A stretch of 64,000 bases of DNA from an uncultured Gammaproteobacteria bacterium. GTDB lineage: Bacteria; Pseudomonadota; Gammaproteobacteria; CAWCPV01. The stretch is from contig CAWCPV010000003.1 in assembly GCA_963797555.1 (NCBI GenBank), forward strand, positions 384,001 through 448,000. The letters are read 5' to 3'. The notes under the pieces are model-generated. The model worked only from the letters and a program-made list of their open reading frames with translations. It did no database searches and had not been told where the DNA came from. The translations under genes and the position numbers were made by a program. This document shows positions 1-64,000 of the stretch, piece by piece; positions within the stretch are counted from its first letter, which is position 1, and every line of letters starts with the position of its first letter.

Positions 1-801
1 TGATCCTGTTCCTGGCGCTGCAGGCGTGGGAATACTTCGGTCCGCAAAAGCCGGACATCAGCCCCGCCAGAAAACGGGTGGCCGACCGGGTGGTCGGCAT
101 GATCGTCGAGGATCTGCGCGACGCGCACGTCACTATCCGCCATGCGGCCCTGCTGCACCTCGCCAACGACCCGTCCGATTATTTCACCGACCGGCTACGG
201 AGTGTCCTCGCTGAGTCCGGGGTGGCAGGTCTGCAGGATCGGACCTTTGGCGAGAAGCTGCGCGGCGTTTCTGCGAATGCAGGAGCCGGCCTATGGAAGT
301 TTGGCCAAGGTGCTCAAGGCGGGACGGCGGCGCGGCGCGGACTATGTCATTTTTGGAGTTATCGACACATTCGAGTCGTCCCGGGAGGGCGCTCGCATCG
401 ATGTGGAGGTGAGCGCGGCGGACGTCGCGAAGGGGGCGGTGGTCTTTGCGCATCGTTATCACGAGAAGCTTTCCCCGGGACTTCTCGCCAGTGTAGCGGT
501 TCAAGATCAGGTGCAGGCGGTCGGCGCGCTGAAGCGGTTTCTGGCCTGGTCGCTGATCGTGCTGCTGCTGCCGGTATTCACCATCGGTTTTATCCGCGGC
601 ATGGTGCGGCGGGAATCGAATGCCGCCAATGCGGTAACCTTGGCGATATACACCGGTGTGGATGCGATACTCGCCTACCTGCTGCTGGTGCGCGGGTTAT
701 CCGCGTGGGGGCCGGTGCTGGCGTGGTTGGGGGCGGTGGGGGCGGCGTCACTATATAACCTGTACGTCATGAGCTTTGCGGTTCGGCTGGAGGCGTCGTG
801 A
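1..801 (+). CDS. Membrane protein, 5'-partial: soluble CsgG/TolB-N-like domain plus about 3 C-terminal TM helices; frameshifted near 270-290
   Basis: ORF 78.. (DRVVGMIVEDLRD...LANDPSDYFTDRLR) continues into ORF 142..801 (GADYVIFGVIDTF...RIDVEV, then hydrophobic helices). Its stop overlaps the next start (GTGA at 798-801). Confidence 0.5.
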
Positions 802-2972
802 GGCGCTATGCCTTGCTGGTGGGGGTCGATGCCTATGCCGATCGGGCCATCCCGCCGCTGCGTTTTGCCGAGCGCGATGCGCAGGCACTGGGAAGGGTGC
901 TCGCCGAGCGGTACGGATTCGAGGTTCGGTGTTTGGTGGGGGAGGAAGCGCGGCGCGAGGCGATCCTGAATGTATTAGGGAGCGGGCGGCTCTCGGAGCA
1001 GGCCGTGCCCATGCAGGCGGGCGATCAGTTTCTGTTCTTCTTCGCCGGGCACGGCGAGCTGGTGGGTAGCAACTATGTCTTGCACCCGTGGAATGCCAAG
1101 GCGGGGGCCCATTATATGTCGATCACCAGGATCGACATCAGCTCTCTGCTGGGCAGCAACGTGCCGTGCGGGGAGTGCATGTGCATTCTAGATGCCTGCC
1201 GCAACCTGGCGCCAGCGGGGGCGCGGGGCGGACAGGCGCTCGATGAACGGTCGGCCCGAGATATCCAGGCCGTGCACCGGGAGGCGCCGCACAAGCTCAT
1301 CAAGGTGCTATACGGTTGCAGCGAGGGCGAGCGGAGCTGGGAGGACGAGCGGCTGGGCCAGGGGGTGCTCAGCTACTATCTGAAGCGGGTGCTGGAGAGT
1401 GCAGAGGTGGCGTCCTTCGAGGAGCTGGCCGAGCGGGCGGCCGATGAGATGCGAAAAAGTTGGCGCCATTGGGAGTTCGAGGGAGCAACCCAGGTGCCGC
1501 ACATATACGGGCCGACCACGGGTCGGCGAATTCGCCTGGAGGTGGCCCGGCGGCGGGTGTGGGTCTCGCCGGGCCTTGCCGAGCAGGGCATGGTGCGGCA
1601 ATTCGGCCGCGGTGTCATCCGGCACGTGCTTCTGCCCACGGAGGACCGCGTGATCGTGGCGGCTGGGGGGTCGGTGGCGCTGTTCGATATGGACACAGGC
1701 GAGGCGCCGTGGGAGATCCAGGGCCGGGTCGGGGGGTGCGCGGTGAGCCCCGACGGTGCGCTGGTGGCGGTGGCCGAGGGTACAGAGGTGCAGCTTTGGC
1801 ATCCGGCCAGTGGCGAGCTGAGGGCACGCCTTCGGGGGCATCCACGCCCCGTGACCAGTGTCACGTTCAGCCCGGACGGGCGGTGGCTCGCCTCGGGCAG
1901 TGACGACGAGACGGTGCGGTTGTGGGAGGTGGCGAGCGGCAAGGAGCTGAAGCGCTTTGAGGGGCACGGTGGCGGGGTGGAGAGTGTCGCCTTCAGCCCC
2001 GACGGCCGGTGGCTCGCCTCGGGCAGTGACGACCGGGCGGTGCGGTTGTGGGAGGTGGCGAGCGGCAAGGAGCTGGAGCGCTTTGAGGGGCACGATGATG
2101 TGGAGCGGAGCGTCGTTCTCAGCCCCGACGGACGGTGGCTCGCCTCGGGCAGTGAGATCGAATACGACGACCGCTACGACGATTGGGCGTCGGTGCCGTT
2201 GTGGGAGGTGGCGAGCGGCGAGGAGCTGAAGCGCTTTGAGGGGTACGGTGGCCGGGTGGAGAGTGTCGCCTTCAGCCCCGACGGCCGGTGGCTCGCCTCG
2301 GGCAGTTGGGACAAGACGGTGCGGCTGTGGGAGGTGGCGAGCGGCGAGGAGCTGAACGGCTTTGTGCACGGTGGCGGGGTGGAGAGTGTCGCCTTCAGTC
2401 CCGACGGCCGGTGGCTCGCCTCGGGCGGTTGGGACGAGACGGTGCGGCTGTGGGAGGTGGCGAGCGGCAAGGAGCTGAAGCGACTTGAGGGGCACGGTGG
2501 CGGGGTGGAGAGTGTCGCCTTCAGCCCCAACGGCCGGTGGCTCGCCTCGGGCAGTGACGACGAGACGGTGCGGTTGTGGGAGGTGGCGAGCGGCAAGGAG
2601 CTGAAGCGCTTTGAGGGGCACGGTGCCGGGGTGCGGAGTGTCGCCTTCAGCCCCGACGGCCGGTGGCTCGCCTCGGGCGGTTGGTTCGGCACGGTGCAGT
2701 TGTGGGAGGTGGCGAGCGGCAAGGACCTGAAGTGGCTTGACGGGCGCGGTGGCCGGGTGGAGAGTGTCGCTTTCAGCCTCGACGGCCGGTGGCTCGCCTC
2801 GGGCAGTTGGGACAAGACGGTGCGGTTGTGGGAGGTGGCGAGCGGCGAGATGCTGAAGCGCTTTGAGGGGCACGGTGCCGGGGTGCGGAGTGTCGCCTTC
2901 AGCCCCGACGGCCGGTGGCTCGCCTCGGGCAGTTTTGACGGCACGGTGCGGCTGTGGGAAGTCAGGGGATAA
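798..2972 (+). CDS. Caspase-like (peptidase C14) domain plus WD40 repeat protein
   Basis: N-terminal RYALLVGVDAY, His motif FFAGHG and Cys motif LDACR; C-terminal nine near-identical WD40 units (GH...SVAFSPDGRWLASG..D.TVRLWEV). Confidence 0.9.
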   Translation: MRRYALLVGVDAYADRAIPPLRFAERDAQALGRVLAERYGFEVRCLVGEEARREAILNVLGSGRLSEQAVPMQAGDQFLFFFAGHGELVGSNYVLHPWNAKAGAHYMSITRIDISSLLGSNVPCGECMCILDACRNLAPAGARGGQALDERSARDIQAVHREAPHKLIKVLYGCSEGERSWEDERLGQGVLSYYLKRVLESAEVASFEELAERAADEMRKSWRHWEFEGATQVPHIYGPTTGRRIRLEVARRRVWVSPGLAEQGMVRQFGRGVIRHVLLPTEDRVIVAAGGSVALFDMDTGEAPWEIQGRVGGCAVSPDGALVAVAEGTEVQLWHPASGELRARLRGHPRPVTSVTFSPDGRWLASGSDDETVRLWEVASGKELKRFEGHGGGVESVAFSPDGRWLASGSDDRAVRLWEVASGKELERFEGHDDVERSVVLSPDGRWLASGSEIEYDDRYDDWASVPLWEVASGEELKRFEGYGGRVESVAFSPDGRWLASGSWDKTVRLWEVASGEELNGFVHGGGVESVAFSPDGRWLASGGWDETVRLWEVASGKELKRLEGHGGGVESVAFSPNGRWLASGSDDETVRLWEVASGKELKRFEGHGAGVRSVAFSPDGRWLASGGWFGTVQLWEVASGKDLKWLDGRGGRVESVAFSLDGRWLASGSWDKTVRLWEVASGEMLKRFEGHGAGVRSVAFSPDGRWLASGSFDGTVRLWEVRG
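1830..2965 (+). repeat. Tandem ~126-bp WD40-coding repeats (9 units, nearly identical at DNA level)
   Basis: Recurrent ttcagccccgacggccggtggctcgcctcgggc...gtgcggttgtgggaggtggcgagcggc; one unit has a 9-aa insertion. Confidence 0.9.
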
Positions 2973-4495
2973 CGGTTCTACCGGTGGGCTTGGGGGTCGC
3001 GCCGAGCCGGGCACACCCGCCGGTTAGATGCTTTCTGGTGTCGTCCCTGCCATGGCCGCTTCGGCTCGCATTTCCGAAACTCACTCGGGACCAACACGGG
3101 CACGCCTGGGATCTGGTACTCGAAGGCGCGTGGGAGATCGTCGAGGGGCAGGTCTTCCTCGAAAATTTCGCTGTTCACCATGTCTTCGCCGAGCAGCCGC
3201 TGCGTAACTCTCTGGTCGAATCCTGGCTGACGGATAGGTTGGGCTACCGGGTGACCGACTTCGTGTCGGACAGCGAACCTCGCCCGACCGTGAGCGACCT
3301 CCAGGACTTGCCGGCAAGGTGGTGGCAAGCCCAGATCAGCAGGTGGCTCGCCGAGTACGGCATATCCGTCGATCTCACGGCCGCGCGCCTCGACAGCGCC
3401 GATGCCGCGCGAGCCGAAGAACAGCGCAGGCACCGTGCGCGCCTCGAGCAGGTGGAGATCGAGCACAAAGTCGAACGGGAAATGGAGCTGCGTCAGCTCG
3501 CCGCCGAGGCGGATTACGAGAACGAAAGAGCGCGTATCGAGCAGAGCGAGCGGGCGAGCGAGAGCGAGCGGGCGAGCGAGAGCGAGCGGCAGCACCAGCT
3601 CAAGTGTCTGGGGTTGCGGCACCAGAAGGAGGCGAAGGAGCTGGAAGTCGAGTTGGAGAAGCTGCGCTTCCAGAGCGAGCGGTCGCAGCTCGAGCACGAG
3701 GTGGCCGTAGCGGAGCTGCGCGCCGACCTGGAAGGCGCTCAACGGGCCGGCCGCAGACAGGAACGGCTGGAAGTGGACCACGCAGCCCTGCTGCACCGGT
3801 TACACCAGGTCCTGAACACGCTCGGCCGTTTCGATGCGCTCTCTCAGCAGCTCGCCAGCGCTAACGTCCGGGAGGCACACCTGGCGGCGGAGTGGCTCAC
3901 CTCTCCTGCATTCGGGTTCAGGCCGGAAGAGCTTCTCGTGTCGGGCGCTCCTTCGGCGGCTCAGAGACTGAAGCAGTGCCTGCGCGATAAGGCGGCGGAG
4001 CAGGAGCACCAAGTCGCGCTGAGCATGGCACAGCTCACCACCCGCGATATCGGGACGGCGGAGGTCAGGGCTCTGCGTATCAACAGCCCCCTCCGCTTCG
4101 AGATCAATTCGGCACGGGCCGGATACGTCACCGTCATCGACATCGGAACGAGCGGAACCGTTTACCTGCAGGTCCCCAACGCATATGTCGGTACAGCACG
4201 GGCGCGGGTATCGGCCGAACGCAGCTACCATATTCCGGGTCCAGAGCTGCTCCCAGGCGATGACCTGCTGGCGCACAGACTCGCTTACCTGGAGATCGGC
4301 CCGCCCGGATGGGAACACCTCGCCGTGGTGGTCAGCGAGCAGCCGCTCGTGCCCGACAGGATTGTCCGGCGCTCCCAGCCGACGAATCCATTCGTCAGCT
4401 TGTCCGCGTCCGAGGTCGACGAAATCCTGAATCGACTGATGGGATGGCCTGCAAGTGGCTGGTCGGCTGGCCTGCTCTCCTTCCTCGTAGAGTAG
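2954..4495 (+). CDS. Band-7/SPFH-like region, coiled coil and C-terminal DUF4384-like domain; start uncertain
   Basis: Central E/R/Q-rich coiled coil. The C-terminus LRFEINSARAGYVTVIDIGTSGTVYLQVPN...YHIPG...GPPGWEHLAVVVS matches the DUF4384 pattern. Confidence 0.6.
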   Translation: MGSQGITVLPVGLGVAPSRAHPPVRCFLVSSLPWPLRLAFPKLTRDQHGHAWDLVLEGAWEIVEGQVFLENFAVHHVFAEQPLRNSLVESWLTDRLGYRVTDFVSDSEPRPTVSDLQDLPARWWQAQISRWLAEYGISVDLTAARLDSADAARAEEQRRHRARLEQVEIEHKVEREMELRQLAAEADYENERARIEQSERASESERASESERQHQLKCLGLRHQKEAKELEVELEKLRFQSERSQLEHEVAVAELRADLEGAQRAGRRQERLEVDHAALLHRLHQVLNTLGRFDALSQQLASANVREAHLAAEWLTSPAFGFRPEELLVSGAPSAAQRLKQCLRDKAAEQEHQVALSMAQLTTRDIGTAEVRALRINSPLRFEINSARAGYVTVIDIGTSGTVYLQVPNAYVGTARARVSAERSYHIPGPELLPGDDLLAHRLAYLEIGPPGWEHLAVVVSEQPLVPDRIVRRSQPTNPFVSLSASEVDEILNRLMGWPASGWSAGLLSFLVE

Positions 4496-4534
4496 CATGA
4501 CTCCCGGTCCGCGCGACTATCAGGAATCGCCCCG

Positions 4535-5727
4535 GTGAGTGCCCCGGAAGTCGTTCACGGACCGACAATGGCGCCAGAGACGCTTACGTTGGCCCAATAT
4601 CAGAGTCTTCGCCGAGTGCACCGACCGCACCCCGGAGCAGAGCCGGCGGAGCCTCGACTTTCCCCTGCTCGGGTTGTTCGGGGAGGTGGGCAGCTTGCTG
4701 AGTGCGCTGAAGAAGAAGCAGCGCGATGCCGACTCTTACATCGGGTATGCCCCGTCGGTGGTCGAGGAGCTCGGTGACGTTCTGTGGTATTTTGCGAGCC
4801 TCGCCACACGCGCTGACATCGCCCTGCCCGAGCTTGCGCGCAATGCAGTGCGGAACTGGAGTATACAGGACGATAAGCCAAGCGCGGTGGTCGTCACGTT
4901 CGACGCCCTCCAACCAGACTTGGCCAACGACGGTCCGAAGCCGCCGGAAGCTTTCAGCGGAGCCTAATGCGGCTCGCCGGCGAGGTGGGCATTCTGATGG
5001 CGGATGTCGCCGCGGGCCGTCTGGCGGACGATCGGGCCGCCTTGTTCGTGCACATGAGCGCGGTCTTCACGTCGCTGGTAGCCGCCGCCAACGACGCGGG
5101 AGTATCCCTGGCGGATGCGGCTCATCGCAATCTGTGCAAGACATTCGATCGCTGGCCGCCCGATAAAACCTATCCGAGTCTTTTTGACGACGGGTTCGAC
5201 CGAGACGAGCAGATCCCGCGCAGGATCGAGGTGCACATTTTCGAAAAGACCGTTGCGGGGGCAACCTACGTCTTCCAAAGATGCAACAACATCAACATCG
5301 GCGAGCGCCTGACGGACAATAAGATCGAACAGGACGACTACCGATTCCACGATGTCTTCCACCTCGCCTATGCGGCGGTGCTGGGCTGGTCCCCGGTCAT
5401 CCGATGCCTGTTCAAATCAAACGCAAGAGCAAGCCAGAGGTCGACGAGGCCGAGGACGGGGCGCGCGCGGCGCTTATCGAAGAGGGTATCTCGACCTGGG
5501 TCTTCAATCACGCCGCCCGGCTGAACTTCTTCGAGAATCTGACGTCGCTGGATTACGGCCTGCTCAAGGCGGTGCACGAATTGGTTGTCGGCTACGAGGC
5601 CGAACGCTGTCCGTTGTGGCTGTGGGAGGAGGCAATCCTGCAAGGCTATGCGGCGTTCAGGGAGCTTCAGAAGTATCGCTGCGGCTTGGTAGTCGCCGAC
5701 CTCCATGGAGAGAACCATTATCTTTGA
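4535..5727 (+). CDS. MazG-like nucleoside triphosphate pyrophosphohydrolase with MazG C-terminal domain; split by about 3 frameshifts
   Basis: TLAQYQ; LGLFGEVGSLLSALKKKQRD...EELGDVLWY; second repeat LAGEVG; C-terminal GERLTDNK..DDYRFHDVFHLAYAAVLGWSP..KRKS.PEVDEAEDGARA. Spread over ORFs 4535, 4539, 4967 and 5404. Confidence 0.8.
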
Positions 5728-5739
5728 GAAAGCACCGGA

Positions 5740-6384
5740 ATGAGAGCTACCGCCTTCATCGACGCGCTGAGCGCGATATCGTTGAAGGCGGTTTTCAATC
5801 CCTACGCCGATCGCTGCGGTGTTCATGACCGCGAGGATGCTCCGGTTCTGCGCCGCTCCAATCTCCGAGTTACCCTCGAAGCCGTCCAGCACATAGATGT
5901 CCGTGCCATGTGGATCGCGCGGGATCTCGGTTACCGTGGCGGTCGCCGCACCGGGCTTCCCTTGACCGACGAGGTACACTTGCCTGCGTTCAGTCAGGCG
6001 TTGGGCGGGGTGCCGTTATCGCGGGCGACGATCGGGCCCCCCGTCGCCGAGCGCACCGCGGGCGTTATTTGGGATACGTCCTCGCTCGGATCCAGCAGCC
6101 GGTTTTTCTGTGGAACGTCTTTCCCTTTCATCCCTTCGAGCCGGGCGACCCCTTATCCAACCGCTGCCACAGCCGTAAAGAGCGGCTCGCCTGCGACCGG
6201 CTGCTGGTCGAATTGCTCAGCATGCTGGCGCCCGAGAACGATCGTCGCAATCGGTAGAGATGCCCGGCTTGCCCTCACCGAACTCGGCGTACCGTGCCGC
6301 TCTGTGCGTCACCCGAGCTATGGCGGGCAAACAGCCTTCGCCAGAGAGATTGGCGAGCTGTACGGACTCAACGCGGCGGCATGA
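5740..6384 (+). CDS. Uracil-DNA glycosylase superfamily protein; frameshifted
   Basis: FNPY, LGYRGGRRTGLPLTDE, ERTAGVIW, WNVFPFHP..SNR (ORF 5910) and VRHPSYGG. Confidence 0.8.
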   Translation: MRATAFIDALSAISLKAVFNPYADRCGVHDREDAPVLRRSNLRVTLEAVQHIDVRAMWIARDLGYRGGRRTGLPLTDEVHLPAFSQALGGVPLSRATIGPPVAERTAGVIWDTSSLGSSSRFFCGTSFPFIPSSRATPYPTAATAVKSGSPATGCWSNCSACWRPRTIVAIGRDARLALTELGVPCRSVRHPSYGGQTAFAREIGELYGLNAAA

Positions 6385-7213
6385 ACCGAAGCCGGCTCTG
6401 GCTTTTGATTAGCCACCGTCGTCTGCTGCCGTGTGCGCTCGCAGGTCCGCAACAGATCCTCGACCTCTGACCGGCGCCACTTTTGCGCCTCAACCTCCGC
6501 ATGTGTCGAGATGATCGTTAGAGCTCCGACCTCGACTCCCGCCTCCAAGCCGACAAAGGCCATGAGGTTGCCCAAGCCGACCAGGTTCCCGAGCAGCCGC
6601 TGGATATAGTAGTGATTGCGGTACAGCGCGGTCAGCGTCAGCCGGTTCTGCGGATCGAGCTTGAAACTGAGAAAACTGAGACACTGCCGATTCATGACGG
6701 GCGACGGAATCCCGCTCCGGGTCGTAGATGCCGATGTCGAGCGCAGGGTCCGAAATCGTCAGTTCATAGACATTGCGAAAGGTCCTTCCCTTCCCTTGGA
6801 CGTGTGCTCGAAGCTTGGCCACTAGGTCGGCCAAGGGATTGATGACTCGACCGTCGGCCGTCCGACGCCGGATCATGCGCTCGAAGTACCGCCCCCAGTC
6901 ACGCAGTCGCCCGCCTGACACGCGGGTAAACCGTCTCCAGATACACGTCGTAAAAGCTCGGGGCTCCATGCCGCTGGTAGAGCTGGTTCGGGAAGATGGT
7001 GTTGGCTACCGAGGCCAGCGGGTAAGCGCCGTGATGCCGCAAGAAATCGTCGAGCTGGTCAGCGAGCTGGTTGTCGGTCGCGGACCAATCCAGCGGGCTC
7101 TCCACGTCGACGATAACGTTATGAGCCTCGTGTCCCGGATTGGCGTCCACCGCCCGAACGGCAGCCAACCACGCCGAGGCGGCACTGTTATGAGGTTCGA
7201 CGGCCAGGTACAT
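6318..7213 (-). CDS. Thymidylate-synthase-fold protein, atypical; split over 3 ORFs by frameshifts
   Basis: VANTIFP; WGRYFERM; QCLSFLSFK (catalytic Cys position), LTLTALYRNHYY..RLLGNLVGL and GALTIISTHA align with the TS C-terminal motifs. ORFs 6899-7213, 6490-6969 and 6318-6695. Confidence 0.65.
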
Positions 7214-7865
7214 GTGTCAGGTCCTCGGTCAGCTCGATGGCCTCCAGTAAACGGGGTTCAAGATAGCACTCGTTAATCCAGGCATGTCCCTCGATACCCC
7301 AGCCCGTACCCCAGCTATTGCGGGCAAGGACAAGGCGATCTCCTCCGCGCATACCGTAGCCGACACCCACCAGCGCGTGCCGTCGAGTCGGGTCCACGGG
7401 CTCGTCGGCAGCAACGACACCATCTCCGTCCGGCAGGTAGAAGGCACCCGACAGATTCATCGCGACGACCACTGGGGTCCCTCGGTCCAAGCACTGAAGG
7501 ATGTCCTCCACGCGAAGGGACGCGCGCTGGCCCGCACGGCGGAAAAGCGGCCCAACCTTGTCCGGGGGATGCCAGTCGCCCAGATTGACCGGCAGCACCG
7601 CCAGGTATGGCCACGCGGCTTCATGCGGCTGACCATCATGGCGCAGGGTCGCAACCATTCCCTCCACCGTGGAGCCCGCATGCGGATTCCCACCACACCG
7701 GCGTACTGCGTGGTAGTACGCATACTCGCAGCAGAGCGGTTCCCAGCCCGGGCGCAACGCGGCATGCGCATCGCTCGCGGCAAAGGCGAGACAAGTCGGG
7801 CGGAGACCCTGGTCGCGGACCGGACCGAACAGAGGCCGCAGGTCGCACACGACCTCGAGGAGCAT
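7188..7865 (-). CDS. Papain-like (C1) cysteine protease
   Basis: DLRPLFGPVRDQGLRPTCLAFA (oxyanion Gln, catalytic Cys), HALVGVGY and RNSWGTGWG. Own ATG at 7865, although it reads in frame with the upstream gene in this assembly. Confidence 0.85.
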   Translation of the reverse strand: MLLEVVCDLRPLFGPVRDQGLRPTCLAFAASDAHAALRPGWEPLCCEYAYYHAVRRCGGNPHAGSTVEGMVATLRHDGQPHEAAWPYLAVLPVNLGDWHPPDKVGPLFRRAGQRASLRVEDILQCLDRGTPVVVAMNLSGAFYLPDGDGVVAADEPVDPTRRHALVGVGYGMRGGDRLVLARNSWGTGWGIEGHAWINECYLEPRLLEAIELTEDLTHVPGRRTS

Positions 7866-8876
7866 CAGGCTGCCTCGCGCGGTAAGCCGCCGCTCTGCTT
7901 GCGACAAGCCTTCCTCCTCCGGCCCGGTAAGATCGTAATCCACGTTGAAGGCCATCAGCGCCTTGTCGCGGGGGAGCCACGGCCGCCGCTCGGCCAGAAC
8001 CAAGTGCCCGCTCTGGCGCATCCTCGAGCGCGCGGTAATCCGCCGTGTCACATGAGCACCCACCGTGCTCTCGCCTGGCCCCTCGCGCTCGTCGCGAACT
8101 ATAGCGAAGCCCGTCTCGTCCAGCTCTTCAAAGCTCCAAAGATAGCCAGAGCCGCTATGCTCACTGAGCTGGAGCACGAACAGGTCAGAGCGGCTGCCTT
8201 GTAGAAGCGCGCCTTCATCGCGCTCGGTAAGCAGCCACACGTCTACCCACCAGCTCGGCGGAACGTATCCGCGAAGCAGATCCTTCTTGATCTCCCGAGG
8301 CTGCACGTCCAGAAGTGGCCGGAGAGTCTGTCGCCTGATGATGCCGTGCCGCAGTAGCGTCCAACAGGTTGCCTCGTAGCTCGCGCCAACGCGCAGCGCG
8401 AGCTGATAAACATTGCGGGGGTTCTCCATAGACCGGGGCGTCCAGCCCTGGCGTCTGAAGTGCGCCGCGAAGAGCCACTTGGGTAGCAAAAACTCGGCCG
8501 CGAAGGCATCCGCCTCCAGCTCCTGCTGCTCGTAATCCGGCCGTGCCGAAAAAAGCGATCTGCGCAAGATCGTGTCGTCATCGAGGCTAGGGCGGTGACC
8601 CAGTCGAGCATGGCCCAGTTCGTGCGCCCCCGTGAAGCGCTGTACGCTCAGCGGCCGTTGCGTCGTGACGAGAATCCCCGGGATAGGCTCCGAGAGATAC
8701 ACGCCGAGCAGCCCATCCATGGGCTTGAAGAGCAAGGGGATGCCCATGTGCACGATGGCGTCGAAGACATCGATCCGGCCCCCTTCCGCCTCGATGCGCA
8801 CCCGCATGTCGAACTGGCGATGTAGCCGCGCCGCCTCACGTGTGCCGCGCAGAATGCCAGTGCGTGCGTCAGCCAT
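7866..8876 (-). CDS. ImmA/IrrE-family Zn metallopeptidase with C-terminal chagasin (I42)-like domain
   Basis: RFTGAHELGH and E.EADAFAAEFLLP. The C-terminal LSEHSGSGYLW...VGA...ERRPW resembles the chagasin loops NPTTGYxW and RPW. Confidence 0.8.
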
Positions 8877-9264
8877 CTCCTGCTTGCTCCGCCTGTGCCC
8901 GGGCCCGCAGGTAGTCGGCAAAGCGGCTTAGCTCCTGGCGGTCCCGATCCGACAAGCCGGCTGCGGCTCTCGCCAGATGCGCAATGTCCTCTGGGAGGCC
9001 CGATTCAACCGGCGCCTCGCCCGTGAAGTAACCCACGGGCCGCTTATACAGCTCTGCAAGCCGCTTCAGCTCCAGAGCATCCACGCGCCGCTGGCCGGTC
9101 TCGATATTCGAGAGAGCTGAACGTGGGATCCCGAGACAGCGTGCAACTTCTTCCTGGGATAGACCAAGATAGTCCCGGGCATCGCGCAGGCGCGCCCCAA
9201 GCTGCTCCCGAGTCTGGATCTCAACGTTCGCAAAACCGACAGATTGGTCACTGTTTGCGCTCAT
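8869..9264 (-). CDS. XRE-family helix-turn-helix regulator
   Basis: LGARLRDARDYLGLSQEEVARCLGIPRSALSNIETGQRRV; overlaps the peptidase start. Confidence 0.9.
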   Translation of the reverse strand: MSANSDQSVGFANVEIQTREQLGARLRDARDYLGLSQEEVARCLGIPRSALSNIETGQRRVDALELKRLAELYKRPVGYFTGEAPVESGLPEDIAHLARAAAGLSDRDRQELSRFADYLRARAQAEQAGDG

Positions 9265-9589
9265 AGGCTGACTCCCCGTGGTGTACGCTCCACTCGCGCT
9301 CTAACTTTGGCGCCAAATCGCTCACGAGCTCGTCCACGCTCCCGTAACCTCCGGGCTGTACGAGGCTCAAAGGCAGCTCAAACGACAGCTTGGACTCCAA
9401 CTGCACCAAGAGCTCTACTATCACTAAAGAGTCGATGCTCGGCTCAAAGCCCATACGGGCCGACCCGCCGCCACCGAGAGCCATCTCGGCACTCGCCATG
9501 TCCGCCAGGAAAGTTCGGATGCACGCATCGACCTCCTCCGCCGGAAAGGCGGGGGCGGTCGCGGGCGTCTGTAGTGCAGTGGTTACCAT
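9248..9589 (-). CDS. Acyl-carrier-protein-like protein
   Basis: 113 aa, acidic, with IDSLVIVELLVQLE (phosphopantetheine-attachment DSL motif) and SVDELV. Confidence 0.65.
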   Translation of the reverse strand: MVTTALQTPATAPAFPAEEVDACIRTFLADMASAEMALGGGGSARMGFEPSIDSLVIVELLVQLESKLSFELPLSLVQPGGYGSVDELVSDLAPKLEREWSVHHGESAYERKQ

Positions 9590-9613
9590 AGAAGCACCAC
9601 GTTAGTTCGAATA

Positions 9614-9650
9614 TCAGACAAATGATAGCCGATTATGTCTGAAAAACAAA
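9614..9650 (-). promoter_or_regulatory. Candidate promoter and operator for the ACP-HTH-peptidase operon
   Basis: AT-rich patch with inverted repeat TCAGACA(9614-9620)-N15-TGTCTGA(9636-9642), bracketing a minus-strand TATCAT -10-like hexamer. Confidence 0.4.
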
Positions 9651-9900
9651 CTCTCCATGGACAGAACGCGAGCTTGATGCTGGACGAAAGGCAGCGGAAG
9701 CCAGGGAGCGCGCAGGGATCGGTGCAGTGCGTGAACGATGTGGAATCTCGGGCTTCCGGTGCGGCACGATGCCCTCGGATCCCTGGACAGCACTGTGTTG
9801 CATCCGGGCTACGATGTGGGGGTCACCCGCTGAGTCCCGGATTGAGAGCTGGACACGGACGCGCTCGGTGGCATACAGCGCGGGGGGGCGGAGTGTCGCT

Positions 9901-11070
9901 CTAGTCGCGCCGCAGCCGGTCGGACACCGCTATGGGCGTGGGATATTTCAGAACGATCCAATAAGCGGACGCAATGAAAGTGAGGAGCGTGGCGAGCTGG
10001 ATGAGGTGTGCCACCGGCTTGTCGATGACGCCGCTGTCGGCTGCCATGTATCCGATGAGGAGGGAAAACTCGCTCGCCTGCCCCAGGCGCACCCCGATCT
10101 CCCAGGGTAGACCGGGTGCCTCTTCGAACCGGCGCAGCAGGGCGCTGAACGTCACCGGCTTGACCACCAACAGAACCGAGGCCAGCGCAGCGCCGGGCAG
10201 AATCACCTCGCGGACCGCGGCGACCTCGAAGCTTCCACCGAGGGATACGAAGAACAGCACAAGAAAAAAATCGCGCAGCGGCTTGAGACTCTCGGCAATG
10301 AACAGCGAGAGCGGCGTGGTGGCGATGGCAACGCCGGCGATGAACGAGCCGATTTCGGGGGAGAGCCCAACGGCGCTCGCCAGCTCCGCCATTCCCAGGC
10401 ACCAGCCGATGGACAGGAGAAACAGGTACTCGTGGAACCGGTCGAAGCGCGCGAACAATCGCACGAGGACATAGCGCTGAGCGACAAAGGCAAATACGAC
10501 CAAGAGTGGAAGCAGCAGGAAACGGGCCACGGCCGGCGCCGCCTCGATGGGCGGGCGACCGAGACCCTGCAGGACCAGCAAGACCACAATGGCCAGCAAG
10601 TCCTGTAGCAGCAGGATGCTGATGATCACTCCACCCGCACGCCGATGGTGCAGCACGGTGGTGGGCAGGAGTTTGACCCCCAGGATAGTGCTCGAGAACA
10701 TCATCGCCGTGCCGACCACGAGCGAGTCACGCAGGCCGAACCCGAAGGAGATGGTGAAGAGTGCGGCCACGCCCCCGAAGATGAAGGCGCTGCAGAGTGT
10801 CGTGACGGTGGCCTCGCGCAGCATCTCCGCGAGGCGCTGGGGGTGCAGGTTCAGACCCAGCAGGAAGAGCAGAAAGATGATGCCCACGTGGGCAAGCTGG
10901 TCGATCAGTTCAGGGCTGCTCAGTACCCCCGCTCCGGACGGACCGAGCAGCATGCCGACGAGGATATAGGCGACCAGCAGTGCCTGGCGCGCATACAGCG
11001 CCGCTGTGGCGAGGGTTGCAGCGCCTGCAAAGACCACAAACAGGTTGAATATCAGTGGATCGCCAGTCAC
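9901..11070 (-). CDS. Cation:proton antiporter (CPA2/Kef-like)
   Basis: Multi-TM protein with GIIFLLFLLGL, MFSSTI, ILLLQD and LGQASEFSL. Confidence 0.9.
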   Translation of the reverse strand: MTGDPLIFNLFVVFAGAATLATAALYARQALLVAYILVGMLLGPSGAGVLSSPELIDQLAHVGIIFLLFLLGLNLHPQRLAEMLREATVTTLCSAFIFGGVAALFTISFGFGLRDSLVVGTAMMFSSTILGVKLLPTTVLHHRRAGGVIISILLLQDLLAIVVLLVLQGLGRPPIEAAPAVARFLLLPLLVVFAFVAQRYVLVRLFARFDRFHEYLFLLSIGWCLGMAELASAVGLSPEIGSFIAGVAIATTPLSLFIAESLKPLRDFFLVLFFVSLGGSFEVAAVREVILPGAALASVLLVVKPVTFSALLRRFEEAPGLPWEIGVRLGQASEFSLLIGYMAADSGVIDKPVAHLIQLATLLTFIASAYWIVLKYPTPIAVSDRLRRD

Positions 11071-11408
11071 GGTCCCGGTGTGCCGCCGCCCTCGAAGGCC
11101 ATCGCCCAGCCCTATCGTGGCATCGTTCGACCCGTCGCGCACCTCAGCACGCCGGCTGGGGCCCGGGAGCCGTCGTTTAGGCGGTCTTGGTCACGGACAC
11201 AGACGGAGAGCTTGTGAATAAATCTGCTGCGCGTCCCGATAGCGGCGTTGCGCGGTGCTCGCTCCTCGCCTATCTACTGGATATGTCTCGTCACTGCGCT
11301 CCGTGCGCCTTGCTCTCGGGCCGCTCGCGACGATTTCTTCACAAGCTCTGAGAGGCACCCGCGGAGGTTGCACAGTCGCGCGAACGTCAGCCGGCGTCGA
11401 CGCCAGCC

Positions 11409-12209
11409 TCAGCGGGGGACAAAACCCTGCCCCGCAGCCCGCTGGGCCTCTTCGGGCGTCATCTTGCGGTAGCCCGCGGGGATCTGAAACAGGCTGGCGG
11501 GCTGAGGGCTCTCCCTGATATTGGTCAACGCCATCACTTCACCGTCGGTCTCCTGACGAACGACGGCACGCAGCCGCGGATCGACGTAGACGACGCTCTT
11601 CTCGGTGTGCTCGCCTTGCCGAACGACAACTTCCCACTTCTCAACCTTGCGCTCGCCAAGCTTGGTCTCACCGCCGTACTTACGCTCGGTCAATGCGTTA
11701 CCCGACGCACGCAGCCGTACCACCATCTTGCGCTTGGGATCGATCCATTCGATGGAGCGCAGCGTTGCGAGATCGTCACGCTCGTCGATGATCTCCCACT
11801 TCTCCGTCGTGACGCCACTCACGTCCTCTTGGCCGAGCAGCTTGCAGGTAATCTTGCGCTGCCGGCAGGGGCTGCCGGCCTCCCCGGGCATGGGCTGGGT
11901 CGCTAGCAGCGGTATCCCGGTATTTTCCGGAATCGGCAGCTCCACGTAGGCCCGCTGCACTGGGTTCAGGGAGTAAATCTTCCCATCGGCCAGATCGAAG
12001 AGATTGATGATCTGCTGAGCACCCTGGCCGGAGTCCATGCGCATCTTGTTGTCGCCGACGTAGAGCTTTCCCGCCGCTTGCCACTGCCGCCACTGCGGGC
12101 TGTAGCTCACCATGTCGGCGGAAAACTCGGCACCGAACCACGCGCCAAACGCGCTGAGCGGAAACAACAAGGCTCCGATAAGCAAAGTCGGTTTCCTCAC
12201 GTTCTGCAC
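11409..12209 (-). CDS. Secreted DUF4412-like protein
   Basis: Signal peptide, EFSADMV..GKLYV..KMRMD, LGQEDVSG..TEKWE and C-terminal PASLFQIPAGY. Confidence 0.65.
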   Translation of the reverse strand: MQNVRKPTLLIGALLFPLSAFGAWFGAEFSADMVSYSPQWRQWQAAGKLYVGDNKMRMDSGQGAQQIINLFDLADGKIYSLNPVQRAYVELPIPENTGIPLLATQPMPGEAGSPCRQRKITCKLLGQEDVSGVTTEKWEIIDERDDLATLRSIEWIDPKRKMVVRLRASGNALTERKYGGETKLGERKVEKWEVVVRQGEHTEKSVVYVDPRLRAVVRQETDGEVMALTNIRESPQPASLFQIPAGYRKMTPEEAQRAAGQGFVPR

Positions 12210-12411
12210 CCCTCCTCATCGATCTCAGCGGGCAGGGTCCGCCGCGGCCATTCCCACGCCATCGGACCGGGCGAAGCCAGCAAAGTTTCCCCGCAACCGC
12301 CAGCCCGGCCGCCCGGGGGCGGTCCAGTATGCGGGCTCGGGAGTGAGGGCGCAGCCGTGTCGAGTGTTACCATCAGCGACCTTCCCAGCTCGCCCCCAGG
12401 AGCACTGAGCG

Positions 12412-13408
12412 ATGAGCCCAGACCAAGACCTTGCACCTTACCGCAATTTGGGGCCGGACAACATCCTGGACGCTGTGGAAGCCACCGGCCTGCGCTGGAA
12501 TGGCCGGCTGCTCCCACTGAACAGCTATGAGAACCGCGTCTACCAGGTCGGCATCGAAGGAAGCCAACCCATCGTGGTGAAATTCTACCGGCCGGAGCGA
12601 TGGTCCGACGAGGCCATTCTGGAGGAGCATCGCTTCACCCTCGAGCTGGCCGAGCAGGAAATCCCGGCCGTGCCGCCCCTACCGGATGACCAGGGAAACA
12701 CGCTGCGGCGACACGGACCATTTCGGTTCGCGGTGTACCCGCGGCGCGGAGGACACCCGCCCGAGCTGGACAATCCCGACCACTTGGAGCAGCTCGGCCG
12801 CTTCCTGGCCCGCATCCACAACGTGGGCGCGGTGCACCCATTCCTCCACAGGCCCACCCTGGAGATCCAGCACTTCGGAGTGGAATCGTATCGTTACCTG
12901 CTGCAGGAGCGGATCATCCCGGATGATCTCAGCCCCGGCCTACAGCAGTCTGGCCGAGCATCTCATCGAGCGCGTCCGGGACTGCTACGCCCGGGCGGGC
13001 AACGTCCAGTATCTGCGGCTGCACGGTGACTGCCACCCGGGCAACATCCTGTGGACCGAGCAAGGCCCCCATGTCGTGGACTTCGATGACGCCCGTATGG
13101 GGCCCGCAGTCCAGGACCTGTGGATGTTGCTGTCGGGCGAGCGTCCATACATGACCGCACGGCTCGCCGATCTGCTGGAGGGATACACGATGTTCCGTGC
13201 GTTCGACGCGCGCGAGCTAAATCTGATCGAGGCCTTGCGGACCCTGCGCATGATGCACTACGCGGCCTGGATCGCCAGGCGCTGGGAGGACCCCGCGTTT
13301 CCTCGCGCCTTCCCATGGTTCGGCAGTTCCCGATACTGGGAGGACCACATCCTCTCCCTGCGGGAGCAGGCAGCGCTCATGGACGAGCCGCCTCTTTACT
13401 GGGACTGA
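12412..13408 (+). CDS. srkA: Stress response Ser/Thr kinase SrkA/RdoA (YihE); frameshift near 12935
   Basis: LNSYENRVYQ, KFYRPERWS, RLHGDCHPGNILW and DFDDARMGPAVQDLWM across ORFs 12412 and 12686. Confidence 0.9.
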
Positions 13409-13764
13409 GGAACTTGTCAATCGATGTGCTGCGCGTCCCGATAGCAGCGCCGCGTGAGGCTGATGATGGTCCGCCCGAGAGGCTCTCGGCTCCGACCGCG
13501 AGCCACGGCTAGCGGTCGATGACGAACCGCTCCACGCGGTGGCTGCTACAGACCTGCGATTCGGAGACGGAATGCCCGACCTCGCGGTGTCCCATCGCCT
13601 CCGTTGCGGTCACGAACGCCCGGGCAGCGAAGCGCCCTACCCTCGCGGAATAATGTAGCATGCTGCAAGGGCCACACGGACGGCTCGTGGACCGCTCCGG
13701 TCTGCACAGGACCGCGCGTCCCCCGGGCAACGATCGCACACGGCTCTCAATGGAGGAGGCGACG

Positions 13765-14772
13765 ATGGAATTCGCACGTATCCATGCAACTGACTTGACC
13801 GCGTCCAGAATCGGGCTGGGAACCTGGGCCATCGGGGGATGGATGTGGGGCGGCACCGACGAGCGGATTTCCGTGCGCACCATCCACACGGCATTGGACA
13901 GCGGCATCAACTTGATCGACACCGCACCGGTCTATGGCTTCGGCCGGTCCGAGGAGATAGTGGGGAAGGCTTTGGCCCAATATGGCCGCCGGCAAGAGAT
14001 CCTGGTCGCCACCAAGGTGGGTCTGGAATGGCGGGAGGACGGTGTGGTGCGCAACGCCAGCCGGCAACGTATCCTGCGCGAGGTGGATGACTCGCTGCGC
14101 CGGCTTCGTACCGACCATATCGACCTCTACCAGGTCCACTGGCCGGATGAGGCAGTATCCATCGAAGAGACCGCGCGGGCCATGGATCAACTTCTGCGCG
14201 ATGGGAAGATCCGCGCTATCGGCGTCAGCAACTACTCGACCGGGCAGATGGACGATTTTCGCCGCAGCGCGCCGCTGCACACGGTCCAACCCCCGTACAA
14301 CTTGTTCGAGCGGGGGATCGAGCGTGACGTCCTACCCTATTGCGAGGAGCACGCCATCGCCGCCATCACCTATGGGGCACTGTGCCGCGGCCTGCTCTCC
14401 GGGAGGATGCGTCCGGAAACCCGTTTCCATGCCGACGATCTGCGGCAGATGGACCCCAAGTTCCAGGAGCCCCATTACGCACAGTACCTCAAGACCGTCG
14501 AGTCCCTGGCGGGGCTCGCCCGCGACAAGTATGGCAAGACGGTCCTGCAGCTCGCCGTGCGCTGGCTGCTGGACCGGCCAGGCGTTACGGCGGCACTGTG
14601 GGGCGCCCGGTCCCCCGAACAGTTGGAGCCGATAAGCAACGTCGTGGGCTGGCGACTGGACCCGGAAGACGCGGAGGCCATCGACGGAATCCTCGAGCAG
14701 AACATCCCGAATCCGATCGGACCCGAGTTCATGGCGCCGCCGAGTCGAAGGCCGCCAGAGGCGCCATCCTAG
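13765..14772 (+). CDS. Aldo/keto reductase
   Basis: GLGTWAIGG, DTAPVYGFGRSEE, IDLYQVHWPD and IGVSN; GGAGGAGG RBS upstream of 13765. Confidence 0.92.
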   Translation: MEFARIHATDLTASRIGLGTWAIGGWMWGGTDERISVRTIHTALDSGINLIDTAPVYGFGRSEEIVGKALAQYGRRQEILVATKVGLEWREDGVVRNASRQRILREVDDSLRRLRTDHIDLYQVHWPDEAVSIEETARAMDQLLRDGKIRAIGVSNYSTGQMDDFRRSAPLHTVQPPYNLFERGIERDVLPYCEEHAIAAITYGALCRGLLSGRMRPETRFHADDLRQMDPKFQEPHYAQYLKTVESLAGLARDKYGKTVLQLAVRWLLDRPGVTAALWGARSPEQLEPISNVVGWRLDPEDAEAIDGILEQNIPNPIGPEFMAPPSRRPPEAPS

Positions 14773-14827
14773 CGTTGGGAGACAGACGTGCGCAGCCGGG
14801 TGCAGGGGGCGGAGCCCCGGTCGACGC

Positions 14828-15604
14828 CTAGGAACGGTCAGCCCCTGGTGACGCGCCGGGACTCTTTCCGGAGCCGTCGCGGCAGCGCACCGAGATGCCA
14901 AGCCCGCCGAGCGCGTGCTCCATCTGCGCCTCCCAGCCTCGATTGGCGGCTGGGCTGGCGGGACTCGGATGGGGTACGAGGCCGACGCGGACCGAGGCGG
15001 GATTCAGGGCCGCTGCGACCCGCTGCGCCGCGAACCGCCCGACCCCGACCACGTAACGCGGTGTCAGACAGGCGACACTGTGCCCGAGGGCGGCGTCGCA
15101 AAGGCCGAACAGCTCTTCGCGGTCCTTTGCCGGCAGCCGGTCCGGGGTGAGATTGCGGCCGCTCGCCTCCAGGAAGCACAGAGGACAGTAGTTGAGCACG
15201 AAAAACTGCGCGAAGAAGTGCTCCGGCGCACCGCAGGCCGCTCGCGCCCAGCCCCACAGCCGCCGCCCGCTGACCTCCTGCCGAGCGCAGGCGAATCCCT
15301 GAACGGGACGTCGCGGATGCTGGGATGCCGGCTTGCGCACAGGCGCCCGGATGCCCAGCCAGTCGCGCACCATGTGCACGTCTCCGAAGGGGACGCCGGT
15401 CTGGACCATACCCCAAGGCCCCGGATTCATACCGACCAAGACCACCTCGCGGCGTCCCTGTCCGAACCTCCTGATGTAGTCCCCGTGGGCGGCCCAAGCA
15501 TAGTCGAGAGGGTTGTATACATGAGCCACCGGAGCACCGAAGCGCAGCCGTCCGGCGGCCGCCCCCAGACGCCGGGCGATCTCCAGCAAGTCCGCATGCG
15601 CCAT
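14828..15604 (-). CDS. SMUG1-type (family 3) uracil-DNA glycosylase
   Basis: YNPLDYA, GMNPGPWGMVQTGVPFG, EVSGRRLW, NYCPL and HPSPASP. Confidence 0.9.
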   Translation of the reverse strand: MAHADLLEIARRLGAAAGRLRFGAPVAHVYNPLDYAWAAHGDYIRRFGQGRREVVLVGMNPGPWGMVQTGVPFGDVHMVRDWLGIRAPVRKPASQHPRRPVQGFACARQEVSGRRLWGWARAACGAPEHFFAQFFVLNYCPLCFLEASGRNLTPDRLPAKDREELFGLCDAALGHSVACLTPRYVVGVGRFAAQRVAAALNPASVRVGLVPHPSPASPAANRGWEAQMEHALGGLGISVRCRDGSGKSPGASPGADRS

Positions 15605-15960
15605 GGACCATCCCCCGAGTTAGCCGCGCCAGCGTGGCCTTGGCGGCTTAGCGTTCCGTAATCGCGCGCTCGGCCCCGGGCCGCGCGACGCCTTCAGCAC
15701 CGAGCACCGATCCTGACACAGGGCTCGCCTGACCACTGTGCACGCGTGCCGTGGACAGAAGCCGAGCGTTCGCATAGGATAATCGAGTACGTCAACACTC
15801 ACGCCCGGGCCGGCGCCTTTCTCCCTCCTCAGCCACGATCCGCAGCCGGAGCCCGGCCAGCGGTCCGTTCGACTTTCATAGCGAGACCAGAGGAATCCTC
15901 GGATCGGCTGACGACGGGCCCTACTGAGCGCCGCGGCCGCAGCGTCGAGGGAAGTATACG

Positions 15961-16623
15961 ATGGTCACGCACAGCGTCACGTTCAACCGCGATCGCAGCG
16001 CGTTGCTGGTGGTGGACATGCAGCCCGATTTCATGCCGGGCGGCGCACTCCCTGTAGCGGAGGGAGATCTCTTGGTCGAGCCGGTGCGCGCCCTGATTCG
16101 GTCCGGCAGGTTCCAGCACTTCGCTGCGACCCAAGACTGGCATCCGCCGGCCCACATCTCCTTCGCGAGCAGCCATCCCGGCCGCCGGCCCCTGGACACT
16201 ATCGAGCTGTACGGTCATCCTCAGATCCTATGGCCGGACCATTGCGTGCAGGGCACCCCTGGCGCGGAGCTTCACCGCGGGATCCCGTCCGAGAAATTCG
16301 ATGTCATCGTACGCAAGGCAACCGACCCGCGGGTCGACTCGTACAGCGCTTTTCGCAACAACTGGGGGCCCGCCGGGGAGCGGCCGCCTACCGGGCTGGC
16401 CGGCTATCTGCGCGACCGAGGGATCGCAGAGACCTTCATATGCGGCCTGGCCCGCGACTTCTGCGTCAAGTGGACCGCCGAAGACGGTATCGACGCCGGC
16501 TTCATGGTCTGGGTCATCTGGGACCTCACCCGCTCCGTGCACCCTTCCTCGGACGACCTGATCCGCCATGAGCTCGAGCGGCGCGGCGTTCGCATCGTCA
16601 CCTCGGCCCAGCTCACGCCCTGA
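15961..16623 (+). CDS. pncA: Nicotinamidase/pyrazinamidase
   Basis: VVDMQPDF, TQDWHP, WPDHCVQGT, DSYSAF and GLARDFCV. Confidence 0.92.
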   Translation: MVTHSVTFNRDRSALLVVDMQPDFMPGGALPVAEGDLLVEPVRALIRSGRFQHFAATQDWHPPAHISFASSHPGRRPLDTIELYGHPQILWPDHCVQGTPGAELHRGIPSEKFDVIVRKATDPRVDSYSAFRNNWGPAGERPPTGLAGYLRDRGIAETFICGLARDFCVKWTAEDGIDAGFMVWVIWDLTRSVHPSSDDLIRHELERRGVRIVTSAQLTP

Positions 16624-16737
16624 CCGTCACGGCCGCGTCGACCCCCCGGCACATGAAAGCGGTTGCGCCACAACGTCTCGCAGCTCTTTATCGGAACAAG
16701 CTCATAACGATTTAATCTTGATAAACCTTGCAGGGAC

Positions 16738-19700
16738 ATGTCCGACGAGCTGAAGCTGCCAGGGCTGCGCTTCTCCGATCTGTTCGACCCCGGGGGGCTT
16801 GCCCGCCTGGACCGCCAGTTCCAGGACGAGCTCGCCGCCCGTGACAGAGAGGCCCAGCATCGGCTCCGTGCCTATAGGGAAACGGGGCATTCCTGGTCTG
16901 GACTCGACACCAGCGAGTTCTTGCTAGGCCTGGCCGCTCACGTCGAGGCATTCATCGCGCGGCTGTTCGGCATCGAAGCCGAGCTGGAGGCCGCCAAAGC
17001 CGCGACGCTGAGCCATGACCCGGTCATGGTGTTCAAGAAGGAGTTCGTTCAACGCCGTGCGCGCCGTTACCGCGGGGACATCCCCGATCCGTTCAGCGTA
17101 CTGGATGCGTGGCTGAGCCGGCAGCTCACGGGCGCGGTCGGGGACGTCCCCGAGGATCGGGAGCTCGCCGCAGCGCAGTTCGCCGCGGAGCTGTTGAGAG
17201 ACGAGATAAAGAATGCCGAAGCCCTTGAAAGACTGACTCAATGGTGCGTTCTGGCGCTGACCGACCCGGCCGGCCGCACCGCGGTGCAGGGCTGGCCCAG
17301 CTTCCAGTTGCCGCAGAAGGTGGACCACGCCCGCCTGGTTCCTTTGGAAGCGGTGGAGGATGACGCGCTGCAGCGGCTCCAGGCTAATCCGGCGCGCTTC
17401 CGCCGCCGGGACGGCTTCCAGCTCACGGACCGGCGGATGTCCGCGCGCGCCGTCCAAGGCCAGGTGCATTACTGCATCTATTGCCACGACCACGACGGCG
17501 ATTTCTGCTCGAAGGGCTTTCCCGAGAAGAAGGGGCAGCCGGAGCTGGGCCTCAAGGTCGACCCCCTGGGCGTCAGTCTCACGGGCTGTCCCCTGGAGGA
17601 GAAGGTCTCCGAGATGCACCTGCTCAAGCGCCAGGGGCATACCGTCGCCGCGCTCGCCATGGCCATGGCGGACAATCCCATGGTGCCGGCTACGGGCCAC
17701 CGGATCTGCAACGACTGCATGAAGGCATGCATCTATCAGAAGCAGGACCCGGTAAACATTCCCCAGATCGAGACGCGGGTTCTAACCGACGTTCTCGATC
17801 TCCCCTGGGGGGTGGAGGTCTACGACCTGCTCACGCGCTGGAATCCGTTGCGGCGCCGCCAGTACGTGATGAAGCCCTACAACGGGCGCAAAGTGCTGGT
17901 CGCCGGGATGGGGCCCGCCGGCTTTACCATGGCCCATCACCTGAGCATGGAGGGGTGCGCCGTAGTGGGCATCGACGGCCTCAAGATCGAGCCGCTGCCG
18001 GCGCAGCTGGTGACGCGCCCGGTGCGCCGCTGGCGCGACCTGGAGGAGTCCCTCGACGAGCGCATCCTGTCGGGCTTCGGCGGCGTCGCGGAGTACGGCA
18101 TCACGGTTCGCTGGGACAAGAACTTCCTCAAGCTGATCTATCTCAGCCTGCTGCGGCGCCCGACCTTCCAGGCGTTCGGCGGGGTGCGCCTGGGCGGCAC
18201 GGTAACGCTGGAGGACGCATGGCGCAACGGCTTCGATCACGTGTGCGTCGCCACCGGGGCCGGGCTGCCGCGGGTGATTCCGATGGGCCACAGCCTGGCG
18301 CGCGGCATGCGCCAGGCGAGCGACTTCCTGATGGCTCTGCAGTTGACCGGAGCCGCCAAGGAGAGCAGCCTCGCCACCCTCCAGGTGCGGCTGCCGGCGG
18401 TGGTTATCGGCGGCGGACTCACGGCCGTCGACACTGCCACGGAGGTCCAGGCCTACTATGTGAAGCAGGTGGAGAAGGTGCTGGCGCGCACCGAGGCGGT
18501 GGGGGTCGGGCGCGTACAGGCCGGCCTCGGCGACGAGGATCGCGCGATCCTGGACGAGCTGCTGGCGCACGGCCGGGCGGTGCGGGCGGAGCGGGAGCGT
18601 GCAGCCGAGGCGGGCGAGGCGCCGGACTTTCTTCCCCTCATCCGCGCCTGGGGCGGTGTGACACTGGCGTACCGCAAGGGCATGAACGCATCCCCCGCCT
18701 ATCTCCGCAACCACGAAGAGATCATCAAGGCCGCCGAAGAGGGGATCTACTACGCCGAGGGCTTGGATCCCCTGCGCGCGGAGCTGGACGAGCATCGCCA
18801 CATCCGCGCGGTGGTGTTCCGCCGCATGGAATGCCAGCAGGGCCGCTGGCTGGCCACCCGCCAGGAAGTGACGCTGCCCGCCCGGTCGGTGTTCGTCGCC
18901 GCGGGCGCCGTCCCCAACACCATTTACGAGCAGGAGCATGCCGGCACCTTCGAGCTGGAGGGCGACCACTTTCTGCCTCACATCGAGCACCCCGACGGTC
19001 TGCAGCCGGTGCAGGTCGCCCAGCACTGCAAGGCAGCCGAGTTCGGCCCCTTCACCTCGTACCGGAAGGAGGGTCACTGCGTCACCTTCATCGGCGACAC
19101 CCATCCGGTGTTCCACGGCAGCGTGGTCAAGGCGATCGCCTCGGCGAGCCGGAGCTATCCGCAGGTCCTGGCGGCGCTCGGCCAACTCCCCCCCGGGGAT
19201 CCGTCCCCGGACGCGTACCGAGCGTTCCGCGCAACCATGGCCGACCTGCTCAGTCCCCGCGTCGCGGAGCTGCACCTGGACAACCCGGCGGTCGCCGAGC
19301 TGTGGGTCCGGGCACCCTTGGCGGCACGCAATTTTCGCCCGGGCCAGTTCTACCGCTTGCAAACCTTCGAGTCGGCGAGCCCCATGGTGAAAGGTACGCG
19401 GCTACAAATCCCCGTCATGACGGTGAGCGGCGCGGGCGTCAAGAACGACAGCGTGCGGCTGATGATCCTGCAGTGGGGGGTTGCACCGCGGCTGGCTGCA
19501 CGCCTCAAGCCCGGCGAACCGCTGATCCTGATGGGCCCGACCGGCTCGCCGACGGAGATACCGCAAGGCTCCAGCATCCTGGTCGTGGCCGGACGCTGGG
19601 GCGCCGCGGTAATGCTGGACATCGGCCCGGCACTGCGGGCGGCGGGTAATCGGGTGCTCTACGTCGCGGCCTTGGCCGCCGCCGAGGAGCTGGACAGGAG

Positions 19701-20220
19701 GGAGGAGCTGGAGGCCGCCGCCGACCAGATCGTCTGGTGTACGGGCACGGAGCCTGCCATCCGCCCCCACAGGCCCCAGGACCTCGGCGTGGTCGCCACC
19801 GACATCGTAGACGTCGTGCGCCGCTACGGAGACGGCGAGCTAGGGCCTCCTTCGGCCAATGCCATCCCGCTCCATCGGATAGACCGCATCCTGGTCATGG
19901 GTTCCACCGGCCTGCTCCGGGGCTTCCAGTCCGCCCTGGCAGGCAAGCTGCGCGCCCACTTTCCCCTCGACGTCCAGGCCATCGGCACGGTCGGCAGCCC
20001 CATGCAGTGTATGTTGAAAGGCGTGTGCGCCCAGTGCCTGCAGTGGCAAGTGGACCCGGAGACCGGCAGCCGGACGCGCGCGGTGTTCTCCTGCGCCCAG
20101 CAAGACCAGCCGCTGGCCTGGATCGATCTCGATAACCTAAAGGCGCGGCAGAACCAGAACCGCCTGCTGGACCGGCTGACCAGCCTGTGGCTGAGCCATG
20201 TGCTCGCGGGACCCGGCTGA
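16738..20220 (+). CDS. Large Fe-S flavoprotein oxidoreductase (GltD/NfnB-like module fused to FNR/PyrK-like module)
   Basis: CIYCH..CSKG..GCP..RICNDCMKAC, GMGPAG, IGGGLTAVD; C-terminal MGPTG and SPMQCMLKGVCAQC...C. Confidence 0.8.
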   Translation: MSDELKLPGLRFSDLFDPGGLARLDRQFQDELAARDREAQHRLRAYRETGHSWSGLDTSEFLLGLAAHVEAFIARLFGIEAELEAAKAATLSHDPVMVFKKEFVQRRARRYRGDIPDPFSVLDAWLSRQLTGAVGDVPEDRELAAAQFAAELLRDEIKNAEALERLTQWCVLALTDPAGRTAVQGWPSFQLPQKVDHARLVPLEAVEDDALQRLQANPARFRRRDGFQLTDRRMSARAVQGQVHYCIYCHDHDGDFCSKGFPEKKGQPELGLKVDPLGVSLTGCPLEEKVSEMHLLKRQGHTVAALAMAMADNPMVPATGHRICNDCMKACIYQKQDPVNIPQIETRVLTDVLDLPWGVEVYDLLTRWNPLRRRQYVMKPYNGRKVLVAGMGPAGFTMAHHLSMEGCAVVGIDGLKIEPLPAQLVTRPVRRWRDLEESLDERILSGFGGVAEYGITVRWDKNFLKLIYLSLLRRPTFQAFGGVRLGGTVTLEDAWRNGFDHVCVATGAGLPRVIPMGHSLARGMRQASDFLMALQLTGAAKESSLATLQVRLPAVVIGGGLTAVDTATEVQAYYVKQVEKVLARTEAVGVGRVQAGLGDEDRAILDELLAHGRAVRAERERAAEAGEAPDFLPLIRAWGGVTLAYRKGMNASPAYLRNHEEIIKAAEEGIYYAEGLDPLRAELDEHRHIRAVVFRRMECQQGRWLATRQEVTLPARSVFVAAGAVPNTIYEQEHAGTFELEGDHFLPHIEHPDGLQPVQVAQHCKAAEFGPFTSYRKEGHCVTFIGDTHPVFHGSVVKAIASASRSYPQVLAALGQLPPGDPSPDAYRAFRATMADLLSPRVAELHLDNPAVAELWVRAPLAARNFRPGQFYRLQTFESASPMVKGTRLQIPVMTVSGAGVKNDSVRLMILQWGVAPRLAARLKPGEPLILMGPTGSPTEIPQGSSILVVAGRWGAAVMLDIGPALRAAGNRVLYVAALAAAEELDRREELEAAADQIVWCTGTEPAIRPHRPQDLGVVATDIVDVVRRYGDGELGPPSANAIPLHRIDRILVMGSTGLLRGFQSALAGKLRAHFPLDVQAIGTVGSPMQCMLKGVCAQCLQWQVDPETGSRTRAVFSCAQQDQPLAWIDLDNLKARQNQNRLLDRLTSLWLSHVLAGPG

Positions 20221-20609
20221 CTTCATGCGCGAAGGACACTCTCGACGGTAGCCCGGCCGAGCTTGGCGCTCGGTCTCGCTGGGCCGGCCTCCCCGAGAGC
20301 GGATCGCCAGGCGGCATGCGTCAATCGCCGCGCCTGGAACATGAGTCGCTTCATCGGTGCATCGCCCCTTCCCGGGGCAGCGGAGGCATCGCGGACGTTG
20401 CCGCCGGCCAGCGGAGATGAAGCCATGCGGCGGAACGCCCGCAAGGGGCTTCCGCCTACGCGGGCTGCCAAAACAAATCACGATGGGCCTCGCAACGCGC
20501 CTCAACGTCTGCGCCCACAGCCCCATCGAGCTCATGCGGTGCGAGAAGCCTATGGCTGCCGCCCAACGGCCCACACGATATCACGTCCTCCGCAAAGGCT
20601 ACACGGCGA

Positions 20610-20621
20610 GACCTGACCCCG
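20610..20621 (-). repeat. GGGGTCAG-type REP-like motif, left border of the mosaic island
   Basis: GACCTGACCCCG is the exact reverse complement of CGGGGTCAGGTC at 32353-32364. Confidence 0.55.
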
Positions 20622-20744
20622 TAGGTTCCGCTCCGTGCCGTCACCTGGCGACGCGACTTCATGAGCCTGCCAAGCCAGTAACGCCGTGTTGGCGCGCGCC
20701 GGTCGCCGCCTCTACAATACGGTAAACAAGCGAGCCCCCAATCG

Positions 20745-22068
20745 ATGATGCCCGACACCAGCGACCTTCCTGCCATCGCACGCCTCTACCAGATCTGCGA
20801 GCCTTTGGAATCCCTGCACCCGACCGACCCGCGGTGGGTGAATTTCGACAACGTCCGCGGTGACGAGAACGTGGTCCAGCTCTATGCCCGCAGTTTGCGG
20901 CGGGCAACGCCTGAACGACCTGACTTCAAGCTGTTCACCGGTCACCGCGGCGTAGGGAAGACCAGCGAACTCTTCCGCCTCAAAGCGTTGCTGGAGCAGC
21001 CCGGCGACGGCAAGCTAGGCTTTCTCGTGGTGTTCTGCGATGTCAGCGACCGGCTCGATGTCAACGACCTGGATTTCCCCGACCTGCTGGTCTTCGTCGC
21101 GGCCACAACTGCAGACGCAACTCGACGCGCTTCGACTGCCGGGTTTCAGCCCCGTCACCACCCATCTCAAACGCGTTTGGGAAGACATCCGCGAAATGCT
21201 GGGTAGTCAGGTGGAGCTGAAGGGAGTCGAGGTGGACGTCGGTTTCGGCAACCTGACGTTGGAACTCCGCAACCGTCCCAACTCTCGCGGACTGCTGCGG
21301 AATGCTGTGGAAAAGCACAGCACGTCGCTGCTCAATGCGGTGAATGATCTGCTGTCTTCGGCGGAAACCTCCGCCCGCACCGCCGGCCATGCCGGCTTGG
21401 TGCTGATCATCGACGGCCTGGACAAGCTGGTTCGGCGCAACCTCGGCAACGGCAACAACACCCACGACCGTCTGTTTATCGATCGCAGCGAGCAGCTCGC
21501 CTCGTTGCGCGTCCATACCGTCTACACGGTGCCTATCTCGCTGAATCTACTCGCCGCGCTTTGGCCAGCTTGAGCAGTCCGTGGGTGAGCACAACGCCCC
21601 GGTCTCCATGATCCGCCTCAGACCGAGGCGCGAAGCGCCGGTGAGCCCAGATTCGCCCGGCATGGCCAAGATGCGGGAGATGGTCGAGAGGCGTTGCACC
21701 TGTGCCGGCACGTCGCTGCGGGACGCCTTCGACAATACCGAAACATTGGACCATCTCTGCGAGATGAGCGGCGGTCACCCTCGCCACCTGATGATGTTCC
21801 TGCGGCCTGCAACGAGCTGGACGATCTCCCGATCACGCGCAAGGCGGCCGATAAGGCCGTTCGCAAGTACGGCAACGCGCTGCTGCGCGAGGTGCCGGAT
21901 CCGGCCTGGGATGCTCTGCCGAAGTTCAACGAGCCCCAGCGGGACATCCCGAAGGACGACCTCCACCAGCAGATGCTGTTCCTGCTGTTCGTGTTCGAGT
22001 ACATGAATGGTGAGATGTGGTATGAGGTCAACCCGGTGCTGCGGACCCTTGAGCGCTTCCGTCGCTGA
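20745..22068 (+). CDS. P-loop (STAND/AAA-like) ATPase; about 3 frameshifts
   Basis: Walker A TGHRGVGKTSEL, Walker B LIIDGLDK, VYTVPISL, SGGHPR and WYEVNPV across ORFs 20745, 21040, 21581 and 21694. Confidence 0.75.
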
Positions 22069-23092
22069 GTCCGCTGTCGAGCAGGCTGGCGAAGCGTTCC
22101 GCGCGTTGCGCCGCGGCATCGTGCGCAGCCGCGGCTTCTCGCTACATATCTGCGCCTGCGACGCGCCGGCCAGCCGCGACCAGTTCATCGCCAACCTCGC
22201 TGCGTCCATGCCGGCGGTCACCCTTCATCGCGTCGAGCTGGCCGGCACTGACGACGATGCGCTGGATGCGGTGGTCAAGGTCCTAGAAAACGGTTCACCC
22301 GGGCCCGTGATGGTGGTGGGCACCGAGCGCGCACTTGCCGACGATGCCCATGCGCAACGCTTGCTGAGCGGCCTCAATCTTCGCCGCGCGGAATGGCCAG
22401 CGCGCGTCCCGCATCCCGTCATCTTCTGGCTGCCACGCCGGTTCTTGGGCCTCTTGACGATCGGCGCGCCCGATTTCTTCGACTGGCGCAGCGACACCAT
22501 CGAGTTCCCGGAACTCAGTAGCGACGACGTACGTCCCCTCGCCCACCGAGACTGGAAGTTCGGCGTAGATCCGCGCTTCTCGGCGCAGGAACGGGAGGAA
22601 CGCTTGCGAGAGCTGAAAGCTCGCATCGCGGCCTCCCGGGGCTCAGATGACGAAAATGTCGTCAGGAACTGCTTGGAATGGTGGGATGAGGTCGCTGAAC
22701 TAGAGTTGGTGCGGGGCGGTATCGACGAGGCCCTGCGCATCCGCACCGAGGAGCAGCTGCCGGTCTTCGAGCGCCTCGGCGACGTGCGCGAGAAAGCCAT
22801 CACCCAGGGCCAGATCGCCGACATCCTCCAGGCCCGCGGCCAGCTCGACGAGGCCCTGCGCATCCGCACCGAGGAGCAGCTGCCGGTCTTCGAGCGCCTC
22901 GGCGACGTGCGCTCGCTGCTGGTCTGCCGCGCGAATATCGCGCTGACGCTGCTGGCACTTCGAAAGGCCGACCAGCGCGCGCATGCGAACAAGCTGCTCT
23001 GCCTGGCCTTAGCCGATGCGCGCCGCCTGCGCCTCACAGAGGAGGATGAAATCAATCAGATCCTGCGCCAGAACGGGATGGAATGCGCGTGA
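22049..23092 (+). CDS. ATPase partner: degenerate P-loop-like domain plus TPR repeats
   Basis: LNLRRAEW..VIFWLP..APDFFDWRS; 41-aa repeat DEALRIRTEEQLPVFERLGDVR (68 bp identical at 22722 and 22845). Overlaps the ATPase stop. Confidence 0.7.
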   Translation: MSASVAESAVEQAGEAFRALRRGIVRSRGFSLHICACDAPASRDQFIANLAASMPAVTLHRVELAGTDDDALDAVVKVLENGSPGPVMVVGTERALADDAHAQRLLSGLNLRRAEWPARVPHPVIFWLPRRFLGLLTIGAPDFFDWRSDTIEFPELSSDDVRPLAHRDWKFGVDPRFSAQEREERLRELKARIAASRGSDDENVVRNCLEWWDEVAELELVRGGIDEALRIRTEEQLPVFERLGDVREKAITQGQIADILQARGQLDEALRIRTEEQLPVFERLGDVRSLLVCRANIALTLLALRKADQRAHANKLLCLALADARRLRLTEEDEINQILRQNGMECA

Positions 23093-23107
23093 AATGGGGT
23101 CAAATAC

Positions 23108-23392
23108 GAATGGCACTTACTTAAGCGTAACTGACTGAATTTTCGATCAGAAAGGCTGGCGGAGGTGATAAGGCTGTCAGTCGCCAAACCCAACCCATCA
23201 CCCAGGGAGCCAGCCCACATGCATCCTAGCCACTGCGCCTGCGCTCAGCAACACCGACGGATCCGTCATCAGGCCGCCAACACGGATTCCTACGCGTTTT
23301 TCAACCTGCTCACCGGCCCACGGTTGTTCGAACAAGTCGAGTTGCTGCTGCCTGAGCACCGTGAGCGGCTGTTTCCACCCACCGAGACTTTC
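23108..23392 (+). mobile_element. IS4-family element remnant (left end plus transposase N-terminus)
   Basis: End-like GAATGGCACTTACTTAAG directly after AATGGGGTCAAATAC; MHPSH...FFNLLTGP..LLPEHRERLFPPTET is a typical IS4 transposase N-terminus, then truncated. Confidence 0.65.
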
Positions 23393-23413
23393 CGGAAGCT
23401 CTTTGGTCGCCAT

Positions 23414-23606
23414 CTCCGGAGCCAGCTTGCGGCGGGTGCCTTTCTAGTGTCCAATGACTGTGCGCTGACGTGAAGAATCTCGGGGCGGCGGACCACGGCC
23501 GCCACAGGGAGGGACACAATCCATGGCCGAAGTGCCCACCAAGCGCCTGAAGCTCGAGGACACGCGCTACCTGTCGCCGCCGCTCGTCGGCGAACCGCTC
23601 TATCAG
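23414..23606 (+). repeat. Diverged direct duplicate of 23782-23975 (upstream region plus first 28 codons of the hydrolase gene), truncated
   Basis: Both copies encode MAEVPTKRLKLEDTRYLSPPLVGEPLYQ, with scattered substitutions. The first copy stops at CAATG-CAATGGGGTCAGACAC. Confidence 0.9.
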
Positions 23607-23891
23607 CAATGCAATGGGGTCAGACACCGTTACCTCGTATTCCGGCGCCGTGAGACTGGCTTCGTTCGAACGGAGAGCAAAGCCAGAAGCTTCTGCCGTG
23701 CCGTCTCCCTCGGTTGCGTCCTCGGCCGCCCCTGCCAGCCTTTCCAGGTACCGGCGGCAAAGGGAGTAATCACCATTGTGCCTCCGGAAAGCCGCTTGCA
23801 GCGGGTGCCTTTCTAGTGTCCAATGGCCGGGCGCTGACGTGAAGGATCTCGGGGCGGCGGATCACGGCCGCCATAGGGAGGGAGACAATCC

Positions 23892-26448
23892 ATGGCCGAA
23901 GTGCCCACCAAGCGCCTCAAGCTCGAGGACACGCGCTACCTGTCGCCGCCGCTCGTCGGCGAACCGCTCTACCAGTGCGCGCAAGCCGTCGTGGTCTACG
24001 GCTTCGACGTCGGCGCAACCCTAGACCTCGAGCGCAACGGCGCCATCGTGCTGGCCGGCGTTCCGGGCGGATTTCCGCAGCCGCAGGGCGCCCTCCTGAC
24101 GTTGCCGGCGCCGCTCGTGGCCGGCGATGTCATCCGGGCGCGCCAGAAAGCCAACGGCATGACTAGCGGCTGGTCGCCAGCAGTGACCGTCCGCGATCAC
24201 AGCCAGGAGTATCCCGATGGACCGCCGCGGCCGCAGATCGACCCAGCGCCGGTCTACCAGTGCGGCTCGCGCACCGGCGTGGACAACCTGCTGACGGGCT
24301 GCGACGTGTGGGTCACGGCGGACGCGGTCGAGGTCGGCAAGGTCAAGGGTGCCGCGCCGCACCAGGGCGTCAACGTCGACGCCGGACTATGGGCTGGGCC
24401 AGGAGGTCCGCGCCTGGGCGAGCATGTGCGACGACGCCAGCCCGCCATCGATCGCCTACGACACCATCGCCCCGCCCAATCCTCTGCCGACGCCGGGGAT
24501 CGACCCCGCCTACGAGGGCACCCAGCAGATCCGCATCACCAATCTCGTGAACGGCGCACGCTTCGAGCTGTCGCTGAACGGCAGCTCGCTCGGCGTCTGG
24601 CGAACCTGGGGTTATGCCCATCTGGTCGGTCTTTCGTCGCCGCTCAACACCGGCGACACGCTATCGGTCGTGCAGCGGATGTGCCCCGGCAATCCGTCCA
24701 GCAATCCGGGCGGTACCACGGTCCTGCCGTGCTCGGCGCTGCCGGCCCCGCAAGTTGCGCCGATCCAGTGCGGCGACACGGCAGTCACCATCACTCAAAT
24801 GGCGAGCGGCGCCACGATCAAGGTCTACGTCAACCACGTGAAGGCCGGCGAAGGCGGCGGTCCCGGCGTGCTGCTCAATCACGCGATTCAGCACGGCGAC
24901 GTCGTCAGACGTCGTTCAAACGCTCGGCAAGTGCGTCAGCCAGTTCGCACAAGAACTCACCTGCCTGTGCGTCGCGCCTCACGTGACCTTCGACCCGTCG
25001 GCCCTCGACCTCTTTCCGGTGGGCTTCGCCGATTACGACGGCGGGTCGGTCAGCGTCGGCGGGCAGACGCTGGACGTCCGCGGCACCGTTTACTATCCGG
25101 CGGAAGACGACGGCGCGAGCCAGCCATTCAACGAGCGGCGCGGCAAGCGCGGCCCCGTCCCGCTGATCTTCATGGCGCACGGCAATCATTGCCCCGCAAC
25201 GGTCCCGAGCCACCTTGGCTACGACTACTTCCAGCAAGCGCTTGCGAAAATGGGGTTCGTCGCGGTGTCCGTCGATTGCAACGAGTTGAACTGCTCGGCC
25301 TCGGGTCCGGGCAACATCGTCGACCGCGCCGACCTCATCAACGCGTCGATCGCGCACTTCCAGTCACTCAACGCGGGCGACCCGATATTCAAGGGCCACC
25401 TGGATTTCCTGAAGGTCGGGCTCATGGGACACTCGCGCGGCGGCGAGGCCGTGGTGATTGCGCCCATTCGCGCGAGCAAGCCGGCCGGCGTGGCGATTCT
25501 CTGCGTGCTGTCGCTCGCTCCGACCGACTGGGGCGCGACCAGCGGTCCGCCCACGGACTACGAATTCCTCACGCTGTTGCCCGCCGCGGACGGCGACGTG
25601 TGGAGCAACGACGGCGCGAAGTATTACGACCGCTGCCTGCCGCCCTCGTTCAAGTCGCAGCTCTATGTCCACAATGCATGCCACAACTATTTCAACCGGC
25701 AGTGGCTGAACAACGACAACGGAGGAACGTTGCCGACCATGGCGCGCTCCGACCACGAGCGGGTGCTGCTCGCTTACGGTTGCGCGTTCTTCCGCCGCGT
25801 GCTGGCAGGCCACGACACGGCCGGGATTCCTGGTCGGCAGCGAGTTGCCGCCCGCGACGCCGACCTCGCTCGTCCACCTGGCCTTCAAGTGGACGAAGGC
25901 GACGACGGTGGACGATCATCAGCAGAACAACACGATCGCCAAGAATTCACTCAACGAACCGACGGCCCAGACCGGCCTCACGGCCGACGAGTTCGGGATG
26001 AGCCAGACCGCGGCCAACCAGTTCAACGGCTCCTTCTTCGGCGACTCGATCGGCATGGTCGCGGTGCCCAAGAAGGCCAACGGCACATTTCGCTCGCAAC
26101 TCAAGCCCAAGACGAATCTCGCCGCCAAGGAGATCTGGATTCGTGTTGCGGATGTGTTCACGGGAGCTTTTCCGTCGGCTGCCACAGGATTCGAACTTGG
26201 GCTGGAATTGGCCAATGGATCGGTCAAGTGGGTGGACTCGGAGGACATTGGCGGTGTGCCGTTGCCGTTTGACTACGGCAGTACGACCAAGAGCATGTTG
26301 TCGACGCTGCGCTTTCCGGTCCGATGTTTCCATCTCGTCGAAAAGCGATAGCGCAATCCGCGCCATTCTGTTGCGCCTCAATCGTACGAAGGCGAGAGCG
26401 CTGGCGTTCGACGACCTGCAAATCGTCTGGGCGCGGAGATCGACATGA
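23892..26448 (+). CDS. Large protein: Cys/Pro-rich Ig-like repeats plus alpha/beta hydrolase; several frameshifts
   Basis: Repeated P.Y.C...V.V..GA modules; GTVYYP, FMAHGNH, SHLGYDY, nucleophile GHSRGGE, DGDV and HNYFN across ORFs 23892, 24349, 24983, 25845 and 26143. Confidence 0.7.
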
Positions 26449-26847
26449 CAATGCAAGACGACGGAACCGGGCGCGAAAGGCCCCGCGAACGATAAGCCGA
26501 TGACGTGCCTGCGGTCAAGTCGGCGGTCGCACGCCGTGTCCGTTACGAGAAACCGCGTCGTTTCTTCGAGCACGGAAAGGAATACACGAGAGTCCGACGT
26601 GATCGAAATCGACGTGGAAACCGACGCCGAGTTCCCGTTAGCCGGGACCGGACCCGCGCTGTTCGTTGGCAAGGTTCCCATCATCGACAGCGTGCGTGTC
26701 GCCGAGCGCCAGTATCGCTTCTTCGCGCCTGCGTCTTTGTCGCTGCGAAAAGGCGCGCCCATTGCGCTCGGACGGGCGGGCTCGGGCGTTCCCGTTCCGG
26801 AAAAGAAGACCAAGCTGAAGCTCGAGTGGAGCGGTGAGGTGATATGA
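26445..26847 (+). CDS. Small hypothetical protein coupled to the hydrolase gene; frameshifted
   Basis: ATGA overlap at 26445-26448; ORFs 26505 and 26500 join into VKSAVARRVRYEKP...DVIEIDVETDAEFPLAGTGPALFVG. Confidence 0.45.
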
Positions 26848-27939
26848 ACGGCGCGGCGCATGCCTGGTGCCTGCCGTCCCGTCGCCCTCGGTCCACATAA
26901 AGGGCTCTGACCCGACGGTTGAGGGTTCAGGGGCCCGGACAACCCGCCCAGTCGCCCAGCCGGCGCGCCGGGCTTGACAACCCGGCTCGCGCTCGTCCAG
27001 ACTTCGCCGGTGTGCAAGGCGCTCTGTCCGGGGGCCTGCACGGGGCAAGTCAGTCCATCTGGGGCGGCGGATAGATCACCCGGATGCATCCTCAGCCTGC
27101 CGAAGGGCGCGTCCTGAGCGGGGCCACGTTCCCCCGCCTCAAACACACTTCTGCCGAAGGAGCTACGAAATATGGAAGCCTCAACAACCATTAGAAAAAT
27201 GATGGCCGGCAACAGAATTGTGGTGCCCGCTTATCAGCGCGCGTACTCGTCGGATACCCCCACAAAGAACTCCGACATAACCACCCAAACGGATGTATTC
27301 TTACTAGATTTAGAGGAATACGGCAGAAGCAACACACAAAGCCCGCATTACTTTGGCCACTTTATTTTTGAAGAACACAACGACGCGTTTAGTGTAATTG
27401 ACGGCCAACAACGGCTAACGACCCTTGTTATCTTTTTATCTGCTCTTTTTGCCAAGCTAAAAGCCAGGGCTTTGACGGAAGAAGAAGAAGAGTGCTATGA
27501 AGACATGGTGAAGCGACGGAACAAAATACGCTTTTTGACTGTTGACTACGATGAGCAGCTATTCCTCGACTACGTAATAAATCAGACCAAGTCCGACCAT
27601 AACGGCCTTGATACGGAATCTTCGCGGAGAATCGTCAGAGCATTTGACTTTTTCAAAGAGCAACTCACCGAAAAGTCCGAAGACTATTTGATTAAAATGC
27701 TTTCTATTATTAGCGAGGCAACTTGCACAACGCACCCGGTCACGAATGAATCCGAAGCAATACAGATGTTCATATTTCAAAACAACCGAGGGAAGCGGCC
27801 GTCAAACCTCGAAATTATCAAAGCGCAATTCATGTACCATGTCCACTTGTATGGGAACGACGACAAAGACGGATTAGTGAAGGAAATTAAAAACCGTTTT
27901 GAAAAAATCTACAAATCAATCTCATCGGTCGAATATAGA

Positions 27940-29604
27940 CCTGGATCCATGACTTGAATCTCCGAGCGCCCGGGGCGCGAGAGAATGGGAGCTATTCTCA
28001 GTTGAGTTGGTTAGTTTTTAGCCAACCGGTGACGCCGGCTATGTACAGCGGGCGTAGACCCTCGTCGGCGCAGGAGTGACGGCGGGGCTTTGAGGCTTGG
28101 ACGCTGAATTTCGGGCGTAGGTTTACACCGGGGTCTGGTGAGGCCCGGGTCGAGTTTCTATGGAGGTCGTCCTAGCTACCCGAAGGCGAGTTGGTAATAC
28201 AGCTGCTCGAAGGCGCGGAAGCCGGGACAGAGCCGGCTGAAGCGCAGCTTCAGTCTGCGGGCGGTGGCGACCAACCGGGCGGCGAGGTACATCAGTTCCT
28301 GGAGGACGGTCTTGATCCGCCGGCGCTTGGCCGGATGGCGCAGGGGAGCCGACTCGCCGGTCAGCCCGATGAGCCCGATGAAGCGCAGGATGTTGTAGGC
28401 GAACACGGCAAAGGCGAGCACCAGGTCATTGGTGTCGAATTTCCCGGAGGGCAGCCGTTCGATATCGAGGTCGGTCTTGAACTCGCTGTGGAACTGCTCG
28501 GAGGTGCCGTGGTCACGGTACAGGGCGACAATCTCCGCGTCCGGATAGGCGAGCAAGGTCCACCAGCCCTCGAGCTCCAGCTCCGGTACCAACAGCGCCT
28601 GGCCCTTCTTGTCGATGGTGCGCTCGGTCACCCGCATCACCCGGCGAACGTGGTAGGTGTGCTCCCGATGGGGGTGCTCCTCGACGACGCTGAACAGCGC
28701 CACGCGCTTGCCGGGTCGGGGTGTCTCCCATGCCCCTTGGCGCTCGGCGCGCTCCAGCCAATGGGCAGGGTCCTCGCCCCGAGGGTTCCACTGGATAATG
28801 AAGTCCACCTCCTCTTCGAGGTAGCGCAGCCGGTTCTCCAAGGCGTTGTGGGCGCTGTCCTGGCGCACCAGCAGCGGCAGTTTGGTCAGGCGCCTGGCCC
28901 GCGGCAGGATGCGCTCCCAGACCTAGCCGAATTCCTTCTGACTGTGCTGCTTGCCTTCTCGCAGCTCACAGCCGACGCACCACCCTTCGGTTCCCACATA
29001 GGTCGCGATCGGCGCATAACCGTCATAGCCGTGGTAGGTGCGCGAGACTCCTTCTTGCTTGGTCCCGGAGTTGTCCATGGGAAAGACATCGATGTCCACC
29101 GGCACATGACCGGTCTTGAGCGCACTGACCGGTGCCTTGGCGTTGACCATGAACTCGATATCGGCCTCGTCAATGACCTCCCGCAGGACCGCTGCGTGCT
29201 CGTCAAGACGCTGCCTCAGCGTTTCTGGCGAGGGTACCCGCTCCAGCCCCAACGCCTGGCGGAAGAAATCGTCCTCTCGGACGTTGGAGACCGCTTCGAA
29301 GTCACTCTTGCCCAAACACATCAACCCCAGATAGCTCTTGGCTACGTCTTCATGGGAGATGCCGTGGCGTAGCGGGATCGCCTGCTTCAGCGCCTTGCCC
29401 AGGCCGCTGAAGCGGTTGACGCAAAGACCGACCAAGGCCAGACCAGAATGGGAGGTGTAAAATTCCTCATCGGACTGCTCCAAGATGAACCGCTTCATCG
29501 TTCACCTGCCGGGTGAGCTGGAGTGCGGCCCGATTTTAGCTGAACTGCAATGATAAATCAGCAGGTTGCGGCCATCCGCTGAGACGCGAAGTCACGGAAT
29601 CAGG
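27940..29604 (-). mobile_element. IS1380-family insertion sequence
   Basis: IRs CCTGGATCCATGACTT / AAGTCACGGAATCAGG (13/16 match) and 5-bp target duplication ATAGA (27935-27939, 29605-29609). Confidence 0.92.
28176..29498 (-). pseudogene. IS1380 DDE transposase with in-frame TAG at 28923-28925
   Basis: TSHSGLALVG, PSPETLRQRLD, VDIDVFPMDNS, RQDS, YRDHGTSEQFHSEFKTDLDIERLPSGKF; both ORFs are in the same frame. Confidence 0.85.
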
Positions 29605-30550
29605 ATAGAATCAATGAAGACGATGTTTTGTTGTACACACTACACGTGAATTTCAATTCGCTGTGGGAAACGAATTCTTTAGATAGATGCAACAAGATTT
29701 TGGCTGACGGCAATCAAATCCCATTTATAAGAGCGTTTACAGACTCACTCTCGAAAAGTTTTGAGTGCCTTTCGGTGTTTTTCGGCAGTCATGAGCGGAA
29801 CAACTTTGAGATTCATTCATTGGTAACACTTGGCGGCATAGGCGTTGCGTTGCCGTTTATAATTAAAGCGTGTAGATATGGTTTGTCGCGTGATGAGATT
29901 GGTGGGCTGTGTTCATCGTTAGAAGCACTGGTGCTTCGGCATAGGATAATCGGTACGCGAGCAGACATTACCTCAAGAGTCAACGATGTGTTCGAGAAGT
30001 TTACGGAAAACGACAAGGACACGTCCCCGATAGTTTCGCGAATCGATTGGATGAAGACGACGACGGACTGGTGGTGTGCCCACTGGAACAATGAAAAATT
30101 TAGGGAGGCCCTTCAAGGGGGGCTCAATCATTCAGTTGCAAAATTCCTGCTCTGGAAATATGAAAATCACCTGATAGGAATTGGCAAGGGCGGCTCTATT
30201 TCGCGCTACGACCAAATTGAGCGACCGGAGCTCGAACACATTGCTCCGATTACGGAGCCTGAAAGTAGGCCGCACGGGTATGACACATATGACGAAGAGT
30301 TTTGTAATCAATTTATAGACTGCCTAGGCAATTACTTGCTTTTAACAAGAAGGCACAACCGTTCCATCCAGAACGATCCATTTCTGGTAAAACACGAGGA
30401 CTATACGTGGCTTGCACAGCAAAGGGAGGTGCGAAAGTTAGTTCCACACCCCGACACGGGCATCTGGAGCAGGCAGATAATACAAGAGAGGAAGGAAAGG
30501 ATCATTGCAGTAATCATGGCGATTTGCTGAAGGCCGATAGGAAGTCGTGC

Positions 30551-30686
30551 ACAGCTACAGCTACAGCTAATGGGGTCCAGCTACAGCTACAGCTACAGCT
30601 ACAGCTACAGCTACAGCTACAGCTAACAGCTAACAGCTAATGGGGTCAGACACGTAACAGCTAATCAGCTAATGGGGTCAGACACG
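30551..30686 (+). repeat. Ladder of tandem, variably 3'-truncated copies of CAGCTAATGGGGTCAGACACG
   Basis: Units read CAGCTA, CAGCTAA, CAGCTAAT, CAGCTAATGGGGTC and CAGCTAATGGGGTCAGACACG, all with the same 5' start. Confidence 0.9.
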
Positions 30687-30693
30687 ATAATCT

Positions 30694-31407
30694 GTGCTAT
30701 CCTTCGTGCAGTCACTTCACGACCTGAACCGCCAGCCGCAGCATGTCATCCAGCGCGGCAACAACCGCCAGGTGATCTTCGCCGCGGATGCGGACTATCA
30801 GTTTTTTCGCGATGCCCTGGTGGAAGCGGCAAGTCAGCATGGTCTGTCGATCCACGCGTATGTCTGGATGACCAACCACATCCATCTCCTGGCCACACCT
30901 GAATGCGACCACAGCATCAGCAAAGTCCTCCAGTCAGTGGGTCGGCGTTATGTGCAGTACTTCAACTTCGCATACCGGCGCAGCGGCACCTTGTGGGAAG
31001 GCCGCTACCGGGCGACGGTCGTCGATAGCGAGCGGTATCTGCTGACGCTGATGCGCTACATCGAGCTCAACCCGGTGCGGGCGGCCCTGGTGGCGCACCC
31101 CAGGGATTACCCCTGGTCCAGCTACCGGCGCAATGCGCATGGCGAGTCGGGATTGAACGCAGACTGGATGAGGCCGCACGAGGAATATCTGCGCTTGGGC
31201 CTTACTCCGGCGGAGCGGCAAGGTGCCTACCGGCAATTGTTCCGGGCGGCCGTCTCCGGCAACGACCTGAGGGAGATCCGTGAGTGCACGCACAAGGGCT
31301 GGGCGCTCGGCGGCAACCGGTTCAGGGACCAGGTCGAGGCGCTGGGGCAGCGGCGTGCAGCGTCCAAGGGTGTGGGCAGGCCGAGAAAGGACGATCATCG
31401 CGTCTGA
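30694..31407 (+). CDS. REP-associated tyrosine transposase (RAYT / Y1 HUH); N-terminus looks atypical
   Basis: QHVIQRGNNRQVIF, HAYVWMTNHIHLL (HUH), LWEGRY, YIELNPVRA, YPWSSY and C-terminal GRPRK. Flanked by inverted AATGGGGTCAGACACG (30671) and CGTGTCTGGCCCCGTT (31410). Confidence 0.9.
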   Translation: MLSFVQSLHDLNRQPQHVIQRGNNRQVIFAADADYQFFRDALVEAASQHGLSIHAYVWMTNHIHLLATPECDHSISKVLQSVGRRYVQYFNFAYRRSGTLWEGRYRATVVDSERYLLTLMRYIELNPVRAALVAHPRDYPWSSYRRNAHGESGLNADWMRPHEEYLRLGLTPAERQGAYRQLFRAAVSGNDLREIRECTHKGWALGGNRFRDQVEALGQRRAASKGVGRPRKDDHRV

Positions 31408-31425
31408 CCCGTGTCTGGCCCCGTT
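31402..31425 (-). repeat. Tandem GGG(G)YCAGAC REP-like motifs downstream of RAYT
   Basis: gtctgaccc-gtgtctggccccgtt; the first copy overlaps the RAYT stop codon. Confidence 0.75.
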
Positions 31426-31647
31426 CCTCTCGTTTCGTCGTCGTGTTCATCTTCGCCTCCTCGTTCGCCCCTCGGACCCGTCCCGGGGTTGAGCACATAT
31501 CAGGCGTCGGTGGCGACGAAGCTCAAGGTATTTCGACGGGTTACGACTCCCTGACAGCGGCGAACACCGCACATGAGGAGCTGGGGCGCCTTGGCCCACA
31601 TACGGCGTTGACGGGCGATGTCCTGATCACGTATACGTGAGCCCTCT

Positions 31648-31872
31648 TTGCACCCTGGACGTGAGGGAGAGGTGCCCGAGCACAACGACGAGAAGAAGCT
31701 CCGCATTCGCATGGACGAGGAGCTTCACCGACAGATTGGGATTCGTTGCGCCGAGATCGACACGACCATCGAGGACTCTGTCGTGGAGATGCTGGAACGG
31801 GACCTTTCGGCCAACGGAATCAGGAGTCGGTCCTCAGCAAGGTCTCCGGGGCGGAGGGAGAAGGGTCGATGA
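31648..31872 (+). CDS. Small ribbon-helix-helix-like DNA-binding protein
   Basis: KKLRIRMDEELHRQIGIRCAEIDTTIEDSVVEMLERDL has the RHH beta-helix-helix pattern. Confidence 0.45.
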   Translation: MHPGREGEVPEHNDEKKLRIRMDEELHRQIGIRCAEIDTTIEDSVVEMLERDLSANGIRSRSSARSPGRREKGR

Positions 31873-32352
31873 TCCGAAAGTCCCGCGCCAAGGCGGATCC
31901 GATGGAGCAAGAGATCGAGCGTGCGCTCAAGCCTGGAGCTTTCATCCCCGACCGCGCGTGCTTCTCGTTTGTGACCCGCCTCGCTGCGGTTGCCGCCAAG
32001 ATCGACAAGTTCACCAGCAGTGACCCCGCCCGGGCCGTCACCCTGTACGAGACGTTCCTCGCCGGCTGCTACGCCAAGATAGAAGGAGCTGGACGATTCG
32101 AGCGGCAGCTTCGGGCAGTTCGTCGGCGATCTGTACTGCGGCTGGATCAAGGCCCGCCAGGCAGACGGGGCCAATCCAGACGAAACCGCGTCCCGCTTGC
32201 TCGCCTGGATGGATGATGACCCCTACGGCTTTTGCTACCGCCTCGAAAAAGACGCTGCCAAGGTCCTCGACAAGGCCGGCCTCGCCGCGTTCGTGAAGCA
32301 GGTCCGAGGGAGATTGGACGGTGCGGCGAAGGCGACACCCGTGCGGCCAGAC
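31869..32352 (+). pseudogene. Hypothetical helical protein (DUF6880-like), frameshifted and 3'-truncated at a GGGGTCAGG motif
   Basis: DPARAVTLYETFLAGCYAKIE-ELDDSSGSFG..CGWIKARQ..LLAWMDDDPYGFC; plausible coding sequence appears to end at 32353. Confidence 0.5.
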
Positions 32353-32764
32353 CGGGGTCAGGTCCCGCCTTATAGCATCTGCGAAAAATGAATCGGGGAG
32401 TAAGCCGGTTCCTTGCCGACGGTTAGGCTGAAGTTTGTGTTCTCTGTTTGCCGCCTGGTTTCCCGGCGGTGCCACGGTATCTCGGCCATGCGTCGATTCG
32501 TCCCCGGCTCCTCGCAGAACCGGACTTTGGAGTGTTACACCATCCGGCTCCCAGTTTGGGTCTTCCACAGAGACATGGGATAGAGGTCTTCCTCATCCCA
32601 TCGACTCCGGGCGCCTTCCTTCCGTCTTGACGCTCGAAGGTCTCGCGCAACCCTTCCGGGTCGTACACCATCCCCATCAGGGCGTTGAACTGTCTGACGT
32701 CAATTACTCTGTCCGGTTGACGACAACTAGAATGGCCGCTCTGTAGTGTAGGCGGTAGTTGTCG

Positions 32765-33529
32765 TCAGCTCTTGTTCGATACCTCCTGGTTGCGGGTTGC
32801 TTGGCGCTTTCGGTAGCTCTGCCCGTTGAGCTCGATGATGTGGGCATGGTGGACGAGCCGGTCGATGGCGGCGACGGCCATCATGTTGTCGGGGAAGATC
32901 GCATCCCACTCGCTGAAGGGGTGGTTGCTGGTGATCAGGAGACTGCCGCTCTCGTAGCGGTGGGCGATGAGCTCGAAGAGCACGGAGCTTTCCATCTCGG
33001 TGCGCTTGACGTAGCCGATGTCATCGAGGACGAGCAGCGGGTACTTGTCGAGCTTGGCGAGCGCATCGCTGAGCCTGAGGGCCTGTTTGGCGGTTTGAAG
33101 CTCCTGGACGAGGCTGGTTGCCGAGGCGAAACGCACCCGCACCCCTTGGCTGATGAGCCCGTGCCCAATGGCTGCGGCGAGATGGGTTTTGCCGACGCCG
33201 GAGGGCCCGAAGAGCAGGAGGTTGTCGGTGCGCTCGACCCAGGTGGCATCCTCGGCGAGCTGCACGATCTGCTGGCGGTTCAGCCCGGCGCTGGCCGTGA
33301 AGTCGAAGTGCTGGAGCGTCTTGCCCGCGGGCAGGCGGGCATCGTTGAGGTGGCGCTCCAGGCGCCGCCGCTCGCGTTCGGCGAGCTCGTGCTCGCAGAG
33401 CGCGGCGAGATAGTCGGCGAGGCTCCAGTGGTGCTCGAGGGCCCGGGTTTGCAGCGGTTGATACAGCCGTGCCATGGTCGGCAGGCGCAGCTCCCTGAGC
33501 AGCAGGGGCAAGGTGGCGGCGTTAGCCAT
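32765..33529 (-). CDS. istB: IS21 helper ATPase IstB
   Basis: LRELRLPTM, GPSGVGKTHLA, LLVLDDIGY, ITSN and AAIDRLVHH. Confidence 0.95.
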   Translation of the reverse strand: MANAATLPLLLRELRLPTMARLYQPLQTRALEHHWSLADYLAALCEHELAERERRRLERHLNDARLPAGKTLQHFDFTASAGLNRQQIVQLAEDATWVERTDNLLLFGPSGVGKTHLAAAIGHGLISQGVRVRFASATSLVQELQTAKQALRLSDALAKLDKYPLLVLDDIGYVKRTEMESSVLFELIAHRYESGSLLITSNHPFSEWDAIFPDNMMAVAAIDRLVHHAHIIELNGQSYRKRQATRNQEVSNKS

Positions 33530-35051
33530 GGCACACCTCCTCGGCGGCACTGCGGTGGGTGGCGGGCAGGAGCGCGTCATAGTCGGCCAGCGGGTGCTGA
33601 GCAGTGGCGCCGAGAGGGAGCGTCGCGGGGGCTGGCGGTGCGAAGCGTTGTTGCAGGGCGCTGAGCGTGGGCGATAGGCCTCGCTCCAGGGCGGCCAGCC
33701 AGTGGGTCCCCAGGGCCTCCTGGCACTCGTGCTCGGCGGCGAGCTTGAGTGCGCCGACCATGCGCTTGCAGGCGTCGGCGGGCGCAAGGGTAGCGTCCAG
33801 ATGCTGCCAGATACGCTGATAGGTGGCATCCGGAAGCAGGGCGTCGCGGTACTGGAGCCGATAGAAGGCGCGGGGCTTCTTCACCAGCCATCCCACGAGA
33901 TGGCGATAGTCGATGCGGCTCGCCCGGCGCTTGCCCGGGGCCGGGTAGACCCGCGGGAGGATGAGCAGGGCCTCGGTGCCGAGGAACAGCTCCAGGCGGG
34001 CGTCATAGAGGTGCACCCGCAGGCGCTCGCCGATGAGCCGCGCGGGGACCGAGTAGACCACCAAGCGCACGGTGATGGTGCTGGCGGTGGTGACCTTCAC
34101 CCACAGCTCGGTGTAGTCGGCCGCGAAGGTCACCGGCAGGGGCCGCAGATGGGGGCGCTCGGCCTCGATGGCGGTGGCGTTACGCCGGTTGACGGCGGCG
34201 GTGACGGTGTCGAGAAAGTCCTGGTAGGACGCCACCGAGGGGAACTCGGCACTGCCCCGGGCCAGAAGGCGCTGCACGATACGGCGCTTCAAATGCCCGT
34301 GGGGTGACTCGATGCTGCCGTTCTCGTGGCAGGCCCCGGGGTTGTTGCGCGTCGGCCTCATCCCATAATGGGCGCAGAGCGCCGCGTAGCGCGCCGCAAG
34401 GTCGTGCTGGGCCTCAGCCGAGAGGTTCTTGAACGCCGCCGAGAGGCTGTCAGTGCGGTGCTCGGCCGGTGCACCGCCCAGGCGCAGCAGCGCCTGGCTG
34501 AGCCCCTCGGCGAGCGCCGTGAAGCTCTCCCCGCCCAGCACCACCCGCACCGTGCACCAGCCGCTGTAGGCCAGGCGGAAATGGTAGAGGCGGTGGGCGA
34601 GCGGCTCGCCGGCGATGGTGACGGTGACGTCCTTGAGCACGGTGAAATCCGACAAACCCCGCAGTCCCGGGACCTGCTGCTGTGGGAACATCACCTCCTT
34701 CTCGGGTCCATGCGCCGCCCGCCAGGCCTTCACCCGGCGCTGCAAGGTGCGCAATAGCTTGTCCGGGTACTGGCCCGGATGGCGCTCCTGGAGCCCTTCC
34801 AAGAGCGTCAGCGCGTGCAGTGCCGGGGTGTGCTCAAGCAGTGGGACCAGCTCGCTGTCCCACACGGTGTCAAAGGGGTCGCGGCGCGTTCGATACCGCC
34901 GCGCGCCCCGCGGTGCTCGACGCTCGTCCCGCTCGTCAAGACGGCGCGCCGTGCGCTCCGAGAAACCCGCCTTGGCGGCGGCGGTTACTTGGTTCTTACC
35001 TGCGGTTCTCTGTGACATATAGACCTTGACCTGTTGCGGTGTGACGGCCAT
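33522..35051 (-). CDS. istA: IS21 transposase IstA
   Basis: RTRRDPF, LRTLQRR, SDFT, HRTDSLSAA, ENGSIESPHGHLK and YSVPARLIG. Confidence 0.95.
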   Translation of the reverse strand: MAVTPQQVKVYMSQRTAGKNQVTAAAKAGFSERTARRLDERDERRAPRGARRYRTRRDPFDTVWDSELVPLLEHTPALHALTLLEGLQERHPGQYPDKLLRTLQRRVKAWRAAHGPEKEVMFPQQQVPGLRGLSDFTVLKDVTVTIAGEPLAHRLYHFRLAYSGWCTVRVVLGGESFTALAEGLSQALLRLGGAPAEHRTDSLSAAFKNLSAEAQHDLAARYAALCAHYGMRPTRNNPGACHENGSIESPHGHLKRRIVQRLLARGSAEFPSVASYQDFLDTVTAAVNRRNATAIEAERPHLRPLPVTFAADYTELWVKVTTASTITVRLVVYSVPARLIGERLRVHLYDARLELFLGTEALLILPRVYPAPGKRRASRIDYRHLVGWLVKKPRAFYRLQYRDALLPDATYQRIWQHLDATLAPADACKRMVGALKLAAEHECQEALGTHWLAALERGLSPTLSALQQRFAPPAPATLPLGATAQHPLADYDALLPATHRSAAEEVCHG

Positions 35052-35669
35052 CCCTCCCCCCGAAGCATCGGATGTCAGAACGCCGCCAGTGTGGCCGATC
35101 AACCGGACAAAGTAGTTGTCGCCAACCGGTCAACGTAATTGTCGCTCTATAGTTGAACCGCATCCGCGGCGCCTCGCGCGCCTTCTGTGTGAAACGCTCA
35201 AGTCGTGTGCTCACGGTCAGAATCCTCTCAGCGTAGGGCCGTGTTTCCCTCTCGCGTTATCTCAAACCGCCACCCCTTCGCTCCGCCCGCATTACCAGAC
35301 CTCGGCACTACTATGGGTGGCTCCGACTTCCGAACGCCTCCGCCCGTGTCCTCACTTCTTACACTTGTTCACGGGTGCCCACTCCCTGTGGACCGACGCC
35401 CGGACCTCCTCGGTTACCGCCTACTCGCGATGTCAGGCTCGACGCGGCCTCGGACCCCGGGGAGTACCCGCACCACTCGCCATCGCGCAGCGGGGGTTGT
35501 TGCCTGCCGGTTGGACAAGCCTGTCGGCGCTCTCCTGCTGAATTCTTCGGGGCTCTACACCTTCAAGGTCGGCTTCACCCGTTACCCTTGCACCTCCCCT
35601 GCTTTCGTTGCCTACGCATCTACCCGCCTGTTACCAGGTGAGCAGCAAGGCTCGATACTGGGCTCGTGG

Positions 35670-36837
35670 CTAGTGTAGTGCTTCATTCTGTTTAGAACTT
35701 AAACGTGCGTTGGCGCGGATGACCTTCTGCAGGATGTCCTTAGCCTTGGCGGTCCAGATGAAGGGTTTGGGATTGGCGTTGTGGGCATCGACATAGCGGT
35801 TGATGGCATGGATCAACTCGGGGACGCTTCGAAACACGCCACGGCGCAACCGATCCACAGTCAGGTCGCGGAAGAATCGCTCGACCATGTTCAACCAGGA
35901 TGCTGAGGTGGGCGTGAAATGGATGTGGAAACGCGGGTGTTTTCCCAGCCATTTCTGAACGTTGGGATGTTTGTGGGTGGCGTAGTTGTCGCAGACCAAG
36001 TGCAGTTCCTTGTCCTTGGGCGTCTCGCGGTCGATTTGGCGCAGGAAGGTGAGCCACTCCGTGTGGCGATGGTGCGGCTCGCAGCGGGCAATCACGGAAC
36101 CCTCCAAGGTGTTCAGGGCAGCAAACAGTGTCGTGGTGCCATGGCGCTTGTAGTCATGGGTCATGGTCGCAGCCCGCCCCTTCTTCAGCGGCAGGCCAGG
36201 TTGGGTACGATCCAGCGCCTGAACCTGACTCTTCTCGTCGCAGCACAACACCAAAGCATGCTCCGGGGGGGGACAGATACAGCCCGACGATGTCCTCCAA
36301 CTTCTCGGTGAATTTCGGGTCGCGCGATACCTTGAAGGATTCGACACGATGCGGCTTCAGCCCATGGGCATGCCACACGCGCAGCACCGTGGTGTCGCTC
36401 ACTCCCATTTCCTTAGCCAGGGTCCGCGTACTCCACTGTGTCGCTGCTAAGGGCTGGGTCTGAGTCGTGCGTCGCACGATCTCGGCGGCATCCACCTTGG
36501 GCTGACGACCTCCGCGCGGCAGGTCACACTCGATGGCCGCCAGCCCGCCTTGCGCATAGCGCTCCCGCCAACGCCCAACCTGCACACGCCCAATCTTGAG
36601 TTCCGCCGCGATGGCCTTGTTCTCCATGCCCACCGCCGCCAACAGCACAATGCGCGCTCGGCGGGCCAGCCTCACACTCGTGGTGTTCGAACGCGACACA
36701 CGCCTCAGGCTCCGCTGTTCTTCCGCGCTCAGTCGGACCATCGGGGCTACTCGCATCAGTGCTCTCCTGTCTTGGCTTCATAGCCCTGGACAGCGATAGA
36801 TCATATATGTTCCGTTAATTACCAAGCACTACACTAG
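35670..36837 (-). mobile_element. IS630-family insertion sequence; transposase 35670-36756 frameshifted at a C8 run (~36265-36272)
   Basis: Perfect IR CTAGTGTAGTGCTT / AAGCACTACACTAG at a CTAG target; motifs [33 protein letters not shown] and [10 protein letters not shown]. Confidence 0.92.
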
Positions 36838-37363
36838 CGATTACCCAGGTGGGCTTCACACCCACTAAAGTACGCAGCATTGCCAAGCCGCTGCCGACCC
36901 CCATCATCCTGGATCGCACGGTCGCCGTGGGGAGACGGGCGGGGCCGGTTGTCACGGTATGCGGGCACTGCGAGCTGGAGTACATGCCGAAATGTTGGAC
37001 GGAGCACGGCGCTGAGGTGCCGGAAATATTGCCGGGACCCGGAGCCGTGTGATCCGCGGGGACCGGCGAGGGAAGCCGTCCGAAGGTTGCGGGCGTTGCC
37101 TACGGAGACGTGGGTGGTACGTAACGACGTCGGCAACGATCCCGTTTGGCCTCACCGACGAATGCCATCCCAAGGTTTTTCAAAATGGCATCCTCGGGCT
37201 CCTCGATAAGTCGCTCTGCCGTTTCAGGGACACCTATGGCCTCCGTCGAGGGACGAATTCCCGTGAGCAGCCACCGTGTCGCCTCGGCCCAGGTCTGCCG
37301 ACTGCCCGTCGAGAGCGCGCGTCCGGACTAGCAGATGACCGGGAGGCGGCGCAGTAGGCGATA

Positions 37364-37803
37364 GTGGAGCGTTCCGTACTGCTCGCATTTGTGCTGGGCC
37401 TCGCCAGCACGCTGCACTGCCTCGGCATGTGCGGCAGCATCGTAGGCGCATTGACTCTGAGCCTTTCCCCGGAGATCAGGGCGCGCCGAACCGGTTTGTT
37501 GCTCTATGCGTTGGCATACAGTGCGGGCAGGGTCGGGACCTACGCCTTCGCCGGGGCGCTGGCGTGGAGCACGGCCGCGGGGGGGCGCCGGCCTGGGCAG
37601 TCTGTACATGCTCGCCTTCGGGCTGGGCACGCTACCGGCCGTCGTTGGGGCCGGCGTCCTCACCGGACACGTGACGCGCCTGCTAGCCAGGGGTCAGCTA
37701 CGGCAGGCTGTTGGGCTATTGGTCACCCTGGCCGCGGTGCTCAGCCTCGCGGCCGGCAACCTAGCCTCGAGACACTCAGGTGCGCATCTGGAGCACGGGG
37801 GCC

Positions 37804-37826
<23 letters not shown>
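37364..37826 (+). pseudogene. DsbD_2/TauE-SafE-like membrane protein with internal deletion and frameshift
   Basis: HCLGMCG..AYSAGRVGTY jumps straight to YMLAFGLGTLP; the expected middle part (LPCGLVY motif) is absent. Confidence 0.65.
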
Positions 37827-38760
<934 letters not shown>

Positions 38761-38971
38761 CCTGATGTCCGCGGAAACAGCCCGCAGGTCTCTCGTGGTT
38801 GACCCGTGAGCGCCTCCGGCGCCGCTGGTCCTCAGCCACTAACCCCGGCTCCGCAGTCTGGTGGCCGAGGCGAGGTCGCTGAAGCGCTGCACCGAACATC
38901 CGGCCGGTGTCTTACCGATGCCCGATGCTGTCCATCGCGTCTCGAGACCGCCGGATGGCGGTGTGACCATG

Positions 38972-40317
38972 CTAGGCGGGCTGCGGGAAGCGGACCTCTA
39001 CCAGAAGCCCCGGGTCTTCATCGCGGCCCCTTAGCTGGACATTCGCGCCGTGCAGCTCGGCGATGCGCTGGACGATGGATAGACCCAGTCCGCTACCGTC
39101 CGGGGCACCCCCGGCAACCCGATAGAAGCGCGCAAACACCCGCTCCCGTTCCTCAGGAGGAATGCCCGGGCCTGAATCCGCGACCGTAAAGCGGGCAGCG
39201 CCGGCCTCTGCCTCCACTTTGGCGAGCACACAACCACCGCGCGGCGTGTAGCGTATCGCATTCTCCACCAAGTTTCTCAGCAGGATGGCCAGGAGGTCGG
39301 CATTGCCACGCACGGGGAGGGGGCCCTCACCCTGCAGCTCCAGCTCCACGCCCTTGCCCAGTGCCGAGGGGGTCACCTCGGAAAGCACCGAGACGGCAAG
39401 ACGATGCAGGTCCGGCCTGGAGAAGACGAGGTCCGCCGCCTCTCGGTCGATACGTGCGAGTACGAGGAGCTGCCTCACCAGATGAACCGCCCGATTCACG
39501 CCTTGGAGCACCTGCTCGAGGGCCTTGCGACGCTCGGGATCCTTGGTGGCCCGCATCGCCACCTCCGCCTGGGTCTTTATCCCCGCGAGCGGCGTACGTA
39601 GCTCGTGGGCGGCATCCGCGGTAAACCGCCGCTGCTGCAAGTAGGCTGCGTCGAGCCGCTGGAAGAGATCGTTGAGGCCCTGCACCAAAGGCATTACCTC
39701 TCGCGGCACCTCCTCCGCAGGGATCGGATCGAGTCTGCGGTGGTCCCGCGCGGCAAGCTCCCGCGCCAGGCGATCGAGCGGTGCCAGCCCCCCGCCGATC
39801 CCGAGCCAGAGCAGCCCCACGAGAAGCGGGAGCGCCCACAGCAGCGGAGTCAAGACACGCACGATCATGCCGCCGACGGCGGCCTGCCTGTCCGCAGAGC
39901 ACTGAGCAACATCGATCGCGGTCCCCCTGCTCGGGGTCGGTGACGGCCAGGGTGCGCCATGTCACCCCCTCCCGCACCACATCGGCGTAACCCTATGGAG
40001 GCAGCCGGCAAGAGGGGGTAAAGAGGCGCTCCGTCGGTGCGCGCCAGCAGTCGGCCGTCTCGACTCCAGACCTGGACCGTCAGACACGGGTCGATGGCCG
40101 GGATGACGTTGCGCTCGAGGTGCTTCCGGTCATCCTCGTCGATCTCGTGCCGCGTCGAGACGACGAACTGCACCGCGAGCTGCGCCAACTGTGTATCCAG
40201 CAGCCTAGCGACCTCGCGTCGGGCATGATACTGGAGCAGGAAAACCGCCCCGCCCCAAACCGGCACCAGAACAGCCAGCAGCAGGGCGAGCAGGCGCCAC
40301 CGAATCGAGCGGCTCAA
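38972..40317 (-). CDS. QseC/PmrB-like sensor histidine kinase; frameshifted near 39870-40000
   Basis: SIRWRLL TM segment; FTADAAHELRTPL, NLVENAIRY, DSGPGI and GSGLGLSIV. Confidence 0.88.
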
Positions 40318-40977
40318 GGCAGCGGCTCCACCATGTACCCGACGCCCCGAACGGTGCGCACCAGATCGAAGCCCAGCTTCTTGCGCAGGTTGTGAACGTG
40401 AACCTCGACGGCATTGCTCTCGACCTCCTCGCCCCAACCGTAGAGGATCTGCCCGAGGCGGTCCCGAGAAAGCACCTTACCGGAGTTCTCTAGGAGAGCG
40501 TGCAGTAGCGCGAACTCTTTGGGAGAGAGGAGCAGCGGCCTGTCCCCCACGACCACCGTGCGCCCCGCCGGGTCCAAGGCCAGCGGGCCATGCCGCAGCA
40601 GAGGCTCTGCCCGCCCGGTGTTGCGGCGGCGCAAGGCGCGCAGCCGCGCACACAGCTCCTCCAGCTCGAAAGGCTTGATCAGGTAGTCGTCGGCACCCGC
40701 GTCGAGGGCCCGCACGCGGTCCGGGACCTGATCGAGCGCCGTAAGCACGAGGACGGGTGTGCTATCGGACCGATGCCGCATCGCCATCAGGACGTTCGAA
40801 CCCAGAGCGGCGCGGCAACATCAGATCCAGCACCACCATCCCGTACTCCGCCAGCGACAGGGCGGCGTCGGCCGCTATCCCGTCCTGAACCCAATCGACC
40901 ACATAGCCAGCTTGGGTCAGGCCAGCGGCCAAGCCATCACCGAGCAGCACGTCATCCTCGACTAACAGAAGACGCAT
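40314..40977 (-). CDS. QseB/PmrA-like OmpR-family response regulator; frameshift near 40790
   Basis: MRLLLVEDD, LDLMLP, LDAGADDYLIKPF, SNAVEVHVHNLRKKL and RTVRGVGY. Confidence 0.88.
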
Positions 40978-41152
40978 GCCTGAGCCTCACCTGGGACACG
41001 CTGTATCGATAACCGGTGTGCACTAGGGCACTACCGCGCTCCTCTGTGATTTCCCGCGAGCCGCCGTCGGACACGTCTCCACGCAGACGCACTCCGCCCC
41101 CCTGCTGAGAGCTTCACTCTTGGGACGGTCGCCGCTCCAGTGCCGGCAGCCG

Positions 41153-42085
41153 TCAGGGAGTGTACCCAAAACTTTCCCTGAACCGCACCTCGAGCGCGGC
41201 CCGGTCGAAGCGGTGGTTCTGCGTTCCATGTTGCTCCACCTTGATGGTCCCCATCAAGGCGGCCAGACGGCCCGTCGTCTCCCAGTCCATGCCATGCATG
41301 AGTCCGTAAAGCAGTCCGGCCCGGTAGGCATCTCCGCAGCCGGTCGGATCGACCACGGCGCGTGGCTCGGCGGTAGGAATATCGACGCGCCGCTCGCCCG
41401 TGTAAATCGAGGAGCCCTTCGCCCCGCGGGTGATAATAAGCGCCTGAACCCGCTCGGCCAACTCGTGGGGGCTCTGTCCGGTGCGGCTGACGAGAAGCTG
41501 GGCCTCATAGTCGTTGAGCGTGACCCACGCCGCCTGTTCGACGAAACGCAGCAGCTCCCCGCCATCGAACATCGGCATGCCTTGGCCTGGATCGAAGATG
41601 AACGGGATACCCGATTCCGCCAACTGCTCGGCATGCTCTATCATGCCCCGCCGACCGTCCGGAGAAACGATGCCGATGGTGGCACCGCTCACGCTGTCCA
41701 CCCGGTTGAAGTGCGAGAACTCCATCGCCCCGGGATGGAATGCCGTGATCTGGTTGTCGTCCAGGTCGGTGGTGATAAAAGCCTGCGCCGTGAACGTGTT
41801 GTCCACCACGGTGATGTGCTGGGTCGGCAGTCCGCAGGACTCCATCCACTGAGCATAAGGGCCGAAATCGGTCCCTACGGTGCCCATGGGCAGGGCATTT
41901 GCTCCCAAAAGCTTGAGGGTGTAAGCGATGTTCCCCGCGCAGCCGCCGAACTCTCTGCGCATCTCCGATACGAGGAATGAAACGTTCAGGATATGGACCT
42001 GGTCCGGAAGGATGTGCTCCTTGAACCGGTCGTGGAATACCATGATGGTATCGTAGGCCAGAGATCCGCAGATGACCGCCGCCAT
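41153..42085 (-). CDS. PfkB-family carbohydrate/nucleoside (adenosine-like) kinase
   Basis: GSLAYD, FGGCAGNIAY, FDPGQ and DPTGCGDAYRAG. Confidence 0.9.
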   Translation of the reverse strand: MAAVICGSLAYDTIMVFHDRFKEHILPDQVHILNVSFLVSEMRREFGGCAGNIAYTLKLLGANALPMGTVGTDFGPYAQWMESCGLPTQHITVVDNTFTAQAFITTDLDDNQITAFHPGAMEFSHFNRVDSVSGATIGIVSPDGRRGMIEHAEQLAESGIPFIFDPGQGMPMFDGGELLRFVEQAAWVTLNDYEAQLLVSRTGQSPHELAERVQALIITRGAKGSSIYTGERRVDIPTAEPRAVVDPTGCGDAYRAGLLYGLMHGMDWETTGRLAALMGTIKVEQHGTQNHRFDRAALEVRFRESFGYTP

Positions 42086-42420
42086 AGTGTGGCTCCCTAC
42101 CCGCTCATGGTGGTATTCGCGACCCCGGACATGCAACCGGTTGCGGCGCCATGAGCGGTCCGTTCACCTCGGCACCCCCAGCCGCGGCGTTTTTCCACAG
42201 TGACGCTTCGGACGCGGCCGGCTGCTGTGCTCACCTGCCAGACGGCGCCGCACGGTCCGGCACCACGTCGCATGCCCGAGCGCTTGGCCGTGTGAGAGCT
42301 GATGAATCAACTCGTCGCTGCGGCCTGTGCGCGTCGCTGTCGGGCCGCTCGCCATGATCTTCCACAAGCTGTGAGCCCGGAGCCACGAATGTGCGGCCAT
42401 GTGGCCACCACGCAAGCCCG

Positions 42421-43875
42421 CTAGTCCCGGCCGCCGACCCACCTCACGTCCAGCTCACGCGCCGCCCGCACCTCGTCAAGTCGCCGTACCGGCTGGGTAT
42501 AGGGCGCCCCTTTCAGGCGCTCGGGCTCCGCCTCGGCCTCCTCCCTGATGCGCCGCATCGCCTCGACGAAGTCGTCCAACACCTCCTTGCTCTCCGTCTC
42601 GGTCGGCTCGATGAGCAGGCATTCCGGCACCAGGAGGGGAAAATAGGTGGTCGGAGCATGATGGCCGAAGTCCAGCAAGCGCTTGGCCACGTCCATCGCG
42701 GTCACCCCGTTGCGCTCCTTGAGCTGCTTGATCGTGACGATGAACTCGTGCACCGCCCGCCGACGCGGAAACGCCGGCTCGAACCCCACCCTCGTCAGCT
42801 CTGCCATGAGATAGTTGGCGTTCAAGGTGGCGAACTCGGCCACGCGGGCGATCCCGTCCCCACCCAGCATGCGCAGGTAAACATAGGCCCGCAGCAACAC
42901 GCCCACGTTCCCTGCGTGGGCGGACAAGCGCCCGATCGACTGCGGACAGTCATCTTCTGTGAGCCACCGATACTCGCTGCCGTCGTACGCCACCATCGGC
43001 ACAGGCAGGAACGGGAGCAGCCGGGCACTGGCACCCACCGGACCGGCACCCGGGCCGCCGCCGCCATGGGGCGTGGAGAAGGTCTTGTGAAGGTTCAGGT
43101 GCACGACATCGAAGCCCATATCGGCCGGCCGTACCTTGCCCAGGATGGCGTTGAGGTTAGCCCCGTCGTAATAAAGGAGGCCACCGCAGTCGTGCACGAT
43201 GCGAGCGATATCGACGATACGCCGCTCGAACACACCGAGCGTCGAGGGGTTGGTCAGCATAATCCCCGCCGTCTGCGCCCCCACTGCCAGCCTTAGGGCA
43301 GCGAGATCCACGTCGCCCTCCGAATCGGTCGGGACCTCGCGCACGGTATAGCCGCACATCGCCGCGGTGGCTGGATTGGTGCCGTGGGCCGCATCAGGCA
43401 CGATTATCTCCCTGCGTGCGGCGTCTCCCCGGGCATCATGGTAGGCGCGCATCATGGCCACACCCGCGAACTCGCCCTGCGCCCCCGCCATCGGGGTCAG
43501 GGAGACGGCACGCATGCCGGTCACTTCCTTGAGCATCTCCTGCAGCTCGTAGAGACAGGCCATCACGCCTTGCCCCATGGCTTCCGGCGCGGCGGGGTGC
43601 CGCCCCATGAAGCCGGGCAGCATTGCCAAACGGTTGCACCCCCGCGGGTTGTACTTCATCGTGCAGGAGCCCAAGGGGTAGAAGTGCGTATCGACCGAAA
43701 AGTTCTGCTGAGAGAGGCGTGTGTAGTGACGCACCACCTGCAGTTCGGACACCTCGGGGAGCGCGGGCGGCCGGTGGCGCAGCAGCCGCTCCGGAATGTC
43801 CGTCGCTTGCGGCACCTGTCGCGGCGACTGGGCGCAAGCGCGGCGTCCCGCTCGGGACTGCTCAAAGATCACCAT
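42421..43875 (-). CDS. gcvPB: Glycine dehydrogenase subunit 2
   Basis: [39 protein letters not shown] and IEPTETESK. Confidence 0.97.
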
Positions 43876-43884
43876 GCGCAGAGG

Positions 43885-44388
43885 TCACCTGTTGAGCACC
43901 GCCAGTGCCGCCTCATAGTCTGGCTCCTGTCCGATCTCGGGCACGAGCTGCGTATAGATCACTCTGTCGTTCTCGTCCAGCACCACCACGGCACGCGCGG
44001 TCAGACCCGCCAGCCGTCCGTCGGCGATCATCACCCCGTAGTCCAGGGCAAAGTCCGGCGAGCGCATCAGCGAGAGCGGCACGACATTCTCCAGCCCCTC
44101 GGCGGCGCAGAAGCGCTTCTGCGCAAAGGGCAGGTCGGCCGACACCACGAGCATGACGGTATTGGGCGCCTCAGCGGCTTGGGCACTGAAGCGGCGCGTC
44201 GACTCTGCGCACACCGCGGTGTCCAAGCTGGGCACGATGTTGATGAGCTTTCTCCTGCCTCTGAAATCCGCCAGCGTGACGTTGTTCAGCTCCCGGTCGA
44301 CCAAGTGGAAATCGGGGGCCTGGCTTCCGACCGCAGGCAGCTCGCCATTGGTGTGGATTGGATTACCCTTGAAGGTGACGGTAGCCAT
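43885..44388 (-). CDS. tpx: Thiol peroxidase
   Basis: [20 protein letters not shown] and EPDYEAAL. Confidence 0.95.
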
Positions 44389-44476
44389 TCTCTATTCTCC
44401 TTCCGAACTCTTGGGATGTGGGCGGGATTCGGCGACAATCGGCGGCGTCAATGCTGGAACTGGAGGGAGGACCGCT

Positions 44477-45874
44477 CTACCACTTGGGGCCGACGGGGCA
44501 GGCCACCACCTTGCGCCGCTCCAAGATGCGTCGCAGGTGCTCCGTGTAGACCCGAAGGTCTTCTGCGGACCTCGCCTCGGTGGCGCATACCAGTAACGCT
44601 TCGCCTAACTCCGGATAGTGCGGCTTGACGGCATAGCCGGCGAGCAGGTCCTGTGCCGCTAGCGCACGCTGCACCTCGTCGACGGGCAAAGGCAGGCGCA
44701 ACAATACCTCGTGAAAGAACGGTCGATTGAATACGCGTTCCACTCCGGGCAGTCCGGTAAGGCCTTGGGCGAGCGCCGCGGTATTGGCATGACACTGAGC
44801 GGCCACGCGCTTCAGGCCCTCGCCACCCATCAGGGCCATGTGTATGGTCGCCGCAGTCACCATCAGGCCCTGATTGGTGCAGATATTGGACGTGGCCTTG
44901 GAGCGCCGGATGTGCTGCTCGCGGGCTTGCAGCGTCAGGGTATAGCCGCTGCGTCCGTCGCGGTCCACCGTACGCCCCACGAGGCGGCCGGGCATCTGGC
45001 GCACGTGGGCCTCCTTGCAACACATAAACCCGAAGTAGGGCCCGCCCGACGAAAGCGGGACCCCCAGGGGCTGACCCTCGCCGCACGCGATGTCCGCACC
45101 GTTGCTGCCCCATTCCCCAGGGGGCGAGAGCAGCCCCATGGCTACGGGGTTGACCAAACCGATAACCAGCAGACCCGCGCGGTGGGCTCGGTCGGTCAAG
45201 GTGTCCACCTCCTCCAACACGCCGAAGAAGTTAGGCTGAGGAACGACCAGGGCCGCGAAGTCACCCCCCTCGTATTCCCTGAGTGCCTCCGGGTCGAGAT
45301 GGCCGCCGACTTTCGAGTATGGCACCTCCTCGAGACCGATCCCCTGGTTGCGGACGATGGCATGCACGACGCGCCGGTAAATGGGATGCACCGTCGCCGG
45401 CATCAGCACCCGGCGCGCCCCGGAGCGGCGCGACAGACGCACCGCCATGAGCACCGCCTCAGCCAGGGCAGAGGCCCCGTCGTACAGCGAGGCGTTGGCG
45501 ACCTCCATGCTCATGAGGTTCGCCATCATGGTCTGGTATTCGTAGATCAGCTGCAGAGTACCCTGGCTGGCCTCGGCCTGGTAGGGGGTATAGGCGCTGT
45601 AAAACTCGCCCCGCGCGGCGATTTCCCAGACTGCAGCCGGGATGTGGTGCTCGTAAGCACCTGCACCGACGAAGCAGAGGGGCTGCCCGTCGCGGGTAGC
45701 ACGCTGCGCCATCAGGCGCGTCACCTCCCCCTCGCTAAGCGGCGTCGGCAACCCTTGGAGCCGGACGCCGCGCAGGGCGGCCGGAATCTCCGCGAACAGC
45801 TCATCGATGCTGCCCACCCCGATGGCCGACAGCATGGCCCGAACATCATCATCGGTGTGCGGGATGAATGGCAT
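44477..45874 (-). CDS. gcvPA: Glycine dehydrogenase subunit 1
   Basis: [28 protein letters not shown] and [18 protein letters not shown]. Confidence 0.97.
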
Positions 45875-45909
45875 GATCCCACCCGAGGTGGCGGGCCGGA
45901 GCCGCCGGT

Positions 45910-46305
45910 TCAGCTCTCCTCGGACGCGATCAACGACGCATAGGCGGCAGGGGTCAGGAGAGCGTCGACGGCCTTGGAGTCCACGGGACGAAGCCGGAAC
46001 AGCCAACCCTCGCCATAGGGATCCTGATTGATCACCTCGGGCTGGTCGGTCAGGGCATCGTTGATCTCCGCTACCTCGCCGGCCAGGGGAGCGTATATGT
46101 CCGACGCCGCCTTGACGGACTCCACGACACCGCATTCTTCGCCTTGAGACAGTGAGCTGCCCACCTCCGGCAGCTCGATAAACACCATATCGCCGAGCAG
46201 CTCTTGGGCGTGGTCGGTGATGCCCACCCGGAGAGTGCCATCGTCCAACGGCTTCACCCACTCATGGGTCTCGGTATATCTAAGCTCTTCAGGCAGCTTG
46301 CTCAT
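45910..46305 (-). CDS. gcvH: Glycine cleavage system H protein
   Basis: [25 protein letters not shown] (lipoyl Lys) and DPYGEGW. Confidence 0.97.
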
Positions 46306-47411
46306 AGCGTCACCCCGGCGGACTGGACCATCGGCTTGCCGTGGCGCACGAAGGGTGGCTTGACCACCCGCGCCGCGCATAGTTTGCCACGGATCTCGAC
46401 GTGGCAGGGAGCCTCGTAAGGCGTCGCCGCTGGGACCCTGGCAAGCGCGATGGACACACCCAAGGTGGGCGCGAAGCCGCCGCTGGTCACCATCCCTTCT
46501 CCGATCGCGTCCACGACGACCCGCTGGTGGCTGCGCAGGACGCCCCGGTCGGTGAGCACGAGACCCACCTGCTTCCGTGCGGGTCCGCCTCTCCTCTGAG
46601 CCTCCAGCGCGCTCCGCCCCACGAAATCCCGGGTGCGCGGCTCCCAGGCGATGGTCCAGCCAAGCCCAGCCTCGAGCGGCGAGGTGTCCTCGTCCATGTC
46701 CGATCCGTACAGGCAGAGCCCGGCCTCCAGCCGCAATGTGTCCCGCGCACCGAGGCCGCACGGCCCAACGCCCTGTTTTTCAAGTCCGTGCCACAAGGCC
46801 GCGGCGGAGGCGCTCGGCACCATGACCTCGAAGCCGTCCTCTCCCGTATAGCCGGTGCGCGCGACCAGGTGATGTCCGTCGCTGCACGCGGTGAACGGCT
46901 TGAGCTCGCGGGCCTGCGCCCGCAGGGACTCCGGCAGCACAGGATAGGTTCGGTCCCGGGCTTGCGGTCCCTGAACCGCCAGCATCGCCAAGTCCTCCCG
47001 GGGCCTGACCTCCACCTGCCGACCTGCCGCGTGACGGGCTATCCAGGCCAGGTCCTTCTCCTTCGTCGCGGCATTCACCACGAGGCGCAACGCGTCCGGA
47101 GCAAGGGCATAGGCGATCAGGTCGTCCATGACGCTGCCGCTCGGATTCAGCATGCAGGTGTAGAGGCCCTTGCCCGGCCGCAGCGTGCCCACGTCGTTGG
47201 CCAGCAGGTAACTTAAGAGTCCCGCGCTGCCCGGTCCGGCCAGGTCGACGATTCCCATGTGGGAGACATCGAACACACCGGCGGCGCGCCGCACCTGCTG
47301 GTGCTCCGCTACCTGGGAGCCATAATTCAGCGGCATGTCCCAGCCGGCGAAGTCGACCATCCGCGCACCGGCCGAGCGATGAATCTGATAGAGAGGCGTG
47401 CGTTTCGCCAC
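46302..47411 (-). CDS. gcvT: Glycine cleavage system aminomethyltransferase T
   Basis: KRTPLY, FDVSHMG, RTGYTGEDGFE and GLGARDTLRLEAG. Confidence 0.97.
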   Translation of the reverse strand: MAKRTPLYQIHRSAGARMVDFAGWDMPLNYGSQVAEHQQVRRAAGVFDVSHMGIVDLAGPGSAGLLSYLLANDVGTLRPGKGLYTCMLNPSGSVMDDLIAYALAPDALRLVVNAATKEKDLAWIARHAAGRQVEVRPREDLAMLAVQGPQARDRTYPVLPESLRAQARELKPFTACSDGHHLVARTGYTGEDGFEVMVPSASAAALWHGLEKQGVGPCGLGARDTLRLEAGLCLYGSDMDEDTSPLEAGLGWTIAWEPRTRDFVGRSALEAQRRGGPARKQVGLVLTDRGVLRSHQRVVVDAIGEGMVTSGGFAPTLGVSIALARVPAATPYEAPCHVEIRGKLCAARVVKPPFVRHGKPMVQSAGVTL

Positions 47412-47420
47412 TGCCAGCAA

Positions 47421-47449
47421 CAAAAAAGGGTGGGTCGCCCCACCCTTTC
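47421..47449 (-). terminator. Intrinsic terminator after fba
   Basis: Minus strand AAAGGGTGGG-GGCGA-CCCACCCTTT hairpin with a T-run, immediately after the fba stop. Confidence 0.75.
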
Positions 47450-47474
47450 TCGTCGAGAGCGCCTGCTGTCGCGA

Positions 47475-48575
47475 CTAGCCCACCTTGGCCGCCACCCTGG
47501 CGCTAGAGCGAACCTCCACCCGGGGAGCCAGCTCGCCTTTGGCGTAGCGCATGCTCATGGCGGCCAGTGACAAGGGCTTGATTTTGGAGGCCATGCCAGC
47601 CGCCCCGAAGGCCTGGAAGCGCGCCTTGCAGATGTCCGCCATGGCCTTGGTGGACACCTTCAAGAACTTGCGCGGATCGAACTCCTTGGCATTCTCTGCA
47701 AGGAACTTGCGGACAGCGCCGGTCGAGGCCATACGCAGGTCGGTGTCGATGTTGACCTTGCGCACCCCGTGCTTGATGCCTTCCTGGATCTCCTCGACCG
47801 GCACTCCGTAGGTCTGGCCCATGTCGCCGCCGTAGCTGTTGATGATTCGCAGCCAGTCCTGCGGCACAGAGCTCGATCCGTGCATCACCAGATGGGTGTT
47901 CGGAACGCGGGCGTGGATCTCCTTGACGCGCTCAATGGCCAGGATATCGCCCGTCGGTGGGCGGGTGAACTTGTACGCCCCATGGCTGGTCCCGATGGCG
48001 ATGGCCAGTGCGTCCACACCCGTATTGGCCACGAAATCCGCGGCCTGCTCGGGATCGGTCAGCAGCATATCGTGGGACAGCTTGCCCTCGGCGCCTACGC
48101 CATCCTCCTCGCCAGCCATTCCGGTCTCGAGCGACCCCAGGCAGCCCAGTTCACCCTCCACGGATACGCCCACGGCGTGAGCCATCTCGACCACCTTGCG
48201 CGTCACGTCGACGTTATACTCGTAGCTGGCAGGGCTCTTCATGTCCTCCAGCAAGGAGCCGTCCATCATCACCGAGGTGAAGCCGCTCTGGATAGAGCGC
48301 AGGCACACGGCCGCGGATGCGCCGTGGTCCTGGTGCATGCAAATGGGAATGTGAGGCCATTCCTCCACCGCCGCGATCAGCAGATGCCGCAGAAACGGCT
48401 CCCCGGCATAGGAGCGCGCCCCCGCGGATGCCTGCAGGATCACCGGGCTGTCCACGGCATCGGCCGCCTGCATGATGGATTGCACCTGCTCCATGTTATT
48501 CACGTTGAACGACGGCATCCCGTAGCCATGCTCGGCCGCATGGTCCAAAAGCTGGCGTAGCGTGATTAACGCCAT
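47475..48575 (-). CDS. fba: Class II fructose-bisphosphate aldolase (CbbA type)
   Basis: [32 protein letters not shown] and KVNIDTD. Confidence 0.97.
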
Positions 48576-48658
48576 GGTTTCCTCCTCTCGGTCTTGATGT
48601 CGAGCAAACGTTTATTGTAGCAAATGGGATTTGCGGAATTCCCCAGTATCTGTCCGGT

Positions 48659-50101
48659 TCAATCCTGTGGCATCACGAGATCGCCTACGCGCACGATCTT
48701 CATGGCGTTGGTGCCGCCGTGCGAGCCGATCAGATCGCCCTTGGTGATGATCACCAAGTCTCCATCGGCGATGGCGGCCCGGCTCTCCAGCTCGTCGATG
48801 GCGGCCCGGTTGACGACAGGATGATCCGTGCTCTGCGGGTCGAAAAATACGGGTGAGACCCCGCGGAACAAGGTCACTTTGCGCAGCGTTTGACGCTGAC
48901 GGCTGAGCGCGTAAATAGGGATGCCGGAGCTGATGCGGGACATCCATAGCGCGGTGGCGCCTGACTCGGTAAGGGCGGCGATGGCCCGCACGCCCAAGTG
49001 GTTGGCGGTATACATGGTGGCCATGGCGATGGCCTCGTCCACCCGCCCGAACTGGCTGTTGATGCGGTGATCGGAGACCCGGGCGAGGCGCTGCTTCTCC
49101 GCCTCGCGGCAGATGCGATCCATGGCCTCTACCGCCTGCGCCGGGAAGCGCCCTGCGGCGGTCTCCGCCGAGAGCATGACGGCATCGGTGCCGTCCAGGA
49201 CCGCGTTGGCAACATCGAACACCTCGGCCCGGGTGGGGATGGGGTGGGAAATCATCGATTCCATCATCTGGGTGGCCGTGATCACCGCCCGGTTCATCGC
49301 GCGCGAACGCTCGATGATGCGCTTCTGGACGGGTGGCAGCGCGGCATCACCAATCTCCACACCGAGGTCACCGCGGGCGATCATCACCGCGTCGGCCGCG
49401 CCGATGATCTCCTCGAGACCCTCCACGGCCTCGGCGCGCTCGATCTTGGCCACGACCGCTCCATGGCCACCCGCCGCACGCAGCAGCTCGCGGGCCTCGT
49501 TGATGTCGGCCGCGGAGCGGGGAAAGGACACGGCGAGGTAGTCCACTCCCATGCTGGCCGCGACCCTAATGTCGTTTCGATCCTTGTCGGTCAGGGCGGG
49601 GGCCGACAGGCCGCCACCCTGGCGATTGATGCCTTTGTGGCTGGAGAGTAGACCTCCCACGACGACCTTGGTGCGGATCTGGCTGCCGGTCACCTCCTCG
49701 GCCCACAGCGCTATCTGGCCATCGTCCAAGAGCAGCGTATCCCCGCGATCGACGTCGTCCGGAAGGCTCTTGTAGGAGATGCCCACGCAGTCCTGGGTGC
49801 CTGCGTCCGGGGGGCACTGGGCGTCGAGCACGAAGCGAGCGCCCTCTTCCAAGAGGATCTTTCCTTCGCGGAAGCCCTCGATGCGGATCTTCGGCCCTTG
49901 CAGATCCGCCAGAAGCCCCACCTCGCGGCCCATCCACGCCGCCCGCTCGCGCAGCAGCCAGGCCCGTTCCTGGTGTTTCTCGATGACGTCGTGGGAGAAG
50001 TTGAGGCGGGCGACGTCGATACCGGCCACGATCATGGCGCTCATGATCCGCGGGTCGTCCGTCGCCGGCCCCAGAGTTGCAACGATCTTGGTGCGTCTCA
50101 A
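48659..50101 (-). CDS. pyk: Pyruvate kinase
   Basis: RRTKIVATLGP, RLNFSH, DLQGPKIR, ARGDLGVE and ATQMMESM. Confidence 0.97.
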   Translation of the reverse strand: MRRTKIVATLGPATDDPRIMSAMIVAGIDVARLNFSHDVIEKHQERAWLLRERAAWMGREVGLLADLQGPKIRIEGFREGKILLEEGARFVLDAQCPPDAGTQDCVGISYKSLPDDVDRGDTLLLDDGQIALWAEEVTGSQIRTKVVVGGLLSSHKGINRQGGGLSAPALTDKDRNDIRVAASMGVDYLAVSFPRSAADINEARELLRAAGGHGAVVAKIERAEAVEGLEEIIGAADAVMIARGDLGVEIGDAALPPVQKRIIERSRAMNRAVITATQMMESMISHPIPTRAEVFDVANAVLDGTDAVMLSAETAAGRFPAQAVEAMDRICREAEKQRLARVSDHRINSQFGRVDEAIAMATMYTANHLGVRAIAALTESGATALWMSRISSGIPIYALSRQRQTLRKVTLFRGVSPVFFDPQSTDHPVVNRAAIDELESRAAIADGDLVIITKGDLIGSHGGTNAMKIVRVGDLVMPQD

Positions 50102-50140
50102 CGAAGGCTACCGGGGAAACGGCAGCCGGCAAGGTCCAGC

Positions 50141-51325
50141 TCAGGACCCTGCGCCTGCCCGTTCCTCTAGGATGGCGACGGCAGGCAGCTTCTTGCCTTC
50201 CAAGAACTCCAGGAACGCGCCGCCGCCGGTCGAAATGTAGGACACCTTGTCGGCAATGCCGTACTTGGCCACCGCAGCGAGGGTGTCACCGCCCCCCGCG
50301 ATAGAGAACGCCGGGCTCGCCGCGATGGCCTCGGCCATGGCTTGGGTGCCGGCCCCGAACTGGTCGAGCTCGAAGACCCCGACCGGCCCGTTCCACACGA
50401 TGGTCCCTGCGGACTTCAGGGTCTCGGCGAAACGCCGCGAAGTCTCGGGTCCGATGTCCAGGATCATCTCGTCCCGGCCCACCTGATCCACCCGCTTCAG
50501 CGTGGCGGCAGCCTTCTCGGAGATCTCCGTGGACACCACCACGTCGCTGGGCACTGGAATGTCCCCGCCGCGAGATCGGGCGGCCTCGCCAAGCCGTCGC
50601 GCCTCGCTCACCAAGTCCGGCTCGTACAGCGACTTGCCCACATCGTTGCCGGCCGCGGCGATGAAAGTGTTGGCGATACCACCCCCTACGATGAGCTGGT
50701 CCACGACCTTGGACAGGGAGTCTAAAACAGTCAGCTTGGTGGAGACCTTGGACCCGCCTACGATAGCCACCATGGGACGGGCCGGTTTCTCCAGGGCATT
50801 GGCGAGAGCCTCCAGCTCCGCAGCGAGCAGCGGACCCGCACAAGCAACCGGTGCATACTTCGCCACGCCGTGCGTGGATGCCTGGGCGCGATGTGCCGTG
50901 CCGAAGGCGTCCATCACGTAAACATCGCACAGCGCCGCCATCTTCCGAGCCAAGCCGTCGTCATTCTTCTTTTCCCCCTTGTTGAAGCGGACGTTCTCGA
51001 CGATGACCACAGCGCCTGGCGCCACGTCCACACCGTCCAGCCAGTCCCTCACCACGCGCACCGGCCTGCCCAGCAAGCCCCCTAGATGGTCCGCCACGGG
51101 CTTGAGCGAGAACCTCTCGTCGTAGACGCCCTCATCGGGGCGTCCCAGGTGGGACATCAGCATGACCTTGGCCCCCGCCTTCAAAGCGTACTGCACCGTG
51201 GGCAGCGAGGCGCGGATGCGGGTGTCGTCCGCGACCCGGCCGTCTTTGAGCGGAACGTTCAGGTCCTCCCGGATCAACAGGCGTTTGTCGGCGAGGTTCA
51301 GGTCGGTCATCTTGATGATGGACAT
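50141..51325 (-). CDS. pgk: Phosphoglycerate kinase
   Basis: [30 protein letters not shown] and [10 protein letters not shown]. Confidence 0.98.
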
Positions 51326-51394
51326 GCAACGGCTCCTTACAAGGACTCCCAGGGCGTTGGAGACACGGGACCGGCCTCCGCCGCCTCCGATGGC

Positions 51395-52408
51395 TCAACG
51401 GGCGTTCATCATCGCGATGGTGGTGTCCAGCATGCGGTTGGAGAACCCCCACTCGTTGTCGTACCAGGACAGGACCTTGACCAGCTTGCCGTCGACCACC
51501 CGCGTCTGGGTCGCGTCGTAGGTGGACGAGACCGGGTCGTGGTTGAAGTCGATGGAGACGAGCGGCTGATCGTTGTAATTCAGGATACCCTTCAGCTCCC
51601 CCTGGGATGCCTCCTTCATGATGGCATCGATCTCCTGCTTGCTGGTCTCGCGCGCCGCCACGAAGGTGAGGTCGACCACCGAGACGTTGATGGTCGGCAC
51701 GCGGATGGCGAAGCCGTCCAGCTTGCCGTTCAGCTCCGGCATCACGAGACCCACCGCAGCAGCCGCCCCGGTCTTGGTGGGAATCTGGGACATGGTGGCG
51801 GCGCGGGCGCGGCGCAGGTCCTCGTGATAGACGTCGGTCAGGACCTGGTCATTGGTGTAGGAGTGGATCGTGGTCATCAGCCCGTGGACCAGCCCGATGT
51901 TCTCGTGCAGCGGCTTGACCAGCGGTGCCAGACAGTTCGTGGTGCAGGAGGCATTGGAGATGACCGTATCGCTGGCCTTGAGCGTGCGGTGGTTGACCCC
52001 GTAGACGATGGTCCCATCCACGTCCTTGCCGCCGGGCGCGGAGATGATCACCTTCTTGGCCCCCGCCTTGAGATGGGCCGACGCCTTCTCCTTGCTGGTG
52101 AAGAGGCCCGTGCACTCATGTACCACGTCCACACCCATCTCCGCCCAGGGGAGCTGGGACGGGTCGCGCTGCGCCAGCACGCGGATCTTGTCCCCGTTCG
52201 CCACCAGATAGTCGCCCTCCACCGTCACCGTGCCCGGGAACTTCCCGTGCACCGTGTCGTATCGCGTCAGGTGCGCGTTGGTATTGGCGTCGCCCAGATC
52301 GTTCAGTGCCACGATCTGGATGTCGTCACGCCGGTCGTGCTCGTAGAGGGCACGCAGAATGTTGCGGCCGATTCGGCCGTACCCGTTGATAGCGACTCTG
52401 ATGGCCAT
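51395..52408 (-). CDS. gap: Glyceraldehyde-3-phosphate dehydrogenase, type I
   Basis: [21 protein letters not shown] and WYDNEWGFS. Confidence 0.98.
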
Positions 52409-52619
52409 GGATGTCTCCTTGAAGAGGCTGGTGGGGCGAAAAGCTTTTGAGTTTACAGCAAGAAGCTCTCAACGCCCAATGCCGGCAGCCTCCCGAACGT
52501 GTCGCCGGTCCGAAGGACGCCTGTCGAAACCGTTCGCTGGCCCGCCGGCACCGTTTGCGTAGCTCACCCCTAGGACGGGCCGCCTCGTCGCCCCGCCCGC
52601 GCCGCCGGCCCGGTTCGCT

Positions 52620-54620
52620 TCAGTGGCCGATGGCCTCGTGGGCCGCCTGCACCACTTTCTCTACCGTAAAGCCGAAGTGCTTGAAGACGGCGCCTCCGGG
52701 CGCAGATTCTCCGAAGCGATCGATGCCGATGACGCGCCCCGCAGGCCCGACATACTTGCGCCAATAGTGGGAAACACCGGCCTCCACCGCCACGCGCGCC
52801 TTGACCGGGCTCGGCAGCACGGCCTCGCGATAGGCTTCATCCTGGGCGTCGAAAACTTCGCAGCAGGGCATGGACACGACCCGCGCGCGCCTGCCCTGGA
52901 GGGTGAGCTGCTCTGCCGCTCCCACCGCGAGAGCCACCTCGGAGCCGGTCGCGATGAGGAGAATCTCCGGCTCTCCCACCGAGTCACGCAGCACGTACCC
53001 GCCGCGCTCGATGTTGTCCAGCGCGCTCTCGTCGCGTTTCTGGTGCGGCAGGTTCTGGCGCGTCAGCACCAGGCTCGACGGCCCGTTGCGGCGCTCGACG
53101 GCCGCCTTCCAGGCCAGCGCCGTCTCCACCCCATCGCAGGGCCGCCACACCCTCATGTGGGGGATGTAGCGCAGTGACGCCAGGTGCTCGATGGGCTGGT
53201 GGGTCGGCCCGTCCTCGCCGAGTCCAACGGAGTCGTGGGAGTAAACGAATATCGACCCCACGCCCATCAGGGCAGCCAGGCGAACCGCATTGCGCGCGTA
53301 GTCGGAGAACACCAGGAAGGTGCCGCCGTAGGGGATGAAGCCGCCGTGCAGACCGATGCCGTTCATCAGCGCCGACATGGCGAACTCACGCACCCCGAAG
53401 TGGAGGTAGTTGCCGTCCGGGTCGCTGCCAGTGATGGGACGGGAACCCTTCCAGTCGGTGTTGTTCGAGCCCGTGAGGTCCGCCGAGCCGCCAATGAATT
53501 CGGGCAGCAAGGGTCCGTAGGCATTGAGCGTATTCTGCGAGGCCTTGCGGGTGGCCACTGCGTCGGTCTTCTCACTGGCCGCGCGCACATGCGCCCGCGC
53601 CTTGGCCTCCCAGCCCTCCGGCAGCTCCCCCCGCGTGCGCCGCTCGAACTCGGCGGCGAGGTCGGGGTAGGACTCCCGGTAACGCGCGAACCGCTCGTTC
53701 CACTGGCCCTCCAGCGCGGCCCCCTTCTGCACTGCGTTCCATGCCTCGTAAATCTCGCCTGGCACGACAAAGGGCGGATGGGGCCAGCCCAAATTCTCCC
53801 TGGCGGCTGCCACCTCGTCTTCGCCCAGCGGTGCGCCGTGGGCATCGTGGCTTCCGCACAGGTTCGGCGCGCCGTAACCGATCACCGTCTTGCAGCAGAT
53901 GAGGGAGGGACGGTCGGTTGCCGCGCGGGCAGCCACGATGGCCTCTCGCACAGCCTCCGCATCGTGGCCGTCGACACCGGGGAGCACGTGCCAACCATAG
54001 GCATCGAAGCGCTTGGGCGTGTCGTCCGTGAACCAGTCGTGCACGTGGCCGTCGATGGAGATGCCATTGTCGTCGTAGAAGGCGATGAGCTTGCCCAGGC
54101 GCAGGGTGCCGGCCAGGGAGCACGCCTCGTGGGAGATGCCCTCCATCAGGCAGCCATCGCCGAGAAAGACATAGGTGTGGTGATCGACGATATCGAAGCC
54201 GCCGCGATTGAACTGTGCGGCGAGCACCTTTTCAGCGAGGGCCATTCCCACCGCGTTCGCCAGCCCTTGGCCCAACGGTCCGGTCGTGGTCTCCACACCG
54301 GGCGCCAGCCCATACTCGGGATGTCCAGGGGTCTTGGAATGGAGCTGACGAAACTGCTGGATGTCCTCGATACCGAGGTCGTACCCGCAGAGGTGCAGAA
54401 GGGAGTACAGGAGCATGGACCCATGGCCGTTCGACAAGACGAACCGGTCGCGGTCTACCCACTTGGGATTCTTCGGATTGTGCCGCAGAAAATCATTCCA
54501 TAGTACCTCGGCCATGTCGGCCATCCCCATGGGCATGCCGGGATGACCCGATTTGGCCTTCTGCACGGCATCCATGCTCAGGGCACGTATGGCATTGGCG
54601 AGATCTCTGCGCGAGGGCAT
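52620..54620 (-). CDS. tkt: Transketolase
   Basis: [35 protein letters not shown] and GEDGPTHQP. Confidence 0.98.
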
Positions 54621-55133
54621 TCGACGTCTCCTTTGAGCCCAAAAAGAGCGCCACTGGCGCTCATAAGCTTCGTTTATGGGCAAGCAAAACCACAAGTAAA
54701 ACCAACGGCCGCCCCAGCGACGGACGCTCTCTTCCGATGGTTCCGGGAGCAGTCATGGGGGCCGCGCAGCCTGCCCAGCGGCGTTTCCGACCAGTTTTCG
54801 AGCGCCGCGGCGACCGAGAGGGTGCAGCTAATTTTCACCTAACACCGCCGTCCCAGGCAACACCTCATGCCGACTTGCGGCCGATGTTGCTTCGGTCCAG
54901 GCAGCGCACACCAGGCGTCAGGTCGCATCGGGCGGGAAGTCACTCGTTTGAGGAGCGGCGAGAGCCCTCCCGGAAGCACCTAGCTCACCCCGGAACAGGC
55001 CCCGGCTCGCGCTCAGCCGCGCCCACAGGTCCCGAGGCCATGCGGCCCGCTGCCCGGCAGTGGAAAAAGCGCACCGTCGTCGCTAAACTGATGCGTTTGC
55101 GGCCGTTCCCCTGCGGACAGGAGTGCTTTAGCG

Positions 55134-56333
55134 ATGGCGCACGACTACCTATTCACCTCGGAGTCTGTCTCCGAGGGGCACCCGGACAAGATCGCGGACC
55201 AAATTTCCGACGCGGTCCTGGACACCCTCATCGCCCAGGACAAGAACGTCCGAGTCGCCTGCGAAACTCTGGTCAAGACCGGCATGGTGGTGATCGCGGG
55301 CGAGATTACGACCAGCGGCTGGGCCGATACCGACGAGATCGCGCGCGCGGTCGTCAGGGACATTGGGTACAACAGCTCTGAAATGGGATTCGACTGGGAA
55401 TCGTGCGCAATTCTCGCAGCCATCGGCAAGCAGTCGGCGGACATCGCTCGAGGCGTCGATGAGGCGGAAGGGCATGAGCAGGGCGCGGGCGATCAGGGGC
55501 TGATGTTCGGGTACGCGACCAACGAGACCGACGTGCTCATGCCTGCCCCCATCACCTATGCGCATCGCCTGGTCCGGCGCCAAGCCGAGGTCCGCAAGAG
55601 CGGCGTCCTTCCCTGGCTGCGCCCAGATGCGAAGAGCCAGATCACCTTCCGCTACGAAGACAGTCGGCCGGTGGCCATCGATGCCGTCGTGCTGTCCACG
55701 CAGCACAGCCCGGACATCCCGCAGAAGGCGCTGCAGGAAGCCGTGATGGATGAGATCGTCAAGCACGTCCTGCCCGAGCACTGGCTCCACAAGAACACCC
55801 ACTATTACATCAATCCTACCGGGCGCTTCGTGGTCGGTGGGCCGATGGGGGACACCGGGCTAACGGGCCGTAAGATCATCGTGGACACTTACGGTGGAAT
55901 GGCGCGGCACGGGGGCGGCGCATTCTCCGGCAAGGATCCCTCCAAAGTCGATCGCTCGGCGGCGTACGCCGCACGCTACGTGGCGAAGAACGTCGTGGCG
56001 GCCGGGCTCGCCGAACGGTGCGAGATTCAGCTTTCCTACGCCATCGGCGTCGCGGAGCCCACTTCCATCATGGTCAACACGATGGGCACCGGCACCGTCC
56101 CCGATGCGTGGCTGGTGGAGCTCATACGAGAGCACTTCGACCTCCGCCCCAAAGGGATGATCCAGATGCTGGATCTGCTGCGCCCCATCTACCGCCGCAC
56201 GGCCGCTTACGGACACTTCGGGCGCGTGGAGCCGGAGTTCAGTTGGGAGCGGACCGACAAGGCCGAAGCGTTGCGCGATGCCGCCGGGCGGCAGCACGCC
56301 GGCGAGCCCAAGGTCATCTCTCTGGAACGCTGA
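55134..56333 (+). CDS. metK: S-adenosylmethionine synthetase
   Basis: [19 protein letters not shown] and [16 protein letters not shown]. Confidence 0.98.
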
Positions 56334-56395
56334 GCCATCTCGCGCACGCCAGCCCCTTCGGAATCACCGAACAACCTCAAGCAGCAGGAGCGACG

Positions 56396-57811
56396 ATGAC
56401 CGTTCATCCCGCGCAGCACCTCGCACCGGACCACAAGGTCGCCGATCTCTCCCTGGCCGAGTGGGGGCGCAAGGAGATCGCCATCGCCGAGACCGAGATG
56501 CCCGGCCTCATGGCCCTGCGCCAGGAGTATGCCGGCCAGACCCCGCTCAAAGGCGCGCGCATCGCGGGCTCGCTGCACATGACCATCCAGACCGCGGTGC
56601 TCATCGAAACCCTGGAGGCGCTCGGGGCGCAGGTGCGCTGGGCCTCGTGCAACATCTTCTCCACCCAGGACCACGCCGCCGCGGCTGTCGCTGCCCGGGG
56701 CGTCCCCGTATTCGCGCTCAAGGGCGAGAGCTTGGAAGATTACTGGGAGTTCACCCACCGCATCTTCGAGTGGCCGGGCGCCGGACCCAACCTGGTCCTG
56801 GACGACGGGGGCGATGCCACGCTGCTCATCACGCTCGGAGCCAAGGCGGAAAAGAATCCCTCGGTAGTGGCCGACTCCTCCAATGAGGAGGAACGGGCGC
56901 TGTTTGCCGCCATCAAGCGGCACCTGGCAGCGGACCCGAGCTGGTACTCCCGGCGACTCACACACATCCACGGGGTCACCGAGGAGACAACCACCGGAGT
57001 GCACCGCCTCTACCAGATGGAGGCCGAGGGCCGGCTGCCCTTCCCCGCGATCAACGTCAACGACTCGGTGACCAAGTCGAAGTTCGACAACCTCTACGGC
57101 TGCCGGGAGTCCCTCGTGGACGGCATCAAGCGCGCCACGGACGTCATGATCGCCGGCAAGATCGCAGTGGTGTGCGGCTATGGCGACGTTGGCAAGGGCT
57201 GCGCCCAGTCCCTGCGCGGGCTCGGGGCCACGGTGTGGGTCACGGAGATCGACCCCATCTGTGCCCTGCAGGCGGCCATGGAGGGCTATCGCGTGGTGAC
57301 CATGGATGACGCGTGTGGTCAGGCCAATATCCTCGTCACCGCCACCGGGAACGTCAACGTCATCACCCACGACCACATGGCACGGATGAAGGACCAGGCC
57401 ATCGTCTGCAACATCGGCCATTTCGACTCCGAGATCGACGTGGCAAGTCTCCGGCAGTACCGCTGGGAGAACATCAAACCCCAGGTGGACCACGTCATTT
57501 TCCCGGACGGCAAGCGCATCATCCTGCTAGCCGAGGGGCGCCTCGTAAACCTGGGCTGCGCGACCGGACACCCGAGCTTCGTCATGTCCAACTCCTTCAC
57601 CAACCAAGTGCTCGCCCAGATCGAGCTGTTCAAGCACCACGACCGGTACGAGAGAAAGGTATACGTGCTCCCCAAGAAGCTAGATGAAAAGGTGGCACGG
57701 CTGCATCTCGCCAAGATCGGCGCGCACCTTACCGAACTGCGGCCAGACCAGGCCGCATACATCGGCGTGCCCGTGGACGGGCCCTACAAGCCGGAGCATT
57801 ACCGCTACTGA
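56396..57811 (+). CDS. ahcY: Adenosylhomocysteinase
   Basis: [35 protein letters not shown] and GYGDVGKG. Confidence 0.98.
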
Positions 57812-57905
57812 AACCTCAAGCATCACGCGATTTCTGACCAGAGAAATCGGAGCTGTAGGCCGCTCATCGGCCGACGAGTGGCAGATCGTCCCCGGGAGGA
57901 CGTAG

Positions 57906-59530
57906 GTGACTGGTCTACGGTGCCTTCGGAGGGACCGCGGGTGGGGCGAACCACTGGTCGCGCGGGACCACCTTGGCGTCCGGGGGGTCGCGCTCGTAGG
58001 CGGCGTCATGATCTGTACGCCGTATTCGTTGAAGACGTCCAGAATATTCTGGTGCAGCGCGGTATACAGCCGCGGCATGGCCTGGGCGTCGTCGCAGTAC
58101 GCGTTCAGCTCGTAGGTGATACAGAAGTCGCCGAGCGCCGTCTGCAGCACGAAGGGGGCGGGCTCCCGCAACAGATCCGGAGTGCGTCCGGCGGCGAGCT
58201 TGAGCATGGCCTCCACCTGACGCCAGGGTGTCTCGTAGCCGATGCCGACGGTGGTGTGTAGGATCAGCCCTTGCTGACGGGCGAAGGTGCTCAGGTTGAC
58301 GACATTGCTCGTGAGCAGGAGCGAGCTCGGGATGACGACCTCCTCGTTCTTGAGCGAACGCACGCGCACCACCAGCAGCTTCACCTCCATGACATCGCCG
58401 ACCACGTCCCCGATGCAGATGCGGTCACCGACCCTGAAGGCGCGCCGGTAAGTTAACTCACCCCCGGCAAAGCCGGGGGCTTATTGGGTGAGCGCCTCAA
58501 AGGCGCCATAATACCGGGAGCCGCCCAAGGCGGCTGGACCTATGTCCGCAGCGTCAGTTGATCGTAGCGCTCCTCCTCTTGCTCTTGGTTCCGGATGTAA
58601 GCCCTTCAACTACCTTCGATTCCTTATGGCCCGCCAACTCGTGGAAGATCCGTCCCAGGTGGCGGCGCAGCGCCCCGAAGATCCGCTTTTTCCTGCACTT
58701 ACAGTCCCACTTCGTGTGGCTCAGACTCTGGTACTCTTTCATCGTGGATCCCCTTCTCTTGGCGGAGATTGGAGATTCACGACGACCGTCGTATAGGTCA
58801 AACCTCGGTGAGTCCCCCGGCAAAGCCGGGGGCTTACCTCAGGGAGTCAGGGTATACCCCGCGATCAGGTTGCCGACGATGGACGACGATCCGAGCGAGA
58901 ACACCACGCCGAGGAAGATCGAAATCCCCTTGAAGGCCGCCGACTCGGAGCCGGGGATGTAGGGGTAGGCGACGACCAAGGCGAAGACGACCACGAGCAG
59001 GCGCACGATCCGGTAGGTCGGCCAGGCCCACTCTCGCTCGAAGCTCGCGAACGCGAGGGTGCCCCGGTCGTTGCCGGCGAAGAAGTGCCTGACGAGCTTC
59101 AGAGCGTAACGCGTCAGGATGAACAATACGGCCAGGAACGCAAGCTTCGGCAGCACCTCGACGAGGGCGTCGCCCATCGTGCGCAGCGGGTCGAGGACGA
59201 GCCCGAGGAGCCACTCCGTCGAACACGCTCATCAGCAGGCGGTCGCCGGCGAGGATGTTGGTGCGATCGCCCACGTCCTCCACCCGCACCGCGTCGGCCG
59301 GAACAGACTCGTCGGCCGCCACGGCGGCAATCCGTGCAGCTACAAGCTGCGCGCGTTTCTCGGCCGGCAAGGCCGTGACCCCACGCACCCGGTAGAGCAC
59401 ATGACCGTCCAGCCTGACCGCTGCTCGTGGCTGCTTGACCGACGCCTCGGTCTGGGCGGGAGAGGATTGGGCGGAAGCAGCTTGCGCCAGTGCGGCGGGC
59501 AGCCAGAGCGCGCAGCCCGCGAGCAGCATG
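57906..59530 (-). pseudogene. MscS-family mechanosensitive channel, internally deleted and interrupted by an IS200 mini-element
   Basis: YPYIPGSESAAFKGIS..GNLIAGYTLT | YRRAFRVGDRI..GDV; VGIGYETPWRQV; FNEYGVQIMTP. The N-terminal periplasmic part is joined out of frame near 59215. Confidence 0.8.
58451..58844 (-). mobile_element. Non-autonomous IS200/IS605 derivative (~394 bp) with deleted tnpA
   Basis: Identical hairpin CCCCCGGCAAAGCCGGGGG near both ends; remnant MKEYQSLSHTKWDCK..RKKRIFGALRRHLGRIFHELA..ESKVVEG lacking the HUH segment. Removal restores TLT-YRR of mscS. Confidence 0.88.
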
Positions 59531-59929
59531 GCCGCGCACGGTCCACGGGCAGCGCCCGCCCGCCCCCACCAGGTCCGGGGCGCGCGACTCTCCCGATGCT
59601 CGCTCTGTGCGGCCGCTGCTGCGCTTAGGGAGCCACTGCCCGCATGTCTTGGGGATGCGTGGACCATTGCGTCACTCCGAACGGTGCCGTTGTCTTCATT
59701 GGCCGTTGCTCTGGCTGGGCGCGCCGGACGCCCGCGAGACTGCGCCGCTGGCCGGCGTCGAGGCCGTGACGCGCGACGCCGTTGCCGGCTGACGCCCTCA
59801 TGGCGCACTGCTCGGCTCCTGGGCAATGGCATCGCCCCGATGCAGGCGCGACCGTGGGGCGGGGAGTCAATTTTTGGGCGACCGGCATCTATACCGATCC
59901 CCTCCTAGAACGGCCGAAACTCGGCGAAT

Positions 59930-61982
59930 TCACAGGCTCTGTGACCATCCCCGCTTTGGCGCGAAGCGCTCCCCGTAGCGCCTCTCCAGCTCCCCCAGGC
60001 GCGCCCGCAGCCCGTCGACCCCCCGGGTGCGCGCATATTGCAAGGGACCGCCCCGGAAAGGCGCAAACCCGGTCCCCAGGACCACCCCGGCATCTACCAA
60101 GTCCGCGTCTGCCACTACACCGTCGGCCAGACACTCCAGTGCCTCGTTGATGAGCGCCAGCAACAAGCGGTCCGTGATCTCGGCCCGGGTCTCCCCGCCG
60201 ACCTTGCCCTCTGGCGGCCGATCCCTGGGCGATGGGTAGCGGTGGAAGCCCTGCCCCGCCTTACGACCGAGGTGTCCGGCCGCCACCAGCTCCTCCAGCC
60301 GGCCGGGTACCGCGAAGCTCATACGCGCACTCAGGATACGCGCCACGGACAGGCACACGTCCAGCCCCACCGTGTCGGCCAGGCCCAACGGACCCATCGG
60401 AAAACCGAAGTCGACGGCAGCTCGGTCCACGGCCTCGGCCGACACACCCTCCTCCACCAAGCTGATGGCCTCCAAGAGATAGGGCATCAGGATGCGGTTC
60501 ACCAGAAAGCCAGGGGTGCTGCGCACCGGCAGCGGCGCACGGTCGATGCGACGGGTCAGGACCAGAGCTAGCTCGGCACTGGCCGCAGCCGTCGCCGGAC
60601 CGCTCACCACTTCCACCAGTGGCATCCTTGCCACGGGGTTGAAGAAGTGAAGGCCCACCAAGCGCTCCGGACGCGCCAGCGGGACGGCCAACTCCTCCAA
60701 CGGAATGCTCGAGGTATTGGTGGCAAGCACGGCGTGGCTTTGCATGCGCGGCTCGATCGCCTGGTACAGGCTGCGCTTGGCGGCCACATCCTCGAACACC
60801 GCCTCGATCACCACCTCGGCCCGGCGCAAGCCATCGCCCTTCGGATCGGGGACCAGACGATCGGCGGCGGCCTGCACCTCCCGCTCGCTCTTGAGCCGCT
60901 TGCCGAACAGACCATAGGCCCGCTGCAGCGCGCGCCCCAAGTTGGCGTTATCCCAGTCCTGAAGCGTGACACGCAGACCCTGCAGGGCGCACCAAGCGGC
61001 GATATCGCCACCCATCACGCCGGCCCCCACGACGTGCACGCGCTCCGGGGCGGGCACCTCTTTGGGCGCCAGGGACTTGAGGCGCTCCTGCAGGAGGAAA
61101 ACGCGAATCAGATTGCGCGCCGTCTCCCCCTGCGCCAGATGCACCACGGAGGCCGCCTCCTCGCGCAACGCAGCGGCCGTGTCGCGGGGTTGACGTACCC
61201 ACAGATCGATCAGGGCATAGGGCGCCGGGTAATGGTCGAGGCGGGTCGTCTCCCTCAGCTTGCGCCGCGCCCACGCGGCCGTCACTCTCCGCCCCGGCCG
61301 GTGCCCTGCGAGCACCCGCCAGCGGGATCCTCTGCGTACCTTCGGCGCGCCGAGCACGAGCGCCCGCGCGGCGTCCTCCAGGTGCCGTCGGGGAGGCGCG
61401 TGGTCCACCAACCCGATCCGCCGCGCGCTCCGCGCGTCGATGCCGCGACCGCCGAGCATCATCTGCAGGGCGGGCAGCGCCCCGATCACCCGCGGCAGCC
61501 GTACCGTTCCGCCGAAGCCCGGGTGGATCCCCAGCCTGACCTCAGGCAGGCCCAGACGCGTTTTCGGGCTGTCCTCCGCCACCCGGTAACGGCACGCCAG
61601 GGCCAGCTCCAGCCCACCCCCCAGACAGAACCCGCGGATCATCGCTACGCTCGGACAGGCCAGAATCCTCGAGGCTCTGGAACACCGCGTGAGCCTGTGC
61701 GATGTAGCCCAGGACCTCCTCCTGCGTGCGCAGGTGCGCCAGCTCTCTCACATCGGCTCCAGCAATGAAGCCGTTCTCCTTGCCCGATGCGATCACCACG
61801 CCCCGCGGGACCGCCGCCGTCAGCGCCGCCAAGTGCCCGCCCAGCTCGCCGAGCGTCTCCGTGGACAGCACGTTGGCACCCCGACCCGCCATGTCGAAGT
61901 GCAGCCACACGATACCGTCTCGGTCACGCGCGACACGCCAATGGCTGGCGCACGCCTGCAGGATGCCCGGTGCTGCGCTCAC
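59930..61982 (-). CDS. fadJ: Fatty-acid oxidation complex alpha subunit (enoyl-CoA hydratase / 3-hydroxyacyl-CoA dehydrogenase); frameshift near 61650
   Basis: FIAGAD, CLGGGLELALAC, GLPEVRLGIHPG, VGAGVMGGDIA, ATNTSSI and GLHFFNPV. Confidence 0.85.
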
Positions 61983-63289
61983 CGCGTGTCTCGCTCCAGC
62001 AGCATCGCTCCCCCTTGGCCGCCACCGATGCACAGGGTGGCTACGCCGCGCCTCCCGCCAAGGCGCGCCATCACCTGCAGCAGGTGGAGCACGATGCGCG
62101 CACCGCTCGCCCCGACGGGATGTCCCAGGGCTATAGCACCCCCGTCCACGTTGAGGCGCGAGGGGTCGATCTCCCCCAACGCCTCATCCAGGCCCAGATG
62201 CTCGCGACAGAACCGGGCGTCACGCCACGCCGCGAGACAGGCCAGCACCTGCACGGCAAACGCCTCGTTGATCTCCCAGCAATCCACGTCGCCTAACCCG
62301 AGCATCCGCCGCCTCAGCAGCGGCGTACTGGCGTATATCGGACCGAGACCCATCTGAGCCGGGTCCAAAGCCGCCCACTGGGTGTCCACGATGCGTCCCA
62401 GCACCGCGAGCCGGTGGCGCTCGACGCCGGTCTCGCTCGCCAGCAGCAGCCAGGCTGCGCCGTCGGTGACCTGAGCGCTGTTTCCCGCAGTCACCTGCCC
62501 GAATTCCCCGTCGAATACCGGCCGAAGACCGGCCAGCTTGGCCAGATCAGTGTCCCGGCGCACCCCATCGTCGTGGTCGTAAAGGTTCCCCTGGTGGTCC
62601 CAGATCGCCTCCAGTTCGCCGAACCAGCCTTGGTCCTGAGCATGCGCCGAACGGCGCTGGCTCTGCAGCGCATAAGCGTCCGCCTCCTCCCGCGAGATGC
62701 GGAAACGGTAAGCGAGGTTCTCTGCTGTCTGACCCATGGAGAGGCCCACCACCGGGTCTGTCAGGCCGCGCAACAGTCCGACCACCGGGGCGAGGTCCCT
62801 CACCCGCAGGCGCTTGAGGACGCGCAAACGTTCGCCCAGCCGCCGGGAGGCACGCCAATCCGCCAACCGATGTGCGAATGCCCGGCCGAGCAGCAGCGGC
62901 GCATGGCTCATGGCCTCCACTCCGCCCGCCAGCACCAGGTCTGCACGGCCCGCGGCGATGTCCCGGGCGGCGCTGTCCAGGGCCTGCAGGCCGGAGCCGC
63001 AGTTGCGCTGCACCGTCCACGCCGGCATCCGGTCTCCGCAGCCGAGGCGCAGGGCCACCACGCGTGCGATGTTGGCCTCCTCCGGCGCGGGCATGACGCA
63101 ACCGACGATGACCTCATCCAGGTCGGCTGGCGCGAACGGCTGGCGCAGCAACAGCCGGCTCCCCGCCGCAACCGCCAAGTCCGCAGCCGCAAAGGGGCCA
63201 GGCCGACCGCGCGCCTTCAAGAAGGGCGTGCGGCTGCCGTCGATCACATAGACGGCTCGACCTGCGTCGCCGGCTCCTTGGGGCGCCAT
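61979..63289 (-). CDS. fadI: Acetyl-CoA C-acyltransferase (3-ketoacyl-CoA thiolase)
   Basis: RTPF, QRNCGSG, EINEAFA, GGAIALGHPVGASG and LCIGGGQG. Confidence 0.88.
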   Translation of the reverse strand: MAPQGAGDAGRAVYVIDGSRTPFLKARGRPGPFAAADLAVAAGSRLLLRQPFAPADLDEVIVGCVMPAPEEANIARVVALRLGCGDRMPAWTVQRNCGSGLQALDSAARDIAAGRADLVLAGGVEAMSHAPLLLGRAFAHRLADWRASRRLGERLRVLKRLRVRDLAPVVGLLRGLTDPVVGLSMGQTAENLAYRFRISREEADAYALQSQRRSAHAQDQGWFGELEAIWDHQGNLYDHDDGVRRDTDLAKLAGLRPVFDGEFGQVTAGNSAQVTDGAAWLLLASETGVERHRLAVLGRIVDTQWAALDPAQMGLGPIYASTPLLRRRMLGLGDVDCWEINEAFAVQVLACLAAWRDARFCREHLGLDEALGEIDPSRLNVDGGAIALGHPVGASGARIVLHLLQVMARLGGRRGVATLCIGGGQGGAMLLERDTR

Positions 63290-64000
63290 TCTGCTAGCCT
63301 CGACTGAAAGGGAAAGTCATCCACCTGAATCATCGCGCTGCGAGCGCGGAACGCGGCCGCAAGCGCAGCGGCCTGCTCCGGCTCCAGGATCCCGTGCACC
63401 CGCGCCTCTTCGACAGCGTCTTCCGGAAAGCGGCCCGCCAGCTTACCGGCCTTGAGCGCCAACTTGACCGTGTGGCTCATGGATTCGGTAGCGACGGTTC
63501 GCATCAGTGCGTCCTCGAGACGACCCAGCGGCTCGTCCAGGTCCCTGGGCACGAAGATGCCCTGCGTCAAGCGTTCCCGGACCTCGGACGGCTCCATGAG
63601 GAGGCGCGCCACTTCTTTGCTGACGGCGTCCGAGGGCGGCGCGAACCGCCGCCCCCCGGGGAACACCAGAGCACGCAGGCAGAATGCTGCCCAGCGGTGA
63701 GGGAAGTTGCGCAGCACGGCGTCCAGGCCCTCCTGGGCCTGGTACAGGGACTGCTCGCAGGCCCAGCGAAGCAGCGGCAGATCGGCGTCGGGCGCGCCCT
63801 CGTCTCGGAAACGTTTGAGGGCGGCAGATGCGAGGTACAGTTGGCCGAAGACGTCCGCGAAGCGCCCGGAGATCATCTCCCTGCGTTTGAGGGTAGCGCC
63901 CAGCCGCCAGATGGCCACGTCGGAAACCAGCGTGAATGCTGCGCTCAGACGGTTCACTGCCCGGAAGTACCGGCCCGCCCGACCCGCGTCCGCAGGAATG
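63244..64000 (-). CDS. fadE: Acyl-CoA dehydrogenase, C-terminal part (5' end outside window)
   Basis: LGATLKRREMISGRFADV..LYLASAALKRF, NFP and IQVDDF (FadE DUF1974-like C-terminus). Confidence 0.85.
   Translation of the reverse strand, partial: IPADAGRAGRYFRAVNRLSAAFTLVSDVAIWRLGATLKRREMISGRFADVFGQLYLASAALKRFRDEGAPDADLPLLRWACEQSLYQAQEGLDAVLRNFPHRWAAFCLRALVFPGGRRFAPPSDAVSKEVARLLMEPSEVRERLTQGIFVPRDLDEPLGRLEDALMRTVATESMSHTVKLALKAGKLAGRFPEDAVEEARVHGILEPEQAAALAAAFRARSAMIQVDDFPFQSRLAEWRPKEPATQVEPSM

What the first reader, a model, noticed from the sequence alone, without database searches (positions are those of the whole stretch)
4535..9650. Candidate undescribed defence system: MazG + UDG facing ACP-HTH-ImmA(chagasin)-papain-TS-like operon
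Seen: a compact convergent seven-gene block with overlapping or abutting genes. Three act on pyrimidine nucleotides or DNA (MazG pyrophosphatase, UDG-fold glycosylase, TS-fold enzyme) and four form a regulatory or proteolytic cassette. Known: XRE-HTH plus ImmA/IrrE pairs (CapH/CapP, ImmR/ImmA) derepress defence or mobile loci on DNA damage, and MazG, TS and UDG folds recur in base-modification systems. Inferred: an inducible system that edits the dNTP pool or marks nucleotides and excises non-canonical bases, for example against uracil- or hypermodified-DNA phages. The host's own tkt-to-ahcY core genes do not explain it.
Basis: partly seen in the sequence, partly recalled or inferred. Interest (0 to 1): 0.85.

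Follow-up and report, generated by a model that had tools for sequence, protein, structure and literature searches.

The report
Switch-controlled pyrimidine-modifying mobile cassette, broken copy
This is a frame-broken copy of a seven-gene mobile cassette, found across many bacterial phyla, that puts uracil-nucleotide-modifying enzymes, a DNA glycosylase, a small carrier protein and a locked protease under a repressor/protease switch; it is probably an inducible anti-invader system that nobody has tested.

Summary
They form a conserved unit. In 80 loci anchored on the ImmA-chagasin/papain pair, 79 have the HTH, 78 the TS-fold gene, 69 MazG-MazG_C and 43 the UDG-fold gene. None has the window's flanking genes.

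A sister class (29 of 80) has a 5-hmdU DNA kinase instead of the UDG, never both. This points to 5-hydroxymethyl-uracil chemistry. The carrier protein keeps an invariant phosphopantetheine serine, and 11 of 80 loci carry a PPTase. Chagasin is present only where the papain gene is.

The window copy has eight frame breaks, and the 577-aa ImmA-papain "fusion" is one of them. A 94-98% identical sibling assembly reads through at least three of them, so most are probably assembly errors.

PADLOC 2023 recognises only the regulators. DefensePredictor (2026) validated a TS + 5-hmdU-kinase unit. It also lists MazG, MazG-C and UDG domains among predicted, unvalidated systems.

About half the loci sit in conjugative or integrative elements, so counter-defence is not excluded. 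This scan met the same cassette kind twice before in other genomes.

Verdict: observation confirmed, defence reading plausible but unproven, "undescribed" overstated.

The parts
4535..5727 (+). MazG (tandem all-alpha NTP pyrophosphatase) + MazG_C. One gene in intact homologues; here it is broken at about 4605, 4955 and 5405.
   Evidence: PF03819 and PF18722 hits. tblastn with L024 MazG gives three frames. The sibling proteins P0392 and P0394 read through the breaks at about 4605 and 5405 but share the break at about 4955, where TAATG makes a stop/start overlap. The model has pLDDT 89.5; its N-terminal half resembles the dimeric dUTPase 1w2y (Z 12.8) and DCTPP1.
5740..6384 (+). UDG-superfamily glycosylase-like gene. 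Its middle third lies in another frame, with breaks at about 6050 and 6235.
   Evidence: The intact homologue scores 26.7 bits on PF03167, above the cut-off. In the alignment of 20 sequences, WxARDLGYRGGRRTG, WN-FP-HP and RHPSYGGQ are invariant or nearly so. Frames.
6318..7213 (-). Thymidylate-synthase-fold enzyme, broken at about 6905 and 6700. Its 3' end overlaps the UDG 3' end by 67 nt.
   Evidence: TIGR03283 E 1.3e-9 on L024. AF2 and Foldseek match TS, MilA and dCMP hydroxylase. Cys175, Arg196 and Asn207 are invariant in 42 sequences. The sibling P0398 (280 aa, 94-97% identical) is unbroken.
7188..7865 (-). Papain-family (C1) cysteine peptidase. Its own ATG is at 7865-7863.
   Evidence: PF00112. 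Cys25 and His163 are invariant; Gln19 and Asn183 are nearly invariant in 29-32 sequences. The start lies in a TGATG overlap.
7865..8876 (-). ImmA/IrrE M78 metallopeptidase fused to a chagasin (I42) inhibitor domain. A frame break at about 7880 removes its stop.
   Evidence: PF06114 and PF09394. PADLOC capP E 3.8e-14. HELGH is invariant. Most of 120 listed homologues are 334-340 aa.
8869..9264 (-). XRE-family HTH repressor
   Evidence: HTH_31 and HTH_3. PADLOC capH E 1.5e-12. Present in 79 of 80 loci.
9248..9589 (-). Phosphopantetheine carrier-protein-like first gene of the operon
   Evidence: PP-binding is sub-threshold here but scores 32.7 bits in the Streptomyces homologue. Ser54 is invariant in 28 of 28 sequences and a GGY motif is conserved. 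A PPTase gene is present in 11 of 80 loci and in the Mycobacterium and Haloarcula plasmid versions.
9604..9652 (.). Promoter/operator: an inverted repeat (9604-9620 / 9636-9652) around a conserved TTTGnTTTTCrGAC box
   Evidence: Inverted repeat found; the pattern is unique in the window. Similar repeats occur upstream of the carrier gene in L024, L018 and L007. Conserved columns in 7 aligned upstream regions. The box lies 395-444 nt upstream of the HTH match in 15 of 80 loci and never upstream of MazG.

Best explanation
The window holds a frame-broken, probably mis-assembled copy of a widespread mobile cassette. I read the cassette as an inducible nucleotide-poisoning and base-excision conflict system.

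Control. An XRE repressor binds a conserved operator over the promoter of the carrier-protein gene. An ImmA/CapP-like metalloprotease removes the repressor when triggered. The trigger is inferred to be DNA damage or single-stranded DNA from an invader. ImmA's chagasin domain holds the papain-like protease inactive until then.

Chemistry (inferred order):
1. The tandem-MazG, dimeric-dUTPase-like pyrophosphatase turns a pyrimidine dNTP into the monophosphate, most likely dUMP.
2. The TS-fold enzyme keeps the catalytic Cys, the phosphate-binding Arg and the uracil-specifying Asn. It adds a one-carbon unit at C5, most likely giving 5-hydroxymethyl-dUMP.
3. MazG_C, called a predicted nucleotide kinase in print, and host kinases re-phosphorylate the product.
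4. Replication incorporates it.
5. The UDG-fold enzyme then attacks that base in DNA. In the sister class a 5-hmdU DNA kinase takes this place. The result blocks replication or packaging of the replicating invader.

Shown here: gene content, conservation, folds, catalytic residues, UDG/kinase exclusivity, the chagasin/papain and carrier/PPTase links, and the operator.

Inferred: substrates, order of steps, trigger and outcome. The roles of the carrier protein and the protease are not explained.
For: Conserved unit. In 80 loci, HTH is in 79, TS in 78, papain in 80, MazG in 69 and the carrier in 62. UDG is in 43 and the 5-hmdU kinase (PF18723, E about 1e-113) in 29. None has both. 8 have neither, and 4 of those 8 end within about 120 nt of the contig end.

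TS-anchored samples give the same partners: 5 of 5 non-own genomes with strong hits, and the IMG/VR and plasmid loci.

TS fold and residues. Asn207 is invariant in both classes.

The MazG acidic motif is invariant. MazG resembles DCTPP1 and dimeric dUTPases.

UDG motifs are invariant.

Chagasin is present in 8 of 8 TS-anchored loci that have a C1 peptidase. It is absent in 5 of 5 such loci that have an ImmA match but no C1 peptidase.

The carrier serine is invariant and PPTase genes occur in the cassette.

CapH/CapP-like scores. Operator.

A unit with TS and 5-hmdU kinase domains protected E. coli from phages (PMC13092281, section 5 and Fig. 3C legend).

In this genome the cassette abuts a caspase / AAA+ / caspase-WD40 / DUF4384 cluster. 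RM, Abi or HipA genes flank 7 of 43 non-redundant loci.
Against: - There are no phage, nucleotide-pool or DNA-composition data for any member.
- 21 of 43 non-redundant loci lie next to relaxase, T4 coupling protein, ArdC, integrase or transposase genes. 15 of 25 plasmid records are conjugative. This fits mobile-element cargo with a possible counter-defence role.
- The conserved operator box was not found upstream of the MazG/UDG operon, so joint induction is not shown.
- hmU is inferred only from the sister-class kinase and the Asn residue.
- The MazG_C fold was not tested on its own.
- The carrier protein and papain have no assigned step.
- The copy in this window cannot make full-length MazG, UDG, TS or ImmA as it is written.
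Confidence: 0.5

Rival explanations
1. Mobile-element self-modification (counter-defence). The cassette is cargo of conjugative plasmids and ICEs. When the element is induced, it replaces thymine with a 5-substituted uracil in the DNA to be transferred or replicated, so that the recipient's restriction systems fail, as hypermodifying phages do.
For: - 21 of 43 non-redundant loci are flanked by conjugation or integration genes. These include T4 coupling protein, TrwC/MobA relaxases and ArdC anti-restriction genes.
- In pHSL4 the cassette lies between the relaxase and the T4CP/VirB11 genes.
- 15 of 25 plasmid hits are conjugative.
- The enzyme set (TS-like, 5-hmdU DNA kinase, tmk, MazG) matches the phage hypermodification tool-kit. 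That comparison is recalled from Lee et al. 2018 and was not read here.
- HTH/ImmA pairs control induction of ICEs (recalled).
Against: - A glycosylase partner, present in 43 of 80 loci, is hard to fit to protective modification.
- No transferase of the aGPT-Pplase type was seen.
- The TS-like family has no match in 50,697 phage records.
- Defence systems are also common cargo of the same elements.
- In this window there is no integrase or tRNA nearby, and the neighbours are conflict-type genes.
Confidence: 0.25
2. Stress-induced nucleotide-pool sanitation and base-excision repair. An IrrE/DdrO-like switch turns on a pyrophosphatase that removes damaged pyrimidine dNTPs (5-hydroxymethyl-dUTP, dUTP, 5-modified dCTP), a glycosylase that removes the same bases from DNA, and a TS-like enzyme that restores thymidylate.
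For: - The MazG N-terminal domain is most similar to DCTPP1/RS21-C6 and dimeric dUTPases.
- The UDG fold has conserved catalytic motifs.
- The ImmA domain belongs to the IrrE family (PF06114).
Against: - It does not explain the carrier protein, the PPTase, the locked papain protease or the alternative 5-hmdU DNA kinase.
- Distribution is sporadic and mobile: 6 of 401 sampled genomes of the phylum have a strong TS-like hit.
- The host has its own UDG-superfamily gene at 14828-15604.
Confidence: 0.1
3. State of this copy: the eight frame breaks are real, and the cassette is a decaying pseudogene cluster in this genome, whatever its function elsewhere.
For: - Break density is about 8 in 5.1 kb. 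By my reading of the ORF tables and family matches, the other ~59 kb of the window has at most about 5 suspected breaks, and the tkt-to-gcv genes (about 16.6 kb) have none.
- The break at about 4955 is shared with the sibling assembly.
- The window is rich in IS elements.
- Other accessory genes are split: FadJ, IS1380 and a dnaE2-like gene.
Against: - A 94-98% identical sibling contig has an unbroken 280-aa TS gene and an unbroken 258-aa MazG C-part. It has a different frame at the ImmA/papain junction and a shorter carrier gene. Such a scatter is what consensus indel errors give.
- All catalytic motifs are intact, and there are no in-frame stops or deletions.
- The genome is 84.6% complete in 20 contigs and gives no match to the rpoB and rpoC models.
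- The short public contigs laid on the stretch do not bridge any break.
Confidence: 0.3

Closest known systems
DefensePredictor validated transcription unit with thymidylate-synthase, dNMP-kinase, 5-hmdU DNA kinase and NMAD domains (E. coli; DeWeirdt et al., Science 2026, PMC13092281)
   Same: A TS-fold enzyme is combined with nucleotide and 5-hmdU kinases in a small accessory unit that protected against phages. The sister class of the present cassette has the TS-like gene plus the PF18723 5-hmdU DNA kinase.
   Different: The text I could read mentions no HTH/ImmA switch, carrier protein, papain/chagasin or UDG for that unit. Its sequences are in closed supplements, so direct homology was not tested. 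Earlier scan notes call it 'DS-4 (NTTI)'. I could not find that name in the main text of either version.
Predicted, unvalidated systems in DefensePredictor Fig. 6F with MazG, MazG-C ('predicted nucleotide kinase') and UDG domains (HTH is listed in the same legend); cites Burroughs et al. 2015, NAR 43:10633
   Same: The domain vocabulary matches the + strand half of this cassette. The paper says these domains are implicated in modifying nucleotides and that the systems are sometimes found in defence islands.
   Different: Figures are not held and Burroughs 2015 (PMC4678834) is not held, so I cannot tell whether the full seven-gene architecture is described there. Nothing has been validated.
CapH/CapP (CBASS regulators), ImmR/ImmA (ICEBs1) and DdrO/IrrE repressor/metalloprotease switches
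   Same: An adjacent XRE HTH and M78 HExxH peptidase lie upstream of the controlled genes. PADLOC capH and capP score E 1.5e-12 and 3.8e-14.
   Different: Here the peptidase carries a C-terminal chagasin domain, a carrier-protein gene always precedes the pair, and the cargo differs. Cleavage and trigger were not tested.
Phage pyrimidine hypermodification pathways: dUMP/dCMP hydroxymethylase + dNTPase + dNMP kinase + 5-HMUDK (recalled from Lee et al. 2018 and T4 biology; not read here)
   Same: The same enzyme logic: a TS-fold hydroxymethylase, a pyrophosphatase, kinases and (in the sister class) a 5-hmdU DNA kinase.
   Different: The cassette is cellular or plasmid-borne. The TS-like family has no match in the phage collection and only 3 IMG/VR loci. 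It is under repressor control, has a glycosylase, a carrier protein and a protease, and no aGPT-Pplase was seen.
Chagasin (I42) - papain (C1) inhibitor/protease pairs
   Same: The I42 domain and the C1 peptidase are encoded side by side and gained or lost together. The papain catalytic residues are conserved.
   Different: The inhibitor is fused to a regulatory metalloprotease, which suggests a two-protease relay.

Membership tests
Thymidylate synthase / pyrimidine hydroxymethylase superfamily | TS alpha/beta fold | tested here: met
   The AF2 model of L024 TS-like has pLDDT 90.5. Foldseek against pdb gives 360 hits at E<=0.001. The top hits are TS, MilA CMP hydroxymethylase and dCMP hydroxylase, at probability 1.0 and TM about 0.55. 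TIGR03283 E 1.3e-9.
Thymidylate synthase / pyrimidine hydroxymethylase superfamily | Catalytic Cys nucleophile, phosphate-binding Arg about 20 residues later, and a base-specifying Asn/Asp 11 residues after that (E. coli Cys146/Arg166/Asn177; numbering recalled) | tested here: met
   C175, R196 and N207 are invariant in 42 of 42 sequences, with spacing 21 and 11. HMM alignment to E. faecalis TS places C175 on the catalytic Cys. The window pieces keep QCLSF, YRNH and LGN.
Thymidylate synthase / pyrimidine hydroxymethylase superfamily | Folate cofactor site and product (methyl vs hydroxymethyl) | not testable with these tools
   Needs an enzyme assay.
UDG superfamily | Pfam UDG domain above the gathering score | tested here: met
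   L024 scores 26.7 bits and L007 25.1 bits against a cut-off of 24.3. The broken window ORF gives no hit.
UDG family 4 | Four-cysteine Fe-S cluster (recalled feature) | tested here: not met
   In 20 sequences only one Cys is invariant (C26) and one more nearly so (C142). TIGR00758 scores 16.7 bits against a cut-off of 125. I file it as a separate UDG-superfamily clade.
MazG all-alpha NTP pyrophosphatase | MazG domain with conserved acidic metal-binding motif | tested here: met
   PF03819 scores 32.6 bits in L007, above the cut-off of 22; the window piece scores 21.3, just under. E68, E95, E96 and D99 are invariant in 39 sequences. PDB profile hits to MazG and DCTPP1 at E 1e-5.
MazG_C (PF18722), 'predicted nucleotide kinase' | Domain match | tested here: met
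   E 2e-81 in L024. The window pieces score 5e-33 and 1e-39 and cover model positions 3-91 and 83-180.
MazG_C (PF18722), 'predicted nucleotide kinase' | Kinase fold or activity | tested here: inconclusive
   In the whole-protein model the structural matches cover mainly residues 33-210.
Phosphopantetheine carrier protein | Conserved DS(L) serine; a PPTase partner | tested here: met
   Ser54 is invariant in 28 of 28 and Asp53 in at least 90%. PF00550 scores 32.7 bits in the Streptomyces homologue, 17.9 in the window. A PPTase is present in 11 of 80 loci and in 2 annotated plasmid loci. Actual modification was not tested.
Papain family C1 peptidase | Gln19, Cys25, His and Asn catalytic set | tested here: met
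   PF00112 scores above the cut-off. C25 and H163 are invariant; Q19 and N183 are at least 90% conserved.
Chagasin I42 inhibitor | Domain match and pairing with a C1 peptidase | tested here: met
   PF09394 scores 28.9 bits against a cut-off of 27.2. The long ImmA form occurs only in loci with C1: 8 of 8 with C1, 0 of 5 without. Physical binding was not tested.
CapH/CapP-type regulatory pair | Adjacent XRE HTH + M78 HExxH peptidase upstream of the cargo | tested here: met
   PADLOC capH E 1.5e-12 and capP E 3.8e-14. HELGH is invariant. Gene order is conserved in 79 of 80 loci.
CapH/CapP-type regulatory pair | Repressor cleavage triggered by DNA damage or ssDNA | not testable with these tools
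   Needs biochemistry.
Named defence systems (PADLOC-DB 2.0.0) | A model hit for any effector gene | tested here: not met
   No hit at E<=0.01 for MazG, UDG, TS, papain or the carrier, in the window pieces or in intact L024/L007 proteins. DefenseFinder and newer PADLOC releases were not available.

The most novel reading that the evidence does not exclude
The holo-carrier protein is a reactant, not a bystander. Its phosphopantetheine thiol would capture the C5-methylene of uracil. This could happen on the TS-fold enzyme's exocyclic-methylene intermediate. It could also happen in DNA, after the 5-hmdU kinase has made a leaving group or the glycosylase an abasic aldehyde. The product would be a protein- or pantetheine-tethered nucleotide or a DNA-protein adduct, which the papain-like protease then trims. 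That would be a new kind of DNA hypermodification or DNA-protein crosslink used in conflicts between bacteria, plasmids and phages.
Probability: 0.1. Interest if true: 0.9.

Novelty: new variant of a known kind. Interest (0 to 1): 0.6.

Why it matters
If the reading holds, bacteria and their plasmids use the phage trick of making 5-substituted uracil nucleotides as an inducible weapon or shield. They would couple it either to a glycosylase or to a 5-hmdU DNA kinase.

The cassette is widespread. The TS-like family has 448 clusters at 50% identity with E<=1e-30. It occurs in at least seven bacterial phyla, on a haloarchaeal plasmid and on conjugative plasmids.

It has a two-protease relay (ImmA, then a chagasin-locked papain) and a carrier protein that no current defence model explains.

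It offers directly testable enzymes: a new UDG clade, a TS-fold enzyme of unknown product, and MazG_C. It also offers a possible source of new DNA-modifying tools.

For this genome the practical message is that the locus is probably mis-assembled rather than dead.

Tried and rejected
Reads. The look-up of sequencing runs listed two soil-metagenome runs from one study, each holding 0.09 of the sampled words and none on record as RNA. Laying them gave 8 short Logan contigs of 150-315 nt, 97-100% alike and without gaps. None bridges a frame break, so there is no verdict on the breaks and no RNA holder listed.

Complex prediction (C1 peptidase with the chagasin domain). The queue was full on six hand-ins, then the tool was declared unavailable. 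Nothing was folded.

Foldseek on the whole MazG-MazG_C model gave no hit at E<=0.001. VIA wide hits cover mainly the N-terminal half, so the MazG_C fold is left open. The protein Atlas returned only MazG_C clusters.

Literature.
- Searches for MazG + ImmA + thymidylate synthase + uracil-DNA glycosylase gave nothing relevant.
- Chagasin + ImmA + MazG also gave nothing relevant; 'ImmA' matched 'immature'.
- 'MazG C-terminal domain' / PF18722 / MazG_C gave 0 papers.
- Iyer et al. 2013 (PMC3763556) and Burroughs et al. 2015 (PMC4678834, also tried by DOI) are not held. They may already describe this neighbourhood.
- Supplements of PMC13092281 were not opened.

Relatives. A DNA search of 40 same-class relatives found no second copy. 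The genome has no close relative in the held set.

The consensus promoter scan found no sigma-70-like site in 4300-10000. The promoter proposed here rests on cross-locus conservation instead.

Rejected readings:
- The ImmA-chagasin-papain fusion as a native architecture of this locus. Fused forms do exist elsewhere (P0003, P0012, P0029).
- Prophage origin. The TS-like family has no phage-record match.

Full report
WHAT IS THERE

The window is GC-rich (about 64%). It lies in contig 3 of a 5.35-Mb, 20-contig genome scored 84.6% complete, with only same-class relatives in the held set.

Between 4535 and 9650 the ORF table and family scans show these genes.

+ strand:
- MazG + MazG_C, in pieces.
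- A 214-aa ORF, which intact homologues show to be UDG-superfamily.

- strand:
- A 113-aa carrier-protein-like gene.
- An XRE HTH.
- A 577-aa ORF holding ImmA (M78), chagasin (I42) and papain (C1) domains.
- Three ORF pieces of a further gene.

An intact homologue, locus L024 from an Acidobacteriaceae MAG, has seven clean genes of 112, 129, about 338, 233 and 266 aa on one strand and 215 and 421 aa on the other.

FRAME BREAKS

tblastn of the L024 proteins on the window, inspection of the junctions, and comparison with a sibling assembly give eight breaks. They lie at about 4605, 4955 and 5405 (MazG), 6050 and 6235 (UDG), 6905 and 6700 (TS), and 7880 (end of ImmA-chagasin).

The last break removes the family's usual ...EAA* stop, which overlaps the papain ATG as TGATG. 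That produces the 577-aa "fusion". Most of the 120 best homologues listed are 334-340 aa without the papain part.

A sibling contig of 196 kb encodes 94-98% identical proteins. Its TS gene is unbroken at 280 aa (P0398) and its MazG C-part is unbroken at 258 aa (P0394). It has the correct MazG N-terminus (P0392), a different frame at the ImmA junction (P0001) and a shorter carrier gene (P0401). It shares only the break at about 4955, where TAATG makes a stop/start overlap.

All catalytic motifs survive in the window, and there are no in-frame stops or deletions.

By my reading of the ORF tables and family matches, the rest of the window has at most about five suspected breaks in 59 kb. Its tkt-to-gcv genes have none. 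Elsewhere in the genome a dnaE2-like gene is split, and the rpoB and rpoC models find nothing. Public short contigs did not bridge any break.

I put about 0.7 on consensus or assembly error for most breaks and about 0.3 on real decay.

IS IT ONE UNIT?

A profile of the ImmA-chagasin(-papain) protein retrieved 80 loci from one-genome-per-species contigs. They span Alpha-, Beta- and Gammaproteobacteria, Acidobacteriota, Planctomycetota, Nitrospirota, Gemmatimonadota and Myxococcota, and two are on plasmids.

With intact L024 proteins as tblastn queries, the counts in 80 loci are:

| Gene | Loci |
|---|---|
| Papain | 80 |
| HTH | 79 |
| TS-like | 78 |
| MazG | 69 |
| Carrier | 62 |
| UDG | 43 |
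| PF18723 5-hmdU DNA kinase | 29 |
| Both UDG and kinase | 0 |
| Neither | 8 |

Of the 8 with neither, 4 end within about 120 nt of the contig end. A PPTase is present in 11 loci: 10 of the 29 kinase-class loci and 1 of the 43 UDG-class loci.

With the window's own pieces as queries, the window's flanking genes (caspase-WD40, DUF4384, Na+/H+ exchanger) are found in 0 of 80. All-against-all clustering of flank ORFs found no outside family in more than 14 loci.

I also sampled from the TS-like gene, which avoids the anchor bias.
- 29 of 401 phylum genomes matched at E<=1e-5.
- Only 6 of these, including the window's own, had strong near-full-length matches.
- The other 23 are partial matches inside open frames of about 500-790 aa, which I did not examine.
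- All 5 non-own strong loci carry HTH and/or ImmA + TS + MazG plus either UDG (3) or the kinase (2).

25 plasmid records hold the TS-like gene: 15 conjugative, 9 non-mobilizable and 1 mobilizable. None of 50,697 phage records does. IMG/VR gave 3 loci. The TS-like family has 448 clusters at 50% identity with E<=1e-30, and 1763 with E<=1e-3.

VARIANTS

Annotated plasmid loci show the same core in more distant taxa.
- Streptomyces: "acyl carrier protein", HTH, a short ImmA without chagasin and TS-like. There is a convergent 5-hmdU kinase and a divergent short MazG-MazG_C. There is no papain.
- Nostoc: the same set, co-directional, beside plasmid-borne holA, dnaX and dnaN.
- Mycobacterium: adds a holo-ACP synthase and a MazG-MazG_C-thymidylate-kinase fusion.
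- Haloarcula, an archaeon: adds tmk, the kinase and a PPTase.

Chagasin occurs in 8 of 8 TS-anchored loci with a C1 peptidase. It occurs in 0 of 5 such loci that have an ImmA match but lack one.

THE PARTS

TS-like.
- The AF2 model has pLDDT 90.5.
- Foldseek finds thymidylate synthases, MilA CMP hydroxymethylase and a phage dCMP hydroxylase at probability 1.0 and TM about 0.55.
- Cys175, Arg196 and Asn207 are invariant in 42 sequences of both classes. Their spacing matches the TS nucleophile, phosphate-binding Arg and uracil-specifying Asn (the E. coli numbering is recalled).

MazG.
- The acidic motif is invariant.
- The N-terminal domain matches DCTPP1/RS21-C6 and MazG structures.
- The tandem N-terminal half aligns with the dimeric dUTPase 1w2y at Z 12.8 over 194 residues. 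For helical proteins that value is only moderately telling.
- MazG_C is called a predicted nucleotide kinase in PMC13092281. Its fold was not tested alone.

UDG-like. The family is strongly conserved (58% mean column identity), with family-4-like motif positions but without four conserved cysteines.

Carrier. The serine is invariant in 28 of 28 sequences, and there is a family-specific GGY motif.

Papain. Cys25 and His163 are invariant. Gln19 and Asn183 are nearly so.

Regulators. They score as capH/capP-like.

Promoter. An AT-rich stretch with an inverted repeat lies just upstream of the carrier gene (window 9604-9652). It holds a TTTGnTTTTCrGAC box, which recurs 395-444 nt upstream of the HTH match in 15 of 80 loci from several phyla. 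The box is not found upstream of MazG.

CONTEXT

Of 43 non-redundant loci (142 flank ORFs scanned), 21 have conjugation or integration genes among their nearest neighbours. These include T4 coupling protein, relaxases, DUF3363, ArdC, integrases, transposases and RepA. Seven have RM, Abi or HipA genes.

In this genome the left neighbours are a caspase, a 508-aa unknown, an AAA+ ATPase, a 219-aa unknown, a caspase-WD40 protein (EACC1-associated type) and a DUF4384 protein. This is a conflict-type cluster lying between a malic enzyme gene and a cation antiporter gene. There is no tRNA or integrase nearby.

WHAT IS KNOWN

PADLOC-DB 2.0.0 has no model for any effector.

DefensePredictor (PMC13092281) reports a phage-protective E. 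coli unit with TS and 5-hmdU kinase domains. I read sections 5, 7 and 8 and the legends, and passages of the bioRxiv version. Among predicted, unvalidated systems it lists MazG, MazG-C and UDG domains (HTH appears in the same Fig. 6F legend). It refers to Burroughs et al. 2015.

That paper and Iyer et al. 2013 are not held, and figures and supplements could not be seen. How much of the seven-gene architecture is already in print therefore stays open.

This scan met the same kind of cassette twice before in other genomes (e1-2080460 and e1-1202623), and those follow-ups reached a similar reading. Their label 'DS-4 (NTTI)' is not in the main text I could search.

READING

The mutually exclusive glycosylase and 5-hmdU DNA kinase, the uracil-type Asn and the dUTPase-like pyrophosphatase point to inducible synthesis of a 5-substituted (most likely hydroxymethyl) deoxyuridine nucleotide. 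A DNA-level enzyme would then act on that base.

| Reading | Confidence |
|---|---|
| Anti-invader system | about 0.5 |
| Mobile-element self-modification | about 0.25 |
| Stress-induced sanitation and repair | about 0.1 |

The remainder is left open. The carrier protein, whose phosphopantetheinylation is implied by co-encoded PPTases, and the chagasin-locked papain protease have no assigned step. They are the most original features of the cassette.

VERDICT

This is a new variant of a known kind, and the copy in this window is a poor exemplar because of its frame breaks.

Noticed in passing
window 142-4495 and L127 13004-17938 (G000:C3:379004-383938): A neighbouring conflict-type cluster: a caspase (Peptidase_C14), a 508-aa unknown, an AAA+ ATPase, a 219-aa unknown, a 724-aa caspase (EACC1-associated type) with WD40 repeats, and a 513-aa coiled-coil DUF4384 protein. 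The WD40 part shows as 8.6 tandem 126-nt repeats at 1857-2959.
   Followed up: partly
window 14828-15604 (-): A second, unrelated UDG-superfamily gene (PF03167, 36 bits). It is presumably the host's own glycosylase.
   Followed up: no
window 28176-36347: An IS-rich stretch: an IS1380 transposase split into two ORFs (28176-28868 and 28923-29498), a REP-associated tyrosine transposase (30694-31407), IS21 IstA/IstB (32765-35102) and an IS630 fragment (35670-36347).
   Followed up: no
window 59930-62033 (-), 12686-13408 (+), 37780-38760 (+), 38972-39868 (-): Other genes look split or truncated. FadJ is in two ORFs. An SrkA-like kinase, a sigma-54 activator and a histidine kinase match only the C-terminal part of their models.
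   Followed up: partly
G000 whole genome: The rpoB and rpoC models find no match. dnaE is intact on contig 10, but a second dnaE-like gene on contig 14 is split at model position 335/336. Completeness is 84.6% in 20 contigs.
   Followed up: partly
L053 6708-8900, L072 171-2327, L073 12584-14776, L081 3221-5812: A large (718-863 aa) calcineurin-like metallophosphatase protein recurs directly beside the cassette in four loci. It may be an optional extra component.
   Followed up: no
L087 (Nostoc sp. C057 plasmid p057_B) 10350-14654: The kinase-class cassette lies next to plasmid-borne holA, dnaX and dnaN. A replicon that may make modified nucleotides carries its own clamp and loader genes.
   Followed up: no
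L051 9636-12106: An IS21-like element (Mu-type transposase plus IstB) is inserted between the papain and TS-like genes of one cassette.
   Followed up: no
L063 13009-13356, L065 5525-6145, L066 11944-13620: Further nucleotide-metabolism genes sit at cassette edges in single loci: a dCTP-deaminase-like gene, a thymidylate kinase and a 5'-nucleotidase.
   Followed up: no

What the first reader, a model, noticed from the sequence alone, without database searches (positions are those of the whole stretch)
7188..8876. Metallopeptidase carrying a chagasin-like inhibitor domain next to a papain protease: a two-protease switch
Seen: the ImmA protein ends in a ~110-aa domain with EHSGSGYLW, VGA and ERRPW, and the next gene is a C1 protease with an intact Q/C/H/N set and no signal peptide. 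Known: chagasin (I42) inhibits papain-family proteases through its NPTTGY and RPW loops. Inferred: ImmA holds the papain inactive until triggered, coupling repressor cleavage to release of a second protease. This would be a protease/inhibitor toxin-antitoxin logic.
Basis: partly seen in the sequence, partly recalled or inferred. Interest (0 to 1): 0.75.

Follow-up and report, generated by a model that had tools for sequence, protein, structure and literature searches.

The report
Metalloprotease with built-in cysteine-protease inhibitor
A bacterial regulator protease carries a chagasin-type inhibitor domain that very probably clamps the papain-like protease encoded right after it, a widespread but undescribed pairing that sits in a mobile, defence-like gene island.

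Summary
Minus-strand ORF 7188-8876 encodes an M78 ImmA/IrrE/CapP-like metallopeptidase, a chagasin (I42) domain and a complete C1 papain-type peptidase. All three pass Pfam cut-offs. In this window they form one 562-aa open frame, not two genes.

In 79 of 79 usable related loci the two genes are separate, with abutting or overlapping stop and start. The window carries other frame breaks nearby, so the join is probably an indel error or recent decay.

The tail folds as chagasin: the 13 best PDB fold matches are all I42 inhibitors. A complex model puts its three conserved loops into the C1 catalytic cleft (ipSAE 0.90, best control 0.00). That pass may partly reflect solved chagasin complexes.

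The cassette (ACP-like gene, XRE repressor, ImmA-I42, C1, thymidylate-synthase-like gene) recurs in 362 species genomes. It usually faces MazG/MazG_C plus a UDG-like or 5-hmdU-kinase-like gene, on plasmids, ICE-like regions and defence islands.

Inhibition of C1 by the tail is well supported in silico. Trigger-dependent release is inference. No paper in the searched library describes this pairing.

The parts
9604..9652 (.). AT-rich imperfect palindrome (17-nt arms, core TCAGACA...TGTCTGA) 15-65 nt upstream of the first operon gene; candidate promoter/operator for the XRE repressor
   Evidence: One search found the inverted repeat (76% complementary arms); one search shows the sequence. The same core occurs just upstream of the first gene in only 3 of 82 loci, against 2.35 loci expected anywhere by shuffling. 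This is a weak lead.
9248..9589 (-). Small first gene of the operon (113 aa) with an ACP-like 'IDSL' motif; overlaps the XRE start
   Evidence: One search lists the ORF. tblastn finds it directly upstream of XRE in 78 of 82 loci. Atlas features score 0.95 to 'acyl carrier protein family' clusters. Pfam PP-binding scores 17.9 bits, below the 20.8 cut-off. Lead only.
8869..9264 (-). XRE-family helix-turn-helix repressor (131 aa), CapH/ImmR/DdrO-like partner of the metallopeptidase
   Evidence: Pfam HTH_31 8.7e-14 and HTH_3 9.8e-13. The L007 orthologue matches PADLOC capH at 1.2e-15. It is present upstream in 80 of 80 loci.
8253..8876 (-). M78 (ImmA/IrrE/CapP-like) zinc metallopeptidase domain plus helical linker, residues 1-208; HELGH at nt 8610-8624
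   Evidence: Pfam Peptidase_M78 2.3e-12; PADLOC capP 3.6e-14. H85, E86, H89, E119 and the loop residues H94, S97, L98, D99 are invariant in 20 of 20 sequences. The PDB profile hit to CapP 7t5t is weak, E 0.007.
7917..8252 (-). Chagasin-type (I42) inhibitor domain, residues 209-320. Loops: EHSGSGYLW (nt 8136-8162), VGAH (8052-8063), RRPW (7977-7988)
   Evidence: Pfam I42 29.0 bits, above the 27.2 cut-off. Family profile against PDB hits amoebiasin-2 at 1.3e-10. AF2 model pLDDT 84.8. The Foldseek top 13 are all I42 inhibitors, TM by target 0.78-0.85 for the 9 best crystal chains and 0.48-0.70 for ranks 10-13. E239, G244, Y245, W247, G273, W300 are invariant in 46 of 46.
7866..7916 (-). C-terminal tail of the ImmA-I42 gene and the frame junction. 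Relatives end ...AERRxLLEAA-stop here, and their last codons hold the Shine-Dalgarno for C1. The window reads ...AERRLTARGSL and runs on into C1.
   Evidence: Searches show the junction DNA and 78 related junctions. Stop and start overlap by 1 or 4 nt in 51 of 78 and lie 0-6 nt apart in 25 of 78. The 98%-identical protein P0003 leaves the shared sequence at the same point, in a third frame.
7188..7865 (-). C1 (papain-family) cysteine peptidase, 225 aa from M338, without prodomain or signal peptide. Q356, C362 (nt 7791-7793), H500 (7377-7379), N520 (7317-7319).
   Evidence: Pfam Peptidase_C1 35 bits, cut-off 20.7. Family profile against PDB: 158 C1 enzymes at E<=0.001, best Blo t 1 at 8.9e-17. 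Q, C, H, N and W are invariant in 46 of 46.
6411..7213 (-). Fourth enzyme gene of the operon: divergent thymidylate-synthase / pyrimidine-hydroxymethylase-fold protein. In this window it is broken into three frames.
   Evidence: tblastn places the window copy in frames 1, 2 and 3. Orthologues are present in 74 of 80 loci. Atlas scores 0.97-0.98 to 'thymidylate synthase' clusters. AF2 pLDDT 91.3. Foldseek matches TS and the CMP hydroxymethylase MilA, E down to 2.8e-9, TM about 0.5-0.58. No Pfam hit.
5740..6384 (+). Convergent UDG-superfamily-like gene
   Evidence: tblastn gives a single frame, q1-210. The L007 orthologue scores Pfam UDG 22.3 bits, below the 24.3 cut-off. Present in 51 of 80 loci, never together with the HMUDK-like gene.
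4539..5727 (+). Convergent MazG + MazG_C gene, broken into three frames in this window
   Evidence: Pfam MazG and a MazG_C domain split over two frames, profile 3-91 and 83-180. tblastn shows three frames. The L007 orthologue is intact at 402 aa, MazG_C 2.8e-83. Present in 67 of 80 loci.

Best explanation
The region is the core of a conserved, mobile operon: ACP-like gene, XRE repressor, ImmA-I42, C1 peptidase, TS-like enzyme.

The ImmA part is a CapP/IrrE/ImmA-type zinc peptidase. By analogy it cleaves the XRE repressor when a stress or infection signal such as single-stranded DNA activates it. Where CapP and IrrE carry a C-terminal GAF domain, this protein carries a chagasin-type I42 domain.

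That domain binds the prodomain-less cytoplasmic C1 peptidase, which is translated immediately after it from an overlapping start. Its three conserved loops wedge into the catalytic cleft and keep the protease silent, in an antitoxin-before-toxin gene order. Release or out-titration of C1 on induction would then add a second proteolytic output. That output could be an effector, or an activator of the neighbouring nucleotide-modifying enzymes.

Shown in silico: domain identities, the fold, conserved catalytic and loop residues, obligate co-occurrence, and the predicted interface.

Inferred: inhibition in vivo, the trigger, the release step and the target of C1.

In this window the two genes are joined in frame by an indel at the very end of the ImmA-I42 gene. 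This is most likely an assembly error or recent decay, not the native state.
For: - Domains: all three pass Pfam cut-offs.
- Tail by sequence: the profile hits amoebiasin-2 at E 1.3e-10 and amoebiasin-1 at 2e-4.
- Tail by fold: AF2 pLDDT 84.8; the 13 best PDB fold matches are all I42 inhibitors.
- Conserved loops: E239, G244, Y245, W247, G273 and W300 are invariant in 46 of 46.
- C1: Q, C, H, N and W are invariant in 46 of 46.
- Complex model: ipSAE 0.90, 0.90, 0.89; best of 3 controls 0.00; the runs share at least 96% of contacts; partner pLDDT at least 77. The tool's mark was reached by 116 of 157 solved complexes and 2 of 215 mismatched pairs. The interface joins C1 residues 19-26, 62-68, 143-145, 160-164, 185 and 188-190 to tail residues 38-44, 68-74 and 96-99, which are the three chagasin-type loops.
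- Co-occurrence: 362 species genomes hold a relative. Of the best 80, 79 hold ImmA-I42 directly followed by C1; the 80th contig ends early. XRE lies upstream in 80 of 80.
- Translational coupling: stop and start overlap in 51 of 78 junctions and lie 0-6 nt apart in 25 of 78.
- Rare fusions: 3 of the 120 best protein hits span both genes.
- Autonomy: locus L052 keeps only XRE, ImmA-I42 and C1 among housekeeping genes.
- Regulator likeness: capH 1.2e-15, capP 3.6e-14. The CapP architecture and its ssDNA activation come from passages of 10.1101/2022.04.27.489752 and section 4 of 10.64898/2026.05.16.725639.
Against: - No experiment was run.
- Chagasin-C1 complexes are solved (2oul, 2nqd), so the complex score may reflect memory of that likeness rather than this pair.
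- Loop L2 is HSGxGY rather than NPTTG, and the window's L4 reads VGAH rather than GXGG.
- Nothing shows how C1 would be released. A tight I42-type inhibitor might never let go.
- The GAF domain that forms half of CapP's ssDNA groove is absent here, so ssDNA sensing cannot be assumed.
- C1 toxicity is unknown.
- The near-constant TS-like, MazG and ACP-like neighbours suggest a dedicated processing role for C1 rather than a toxin role.
- PADLOC has no model for C1, the TS-like gene, MazG or the UDG-like gene, so 'defence' rests on context and on a paper that only predicts MazG/MazG-C/UDG/HTH systems.
Confidence: 0.6

Rival explanations
1. C1 is the regulator, not the effector. The I42 domain replaces the GAF sensor domain of CapP/IrrE, so occupancy by C1 gates the metallopeptidase. 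When C1 is drawn away, inactivated or engaged by a phage factor, the freed ImmA cleaves XRE. The cysteine protease thus acts as a guard or co-sensor.
For: In CapP the C-terminal domain builds the ssDNA groove and docks the repressor's HTH domain. Here that position is taken by I42, which is predicted to hold C1. The loop after HExxH keeps an invariant H94 and a D99-D100 pair at the place of CapP's cysteine-switch loop with its paired acidic residues.
Against: The C1 catalytic residues are invariant in 46 of 46, which argues for real proteolysis rather than a pure docking role.
Confidence: 0.15
2. C1 is a dedicated processing enzyme of the island. It would mature or turn over the TS-like, ACP-like or MazG proteins. 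The I42 domain would serve as a trans-acting prodomain or chaperone for a protease that lacks its own propeptide. No toxin-antitoxin logic would be involved.
For: C1 lies between ImmA-I42 and the TS-like gene in 74 of 80 loci, often overlapping it, and the arrangement survives in an archaeal plasmid. The protein starts at the mature N-terminus with no propeptide. The best 150 cluster representatives of this C1 clade are almost all about 205-243 aa.
Against: L052 keeps XRE, ImmA-I42 and C1 without any of the supposed substrates. No cleavage site or extension is evident in the TS-like model.
Confidence: 0.15
3. The single 562-aa frame in this window is real. It could be a natural gene fusion giving a self-inhibited two-protease polypeptide, or a sign that the whole island here is decaying into pseudogenes.
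For: Three of the 120 best hits are fused forms (P0005 536 aa, P0014 508 aa, P0031 471 aa). Frame breaks are concentrated in the island: the TS-like gene is in 3 frames and MazG in 3 frames. Several long housekeeping genes elsewhere are whole, namely MetK, AdoHcyase, transketolase, thiolase and GcvP.
Against: Fused forms are 0 of 79 related loci and 0 of the 150 best C1 cluster representatives in the 450-650 aa range. The 98%-identical P0003 is not fused in frame. Frame breaks also hit genes outside the island: the APH kinase-like gene at about 12.9 kb, and probably a FadB-like gene and a response regulator. That pattern fits indel-prone assembly. The C1 Shine-Dalgarno and ATG are intact.
Confidence: 0.3

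Closest known systems
CapH/CapP, and the related DdrO/IrrE and ImmR/ImmA: XRE repressor plus M78 metallopeptidase switches
   Same: An XRE HTH gene lies directly upstream and overlaps an HExxH M78 peptidase. PADLOC capH scores 1.2e-15 and capP 3.6e-14. The operon sits on mobile or defence-type DNA.
   Different: CapP and IrrE have a C-terminal GAF domain that helps bind ssDNA and the repressor. Here that domain is replaced by an I42 inhibitor domain, and a C1 peptidase gene always follows. The cysteine of CapP's switch loop is absent; an invariant His and an Asp-Asp pair stand in that region.
Chagasin / ICP / amoebiasin (MEROPS I42) inhibitors of papain-family peptidases
   Same: Ig-like fold with TM by target 0.78-0.85. 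The RPW loop and the G-Y-x-W of L2 are conserved. The predicted three-loop wedge sits in the C1 cleft.
   Different: Known members are small stand-alone, mostly secreted or parasite proteins that act on host or lysosomal enzymes (listing abstracts; passages). This one is a C-terminal domain of a cytoplasmic signalling metallopeptidase, paired with its own bacterial C1 enzyme. Its L2 motif is HSGxG, not NPTTG.
Type II toxin-antitoxin modules, including XRE plus COG2856 (M78) three-part versions
   Same: The neutraliser is encoded first and the potentially harmful enzyme second, with overlapping stop and start. A repressor sits in the same operon. A bare three-gene copy persists in L052. That XRE plus COG2856 TA-like modules exist is recalled knowledge, not drawn from a call.
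   Different: The 'toxin' would be a papain-type protease and the 'antitoxin' a classical protease-inhibitor domain. Neither toxicity nor antitoxin lability was tested. The NCBIfam antitoxin model spr1629 scores only 22.9 bits against a cut-off of 335.
Nucleotide-modification defence candidates: a thymidylate synthase plus 5-hmdU kinase system, and MazG/MazG-C/UDG/HTH systems, in the DefensePredictor paper
   Same: The same domain set surrounds the cassette: TS-fold enzyme, MazG plus MazG_C, and a UDG-like or HMUDK_hel gene. The paper reports a validated E. coli system with a thymidylate synthase and a 5-hydroxymethyluracil kinase. It lists MazG, MazG-C, UDG and HTH systems as predicted only (passages).
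   Different: The passages read mention no ImmA, chagasin or cysteine protease (0 occurrences of ImmA, M78 and cysteine protease). The figures could not be seen, so identity with any pictured system is unknown.

Membership tests
Peptidase inhibitor I42 (chagasin/ICP) | Sequence match to the family model | tested here: met
   Pfam PF09394 scores 29.0 bits against a cut-off of 27.2 for the window protein and 28.7 bits for L007. The family profile hits amoebiasin-2 at E 1.3e-10, amoebiasin-1 at 2e-4, and chagasin only at 0.19.
Peptidase inhibitor I42 (chagasin/ICP) | Ig-like beta-sandwich fold with three loops at one end | tested here: met
   The AF2 model has pLDDT 84.8 and 8 strands. Foldseek ranks 1-13 are all I42 inhibitors, best E 3.8e-10.
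Peptidase inhibitor I42 (chagasin/ICP) | L2 NPTTG motif (as defined in PMC2607524) | tested here: inconclusive
   The loop is conserved in place (E239, G244, Y245, W247 invariant in 46 of 46). It reads E-H/N-S-G-x-G-Y, so only the G-Y part of the motif is kept. HMMER aligns it to NPSTGY of amoebiasin-2.
Peptidase inhibitor I42 (chagasin/ICP) | L4: hydrophobic pair followed by GXGG | tested here: inconclusive
   The family consensus is x-V/I-G-G with G273 invariant in 46 of 46. The window reads TVGAH, with the second Gly replaced by Ala.
Peptidase inhibitor I42 (chagasin/ICP) | L6 RPW/F motif | tested here: met
   RRPW lies at residues 297-300. R and P are conserved at 90% or more and W is invariant in 46 of 46.
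Peptidase inhibitor I42 (chagasin/ICP) | Tight-binding inhibition of a C1 peptidase | not testable with these tools
   Only a model exists: ipSAE 0.90 against 0.00 for the best control, with the interface formed by the three loops.
M78 ImmA/IrrE/CapP metallopeptidases | HExxH plus a downstream Glu zinc site | tested here: met
   H85, E86, H89 and E119 are invariant in 20 of 20. Pfam M78 scores 47.2 bits.
M78 ImmA/IrrE/CapP metallopeptidases | Cognate XRE repressor gene adjacent | tested here: met
   The window XRE at 8869-9264 overlaps the ImmA start. XRE is present in 80 of 80 loci.
M78 ImmA/IrrE/CapP metallopeptidases | CapP/IrrE three-domain build: peptidase, HTH-like linker, C-terminal GAF | tested here: not met
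   The C-terminal domain is I42, not GAF. It is therefore filed as an M78 peptidase that works like CapP, not as a CapP/IrrE orthologue.
M78 ImmA/IrrE/CapP metallopeptidases | Signal-stimulated (ssDNA or RecA) cleavage of the repressor | not testable with these tools
   No assay was possible. The property is taken from passages of the CapP papers.
Peptidase C1 (papain family) | Gln-Cys-His-Asn catalytic set in family order, plus a family model match | tested here: met
   Q356, C362, H500 and N520 are present and invariant in 46 of 46. Pfam scores 35 bits against a cut-off of 20.7. The PDB profile hits 158 C1 enzymes.
Peptidase C1 (papain family) | Synthesis as a zymogen with an N-terminal inhibitory propeptide (typical, not universal) | tested here: not met
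   The protein begins at the mature N-terminus; profile position 13 aligns to mature residue 12-15 of the cathepsins. The clade's representatives are about 205-243 aa.
Type II toxin-antitoxin system | Toxin harmful alone and neutralised by direct binding of a co-encoded, more labile antitoxin | not testable with these tools
   Only the gene order, the coupling and the predicted binding fit.

The most novel reading that the evidence does not exclude
The ImmA-I42:C1 complex is a reciprocal two-protease latch. C1 sits where CapP's GAF domain would be and keeps the metallopeptidase shut, while the I42 loops keep C1 shut. A phage or DNA-damage cue would break the latch and free both proteases at once. 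One would lift XRE repression. The other would switch on, or itself act as, the effector arm of an undescribed mobile antiphage system built from an ACP-like carrier, a thymidylate-synthase-like pyrimidine modifier, MazG/MazG_C, and a UDG-like or 5-hmdU-kinase-like enzyme.
Probability: 0.2. Interest if true: 0.85.

Novelty: new variant of a known kind. Interest (0 to 1): 0.6.

Why it matters
Chagasin-type inhibitors are known as weapons or safety catches of parasites and pathogens. M78/XRE pairs are known as stress-activated transcription switches of phages, ICEs and defence operons. Here the two are welded together and tied to a prodomain-less cytoplasmic papain-type protease, in hundreds of bacterial species and at least one archaeal plasmid.

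If the inhibitor domain really controls that protease, this is a protease-inhibitor logic not described for bacterial regulatory or toxin-antitoxin modules. It is a directly testable case: two small soluble proteins, standard protease assays and known point mutants. It would also give a handle on a widespread nucleotide-modification island whose function is only predicted so far.

Tried and rejected
- Separate genes in the window: rejected. There is no stop codon between the tail and C1.
- Prophage immunity module: no match to 50,697 phage records. Plasmid and ICE-type contexts were found instead.
- NCBIfam antitoxin spr1629: 22.9 bits against a cut-off of 335, so not a member.
- PADLOC: only the regulator pair matches. 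There are no models for C1, the TS-like gene, the UDG-like gene or MazG.
- GC3 frame plot to map frameshifts: too noisy in this region. It was replaced by split Pfam domains and tblastn frames.
- Homopolymer context of the break points: nothing decisive.
- Promoter scan: 0 sigma-70-like sites in 6200-9950.
- The palindrome core is shared by only 3 of 82 loci.
- Literature searches:
  - chagasin + ImmA gave 3 papers, none relevant by title or abstract ('imma' matches other words).
  - chagasin + MazG gave 0.
  - PF09394 / Inhibitor_I42 / chagasin-like domain / I42 family gave 9 papers, none on an M78 fusion by title or abstract.
  - Searches likewise gave nothing on this pairing.
- Burroughs et al. 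2015 (NAR) is not held and was not read, so it may mention the MazG_C context. The figures and supplements of the DefensePredictor paper were not seen.
Full report
**What is in the sequence**

On the minus strand an open frame runs from ATG 8876 to the stop at 7188-7190 and encodes 562 residues. Pfam finds three domains, each above its curated cut-off:
- Peptidase_M78, residues 47-172, 47.2 bits.
- Inhibitor_I42, residues 231-303, 29.0 bits against a cut-off of 27.2.
- Peptidase_C1, best stretch 455-535, 35.0 bits against a cut-off of 20.7.

An XRE helix-turn-helix gene (8869-9264) overlaps the ImmA start.

The correction concerns gene structure. No stop codon separates the inhibitor tail from the C1 domain, so in this window the 'next gene' is part of the same frame.

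**The join is atypical and probably not native**

A scan of one genome per species found 362 loci encoding a relative, and the best 80 were fetched. In 79 of them ImmA-I42 is directly followed by C1; the 80th contig ends early. In 79 of 79 the two lie in separate frames or are separated by a stop: frame offset 2 in 59, 0 in 12 and 1 in 8.

The relatives end ...GPEEEGLSRAERRxLLEAA-stop. The C1 start overlaps the stop by 1 or 4 nt in 51 of 78 junctions and follows within 0-6 nt in 25 of 78. The two remaining junctions are anomalous (L002, L050). The last codons (CTGGAGGCCGCC) carry the Shine-Dalgarno sequence for C1.

The window's +1 frame at the junction reads LPREAA-TGA-TG, which is the family ending. 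A frame change shortly before nt 7865 therefore created the read-through. The closest protein in the database, P0003 at 98% identity, departs from the shared sequence at the same point, in the third frame.

The window has further frame breaks:
- A MazG_C domain and an APH kinase domain are each split over two frames.
- The TS-like and MazG genes each lie in three frames.
- A FadB-like gene and a response regulator look truncated at their N-termini.

Several long housekeeping genes are whole. I cannot tell assembly error from real decay without reads.

Natural fusions do exist but are rare. They make up 3 of the 120 best protein hits. None of the 150 best cluster representatives of the C1 clade has a length of 450-650 aa.

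**The tail is a chagasin-type domain**

A profile of 46 tails hits the solved I42 inhibitors amoebiasin-2 (E 1.3e-10) and amoebiasin-1 (2e-4). It hits ICP and chagasin only weakly.

The AlphaFold2 model (pLDDT 84.8, pTM 0.74) is an eight-stranded sandwich followed by a low-confidence C-terminal helix. Its 13 best PDB fold matches are all I42 inhibitors: EhICP2, chagasin, amebosin, PbICP-C and P. aeruginosa ICP. TM by target is 0.78-0.85 for the 9 best crystal chains and 0.48-0.70 for ranks 10-13.

The three family loops are defined in PMC2607524 (passages). Compared with them:
- L6 (RPW) is kept; W300 is invariant in 46 of 46.
- L4 is kept as V/I-G-G; G273 is invariant. The window has VGAH.
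- L2 is conserved within this family (E239, G244, Y245, W247 invariant) but reads HSGxGY instead of NPTTG.

**The protease is intact and naked**

Q, C, H, N and the following Trp are invariant in 46 of 46 sequences. The family profile hits 158 solved C1 enzymes, best at 8.9e-17.

The protein starts at the mature N-terminus with no propeptide and no room for a signal peptide. That is judged by inspection and by the alignment. A cytoplasmic papain-type enzyme without its own prodomain needs some other restraint.

**Predicted binding**

The tail (alignment of 46) was folded with C1 (alignment of 46). Results:
- ipSAE was 0.90, 0.90 and 0.89 in three runs.
- The best of three controls scored 0.00.
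- The runs share at least 96% of their contacts.
- The partner's pLDDT is at least 77.
- The tool's mark was reached by 116 of 157 solved complexes and 2 of 215 mismatched pairs, counts that hold only roughly for alignments of my own.

The interface joins tail residues 38-44 (L2), 68-74 (L4) and 96-99 (L6) to C1 residues 19-26, 62-68, 143-145, 160-164, 185 and 188-190. That is the cleft holding Q19, C25, H163 and W185. Chagasin-C1 complexes are solved, so the pass shows the likeness and may partly come from memory.

**The regulator half**

The XRE and ImmA parts match PADLOC capH (1.2e-15, L007 copy) and capP (3.6e-14, window). H85, E86, H89 and E119 are invariant.

According to the CapP papers, CapP and IrrE have a peptidase domain, an HTH-like linker and a GAF domain. 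ssDNA binds in the groove between the peptidase and GAF domains and swings away a cysteine-switch loop that also carries two conserved acidic residues (passages; section 4).

Here the GAF domain is replaced by I42. The corresponding loop has no Cys but has an invariant H94, S97, L98 and D99, followed by D100. Whether ssDNA is still the signal is open.

**Context**

The cassette is part of a larger conserved unit:
- A small ACP-like gene precedes XRE in 78 of 82 loci. This is a lead only: Atlas 0.95, and PP-binding 17.9 bits against a cut-off of 20.8.
- After C1 comes a protein without a Pfam hit. Its model (pLDDT 91.3) matches thymidylate synthases and the CMP hydroxymethylase MilA, and Atlas scores 0.97-0.98. 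It is present in 74 of 80 loci.
- Convergent to these lies MazG + MazG_C in 67 of 80 loci, with either a UDG-like gene (51 loci) or an HMUDK_hel 5-hmdU-kinase-like gene (20 loci), never both.

The HTH, ImmA, C1 and hypothetical-protein order survives in plasmids of Burkholderia and of the archaeon Haloarcula. RefSeq already names the pair 'ImmA/IrrE family metallo-endopeptidase' or 'protease inhibitor I42 family protein' plus 'C1 family peptidase'.

No phage record matches. Eighteen plasmids match, 12 of them conjugative.

I examined the flanks of 16 loci out of the 80:
- Mobile-element genes: a type IV coupling protein, integrases, serine recombinases, ArdC and IS110.
- Defence-type genes: an OLD-like ATPase with UvrD, SIR2 with a STAND NTPase, AbiJ, Mrr with a caspase-domain protein, and a DNA methylase.

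One locus, L052, keeps only XRE, ImmA-I42 and C1 among housekeeping genes. The three genes can therefore persist as a unit.

The DefensePredictor paper (passages only) reports a validated E. coli defence system with a thymidylate synthase and a 5-hydroxymethyluracil kinase. It lists MazG, MazG-C, UDG and HTH systems as predicted but unvalidated. Those passages mention no ImmA, chagasin or cysteine protease.

**How it most likely works**

Shown in silico: a CapP-like switch protein carries a bona fide I42 domain that fits the catalytic cleft of the co-translated C1 peptidase.

Inferred: at rest XRE represses the operon and the little C1 that is made is held by the tail. A signal activates the metallopeptidase, XRE is cut and the operon is induced. 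C1 then escapes by release, by cleavage of its keeper or by stoichiometry. Once free it acts as an effector or as an activator of the nucleotide-modifying enzymes.

The rivals are:
- C1 acts as a gate on ImmA.
- C1 acts as a dedicated processing enzyme of the island.
- The in-frame join is a real fusion or a sign of decay.

**Novelty**

In the searched library no paper links chagasin or I42 with ImmA, M78 or MazG. Burroughs et al. 2015 could not be read.

The parts are known families and the genes are named in RefSeq. The combination is not described: an inhibitor domain on a signalling protease that controls a second protease, inside a nucleotide-modification island. I class it as a new variant of a known kind.

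Noticed in passing
window 9248-9589 (-); L007 5263-5613: A small ACP-like gene with an IDSL motif opens the operon in 78 of 82 loci. The Haloarcula plasmid has a 4'-phosphopantetheinyl transferase gene two genes upstream of it. A carrier protein in a nucleotide-modification island is unexplained.
   Followed up: partly
window 6411-7213 (-), 4539-5727 (+), 12409-13405 (+): The TS-like gene, MazG/MazG_C and an APH/SrkA-like kinase gene are each split over two or three reading frames. The breaks are denser in the island than elsewhere, which fits either assembly indels or decay.
   Followed up: partly
window 759-2972 (+) and 2954-4495 (+): A large WD40-repeat protein (9 repeats, 384.8 bits) and a DUF4384 protein lie next to the island. 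The long antisense ORF 1308-3014 over the WD40 gene is a repeat shadow.
   Followed up: no
window 32765-35129 (-): An IS21-type element: IstB-like ATPase (241 bits) and an integrase-core/Mu-transposase-C protein.
   Followed up: no
L050 2633-7055: An insertion of about 3 kb splits the ImmA gene just before the I42 domain. The I42 part and C1 remain adjacent and open.
   Followed up: no
L052 5547-7658: A bare XRE, ImmA-I42 and C1 cassette sits among an MFS transporter, a hydrolase and SDR genes, without the ACP-like, TS-like or MazG genes.
   Followed up: partly
L021 9739-10764 and 10854-11564; L081 1224-2858: In the variant without the UDG-like gene, a 5-hmdU-DNA-kinase-like gene (HMUDK_hel, 359 bits) and a dCTP-deaminase-like gene follow. 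The archaeal plasmid has a 'nucleotide kinase domain' gene and a dTMP kinase gene nearby.
   Followed up: partly
relatives P0007-P0112: The precomputed Pfam lists of many 338-aa relatives include PF10463 besides M78 and I42. My own scans of the window protein (E up to 1) and of L007 (E up to 0.01) did not list it.
   Followed up: no
window 23877-26351 (+): Four overlapping same-strand open frames with coding-like GC3 and no Pfam hit. This may be another gene with frame breaks.
   Followed up: no

Follow-up and report, generated by a model that had tools for sequence, protein, structure and literature searches.

GGGGTC(AG)-type motifs in a gammaproteobacterial 16-kb stretch are very probably terminal inverted repeats of TIRYT/TIRtron elements

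A 16-kb stretch within the window (the whole 64,000-nt piece of gammaproteobacterial DNA analysed) carries unrelated accessory genes around a RAYT-like gene, and a GGGGTC(AG) motif recurs between some of them. Does the enzyme build an array from these sites, or does the motif belong to something else? The first-pass annotation took the former view: the RAYT-like enzyme would recombine dispersed GGGGTC(AG) sites, capturing, shuffling or truncating defence cargo in an integron-like way, without tyrosine recombinase or attC. We consider it very probable that TIRYT/TIRtron elements supply the motif as their GGGGWSAS-type terminal inverted repeat (TIR), and that the stretch is made up of broken accessory genes and the debris of mobile elements, with mostly conventional boundaries (Table 1). 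GGGGTCAG has already been described as the end-repeat signature of a tyrosine transposase class that has received little study, and there is no sign of integron-like cargo capture.

All previously listed motif sites are present in the sequence, although their starts had mostly been placed 1-7 nt ahead of the GGGGTC/GGGTC core. In the 16-kb stretch, GGGGTCAG lies at 20613-20620(-), 23616(+), 30642(+), 30674(+) and 32354(+), and GGGGTC at 23096(+), 30572(+) and 36896-36901(-). At the end of the transposase gene, GTCTGACCC (31402-31410) is followed by GTGTCTGGCCCC (31411-31422), and the stop codon TGA occupies 31405-31407. The proposal of a junction motif had pooled two distinct repeat families, here called A and B, with two sites that belong to neither. 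One of these, GGGTCAGAGCCC at 26906, has a single other genome copy (C9 185144) with no flank common to both; the other, GGGGTC at 36896, is within what remains of a group II intron, in its 5' part.

Table 1. Features of the 16-kb stretch (window coordinates).
Position	Strand	Feature	Evidence or remark
20566-20620	-	Solo family-B 5' terminal repeat and leader stub, GGGGTCAGGTCTCGCCGTGTAGCC...	Reads leftwards, away from the island
20745-23092	+	ATPase-TPR gene across four reading frames	Coding-like GC3 in successive ORFs, different frames
23093-23111	+	Degenerate family-A terminal repeat AATGGGGTCAAATACGAAT	Left target-duplication copy beside IS4-type element
23112-23388	+	Left-end fragment of IS4-type (DDE_Tnp_1) IS, inverted repeat GGCACTTACTTAAGCG	About 90% identity to four further copies
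23414-23606	+	Duplicate of 23782-23975	93% (BLAST), 95% over 182 nt
23612-23631	+	Solo family-A terminal repeat AATGGGGTCAGACACCGTTA, 'ACC' variant	Stutter AATGCAATG ahead of it
26902-26913	-	GGGTCAGAGCCC	First annotated as a 'weaker' site; in neither repeat family
27172-30530	+	One GmrSD-type (DUF262 + DUF1524) defence nuclease gene, low GC, IS-interrupted	GmrSD_N/GmrSD_C matches
27940-29604	-	IS1380-family IS, frameshifted transposase, 5-bp target duplication ATAGA	NF033539 3.6e-46, 1.6e-47
30551-30669	+	Stutter array beyond 5' terminus, (ACAGCT)x14	Embeds partial and complete terminal-repeat copies (30569-30577, 30639-30654)
30670-30688	+	5' TIR of TIRtron, TAATGGGGTCAGACACGAT	Homology of other genome copies starts at 30671
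30694-31407	+	Y1/HUH tyrosine transposase gene (TIRYT, RAYT-like)	PF01797 2.1e-13
31396-31422	-	3' TIR, doubled and degenerate (ATCGCGTCTGACCC + GTGTCTGGCCCC)	Includes the transposase stop codon
31425-32340	+	Putative ribbon-helix-helix-like ORF, and ORF from ~31863 cut at 32340	Segment paralogous to C4 327482-326465
32341-32393	+	Solo family-B terminal repeat, ...CAGACCGGGGTCAGGTCCCGCCTTATAGCATCTGCGAAAAATGAATCG	Reads rightwards
32394-36908	-	Group II intron remnant	Rfam group-II-D1D4-6, 95.7 bits, 35445-35695(-)
32691-35151		IS21 inside intron remnant, target duplication GTTGAAC	IstB 1.1e-71, rve/Mu-transposase C-terminal matches
35669-36838		IS630-type element inside intron remnant	DDE_3/HTH matches

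Family A is the 19-nt TIR, with the cross-species consensus AAATGGGGTCAGACACGAT, of the gene at 30694-31407. Its product scores 74.7 bits on NF047646 (cut-off 80), where an intact paralogue at C4 reaches 77.8 bits, just below the cut-off. The best solved relative is 4ER8, the E. coli TnpA-REP (1.9e-6), and the predicted model of the C4 paralogue (pLDDT 87.4) has 4er8_A as its top Foldseek match (1.1e-9, TM 0.77 on target). Near-full copies occupy three separate loci in this genome, namely the window, C3 779436-778795 (93.9% amino acid identity) and C4 653614-654285 (92.9%); the assembly is 84.6% complete in 20 contigs, and its repeat-rich arrangements could include assembly errors. DNA homology between the window unit and the two others runs from 30671 to 31410 or 31423, which shows the TIRtron to be a discrete unit ending at its TIRs. 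The copies are just 88-89% identical in DNA, and any movement of family A must therefore be old. Compared with the C3 and C4 copies, the window gene lacks 34 nt including the native ATG; with its start lost and its 3' TIR degenerate, it reads as a single decaying copy. Several truncated family-A copies are found at further loci.

The same repeat flanks transposase homologues in many Beta- and Gammaproteobacteria, which bears out the proposal that the motif belongs to the RAYT-like enzyme. Among species-representative genomes, 147 of 174 pattern matches encode relatives, of which 80 were kept. Allowing one mismatch, GGGTCAGAC was present at most 200 nt upstream at 64 of the 73 loci with enough flank (missed in 9) and an inverted copy downstream at 52 of 79 (missed in 27), and 45 of 72 loci had both. 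The two ends share the consensus AAATGGGGTCAGACAC(G/C)AT, beyond which conservation drops abruptly; the ends were located by a core 9-mer, and independent evidence for conservation therefore comes from the flanking TIR positions. In one complete genome with three copies (L070, L073, L078) the flanks diverge at the TIR. Homologues on plasmids (42-52% identity) also have inverted copies of GGGGTCAG or GGGGACAG, and GGGGWSAS was matched 3 and 5 times near plasmid homologues versus 0.21 and 0.36 expected.

TIRYTs, TIRtrons and the consensus GGGGWSAS were defined by Di Nocera 2013 (BMC Genomics 14:522, PMC3733652), and most TIRYTs have been equated with TnpA-Y1 subclass 2.1, the counterpart of RAYT Group 1 of Bertels 2017 (Quentin 2018, PMC6006769). 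The window unit resembles TIRtrons in its RAYT-like Y1/HUH gene bounded by inverted terminal repeats and not by REP hairpins, in the form of GGGGWSAS (here GGGGTCAG), in TIR copies that are moderately abundant and occur solo, paired or clustered, in plasmid homologues and in a 3' repeat overlapping the gene end. It differs in that no HTH domain was detectable in the 235-aa family-A protein with E up to 1 allowed, which makes an assignment to subclass 2.1 tentative, and in a 19-nt TIR conserved nearly base for base across so many Beta- and Gammaproteobacteria.

With REPtrons (RAYT/TnpA-REP with REP/BIME, PDB 4ER8) the unit shares the enzyme fold, the HUH and Tyr catalytic motifs and flanking inverted copies of a cognate repeat, and its local tandem amplification recalls BIME-2 arrays (Nunvar 2010). 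However, its repeats have neither a GTAG head nor a stable hairpin (fold z -0.2 to +1.5) and occur in tens of copies versus hundreds, and the gene is multi-copy and the unit behaves as a discrete movable segment, whereas REPtrons are said not to move as a unit (Quentin 2018, PMC6006769). IS200/IS605 elements (IS608, ISDra2) are likewise small one-gene units in several copies with a Y1/HUH transposase (PF01797), but the window protein reaches 21.7 bits on NF033573 (cut-off 55), and that family has hairpins in subterminal position and lacks terminal inverted repeats (Quentin 2018, PMC6006769).

The TIRtron might be immobile, its gene encoding a nuclease domesticated to serve the host as classical RAYTs do. 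The 19-nt repeats would then be binding or regulatory sites, and the short duplications beside them ("stutters") would arise simply where replication slips against a tightly bound protein. The extreme conservation of the TIR over proteins of 64-83% identity is as for a selected binding site, and the age of the copies in this genome also fits. We nevertheless regard this as improbable given the three near-full and several truncated copies at separate loci, with homology ending at the TIRs for two, the three copies in one complete genome and the homologues on 27 plasmid records; Group 1 RAYTs have been noted on plasmids, with more horizontal transfer suggested (Bertels 2017).

Family B, whose consensus is GGGGTCAG[G/T]TCyCGCCTTGTAG, makes up the termini of another family of Y1 transposases, and its 5' motif precedes Y1 genes of the MARRPRIEF type. 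Over about 58 nt, the copy at 20566-20620 can be aligned with the 5' ends of family B ahead of Y1 genes (C7 296668, C7 297104, C16 120855, C3 79413), and the copy at 32341-32393 is 94% identical to two others (C7 321319 and 321458). Two more distant Y1 paralogues (C17 141968, 145829) have GGGGTCAG/GGGGTCAA 5' ends and weak C-terminal HTH matches. The two solo window ends had been seen as a perfect 12-bp inverted pair enclosing the cargo; the match is real (20620/32354, inside a 31-nt match of 84%), but the arms happen to face outwards and so do not bound the DNA between them.

The expected enrichment of the motif was not borne out in its short form. Genome-wide, GGGGTC occurs 3983 times (4081 expected, maximal-order Markov) and GGGGTCAG 226 times (258 expected). 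Within the window there are 48 GGGGTC versus 58.7 expected (95 of 100 shuffles reach 48) and 8 GGGGTCAG versus 3.55 (3 of 100 shuffles reach 8). The hexamer, and the 8-mer genome-wide, are thus not above chance, while the longer forms are real repeats: clustering of the 226 GGGGTCAG sites yields a 17-member family B, to which 20620 and 32354 both belong, along with some 22 sites of family A. In a crude classification on ORFs and GC3, DNA outside coding-like ORFs holds 137 of the 226 GGGGTCAG sites and 27 of the 30 GGGTCAGACAC sites, versus 41% of the genome, with no shift for GGGGTC (1616 of 3983). A Y1-like region lies at most 250 nt ahead in the reading direction at 14 of 226 GGGGTCAG sites versus 76 of 20,000 random positions. 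That the whole pattern comes from a G+C-rich 6-8-mer recurring by chance at 65% genomic G+C, as the short-motif counts and the unrelated sites at 26906 and 36896 might suggest, has a negligible probability, the extended motif being refuted as chance by 18 occurrences of the 15-mer AATGGGGTCAGACAC in 5.35 Mb and by the same 19-nt sequence flanking the gene's homologues across dozens of other species.

Most block boundaries are the products of conventional events. The ATPase-TPR gene, with a Walker A motif (GHRGVGKTS) at about 20940, a weak TPR_12 match (E 0.0019, ORF 22007-23092) and no match in PADLOC or NCBIfam, is probably a frameshifted pseudogene. A motif does stand directly behind its stop, as noted at first pass, and this 23096 copy is one half of the target duplication of an IS4-type element that landed in a family-A TIR. 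A full copy of this element has a 474-aa ORF (PF01609 at 4.6e-9), all 10 of its 10 ends in the genome abut a TIR-type motif, and its 11-12 bp target duplication is the TIR core itself, so each insertion adds one motif copy. REPs serve as IS targets (Nunvar 2010). Insertion into a transposase-associated repeat recalls REP-targeting elements such as ISPpu9 of Pseudomonas putida and IS1397, although the target here is a TIRYT terminal repeat and not a REP hairpin, and the duplication is the repeat core.

The GmrSD gene and the block before it, formerly taken as separate cargo, are one gene split by an IS1380-family insertion (about 20 genome copies, 86-99% identity). GmrSD_N (2.9e-25) falls in 27172-27957 and GmrSD_C (7.3e-13) in 29628-30530, PADLOC gives HEC-06/Orf5/SspE-type matches, and deleting the IS together with one copy of ATAGA in silico leaves an open frame of 562 codons. 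Its GC is 0.48-0.53, and the sharpest composition change, from 0.62 to 0.48 at the hydrolase/GmrSD junction (~27.1 kb), has no member of either motif family. The right-hand junctions are the ends of the intron remnant, of IS21 and of the IS630-type element. A fuller intron copy on C17 carries a reverse transcriptase-like ORF, named from YADD-type motifs, and the 3'-exon flanks differ among six other copies.

Two breaks do coincide with TIR edges, as had been claimed. The duplicate ending at 23606, which takes in the upstream region of the gene that starts at 23892 together with its first 28 codons, is broken at the outer edge of the next repeat; that solo repeat (23612-23631) matches termini of other species' elements at 95% over 19-20 nt, and no Y1 gene remnant was detectable beside it. 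The ORF from ~31863 stops at 32340, while its C4 copy continues beyond this point. The segment 31425-32340 is 91% identical to C4 327482-326465 over 1022 aligned columns, and the duplication at C4 spans 30671-32340, with the 5' TIR as its left limit, running through the 3' TIR. The ribbon-helix-helix-like character of the ORF there was read from its translation, and Pfam-type, PADLOC and NCBIfam-type profile scans gave no family match.

These breaks, the C4 duplicate, the identity of the motif as the enzyme's terminal repeat and the clustering of TIR-type sites (70 sites in 31 of 276 20-kb bins, 5 in the window's bin; 500 random placements occupied 61.9 bins on average and never fewer than 54) speak for recombination of cargo by the RAYT-like enzyme. 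Tandem stutter copies account for part of the clustering. This model is nonetheless highly improbable: besides the unenriched short motif, the outward-facing pair, the single GmrSD gene, the site-free ~27.1-kb junction, the IS and intron ends and the IS4-type origin of the 23096 copy, the sites belong to two element families in mixed orientation (-,+,+,+,-,+), and neither 20745-23092 nor 23976-27900 recurs beside a TIR in the genome. The likeness to an integron is superficial and goes no further than a row of unrelated accessory genes, some of them separated by a short sequence that recurs; several block boundaries lack a site, and there is no integrase, as noted at first pass.

Plain IS activity leaves the TIR-edge cuts and the C4 duplication unexplained, and so some TIR-linked rearrangement is possible alongside the TIRtron reading preferred here. 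The TIRYT enzyme may bind its TIRs and nick close to their outer edge. If such a site were nicked and rejoined time and again, or if replication slipped there while it was bound or nicked, the stutter duplications, the nested truncated copies and the occasional truncation of a neighbouring ORF would follow. At the 5' terminus, TRF resolves period 6 x 14.2 (30551-30639) and period 32 x 2.0 with 96% matches (30624-30686). Stutters straddling the outer edge of the repeat, which are seen across species, an IS that uses the repeat core as its target and duplicates it, and nested truncated copies are absent from the excerpted TIRtron and TnpA-REP descriptions and are possibly novel.

The GGGGTC(AG) sites listed by the first-pass annotation are all present in the sequence, and their coordinates mostly start 1 to 7 nt before the GGGGTC/GGGTC core. 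The motif does not stand out when taken as a short word, and a signal emerges only on extension. The window holds 48 copies of GGGGTC where 58.7 are expected and eight copies of GGGGTCAG where 3.55 are expected, a number reached in 3 of 100 shuffles, and the genome (5.35 Mb) holds 226 copies of GGGGTCAG against 258 expected under a maximal-order Markov model. Longer forms include the 15-mer AATGGGGTCAGACAC, with 18 genome copies, and GGGTCAGACAC, with 30. Clustering of the 226 GGGGTCAG sites by their next 18 nt yielded two real families: family A (about 22 sites, among them 23616, 30642 and 30674) and family B (17 sites, including both 20620(-) and 32354(+)). The site at 26906 belongs to neither. 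By a crude classification of coding-like ORFs, the sites outside such ORFs number 137 of 226 for GGGGTCAG and 27 of 30 for GGGTCAGACAC, compared with 41% of the genome. Sites of the terminal inverted repeat (TIR) type are concentrated in few islands: 70 of them occupy 31 of 276 bins, and in 500 random placements the number of occupied bins never fell below 54. Tandem stutter copies account for part of this figure. Among the literature matches listed for the motif strings, all were unrelated, mostly from eukaryotic or viral work.

Family A is the TIR of a transposase gene in the window, whose product, a Y1/HUH tyrosine transposase, is a relative of RAYT/TnpA-REP. Against NF047646, the NCBIfam model for REP-associated tyrosine transposases (cut-off 80), the window copy scores 74.7 bits and its intact paralogue at 653.6 kb on contig C4 scores 77.8. 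Escherichia coli TnpA-REP (4ER8) is the best solved relative by sequence (1.9e-6) and, for the structural model of the intact paralogue (pLDDT 87.4), 4er8_A is the top Foldseek match (1.1e-9, TM 0.77 on target); the HUH (HIH) and YIELNP motifs are visible in the alignment to 4ER8. The 5′ side of the gene reads ...TAATGGGGTCAGACACGATAATC, and the 3′ side carries an inverted, doubled and degenerate copy, ATCGCGTCTGACCC-GTGTCTGGCCCC, with the stop codon inside it. Besides several truncated copies, the genome has three near-full copies of the family-A gene, which lie at unrelated loci. DNA homology between the window copy and those on contigs C3 and C4 sets in at 30671 and extends to 31410 or 31423; since these limits coincide with the repeats, the gene and its two repeats behave as a discrete unit. 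In the window copy 34 nt are missing, the native ATG among them. The family-A copies share 88-89% identity, the one in the window is damaged, and the sequences give no sign of present-day activity.

Relatives in other species carry the same ends. A scan of one genome per species gave 174 pattern matches, 147 of them confirmed as relatives, and 80 loci were kept, from Thiobacillus, Nitrosospira, Methylophilaceae, Burkholderiales and some Gammaproteobacteria, with protein identities of 64-83%. Of 73 loci with sufficient flank, 64 have the 5′ core (at most one mismatch) within 200 nt upstream; the inverted core lies downstream of the gene in 52 of 79 loci, and 45 of 72 have the two together. The consensus at both ends is AAATGGGGTCAGACAC(G/C)AT, with an abrupt loss of conservation beyond it; as a 9-nt core was used to locate the ends, the independent evidence consists of the ten flanking positions only. 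One complete genome contains three copies (loci L070, L073 and L078) whose flanks diverge at the repeat, and plasmid homologues of 42-52% identity have inverted copies of GGGGTCAG or GGGGACAG. One family of TIRYTs (RAYT-like Y1 tyrosine transposases with TIRs) is thus shown to keep a near-invariant 19-nt end across many Beta- and Gammaproteobacteria.

RAYT-like genes with terminal inverted repeats are named “TIRtrons”, and their enzymes TIRYTs, in Di Nocera 2013 (PMC3733652), which describes a common TIR motif, GGGGWSAS, and moderately abundant solo, dimeric and clustered TIRs. The window gene likewise lies between TIRs without a REP hairpin, and GGGGTCAG, shared by families A and B, fits GGGGWSAS, the match to published TIRs being one of consensus. 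The first-pass annotation was right to connect the motif with a RAYT, the connection running through the TIRs, but this corresponds to the already known TIRYT/TIRtron signature. A motif spotted by eye is thereby tied to a described but neglected element class: in the literature searched only two works use the terms TIRYT and TIRtron, and no biochemistry on TIRYTs was found in them. According to Quentin 2018 (PMC6006769), 20 of the 26 TIRYTs fall in subclass 2.1, whose members have HTH-type domains at the C terminus and to which Bertels RAYT Group 1 was mapped; Bertels 2017 describes Group 1 as widespread in Proteobacteria, also plasmid-borne, and flanked by 16-mers with about 12 copies per replicon. 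No HTH-type extension of this kind (Bac_DnaA_C, HTH_23, HTH_28), nor any other HTH family, was detected in the family-A protein at E up to 1, although residues 161-224 are helical in the model.

Two other groups do not fit on the points compared. REPtron repeats often exceed 100 copies with a single-copy gene, whereas here there are 18 or 30 copies, depending on the form counted, and three near-full genes. The cognate repeat of a REPtron is also a palindromic hairpin headed at the 5′ side by GT(A/G)G, and the window repeats have neither a GTAG head nor a stable fold. A REP-like hairpin in the window's form of the repeat found no support in folding tests (z -0.22 to +1.51); a full six-pair stem is limited to 9 of the 64 5′ ends and 8 of the 52 3′ ends, and a 7-bp hairpin was seen only in an “ACCATTT” variant from other species (L070, z -2.73). 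The window gene differs from IS200/IS605, whose elements have subterminal hairpins and lack a TIR, in its NF033573 score of 21.7 bits against a cut-off of 55, with TIRs present and hairpins absent. Across the whole genome there are 33 PF01797 matches, which include classical IS200-type copies and several RAYT/TIRYT-like families.

Family B is the end of a second TIRYT family. Its 5′ sequence, GGGGTCAG(G/T)TCyCGCCTTGTAGCC...GAGGACG..., leads into Y1 genes starting MARRPRIEF (contig C7, 296668 and 297104), and at C8 79477 and C14 13559 variants of its motif lead into Y1-like regions from their 3′ ends. Two more distant Y1 paralogues on C17 have GGGGTCAG or GGGGTCAA at their 5′ ends and show C-terminal matches to HTH_23 (4.8e-5), HTH_28 (2.6e-4) and Bac_DnaA_C (0.0071), weak and all below the Pfam cut-offs. 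A Tn3-type inverted repeat as the origin of family B was rejected, because the sole Tn3-transposase fragment (C3 337389-338381, about 47 kb before the window) adjoins no B copy; that B copies precede Y1 genes also counts against it.

In the window, the 20620(-) copy aligns over about 58 nt with family-B 5′ leaders and then diverges, and is therefore a solo stub, and the 32354(+) copy belongs to a sub-family of about 47 nt with two twins on C7. The 12-bp “inverted pair” previously noted at 20610/32353 is a real match, but its arms face outward, away from the 11.7 kb between them, and so do not bound it as cargo. An IS21 end as the cause of the 32354 site can be dismissed, as the IS21 occupies 32691-35151, where it shows TGT... 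ends of its own and a target duplication, GTTGAAC. A second outward pair of family-B-like repeats, 0.86 kb apart at C4 465013(-)/465876(+), lies near an IS4-type copy and a relative of window 26930-27056, and the back-to-back arrangement of the window thus recurs.

Features of the window in the region of the motif sites
Feature	Position	Strand	Remarks
IS4-type (DDE_Tnp_1) left end	23112-23388		
IS1380-family element	27940-29604		~20 genome copies; 5-bp duplication ATAGA
Inverted repeat copies around transposase gene	30670-30688 and 31396-31422		
Y1/HUH transposase ORF	30694-31407		PF01797 2.1e-13
Group II intron remnant	32394-36908	(-)	Rfam 95.7 bits; IS21 and IS630-type inserted

The proposal of an integron-like cargo platform centred on the RAYT is not supported. 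An integron has one site kind and one orientation at every boundary, whereas the sites here belong to two repeat families, B (20620, 32354) and A (23616, 30642 and 30674 among them), in the orientation -,+,+,+,-,+. Some junctions are siteless, others have conventional causes, being IS or intron ends, and no cargo block is found again beside a repeat elsewhere in the genome. The composition junction at about 27.1 kb has no family-member site. GmrSD is one low-GC gene split by the IS1380-family element, in-silico removal of which gives an open frame of 562 codons. In the ATPase-TPR gene a Walker A motif is present, but the reading is spread over four frames. A new cargo-capture system is not what was found. 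The 30 relatives available are all of other families, and four sequencing runs contain just 0.06-0.07 of the words sampled.

Of the conventional elements, the IS4-type one bears most closely on the motif. In this genome, 10 of its 10 ends adjoin a family-A repeat, and in other species (L024, L069) the same end adjoins the repeat. Copies elsewhere lie at C3 779577-781070, C3 783272-784753, C4 462334-463829 and C8 49448-50944; in the four complete copies the target duplications of 11-12 bp, read from the flanks, are the repeat core itself, so that each insertion adds a motif copy. Because IS4-type ends abut family-A repeats, the degenerate motif at 23096 is half of such a target duplication. The GGGGTC at 36896 lies within the 5′ part of the group II intron remnant, an element with at least eight other copies or fragments in the genome and with a reverse-transcriptase-like ORF in its C17 copy. 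The place of the remnant beside a family-B repeat is a coincidence; homing into that repeat was rejected, as the 3′-exon flanks of six other copies all differ. For annotation, GGGGWSAS repeats beside broken genes in such genomes are to be read as TIRYT ends or IS-made duplicates and not as cassette boundaries.

Short tandem duplications are found just beyond both ends of the element, where they span the edge and take in flank specific to the locus. The window stutters consist of (ACAGCT)x14 with embedded partial repeats and a 32-nt unit present twice. Across species, exact edge duplications occur at 5′ ends in 19 of 68 cases and at 3′ ends in 13 of 52, compared with 19 of 400 control segments. 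For partial repeat prefixes of at least 6 nt within 100 nt outside the TIR, the figures are 17 of 59 at the 5′ side and 12 of 48 at the 3′ side, compared with 11 of 316 controls. The commonest prefix lengths are 7 and 9 nt, ending ...GGGGT and ...GGGGTCA.

Larger partial copies are also seen. Family-A gene stubs followed by a fresh 5′ repeat occur at C3 781-782 kb and in other species (L010, L025). At C7 296400-297500 (L086), stubs of A and B are nested: a B 5′ end interrupts A after RGNNRQ, and an A 5′ end interrupts B after HLFQGRF. The whole unit, about 435 bp long, is repeated twice as a tandem. With an assembly that is 84.6% complete and in 20 contigs, such repeat-rich arrangements may hold assembly errors. 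In the window, one ORF stops at 32340 at the repeat edge, where its twin on C4 reads on, and a duplicated gene start stops at 23606, also at a repeat edge. A second copy of the segment 30671-32340 is present at C4, with 91% identity in the part downstream of the gene; the segment has the 5′ repeat as its left limit and runs through the 3′ repeat; no bounding 3′ repeat was found in the 9.7 kb downstream of the C4 twin.

From the sequence we infer that the enzyme recognises the TIRs and nicks near their outer edge. Repeated nick-and-rejoin, or slippage at a bound or nicked site, could then produce stutters, partial tandem copies and the occasional truncation of a neighbour. It is possible, but in our judgement unlikely, that the outer TIR edge is a recurrent nick site of the enzyme, leaving graded scars, and that TIRtrons and the IS4-type element together remodel mobile-element-rich islands. 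Were this so, repair of the nicks or re-initiation at them would leave stutters of a few nt that restart mostly after GGGGT or GGGGTCA, tandem partial gene copies of 100-400 nt, each with a fresh 5′ repeat, and truncated neighbouring ORFs. Occasional one-ended mobilisation past the 3′ repeat would take adjacent genes along, 30671-32340 with its twin on C4 being a possible case, and TIRtrons would seed and remodel islands without being an ordered cassette system. The stutter end points, the nested copies and the repeat-homing IS may serve as hints of where the enzyme cuts and, together, are modest, testable additions.

Several further repeats were seen in and around the region. A direct duplication of 193 bp (23414-23606/23782-23975, 93-95%) comprises the first 28 codons of a gene with the region upstream, and between its two copies lie a solo terminal repeat and about 150 nt without a match elsewhere; the enclosed 23607-23781 was considered as a decayed Y1 gene end and rejected, its matches being confined to the 20-nt repeat. 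Within the TPR-like ORF, a perfect 68-nt direct repeat (22722-22789/22845-22912, 123 nt apart) represents a recently duplicated protein repeat unit. Between the end of a 1160-aa oxidoreductase gene and the family-B stub lies a repeat of about 95 nt (20370-20467) with six other copies of 87-95% identity (C7 213564, C7 464853, C3 1007015, C5 10824 and others). Window 36923-38936, which includes a sigma-54 activator gene (37780-38760), is paralogous over about 2 kb to C14 124928-122566 (91-97%), with an internal inversion-like rearrangement at 36923-37569, and on C14 an orphan family-A 3′ end (C14 122246-122360) is situated about 200 nt from where the segment ends.

Follow-up and report, generated by a model that had tools for sequence, protein, structure and literature searches.

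Nested partial copies outside the ends of a TIRtron, and nick, prime and rejoin chemistry as their possible origin

How did a row of short, unequal repeats come to stand directly in front of a transposase gene, each repeat opening with the same five bases? The window, by which we mean the whole 64,000-nt stretch that was analysed, holds such a row at positions 30552 to 30665. A preliminary description of the locus had read it as a ladder of nested prefixes, left behind when one fixed 5′ end was joined again and again to acceptor positions close by. By direct reading of the sequence, 14 head-to-tail units, each starting with CAGCT, fill the interval. Their lengths are 6, 7, 8, 14 and 24 nt and every unit is a prefix of the sequence from 30666, where the full sequence, CAGCTAATGGGGTCAGACACGATAATCTG, begins directly 3′ of the ladder. 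Units and order agree base for base with what had been described:

30552..30563, + strand: units 1-2, CAGCTA twice; the flank CAGCT (5 nt) followed by base 1 of the end, within the period-6 row of Tandem Repeats Finder (TRF)
30564..30577, + strand: unit 3, CAGCTAATGGGGTC; the prefix ends after GGGGTC, a stop also seen at independent loci
30578..30619, + strand: units 4-10, CAGCTA seven times; a microsatellite-like run inside the ladder
30620..30633, + strand: units 11-12, CAGCTAA twice; an exact period-7 repeat
30634..30657, + strand: unit 13, CAGCTAATGGGGTCAGACACGTAA; the end copied almost in full, with one A fewer than the full copy
30658..30665, + strand: unit 14, CAGCTAAT; an exact period-8 duplication with a microhomology of 0

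The array resembles a microsatellite or minisatellite (VNTR) in its short head-to-tail repeats, and the (CAGCTA)7 part behaves like one; this run is probably an ordinary microsatellite expansion. A plain microsatellite or VNTR keeps one unit length throughout, which the array does not. TRF reports a period of 6 (14.2 copies, 83% matches) and two overlapping rows of period 32, with matches ranging from 75 to 96% over these rows; the period-32 row at 30624-30686 (96% matches) spans unit 13. Because no single TRF period describes the array, it is not a uniform microsatellite. The earlier view that this is not a plain (ACAGCT)n repeat is therefore upheld, both by the five prefix lengths and by the need for periods 6 and 32. 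The ladder further differs from a VNTR in that all its units are prefixes of one sequence, in that it is tied to the end and the strand of an element, and in that it recurs at unrelated loci with different flanks.

A low-complexity stretch in a metagenome-assembled genome could also be an artefact of assembly. What is available is a draft bin of 20 contigs with a completeness of 84.59%, and no public run was found that spans the ladder. Among the public sequencing runs searched, none contains the whole stretch (best share 0.17); four of them together gave a single identical read-sized contig (136 nt) that covers only 30666-30801, downstream of the ladder, and otherwise distant gene fragments. 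The ladder pattern CAGCTAATGGGGTCAGACACG had 0 matches in metagenomes. Against an artefact, about 200 independent public contigs, which stem from many studies and assemblers and include cultured isolates, show the same architecture, and several other loci of this genome show ladders with different flanks. We regard an assembly error as very improbable.

The element next to the ladder

The sequence 3′ of the ladder is organized as follows:

30666..30693, + strand: full TIRtron left end; CAGCT (locus-specific), the conserved AATGGGGTCAGACACGATAA, then the start of the conserved leader
30694..31407, + strand: open reading frame (ORF) of a putative TIRYT, a RAYT-like Y1 HUH transposase; 237 aa if read from GTG
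31400..31422, − strand: right end; two adjacent inverted cores, CGGGTCAGACGC and GGGGCCAGACAC, as in the right ends of the paralogues

The ORF matches the Pfam family PF01797 (Y1_Tnp) over residues 17-124 with an E-value of 2.1e-13 and 50.9 bits (cut-off 23), and this was the only Pfam family reported for the 237-aa ORF. Its match to NCBIfam NF047646 (REP-associated tyrosine transposase) reaches 74.7 bits (E-value 6.7e-21), which is below the cut-off of 80. The ORF is thus a relative of the NF047646 equivalog and not a certified equivalog. By eye, the translation holds an HUH motif (NHIHLL; WMTNHIHLLATP) and a Y---NP tyrosine motif (MRYIELNPVRA); the latter is the tyrosine motif of class 2 according to Quentin 2018 (PMC6006769). 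Two full-length paralogues with 93-94% amino-acid identity are encoded in the genome (C3:778795-779436 and C4:653614-654285), besides many fragments. The window ORF is without about 33 nt, the ATG start included, that the paralogues possess, and the window copy skips reference positions 142-173 when aligned to C4:653441-654360.

Both ends carry inverted copies of one core. At the left end, the GGGGWSAS core is GGGGTCAG, inside the conserved AATGGGGTCAGACACGATAA, at 30674-30685 on the + strand. The left end matches the paralogous copies from AATG onward and shows no alignment with them upstream of AATG. Inverted cores follow the stop codon, so that terminal inverted repeats sharing the core GGGGTCAG stand on both sides of the gene. 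As there are two such cores side by side, the right end is itself tandemly duplicated on its outer side; the outer copy in the window reads GGGGCCAG, one position off GGGGWSAS, and the paralogous right ends read GGGGTCAG. No target-site duplications were seen by eye around the complete or paired ends at L033 and L061 or around the window copy.

The preliminary description had called the element a RAYT locus. The gene is indeed RAYT-like and of the HUH type, and its flanks are not those of a REP-flanked RAYT. They are inverted repeats of the AATGGGGTCAGAC type, the left end has no significant fold (−1.4 kcal/mol, z 0.00, no better than shuffles), and inspection of 30640-30700 and 31400-31430 by eye showed no GTAG-tagged hairpin. 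Rfam over 30300-31700 returned nothing relevant, the one match being a chance hit to a miRNA (E-value 0.18). A RAYT-like gene between terminal inverted repeats with GGGGWSAS at the ends is the arrangement of a TIRtron, a name given, together with TIRYT, by Di Nocera, De Gregorio and Rocco (2013), in whose text the shared end sequence is GGGGWSAS (PMC3733652). Judged from its sequence, the element is a TIRtron that encodes a putative TIRYT, the enzymes that the text of Quentin 2018 places in TnpA-Y1 subclass 2.1 (PMC6006769) and likewise in RAYT group 1 of Bertels 2017 (PMC5581495). A C-terminal helix-turn-helix extension is reported for subclass 2.1 (Quentin 2018, PMC6006769). The likeness to TIRtrons extends from the RAYT-like Y1/HUH gene, the GGGGWSAS inverted repeats (GGGGTCAG here) and the lack of GTAG-tagged REP hairpins to gene-less ends that are single, paired or clustered, to a wide distribution over classes and to a low copy number. 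The element is thus a new member of an already described kind.

The ladder does not appear in the accounts of that kind. Nested partial copies of ends are not mentioned in the text of Di Nocera 2013, Quentin 2018 or Bertels 2017, figures and supplements aside. The word "tandem" is absent from the text of the last two (PMC6006769, PMC5581495); in that of the first it occurs 8 times, none of them on TIR ends, and "partial", "truncated" and "duplicat" occur 0 times (PMC3733652). We found no published description of stuttering ends in the searched text of the TIRYT/RAYT literature, and a literal search of the literature for the motif gave nothing relevant among the matches listed.

Ladders at other ends, in this genome and elsewhere

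The genome has 29 GGGGTCAGAC sites, many with a short duplication across the junction between flank and element. Examples are agccgaatgg followed by agccgaatGGGG, gttaatggggtc followed by gttaatGGGG, and agagaaacaatgg followed by agagaaacaatGGGG. A second elaborate ladder, of 8 units starting with TTAGGTTA, stands on a gene-less copy with left and right ends (C4:327405-327700). Three further families of ends share the GGGGTCAG core and have other neighbouring sequence; there are ladders there too, with stops after GGGGTC, GGGGTCA or GGGGTCAG. Exact tandem duplications with a period of 8-15 number 362 in the whole 5.35-Mb genome, and about one third of its 33 loci with GGGTCAGAC[AT]C have such a duplication abutting the motif, which puts the ladder far above chance. 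The small case that had been offered as a miniature version (CAATG directly before CAATGGGGTCAGACAC) fares less well:

23607..23630, + strand: solitary motif copy AATGGGGTCAGACACCGTT with a 5-nt duplicate in front, CAATG followed by CAATG (direct reading)

The sequence is there as claimed. It is weak taken alone, since an exact tandem repeat with a period of at least 5 is present in 2490 of 20,000 segments of 90 nt drawn at random from this genome.

The ladder can also be far longer than in the window. On C3, a prefix of 295 nt (300 of 301 aligned bases as in the full copy) and one of about 30 nt lie head to tail before a full copy, and the stack with its full copy follows directly on a truncated copy that belongs to another lineage. 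The long junction has one 5-nt overlap, CAAAG. We considered whether C3:779-782 kb might represent three nested insertions with a linker and rejected this, as the pieces are head-to-tail prefix copies.

Among the 41 genomes searched, 5 contain the motif, this genome included, and the nearest genomes share the class only. Of two wider samples, one was chosen by a DNA pattern and one by protein similarity. The first rests on the 15-mer AATGGGGTCAGACWC; at least 121 public genome contigs contain it, spread over many phyla and with isolates among them. The motif often lies in a small hairpin with an outer stem that varies from locus to locus, and many copies are preceded by partial copies like those of the window. 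As a strict seed we took the locus-specific 8-mer of five flank bases plus AAT, sought within 100 nt upstream, with the reversed seed as control. Among the matches listed, the seed recurs upstream at 29 of 160 sites and the reversed seed at 0 of 160; 39 of the 45 upstream copies are partial, with 3-10 bases of the motif copied. Exact tandem duplications (period at least 7, between −70 and +85) number 63, of which 23 end at 0 to +9, and in 29 of the 63 the last copy starts at −10 to −1. By these position counts the duplications pile up at the junction of flank and element.

The second sample consists of the best 80 of 187 metagenome-contig relatives of the window ORF (59-84% identity), and related contigs in it are not fully independent of one another. 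A left-end motif, GGGG[AT][CG]A[CG], stands no more than 260 nt upstream of the gene match at 62 of these 80 loci, and in each of the 62 it reads GGGGTCAG. A separate count took only GGGGTCAGAC[AT]C sites that are the last in their cluster and sought the 8-mer just outside the end within 100 nt. This 8-mer recurs at 21 of 62 sites on the plus strand (left-end side) and 8 of 31 on the minus strand (right-end side), compared with 1/62 and 1/31 for a control inside the element and 4/62 and 3/31 for the reversed seed (again for the best 80 of 187). By eye, about 33 of the 56 distinct left ends in this sample have a partial copy; at one of its loci, L159, the prefix is about 66 nt long.

The preliminary description had proposed that other RAYT-like flanks be searched for prefix ladders, and they are found at independent ends and on one strand. 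A culturable carrier, Formosimonas limnophila KCTC 32501 (L067), has a ladder as well. The ladder is general in this element family: it stands outside the left end and outside the right end, with scales that range from 6 to about 300 nt. We rejected as a general cause that whole elements had inserted into resident ends, because the downstream remainder expected of the resident end is absent by eye, e.g., at L093. One locus, L173, may be a case of nested insertion.

How the units may have formed

The partial copies are almost all on one side. Among 158 sites, 26 have them on the 5′ side of the G-rich strand and about 4 on the mirrored side. Generic perfect hairpins in this genome have partial copies at 28 of 692 feet. 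Ladders are present at 29 of 93 gene-adjacent ends, against 19 of 134 mostly solitary and better-folding copies; they are independent of a stable hairpin. What is found at the cognate ends is thus direct duplication that is strand-specific and anchored to the end, as expected of a product of nicking, priming and rejoining.

The unit start is less regular than the window suggests. Within the window ladder it is constant, as the preliminary description had it with its fixed 5′ start; between loci it varies from −9 to −1 relative to AATGGGG (mode −5), and two successive events on C3 appear to use different starts, at about −3 and −8. It lies in the locus-specific flank, and at C7:296650 the unit includes 5 coding bases of the interrupted target gene. 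We saw no conserved first base or preceding dinucleotide at the unit start (the first base of unambiguous junctions is C in four cases, A in three, T in two and G in two), no fixed distance from it to the core or to the stem foot, and no signature there like a cut between C and T. The earlier claim of a cleavage site pinpointed 5′ of CAGCT is not supported: the start falls 1-9 nt upstream of AATGGGG with no conserved base, and a start that is neither conserved nor at a fixed distance pinpoints no site. The unit stop varies within a locus, with hot spots after AATGG and after GGGGTC(A). Simple duplications mostly have units of 8-15 nt. Microhomology at the junctions of the ends is 0 in 11 cases, 1 in 10 and 2 in 2, which is the level of chance.

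The best explanation, in our view, is that the ladder would be a scar of nick, prime and rejoin chemistry carried out by the element's own enzyme. The TIRYT (the product of 30694-31407) would nick the G-rich strand at a point a few bases beyond the conserved end, and would remain covalently attached to the 5′ end. Host polymerase would then carry synthesis from the freed 3′-OH into the element (or the 3′-OH there would belong to a sister strand or a nascent one), and the enzyme would join its bound 5′ end back onto that 3′-OH. Each such event would add, just outside the end, a direct copy of a few flank bases and the opening 1-20 bases, in rare cases hundreds, of the element. Repeated events would give nested prefixes, and plain microsatellite slippage would then expand the shortest unit. 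Since the window gene is without a normal start, any event of recent date at this locus would have required a paralogue to act in trans.

Chemistry of this kind is described for a relative. TnpA_REP forms a link between its tyrosine and a 5′ phosphate (Tyr-5′P), which any added oligonucleotide with a 3′-OH resolves in vitro, and its cut sites are loosely specified and at a variable distance 5′ or 3′ of the repeat, according to the text of Corneloup et al., 2021 (PMC8266576). The joining through a 5′-phosphotyrosine that the preliminary description proposed matches this in vitro chemistry and a published model (see below); the part that fits poorly is the unit start, which is unlike a recognition site. 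A variable start located in the flank is odd for a site-specific nuclease, and counts against the enzyme, although a dinucleotide is enough for TnpA_REP. The clustering of units at 8-15 nt, also expected from a staggered break or a target-duplicating process, and the 5-nt CAAAG overlap of the C3 junction count against it as well. We infer the activity of the TIRYT, its making of the joints, the strand that it nicks, and the unit start or the unit stop as the cut site. Since that activity is an assumption of this kind and the unit start does not resemble a defined recognition site, we give the reading roughly even credence.

Replication slippage or template switching could build a ladder with no role for a transposase. 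A polymerase would stall in the G-run or in a quasi-palindrome, the nascent strand would realign a few bases upstream and the stretch would be recopied, and repetition of this together with microsatellite expansion would do the rest. One part of the ladder, (CAGCTA)7, is simply a hexanucleotide repeat, the stops are concentrated in the G-run and directly behind GGGGTC(A), which are possible pause points of a polymerase, and some motif copies, such as that at L047 (−4.9 kcal/mol, z −2.04), form a real hairpin. The stop hot spots could equally mark the site of the enzyme. Missing microhomology is no argument against slippage, as 206 of 340 background duplications of this genome (period 8-15) are without it too; being at chance level in the background as well, microhomology is uninformative on slippage versus ligation, and one long junction does have a 5-nt overlap. 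A symmetric structure would not be expected to produce the strand asymmetry of 26 against 4 in 158 sites, however, and generic perfect hairpins show the effect at just 28 of 692 feet. The end in the window is unfolded, and weakly folding, gene-adjacent ends are richer in ladders than well-folding solitary copies. One start is common to five prefix lengths in the window, and prefixes of about 66 and 295 nt exceed short-range slippage. We consider slippage doubtful as the main cause, although it is the most serious of the alternatives. The preliminary description had held that slippage would not easily give nested lengths; prefixes of about 30, 66 and 295 nt bear this out, and the argument is blunted by the (CAGCTA)7 run, probably slippage itself, and by microhomology that does not discriminate.

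Staggered double-strand breaks that were filled in are a third possibility, which also covers footprints left by a DDE insertion sequence with the motif as its target. Two nicks about one helical turn apart, filled in and rejoined, would leave a tandem duplicate like a target-site duplication after the loss of the insertion sequence. An IS4-family element (NF033592, 225.8 bits) does sit at one fixed place of the motif in several copies here, and apparently at L080, with an 11-12-bp duplication GGGTCAGAC(A/T)C(G). Tandem GGGTCAGACAC doublets of exactly that interval are present at C4:654291, at C2:117607 and at the right end in the window, the simple duplications cluster at 8-15 nt, and L189 holds a sequence resembling a solo end of the IS4-family element between two units. 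Such footprints may explain GGGTCAGACAC doublets like that of the window's right end. The ladders as a whole are another matter. The element inserts at a fixed +4 to +15, whereas ladder units span −9 to +10 with variable ends; unit lengths run from 6 to 24 nt within one ladder and up to 295 nt elsewhere; and ladders are present in many genomes in which the IS4-family element was not seen. In bacteria, moreover, excision of a DDE element that keeps both duplicated copies is an unusual outcome. Fill-in is an unlikely source of the ladder.

The units might instead have been kept for what they bind. As an iteron-like array, the extra 5′ half-sites (..AATGG) would serve the TIRYT or a host protein, much as iterons flank the nick site of a rolling-circle origin, a reading that concerns function and is compatible with any mechanism of formation. 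Ladders are very common at gene-adjacent ends (29/93 by the strict count, about 33/56 by eye), and the units always lie on the outer side and are made of the most conserved part of the end. They also carry locus-specific flank bases and stop at variable points, their spacing is irregular, many ends have no ladder, and units at C4:327553 have internal deletions that resemble decay rather than maintenance. We think selection for such an array improbable.

Related systems and significance

The nick, prime and rejoin reading has a close counterpart in the model for BIME amplification, in which a Y1 enzyme nicks beside a repeat, the 3′-OH primes host synthesis and the new 3′-OH attacks the Tyr-5′P (PMC3333891). 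As drawn in Figure 7B of Ton-Hoang et al., 2012, nicking, extension by polymerase and attack on the Tyr-5′P add a repeat unit (PMC3333891). That model differs in producing whole REP/BIME units after a second specific cut, with group 2 enzymes and GTAG hairpins (PMC3333891). The units of the ladder are cut off at many points, include flank and belong to another enzyme group.

In recombination at the nick sites of M13 gene II protein and pC194 Rep, one endpoint is fixed by the HUH nick and the other is variable, being the 3′ end of ongoing synthesis. The ladder likewise has one fixed and one variable endpoint. The M13 and pC194 events are mostly deletions or joints on plasmids and phage, with one defined sequence as nick site; the ladder consists of chromosomal stacks of direct partial duplications. 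Illegitimate recombination at these nick sites was reportedly described by Michel and Ehrlich in 1986.

IS91, ISCR elements and Helitrons use Y2 or helicase-fused HUH enzymes. Their one-ended or read-through events fix one end and leave the other variable, and tandem or truncated copies share a terminus. Their variable products are copies that have captured flank and are dispersed, unlike the very short prefixes that are stacked at the donor end in a ladder. All three are named in connection with rolling-circle transposition in the text of Ton-Hoang et al. (PMC3333891).

TIRYTs, or group 1, are the most widespread, largest and least studied group of RAYTs. In the text of three papers on these and related enzymes, no biochemical assay, cleavage site or mode of movement is reported for a TIRYT (PMC6006769, PMC3733652, PMC8266576). 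The end-anchored, strand-specific stutter leads to a concrete hypothesis, namely that the tyrosine-linked 5′ end would lie at most about 10 nt outside the core. The ladders also matter for annotation, which they can mislead by their resemblance to microsatellites or assembly noise, and they mark the ends of elements very precisely.

We tentatively suggest, with less confidence than for the reading of the ladder as a scar, that TIRYTs (group 1 RAYTs) may work in a rolling-circle-like manner, nicking, priming and rejoining at their own inverted-repeat ends, with the ladders as natural footprints. If this is true, thousands of public genomes would already hold an in vivo map of TIRYT joining sites. 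The joints on it would fall on the G-rich strand, no more than about 10 nt beyond the end, and the 3′ ends that they are paired with would come after AATGG and after GGGGTC(A). Aborted replicative transposition would account for the long prefix copies. The ladders would then be natural evidence for the route of REP/BIME amplification, which has been proposed but never seen in vivo.

Surroundings of the window ladder and its TIRYT gene

Directly 5′ of the ladder, the head-to-tail array of prefix units of the TIRtron left end, the window carries a GmrSD_C-domain ORF and fragments of an IS1380-family transposase (28176-30530). Two ends of the GGGGTCAGGT type, belonging to other TIRYT-like families (TIRYTs are RAYT-like Y1/HUH tyrosine transposases), and a tandem array also lie in the window. 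Judging from its period, which equals 42 codons, the array probably encodes a protein repeat, for example WD40.

Other features of the window (window coordinates)
1857-2959: tandem array, period 126 nt, 8.6 copies, 78% matches (Tandem Repeats Finder)
~20620 (C3:404620), minus strand: GGGGTCAGGT-type end, other TIRYT-like family
28923-29498: IS1380-family transposase fragments, just upstream of the ladder (NF033539, 157.6 bits against a cut-off of 180)
29628-30530: GmrSD_C-domain ORF, just upstream of the ladder (PF07510, E-value 7.3e-13)
~32354 (C3:416354), plus strand: GGGGTCAGGT-type end, other TIRYT-like family

The window TIRYT gene lacks ~33 nt at 30694-30760 relative to its paralogues in the genome, a stretch that holds the ATG start codon and the first 11 codons, and its reading frame is open from an upstream GTG. 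The gene may thus have been weakened or have become a pseudogene.

Ladders elsewhere and an element in two contexts

Two further ladders are found in the source genome (G000), outside the window.

C3:778750-781900, minus strand: macro-ladder
C4:327405-327700, minus strand: gene-less copy, ~150 bp, made up of a left end fused to a right end

The macro-ladder opens with a truncated TIRYT copy from a different lineage. Head to tail behind it come an identical prefix of 295 nt, a ~30-nt prefix that is split by the IS4-family element described below, and the full copy. The remainder of the truncated first copy was not found downstream. The gene-less copy bears an eight-unit ladder whose units begin TTAGGTTA, and two of these units contain internal deletions (TTAGGTTAGGACACC and TTAGGTTACCA).

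The same element, identical downstream of its end, occurs in two different upstream contexts in the metagenome loci L173 and L174/L175. At L173 its ladder comes after partial copies with a different flank (GGAACA..). Together, the position of this ladder and the two contexts suggest that a resident end had one element joined into its 5′ part.

An IS4-family insertion sequence in the end motif

An IS4-family insertion sequence with the terminal sequence AATGGCACTTACTTAAG is present at several sites.

C8:49433-50960: copy with NF033592 match, 225.8 bits (ORF at 1525-2952 of locus L023, NF033592)
C3:779572-781084, C3:783257 and C4:462329-463844: further copies, apparently also on contig L080

In the metagenome loci L189 and L219, ~19 nt (tcATGGCACTcggTTAAGa) separate a partial from a full end copy. 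This stretch is similar to a solo terminal repeat of this IS4-family element, and could be either a remnant of it or a prefix copy that extended into it.

In all copies seen, the insertion point is constant within the motif GGGGTCAGAC(A/T)C, and the element is flanked by a duplication of 11-12 bp, GGGTCAGAC(A/T)C(G). On L080, a Gallionella contig, the IS4-family end sequence adjoins the motif as well. The element appears to be an insertion sequence with specificity for TIRYT ends as its target.
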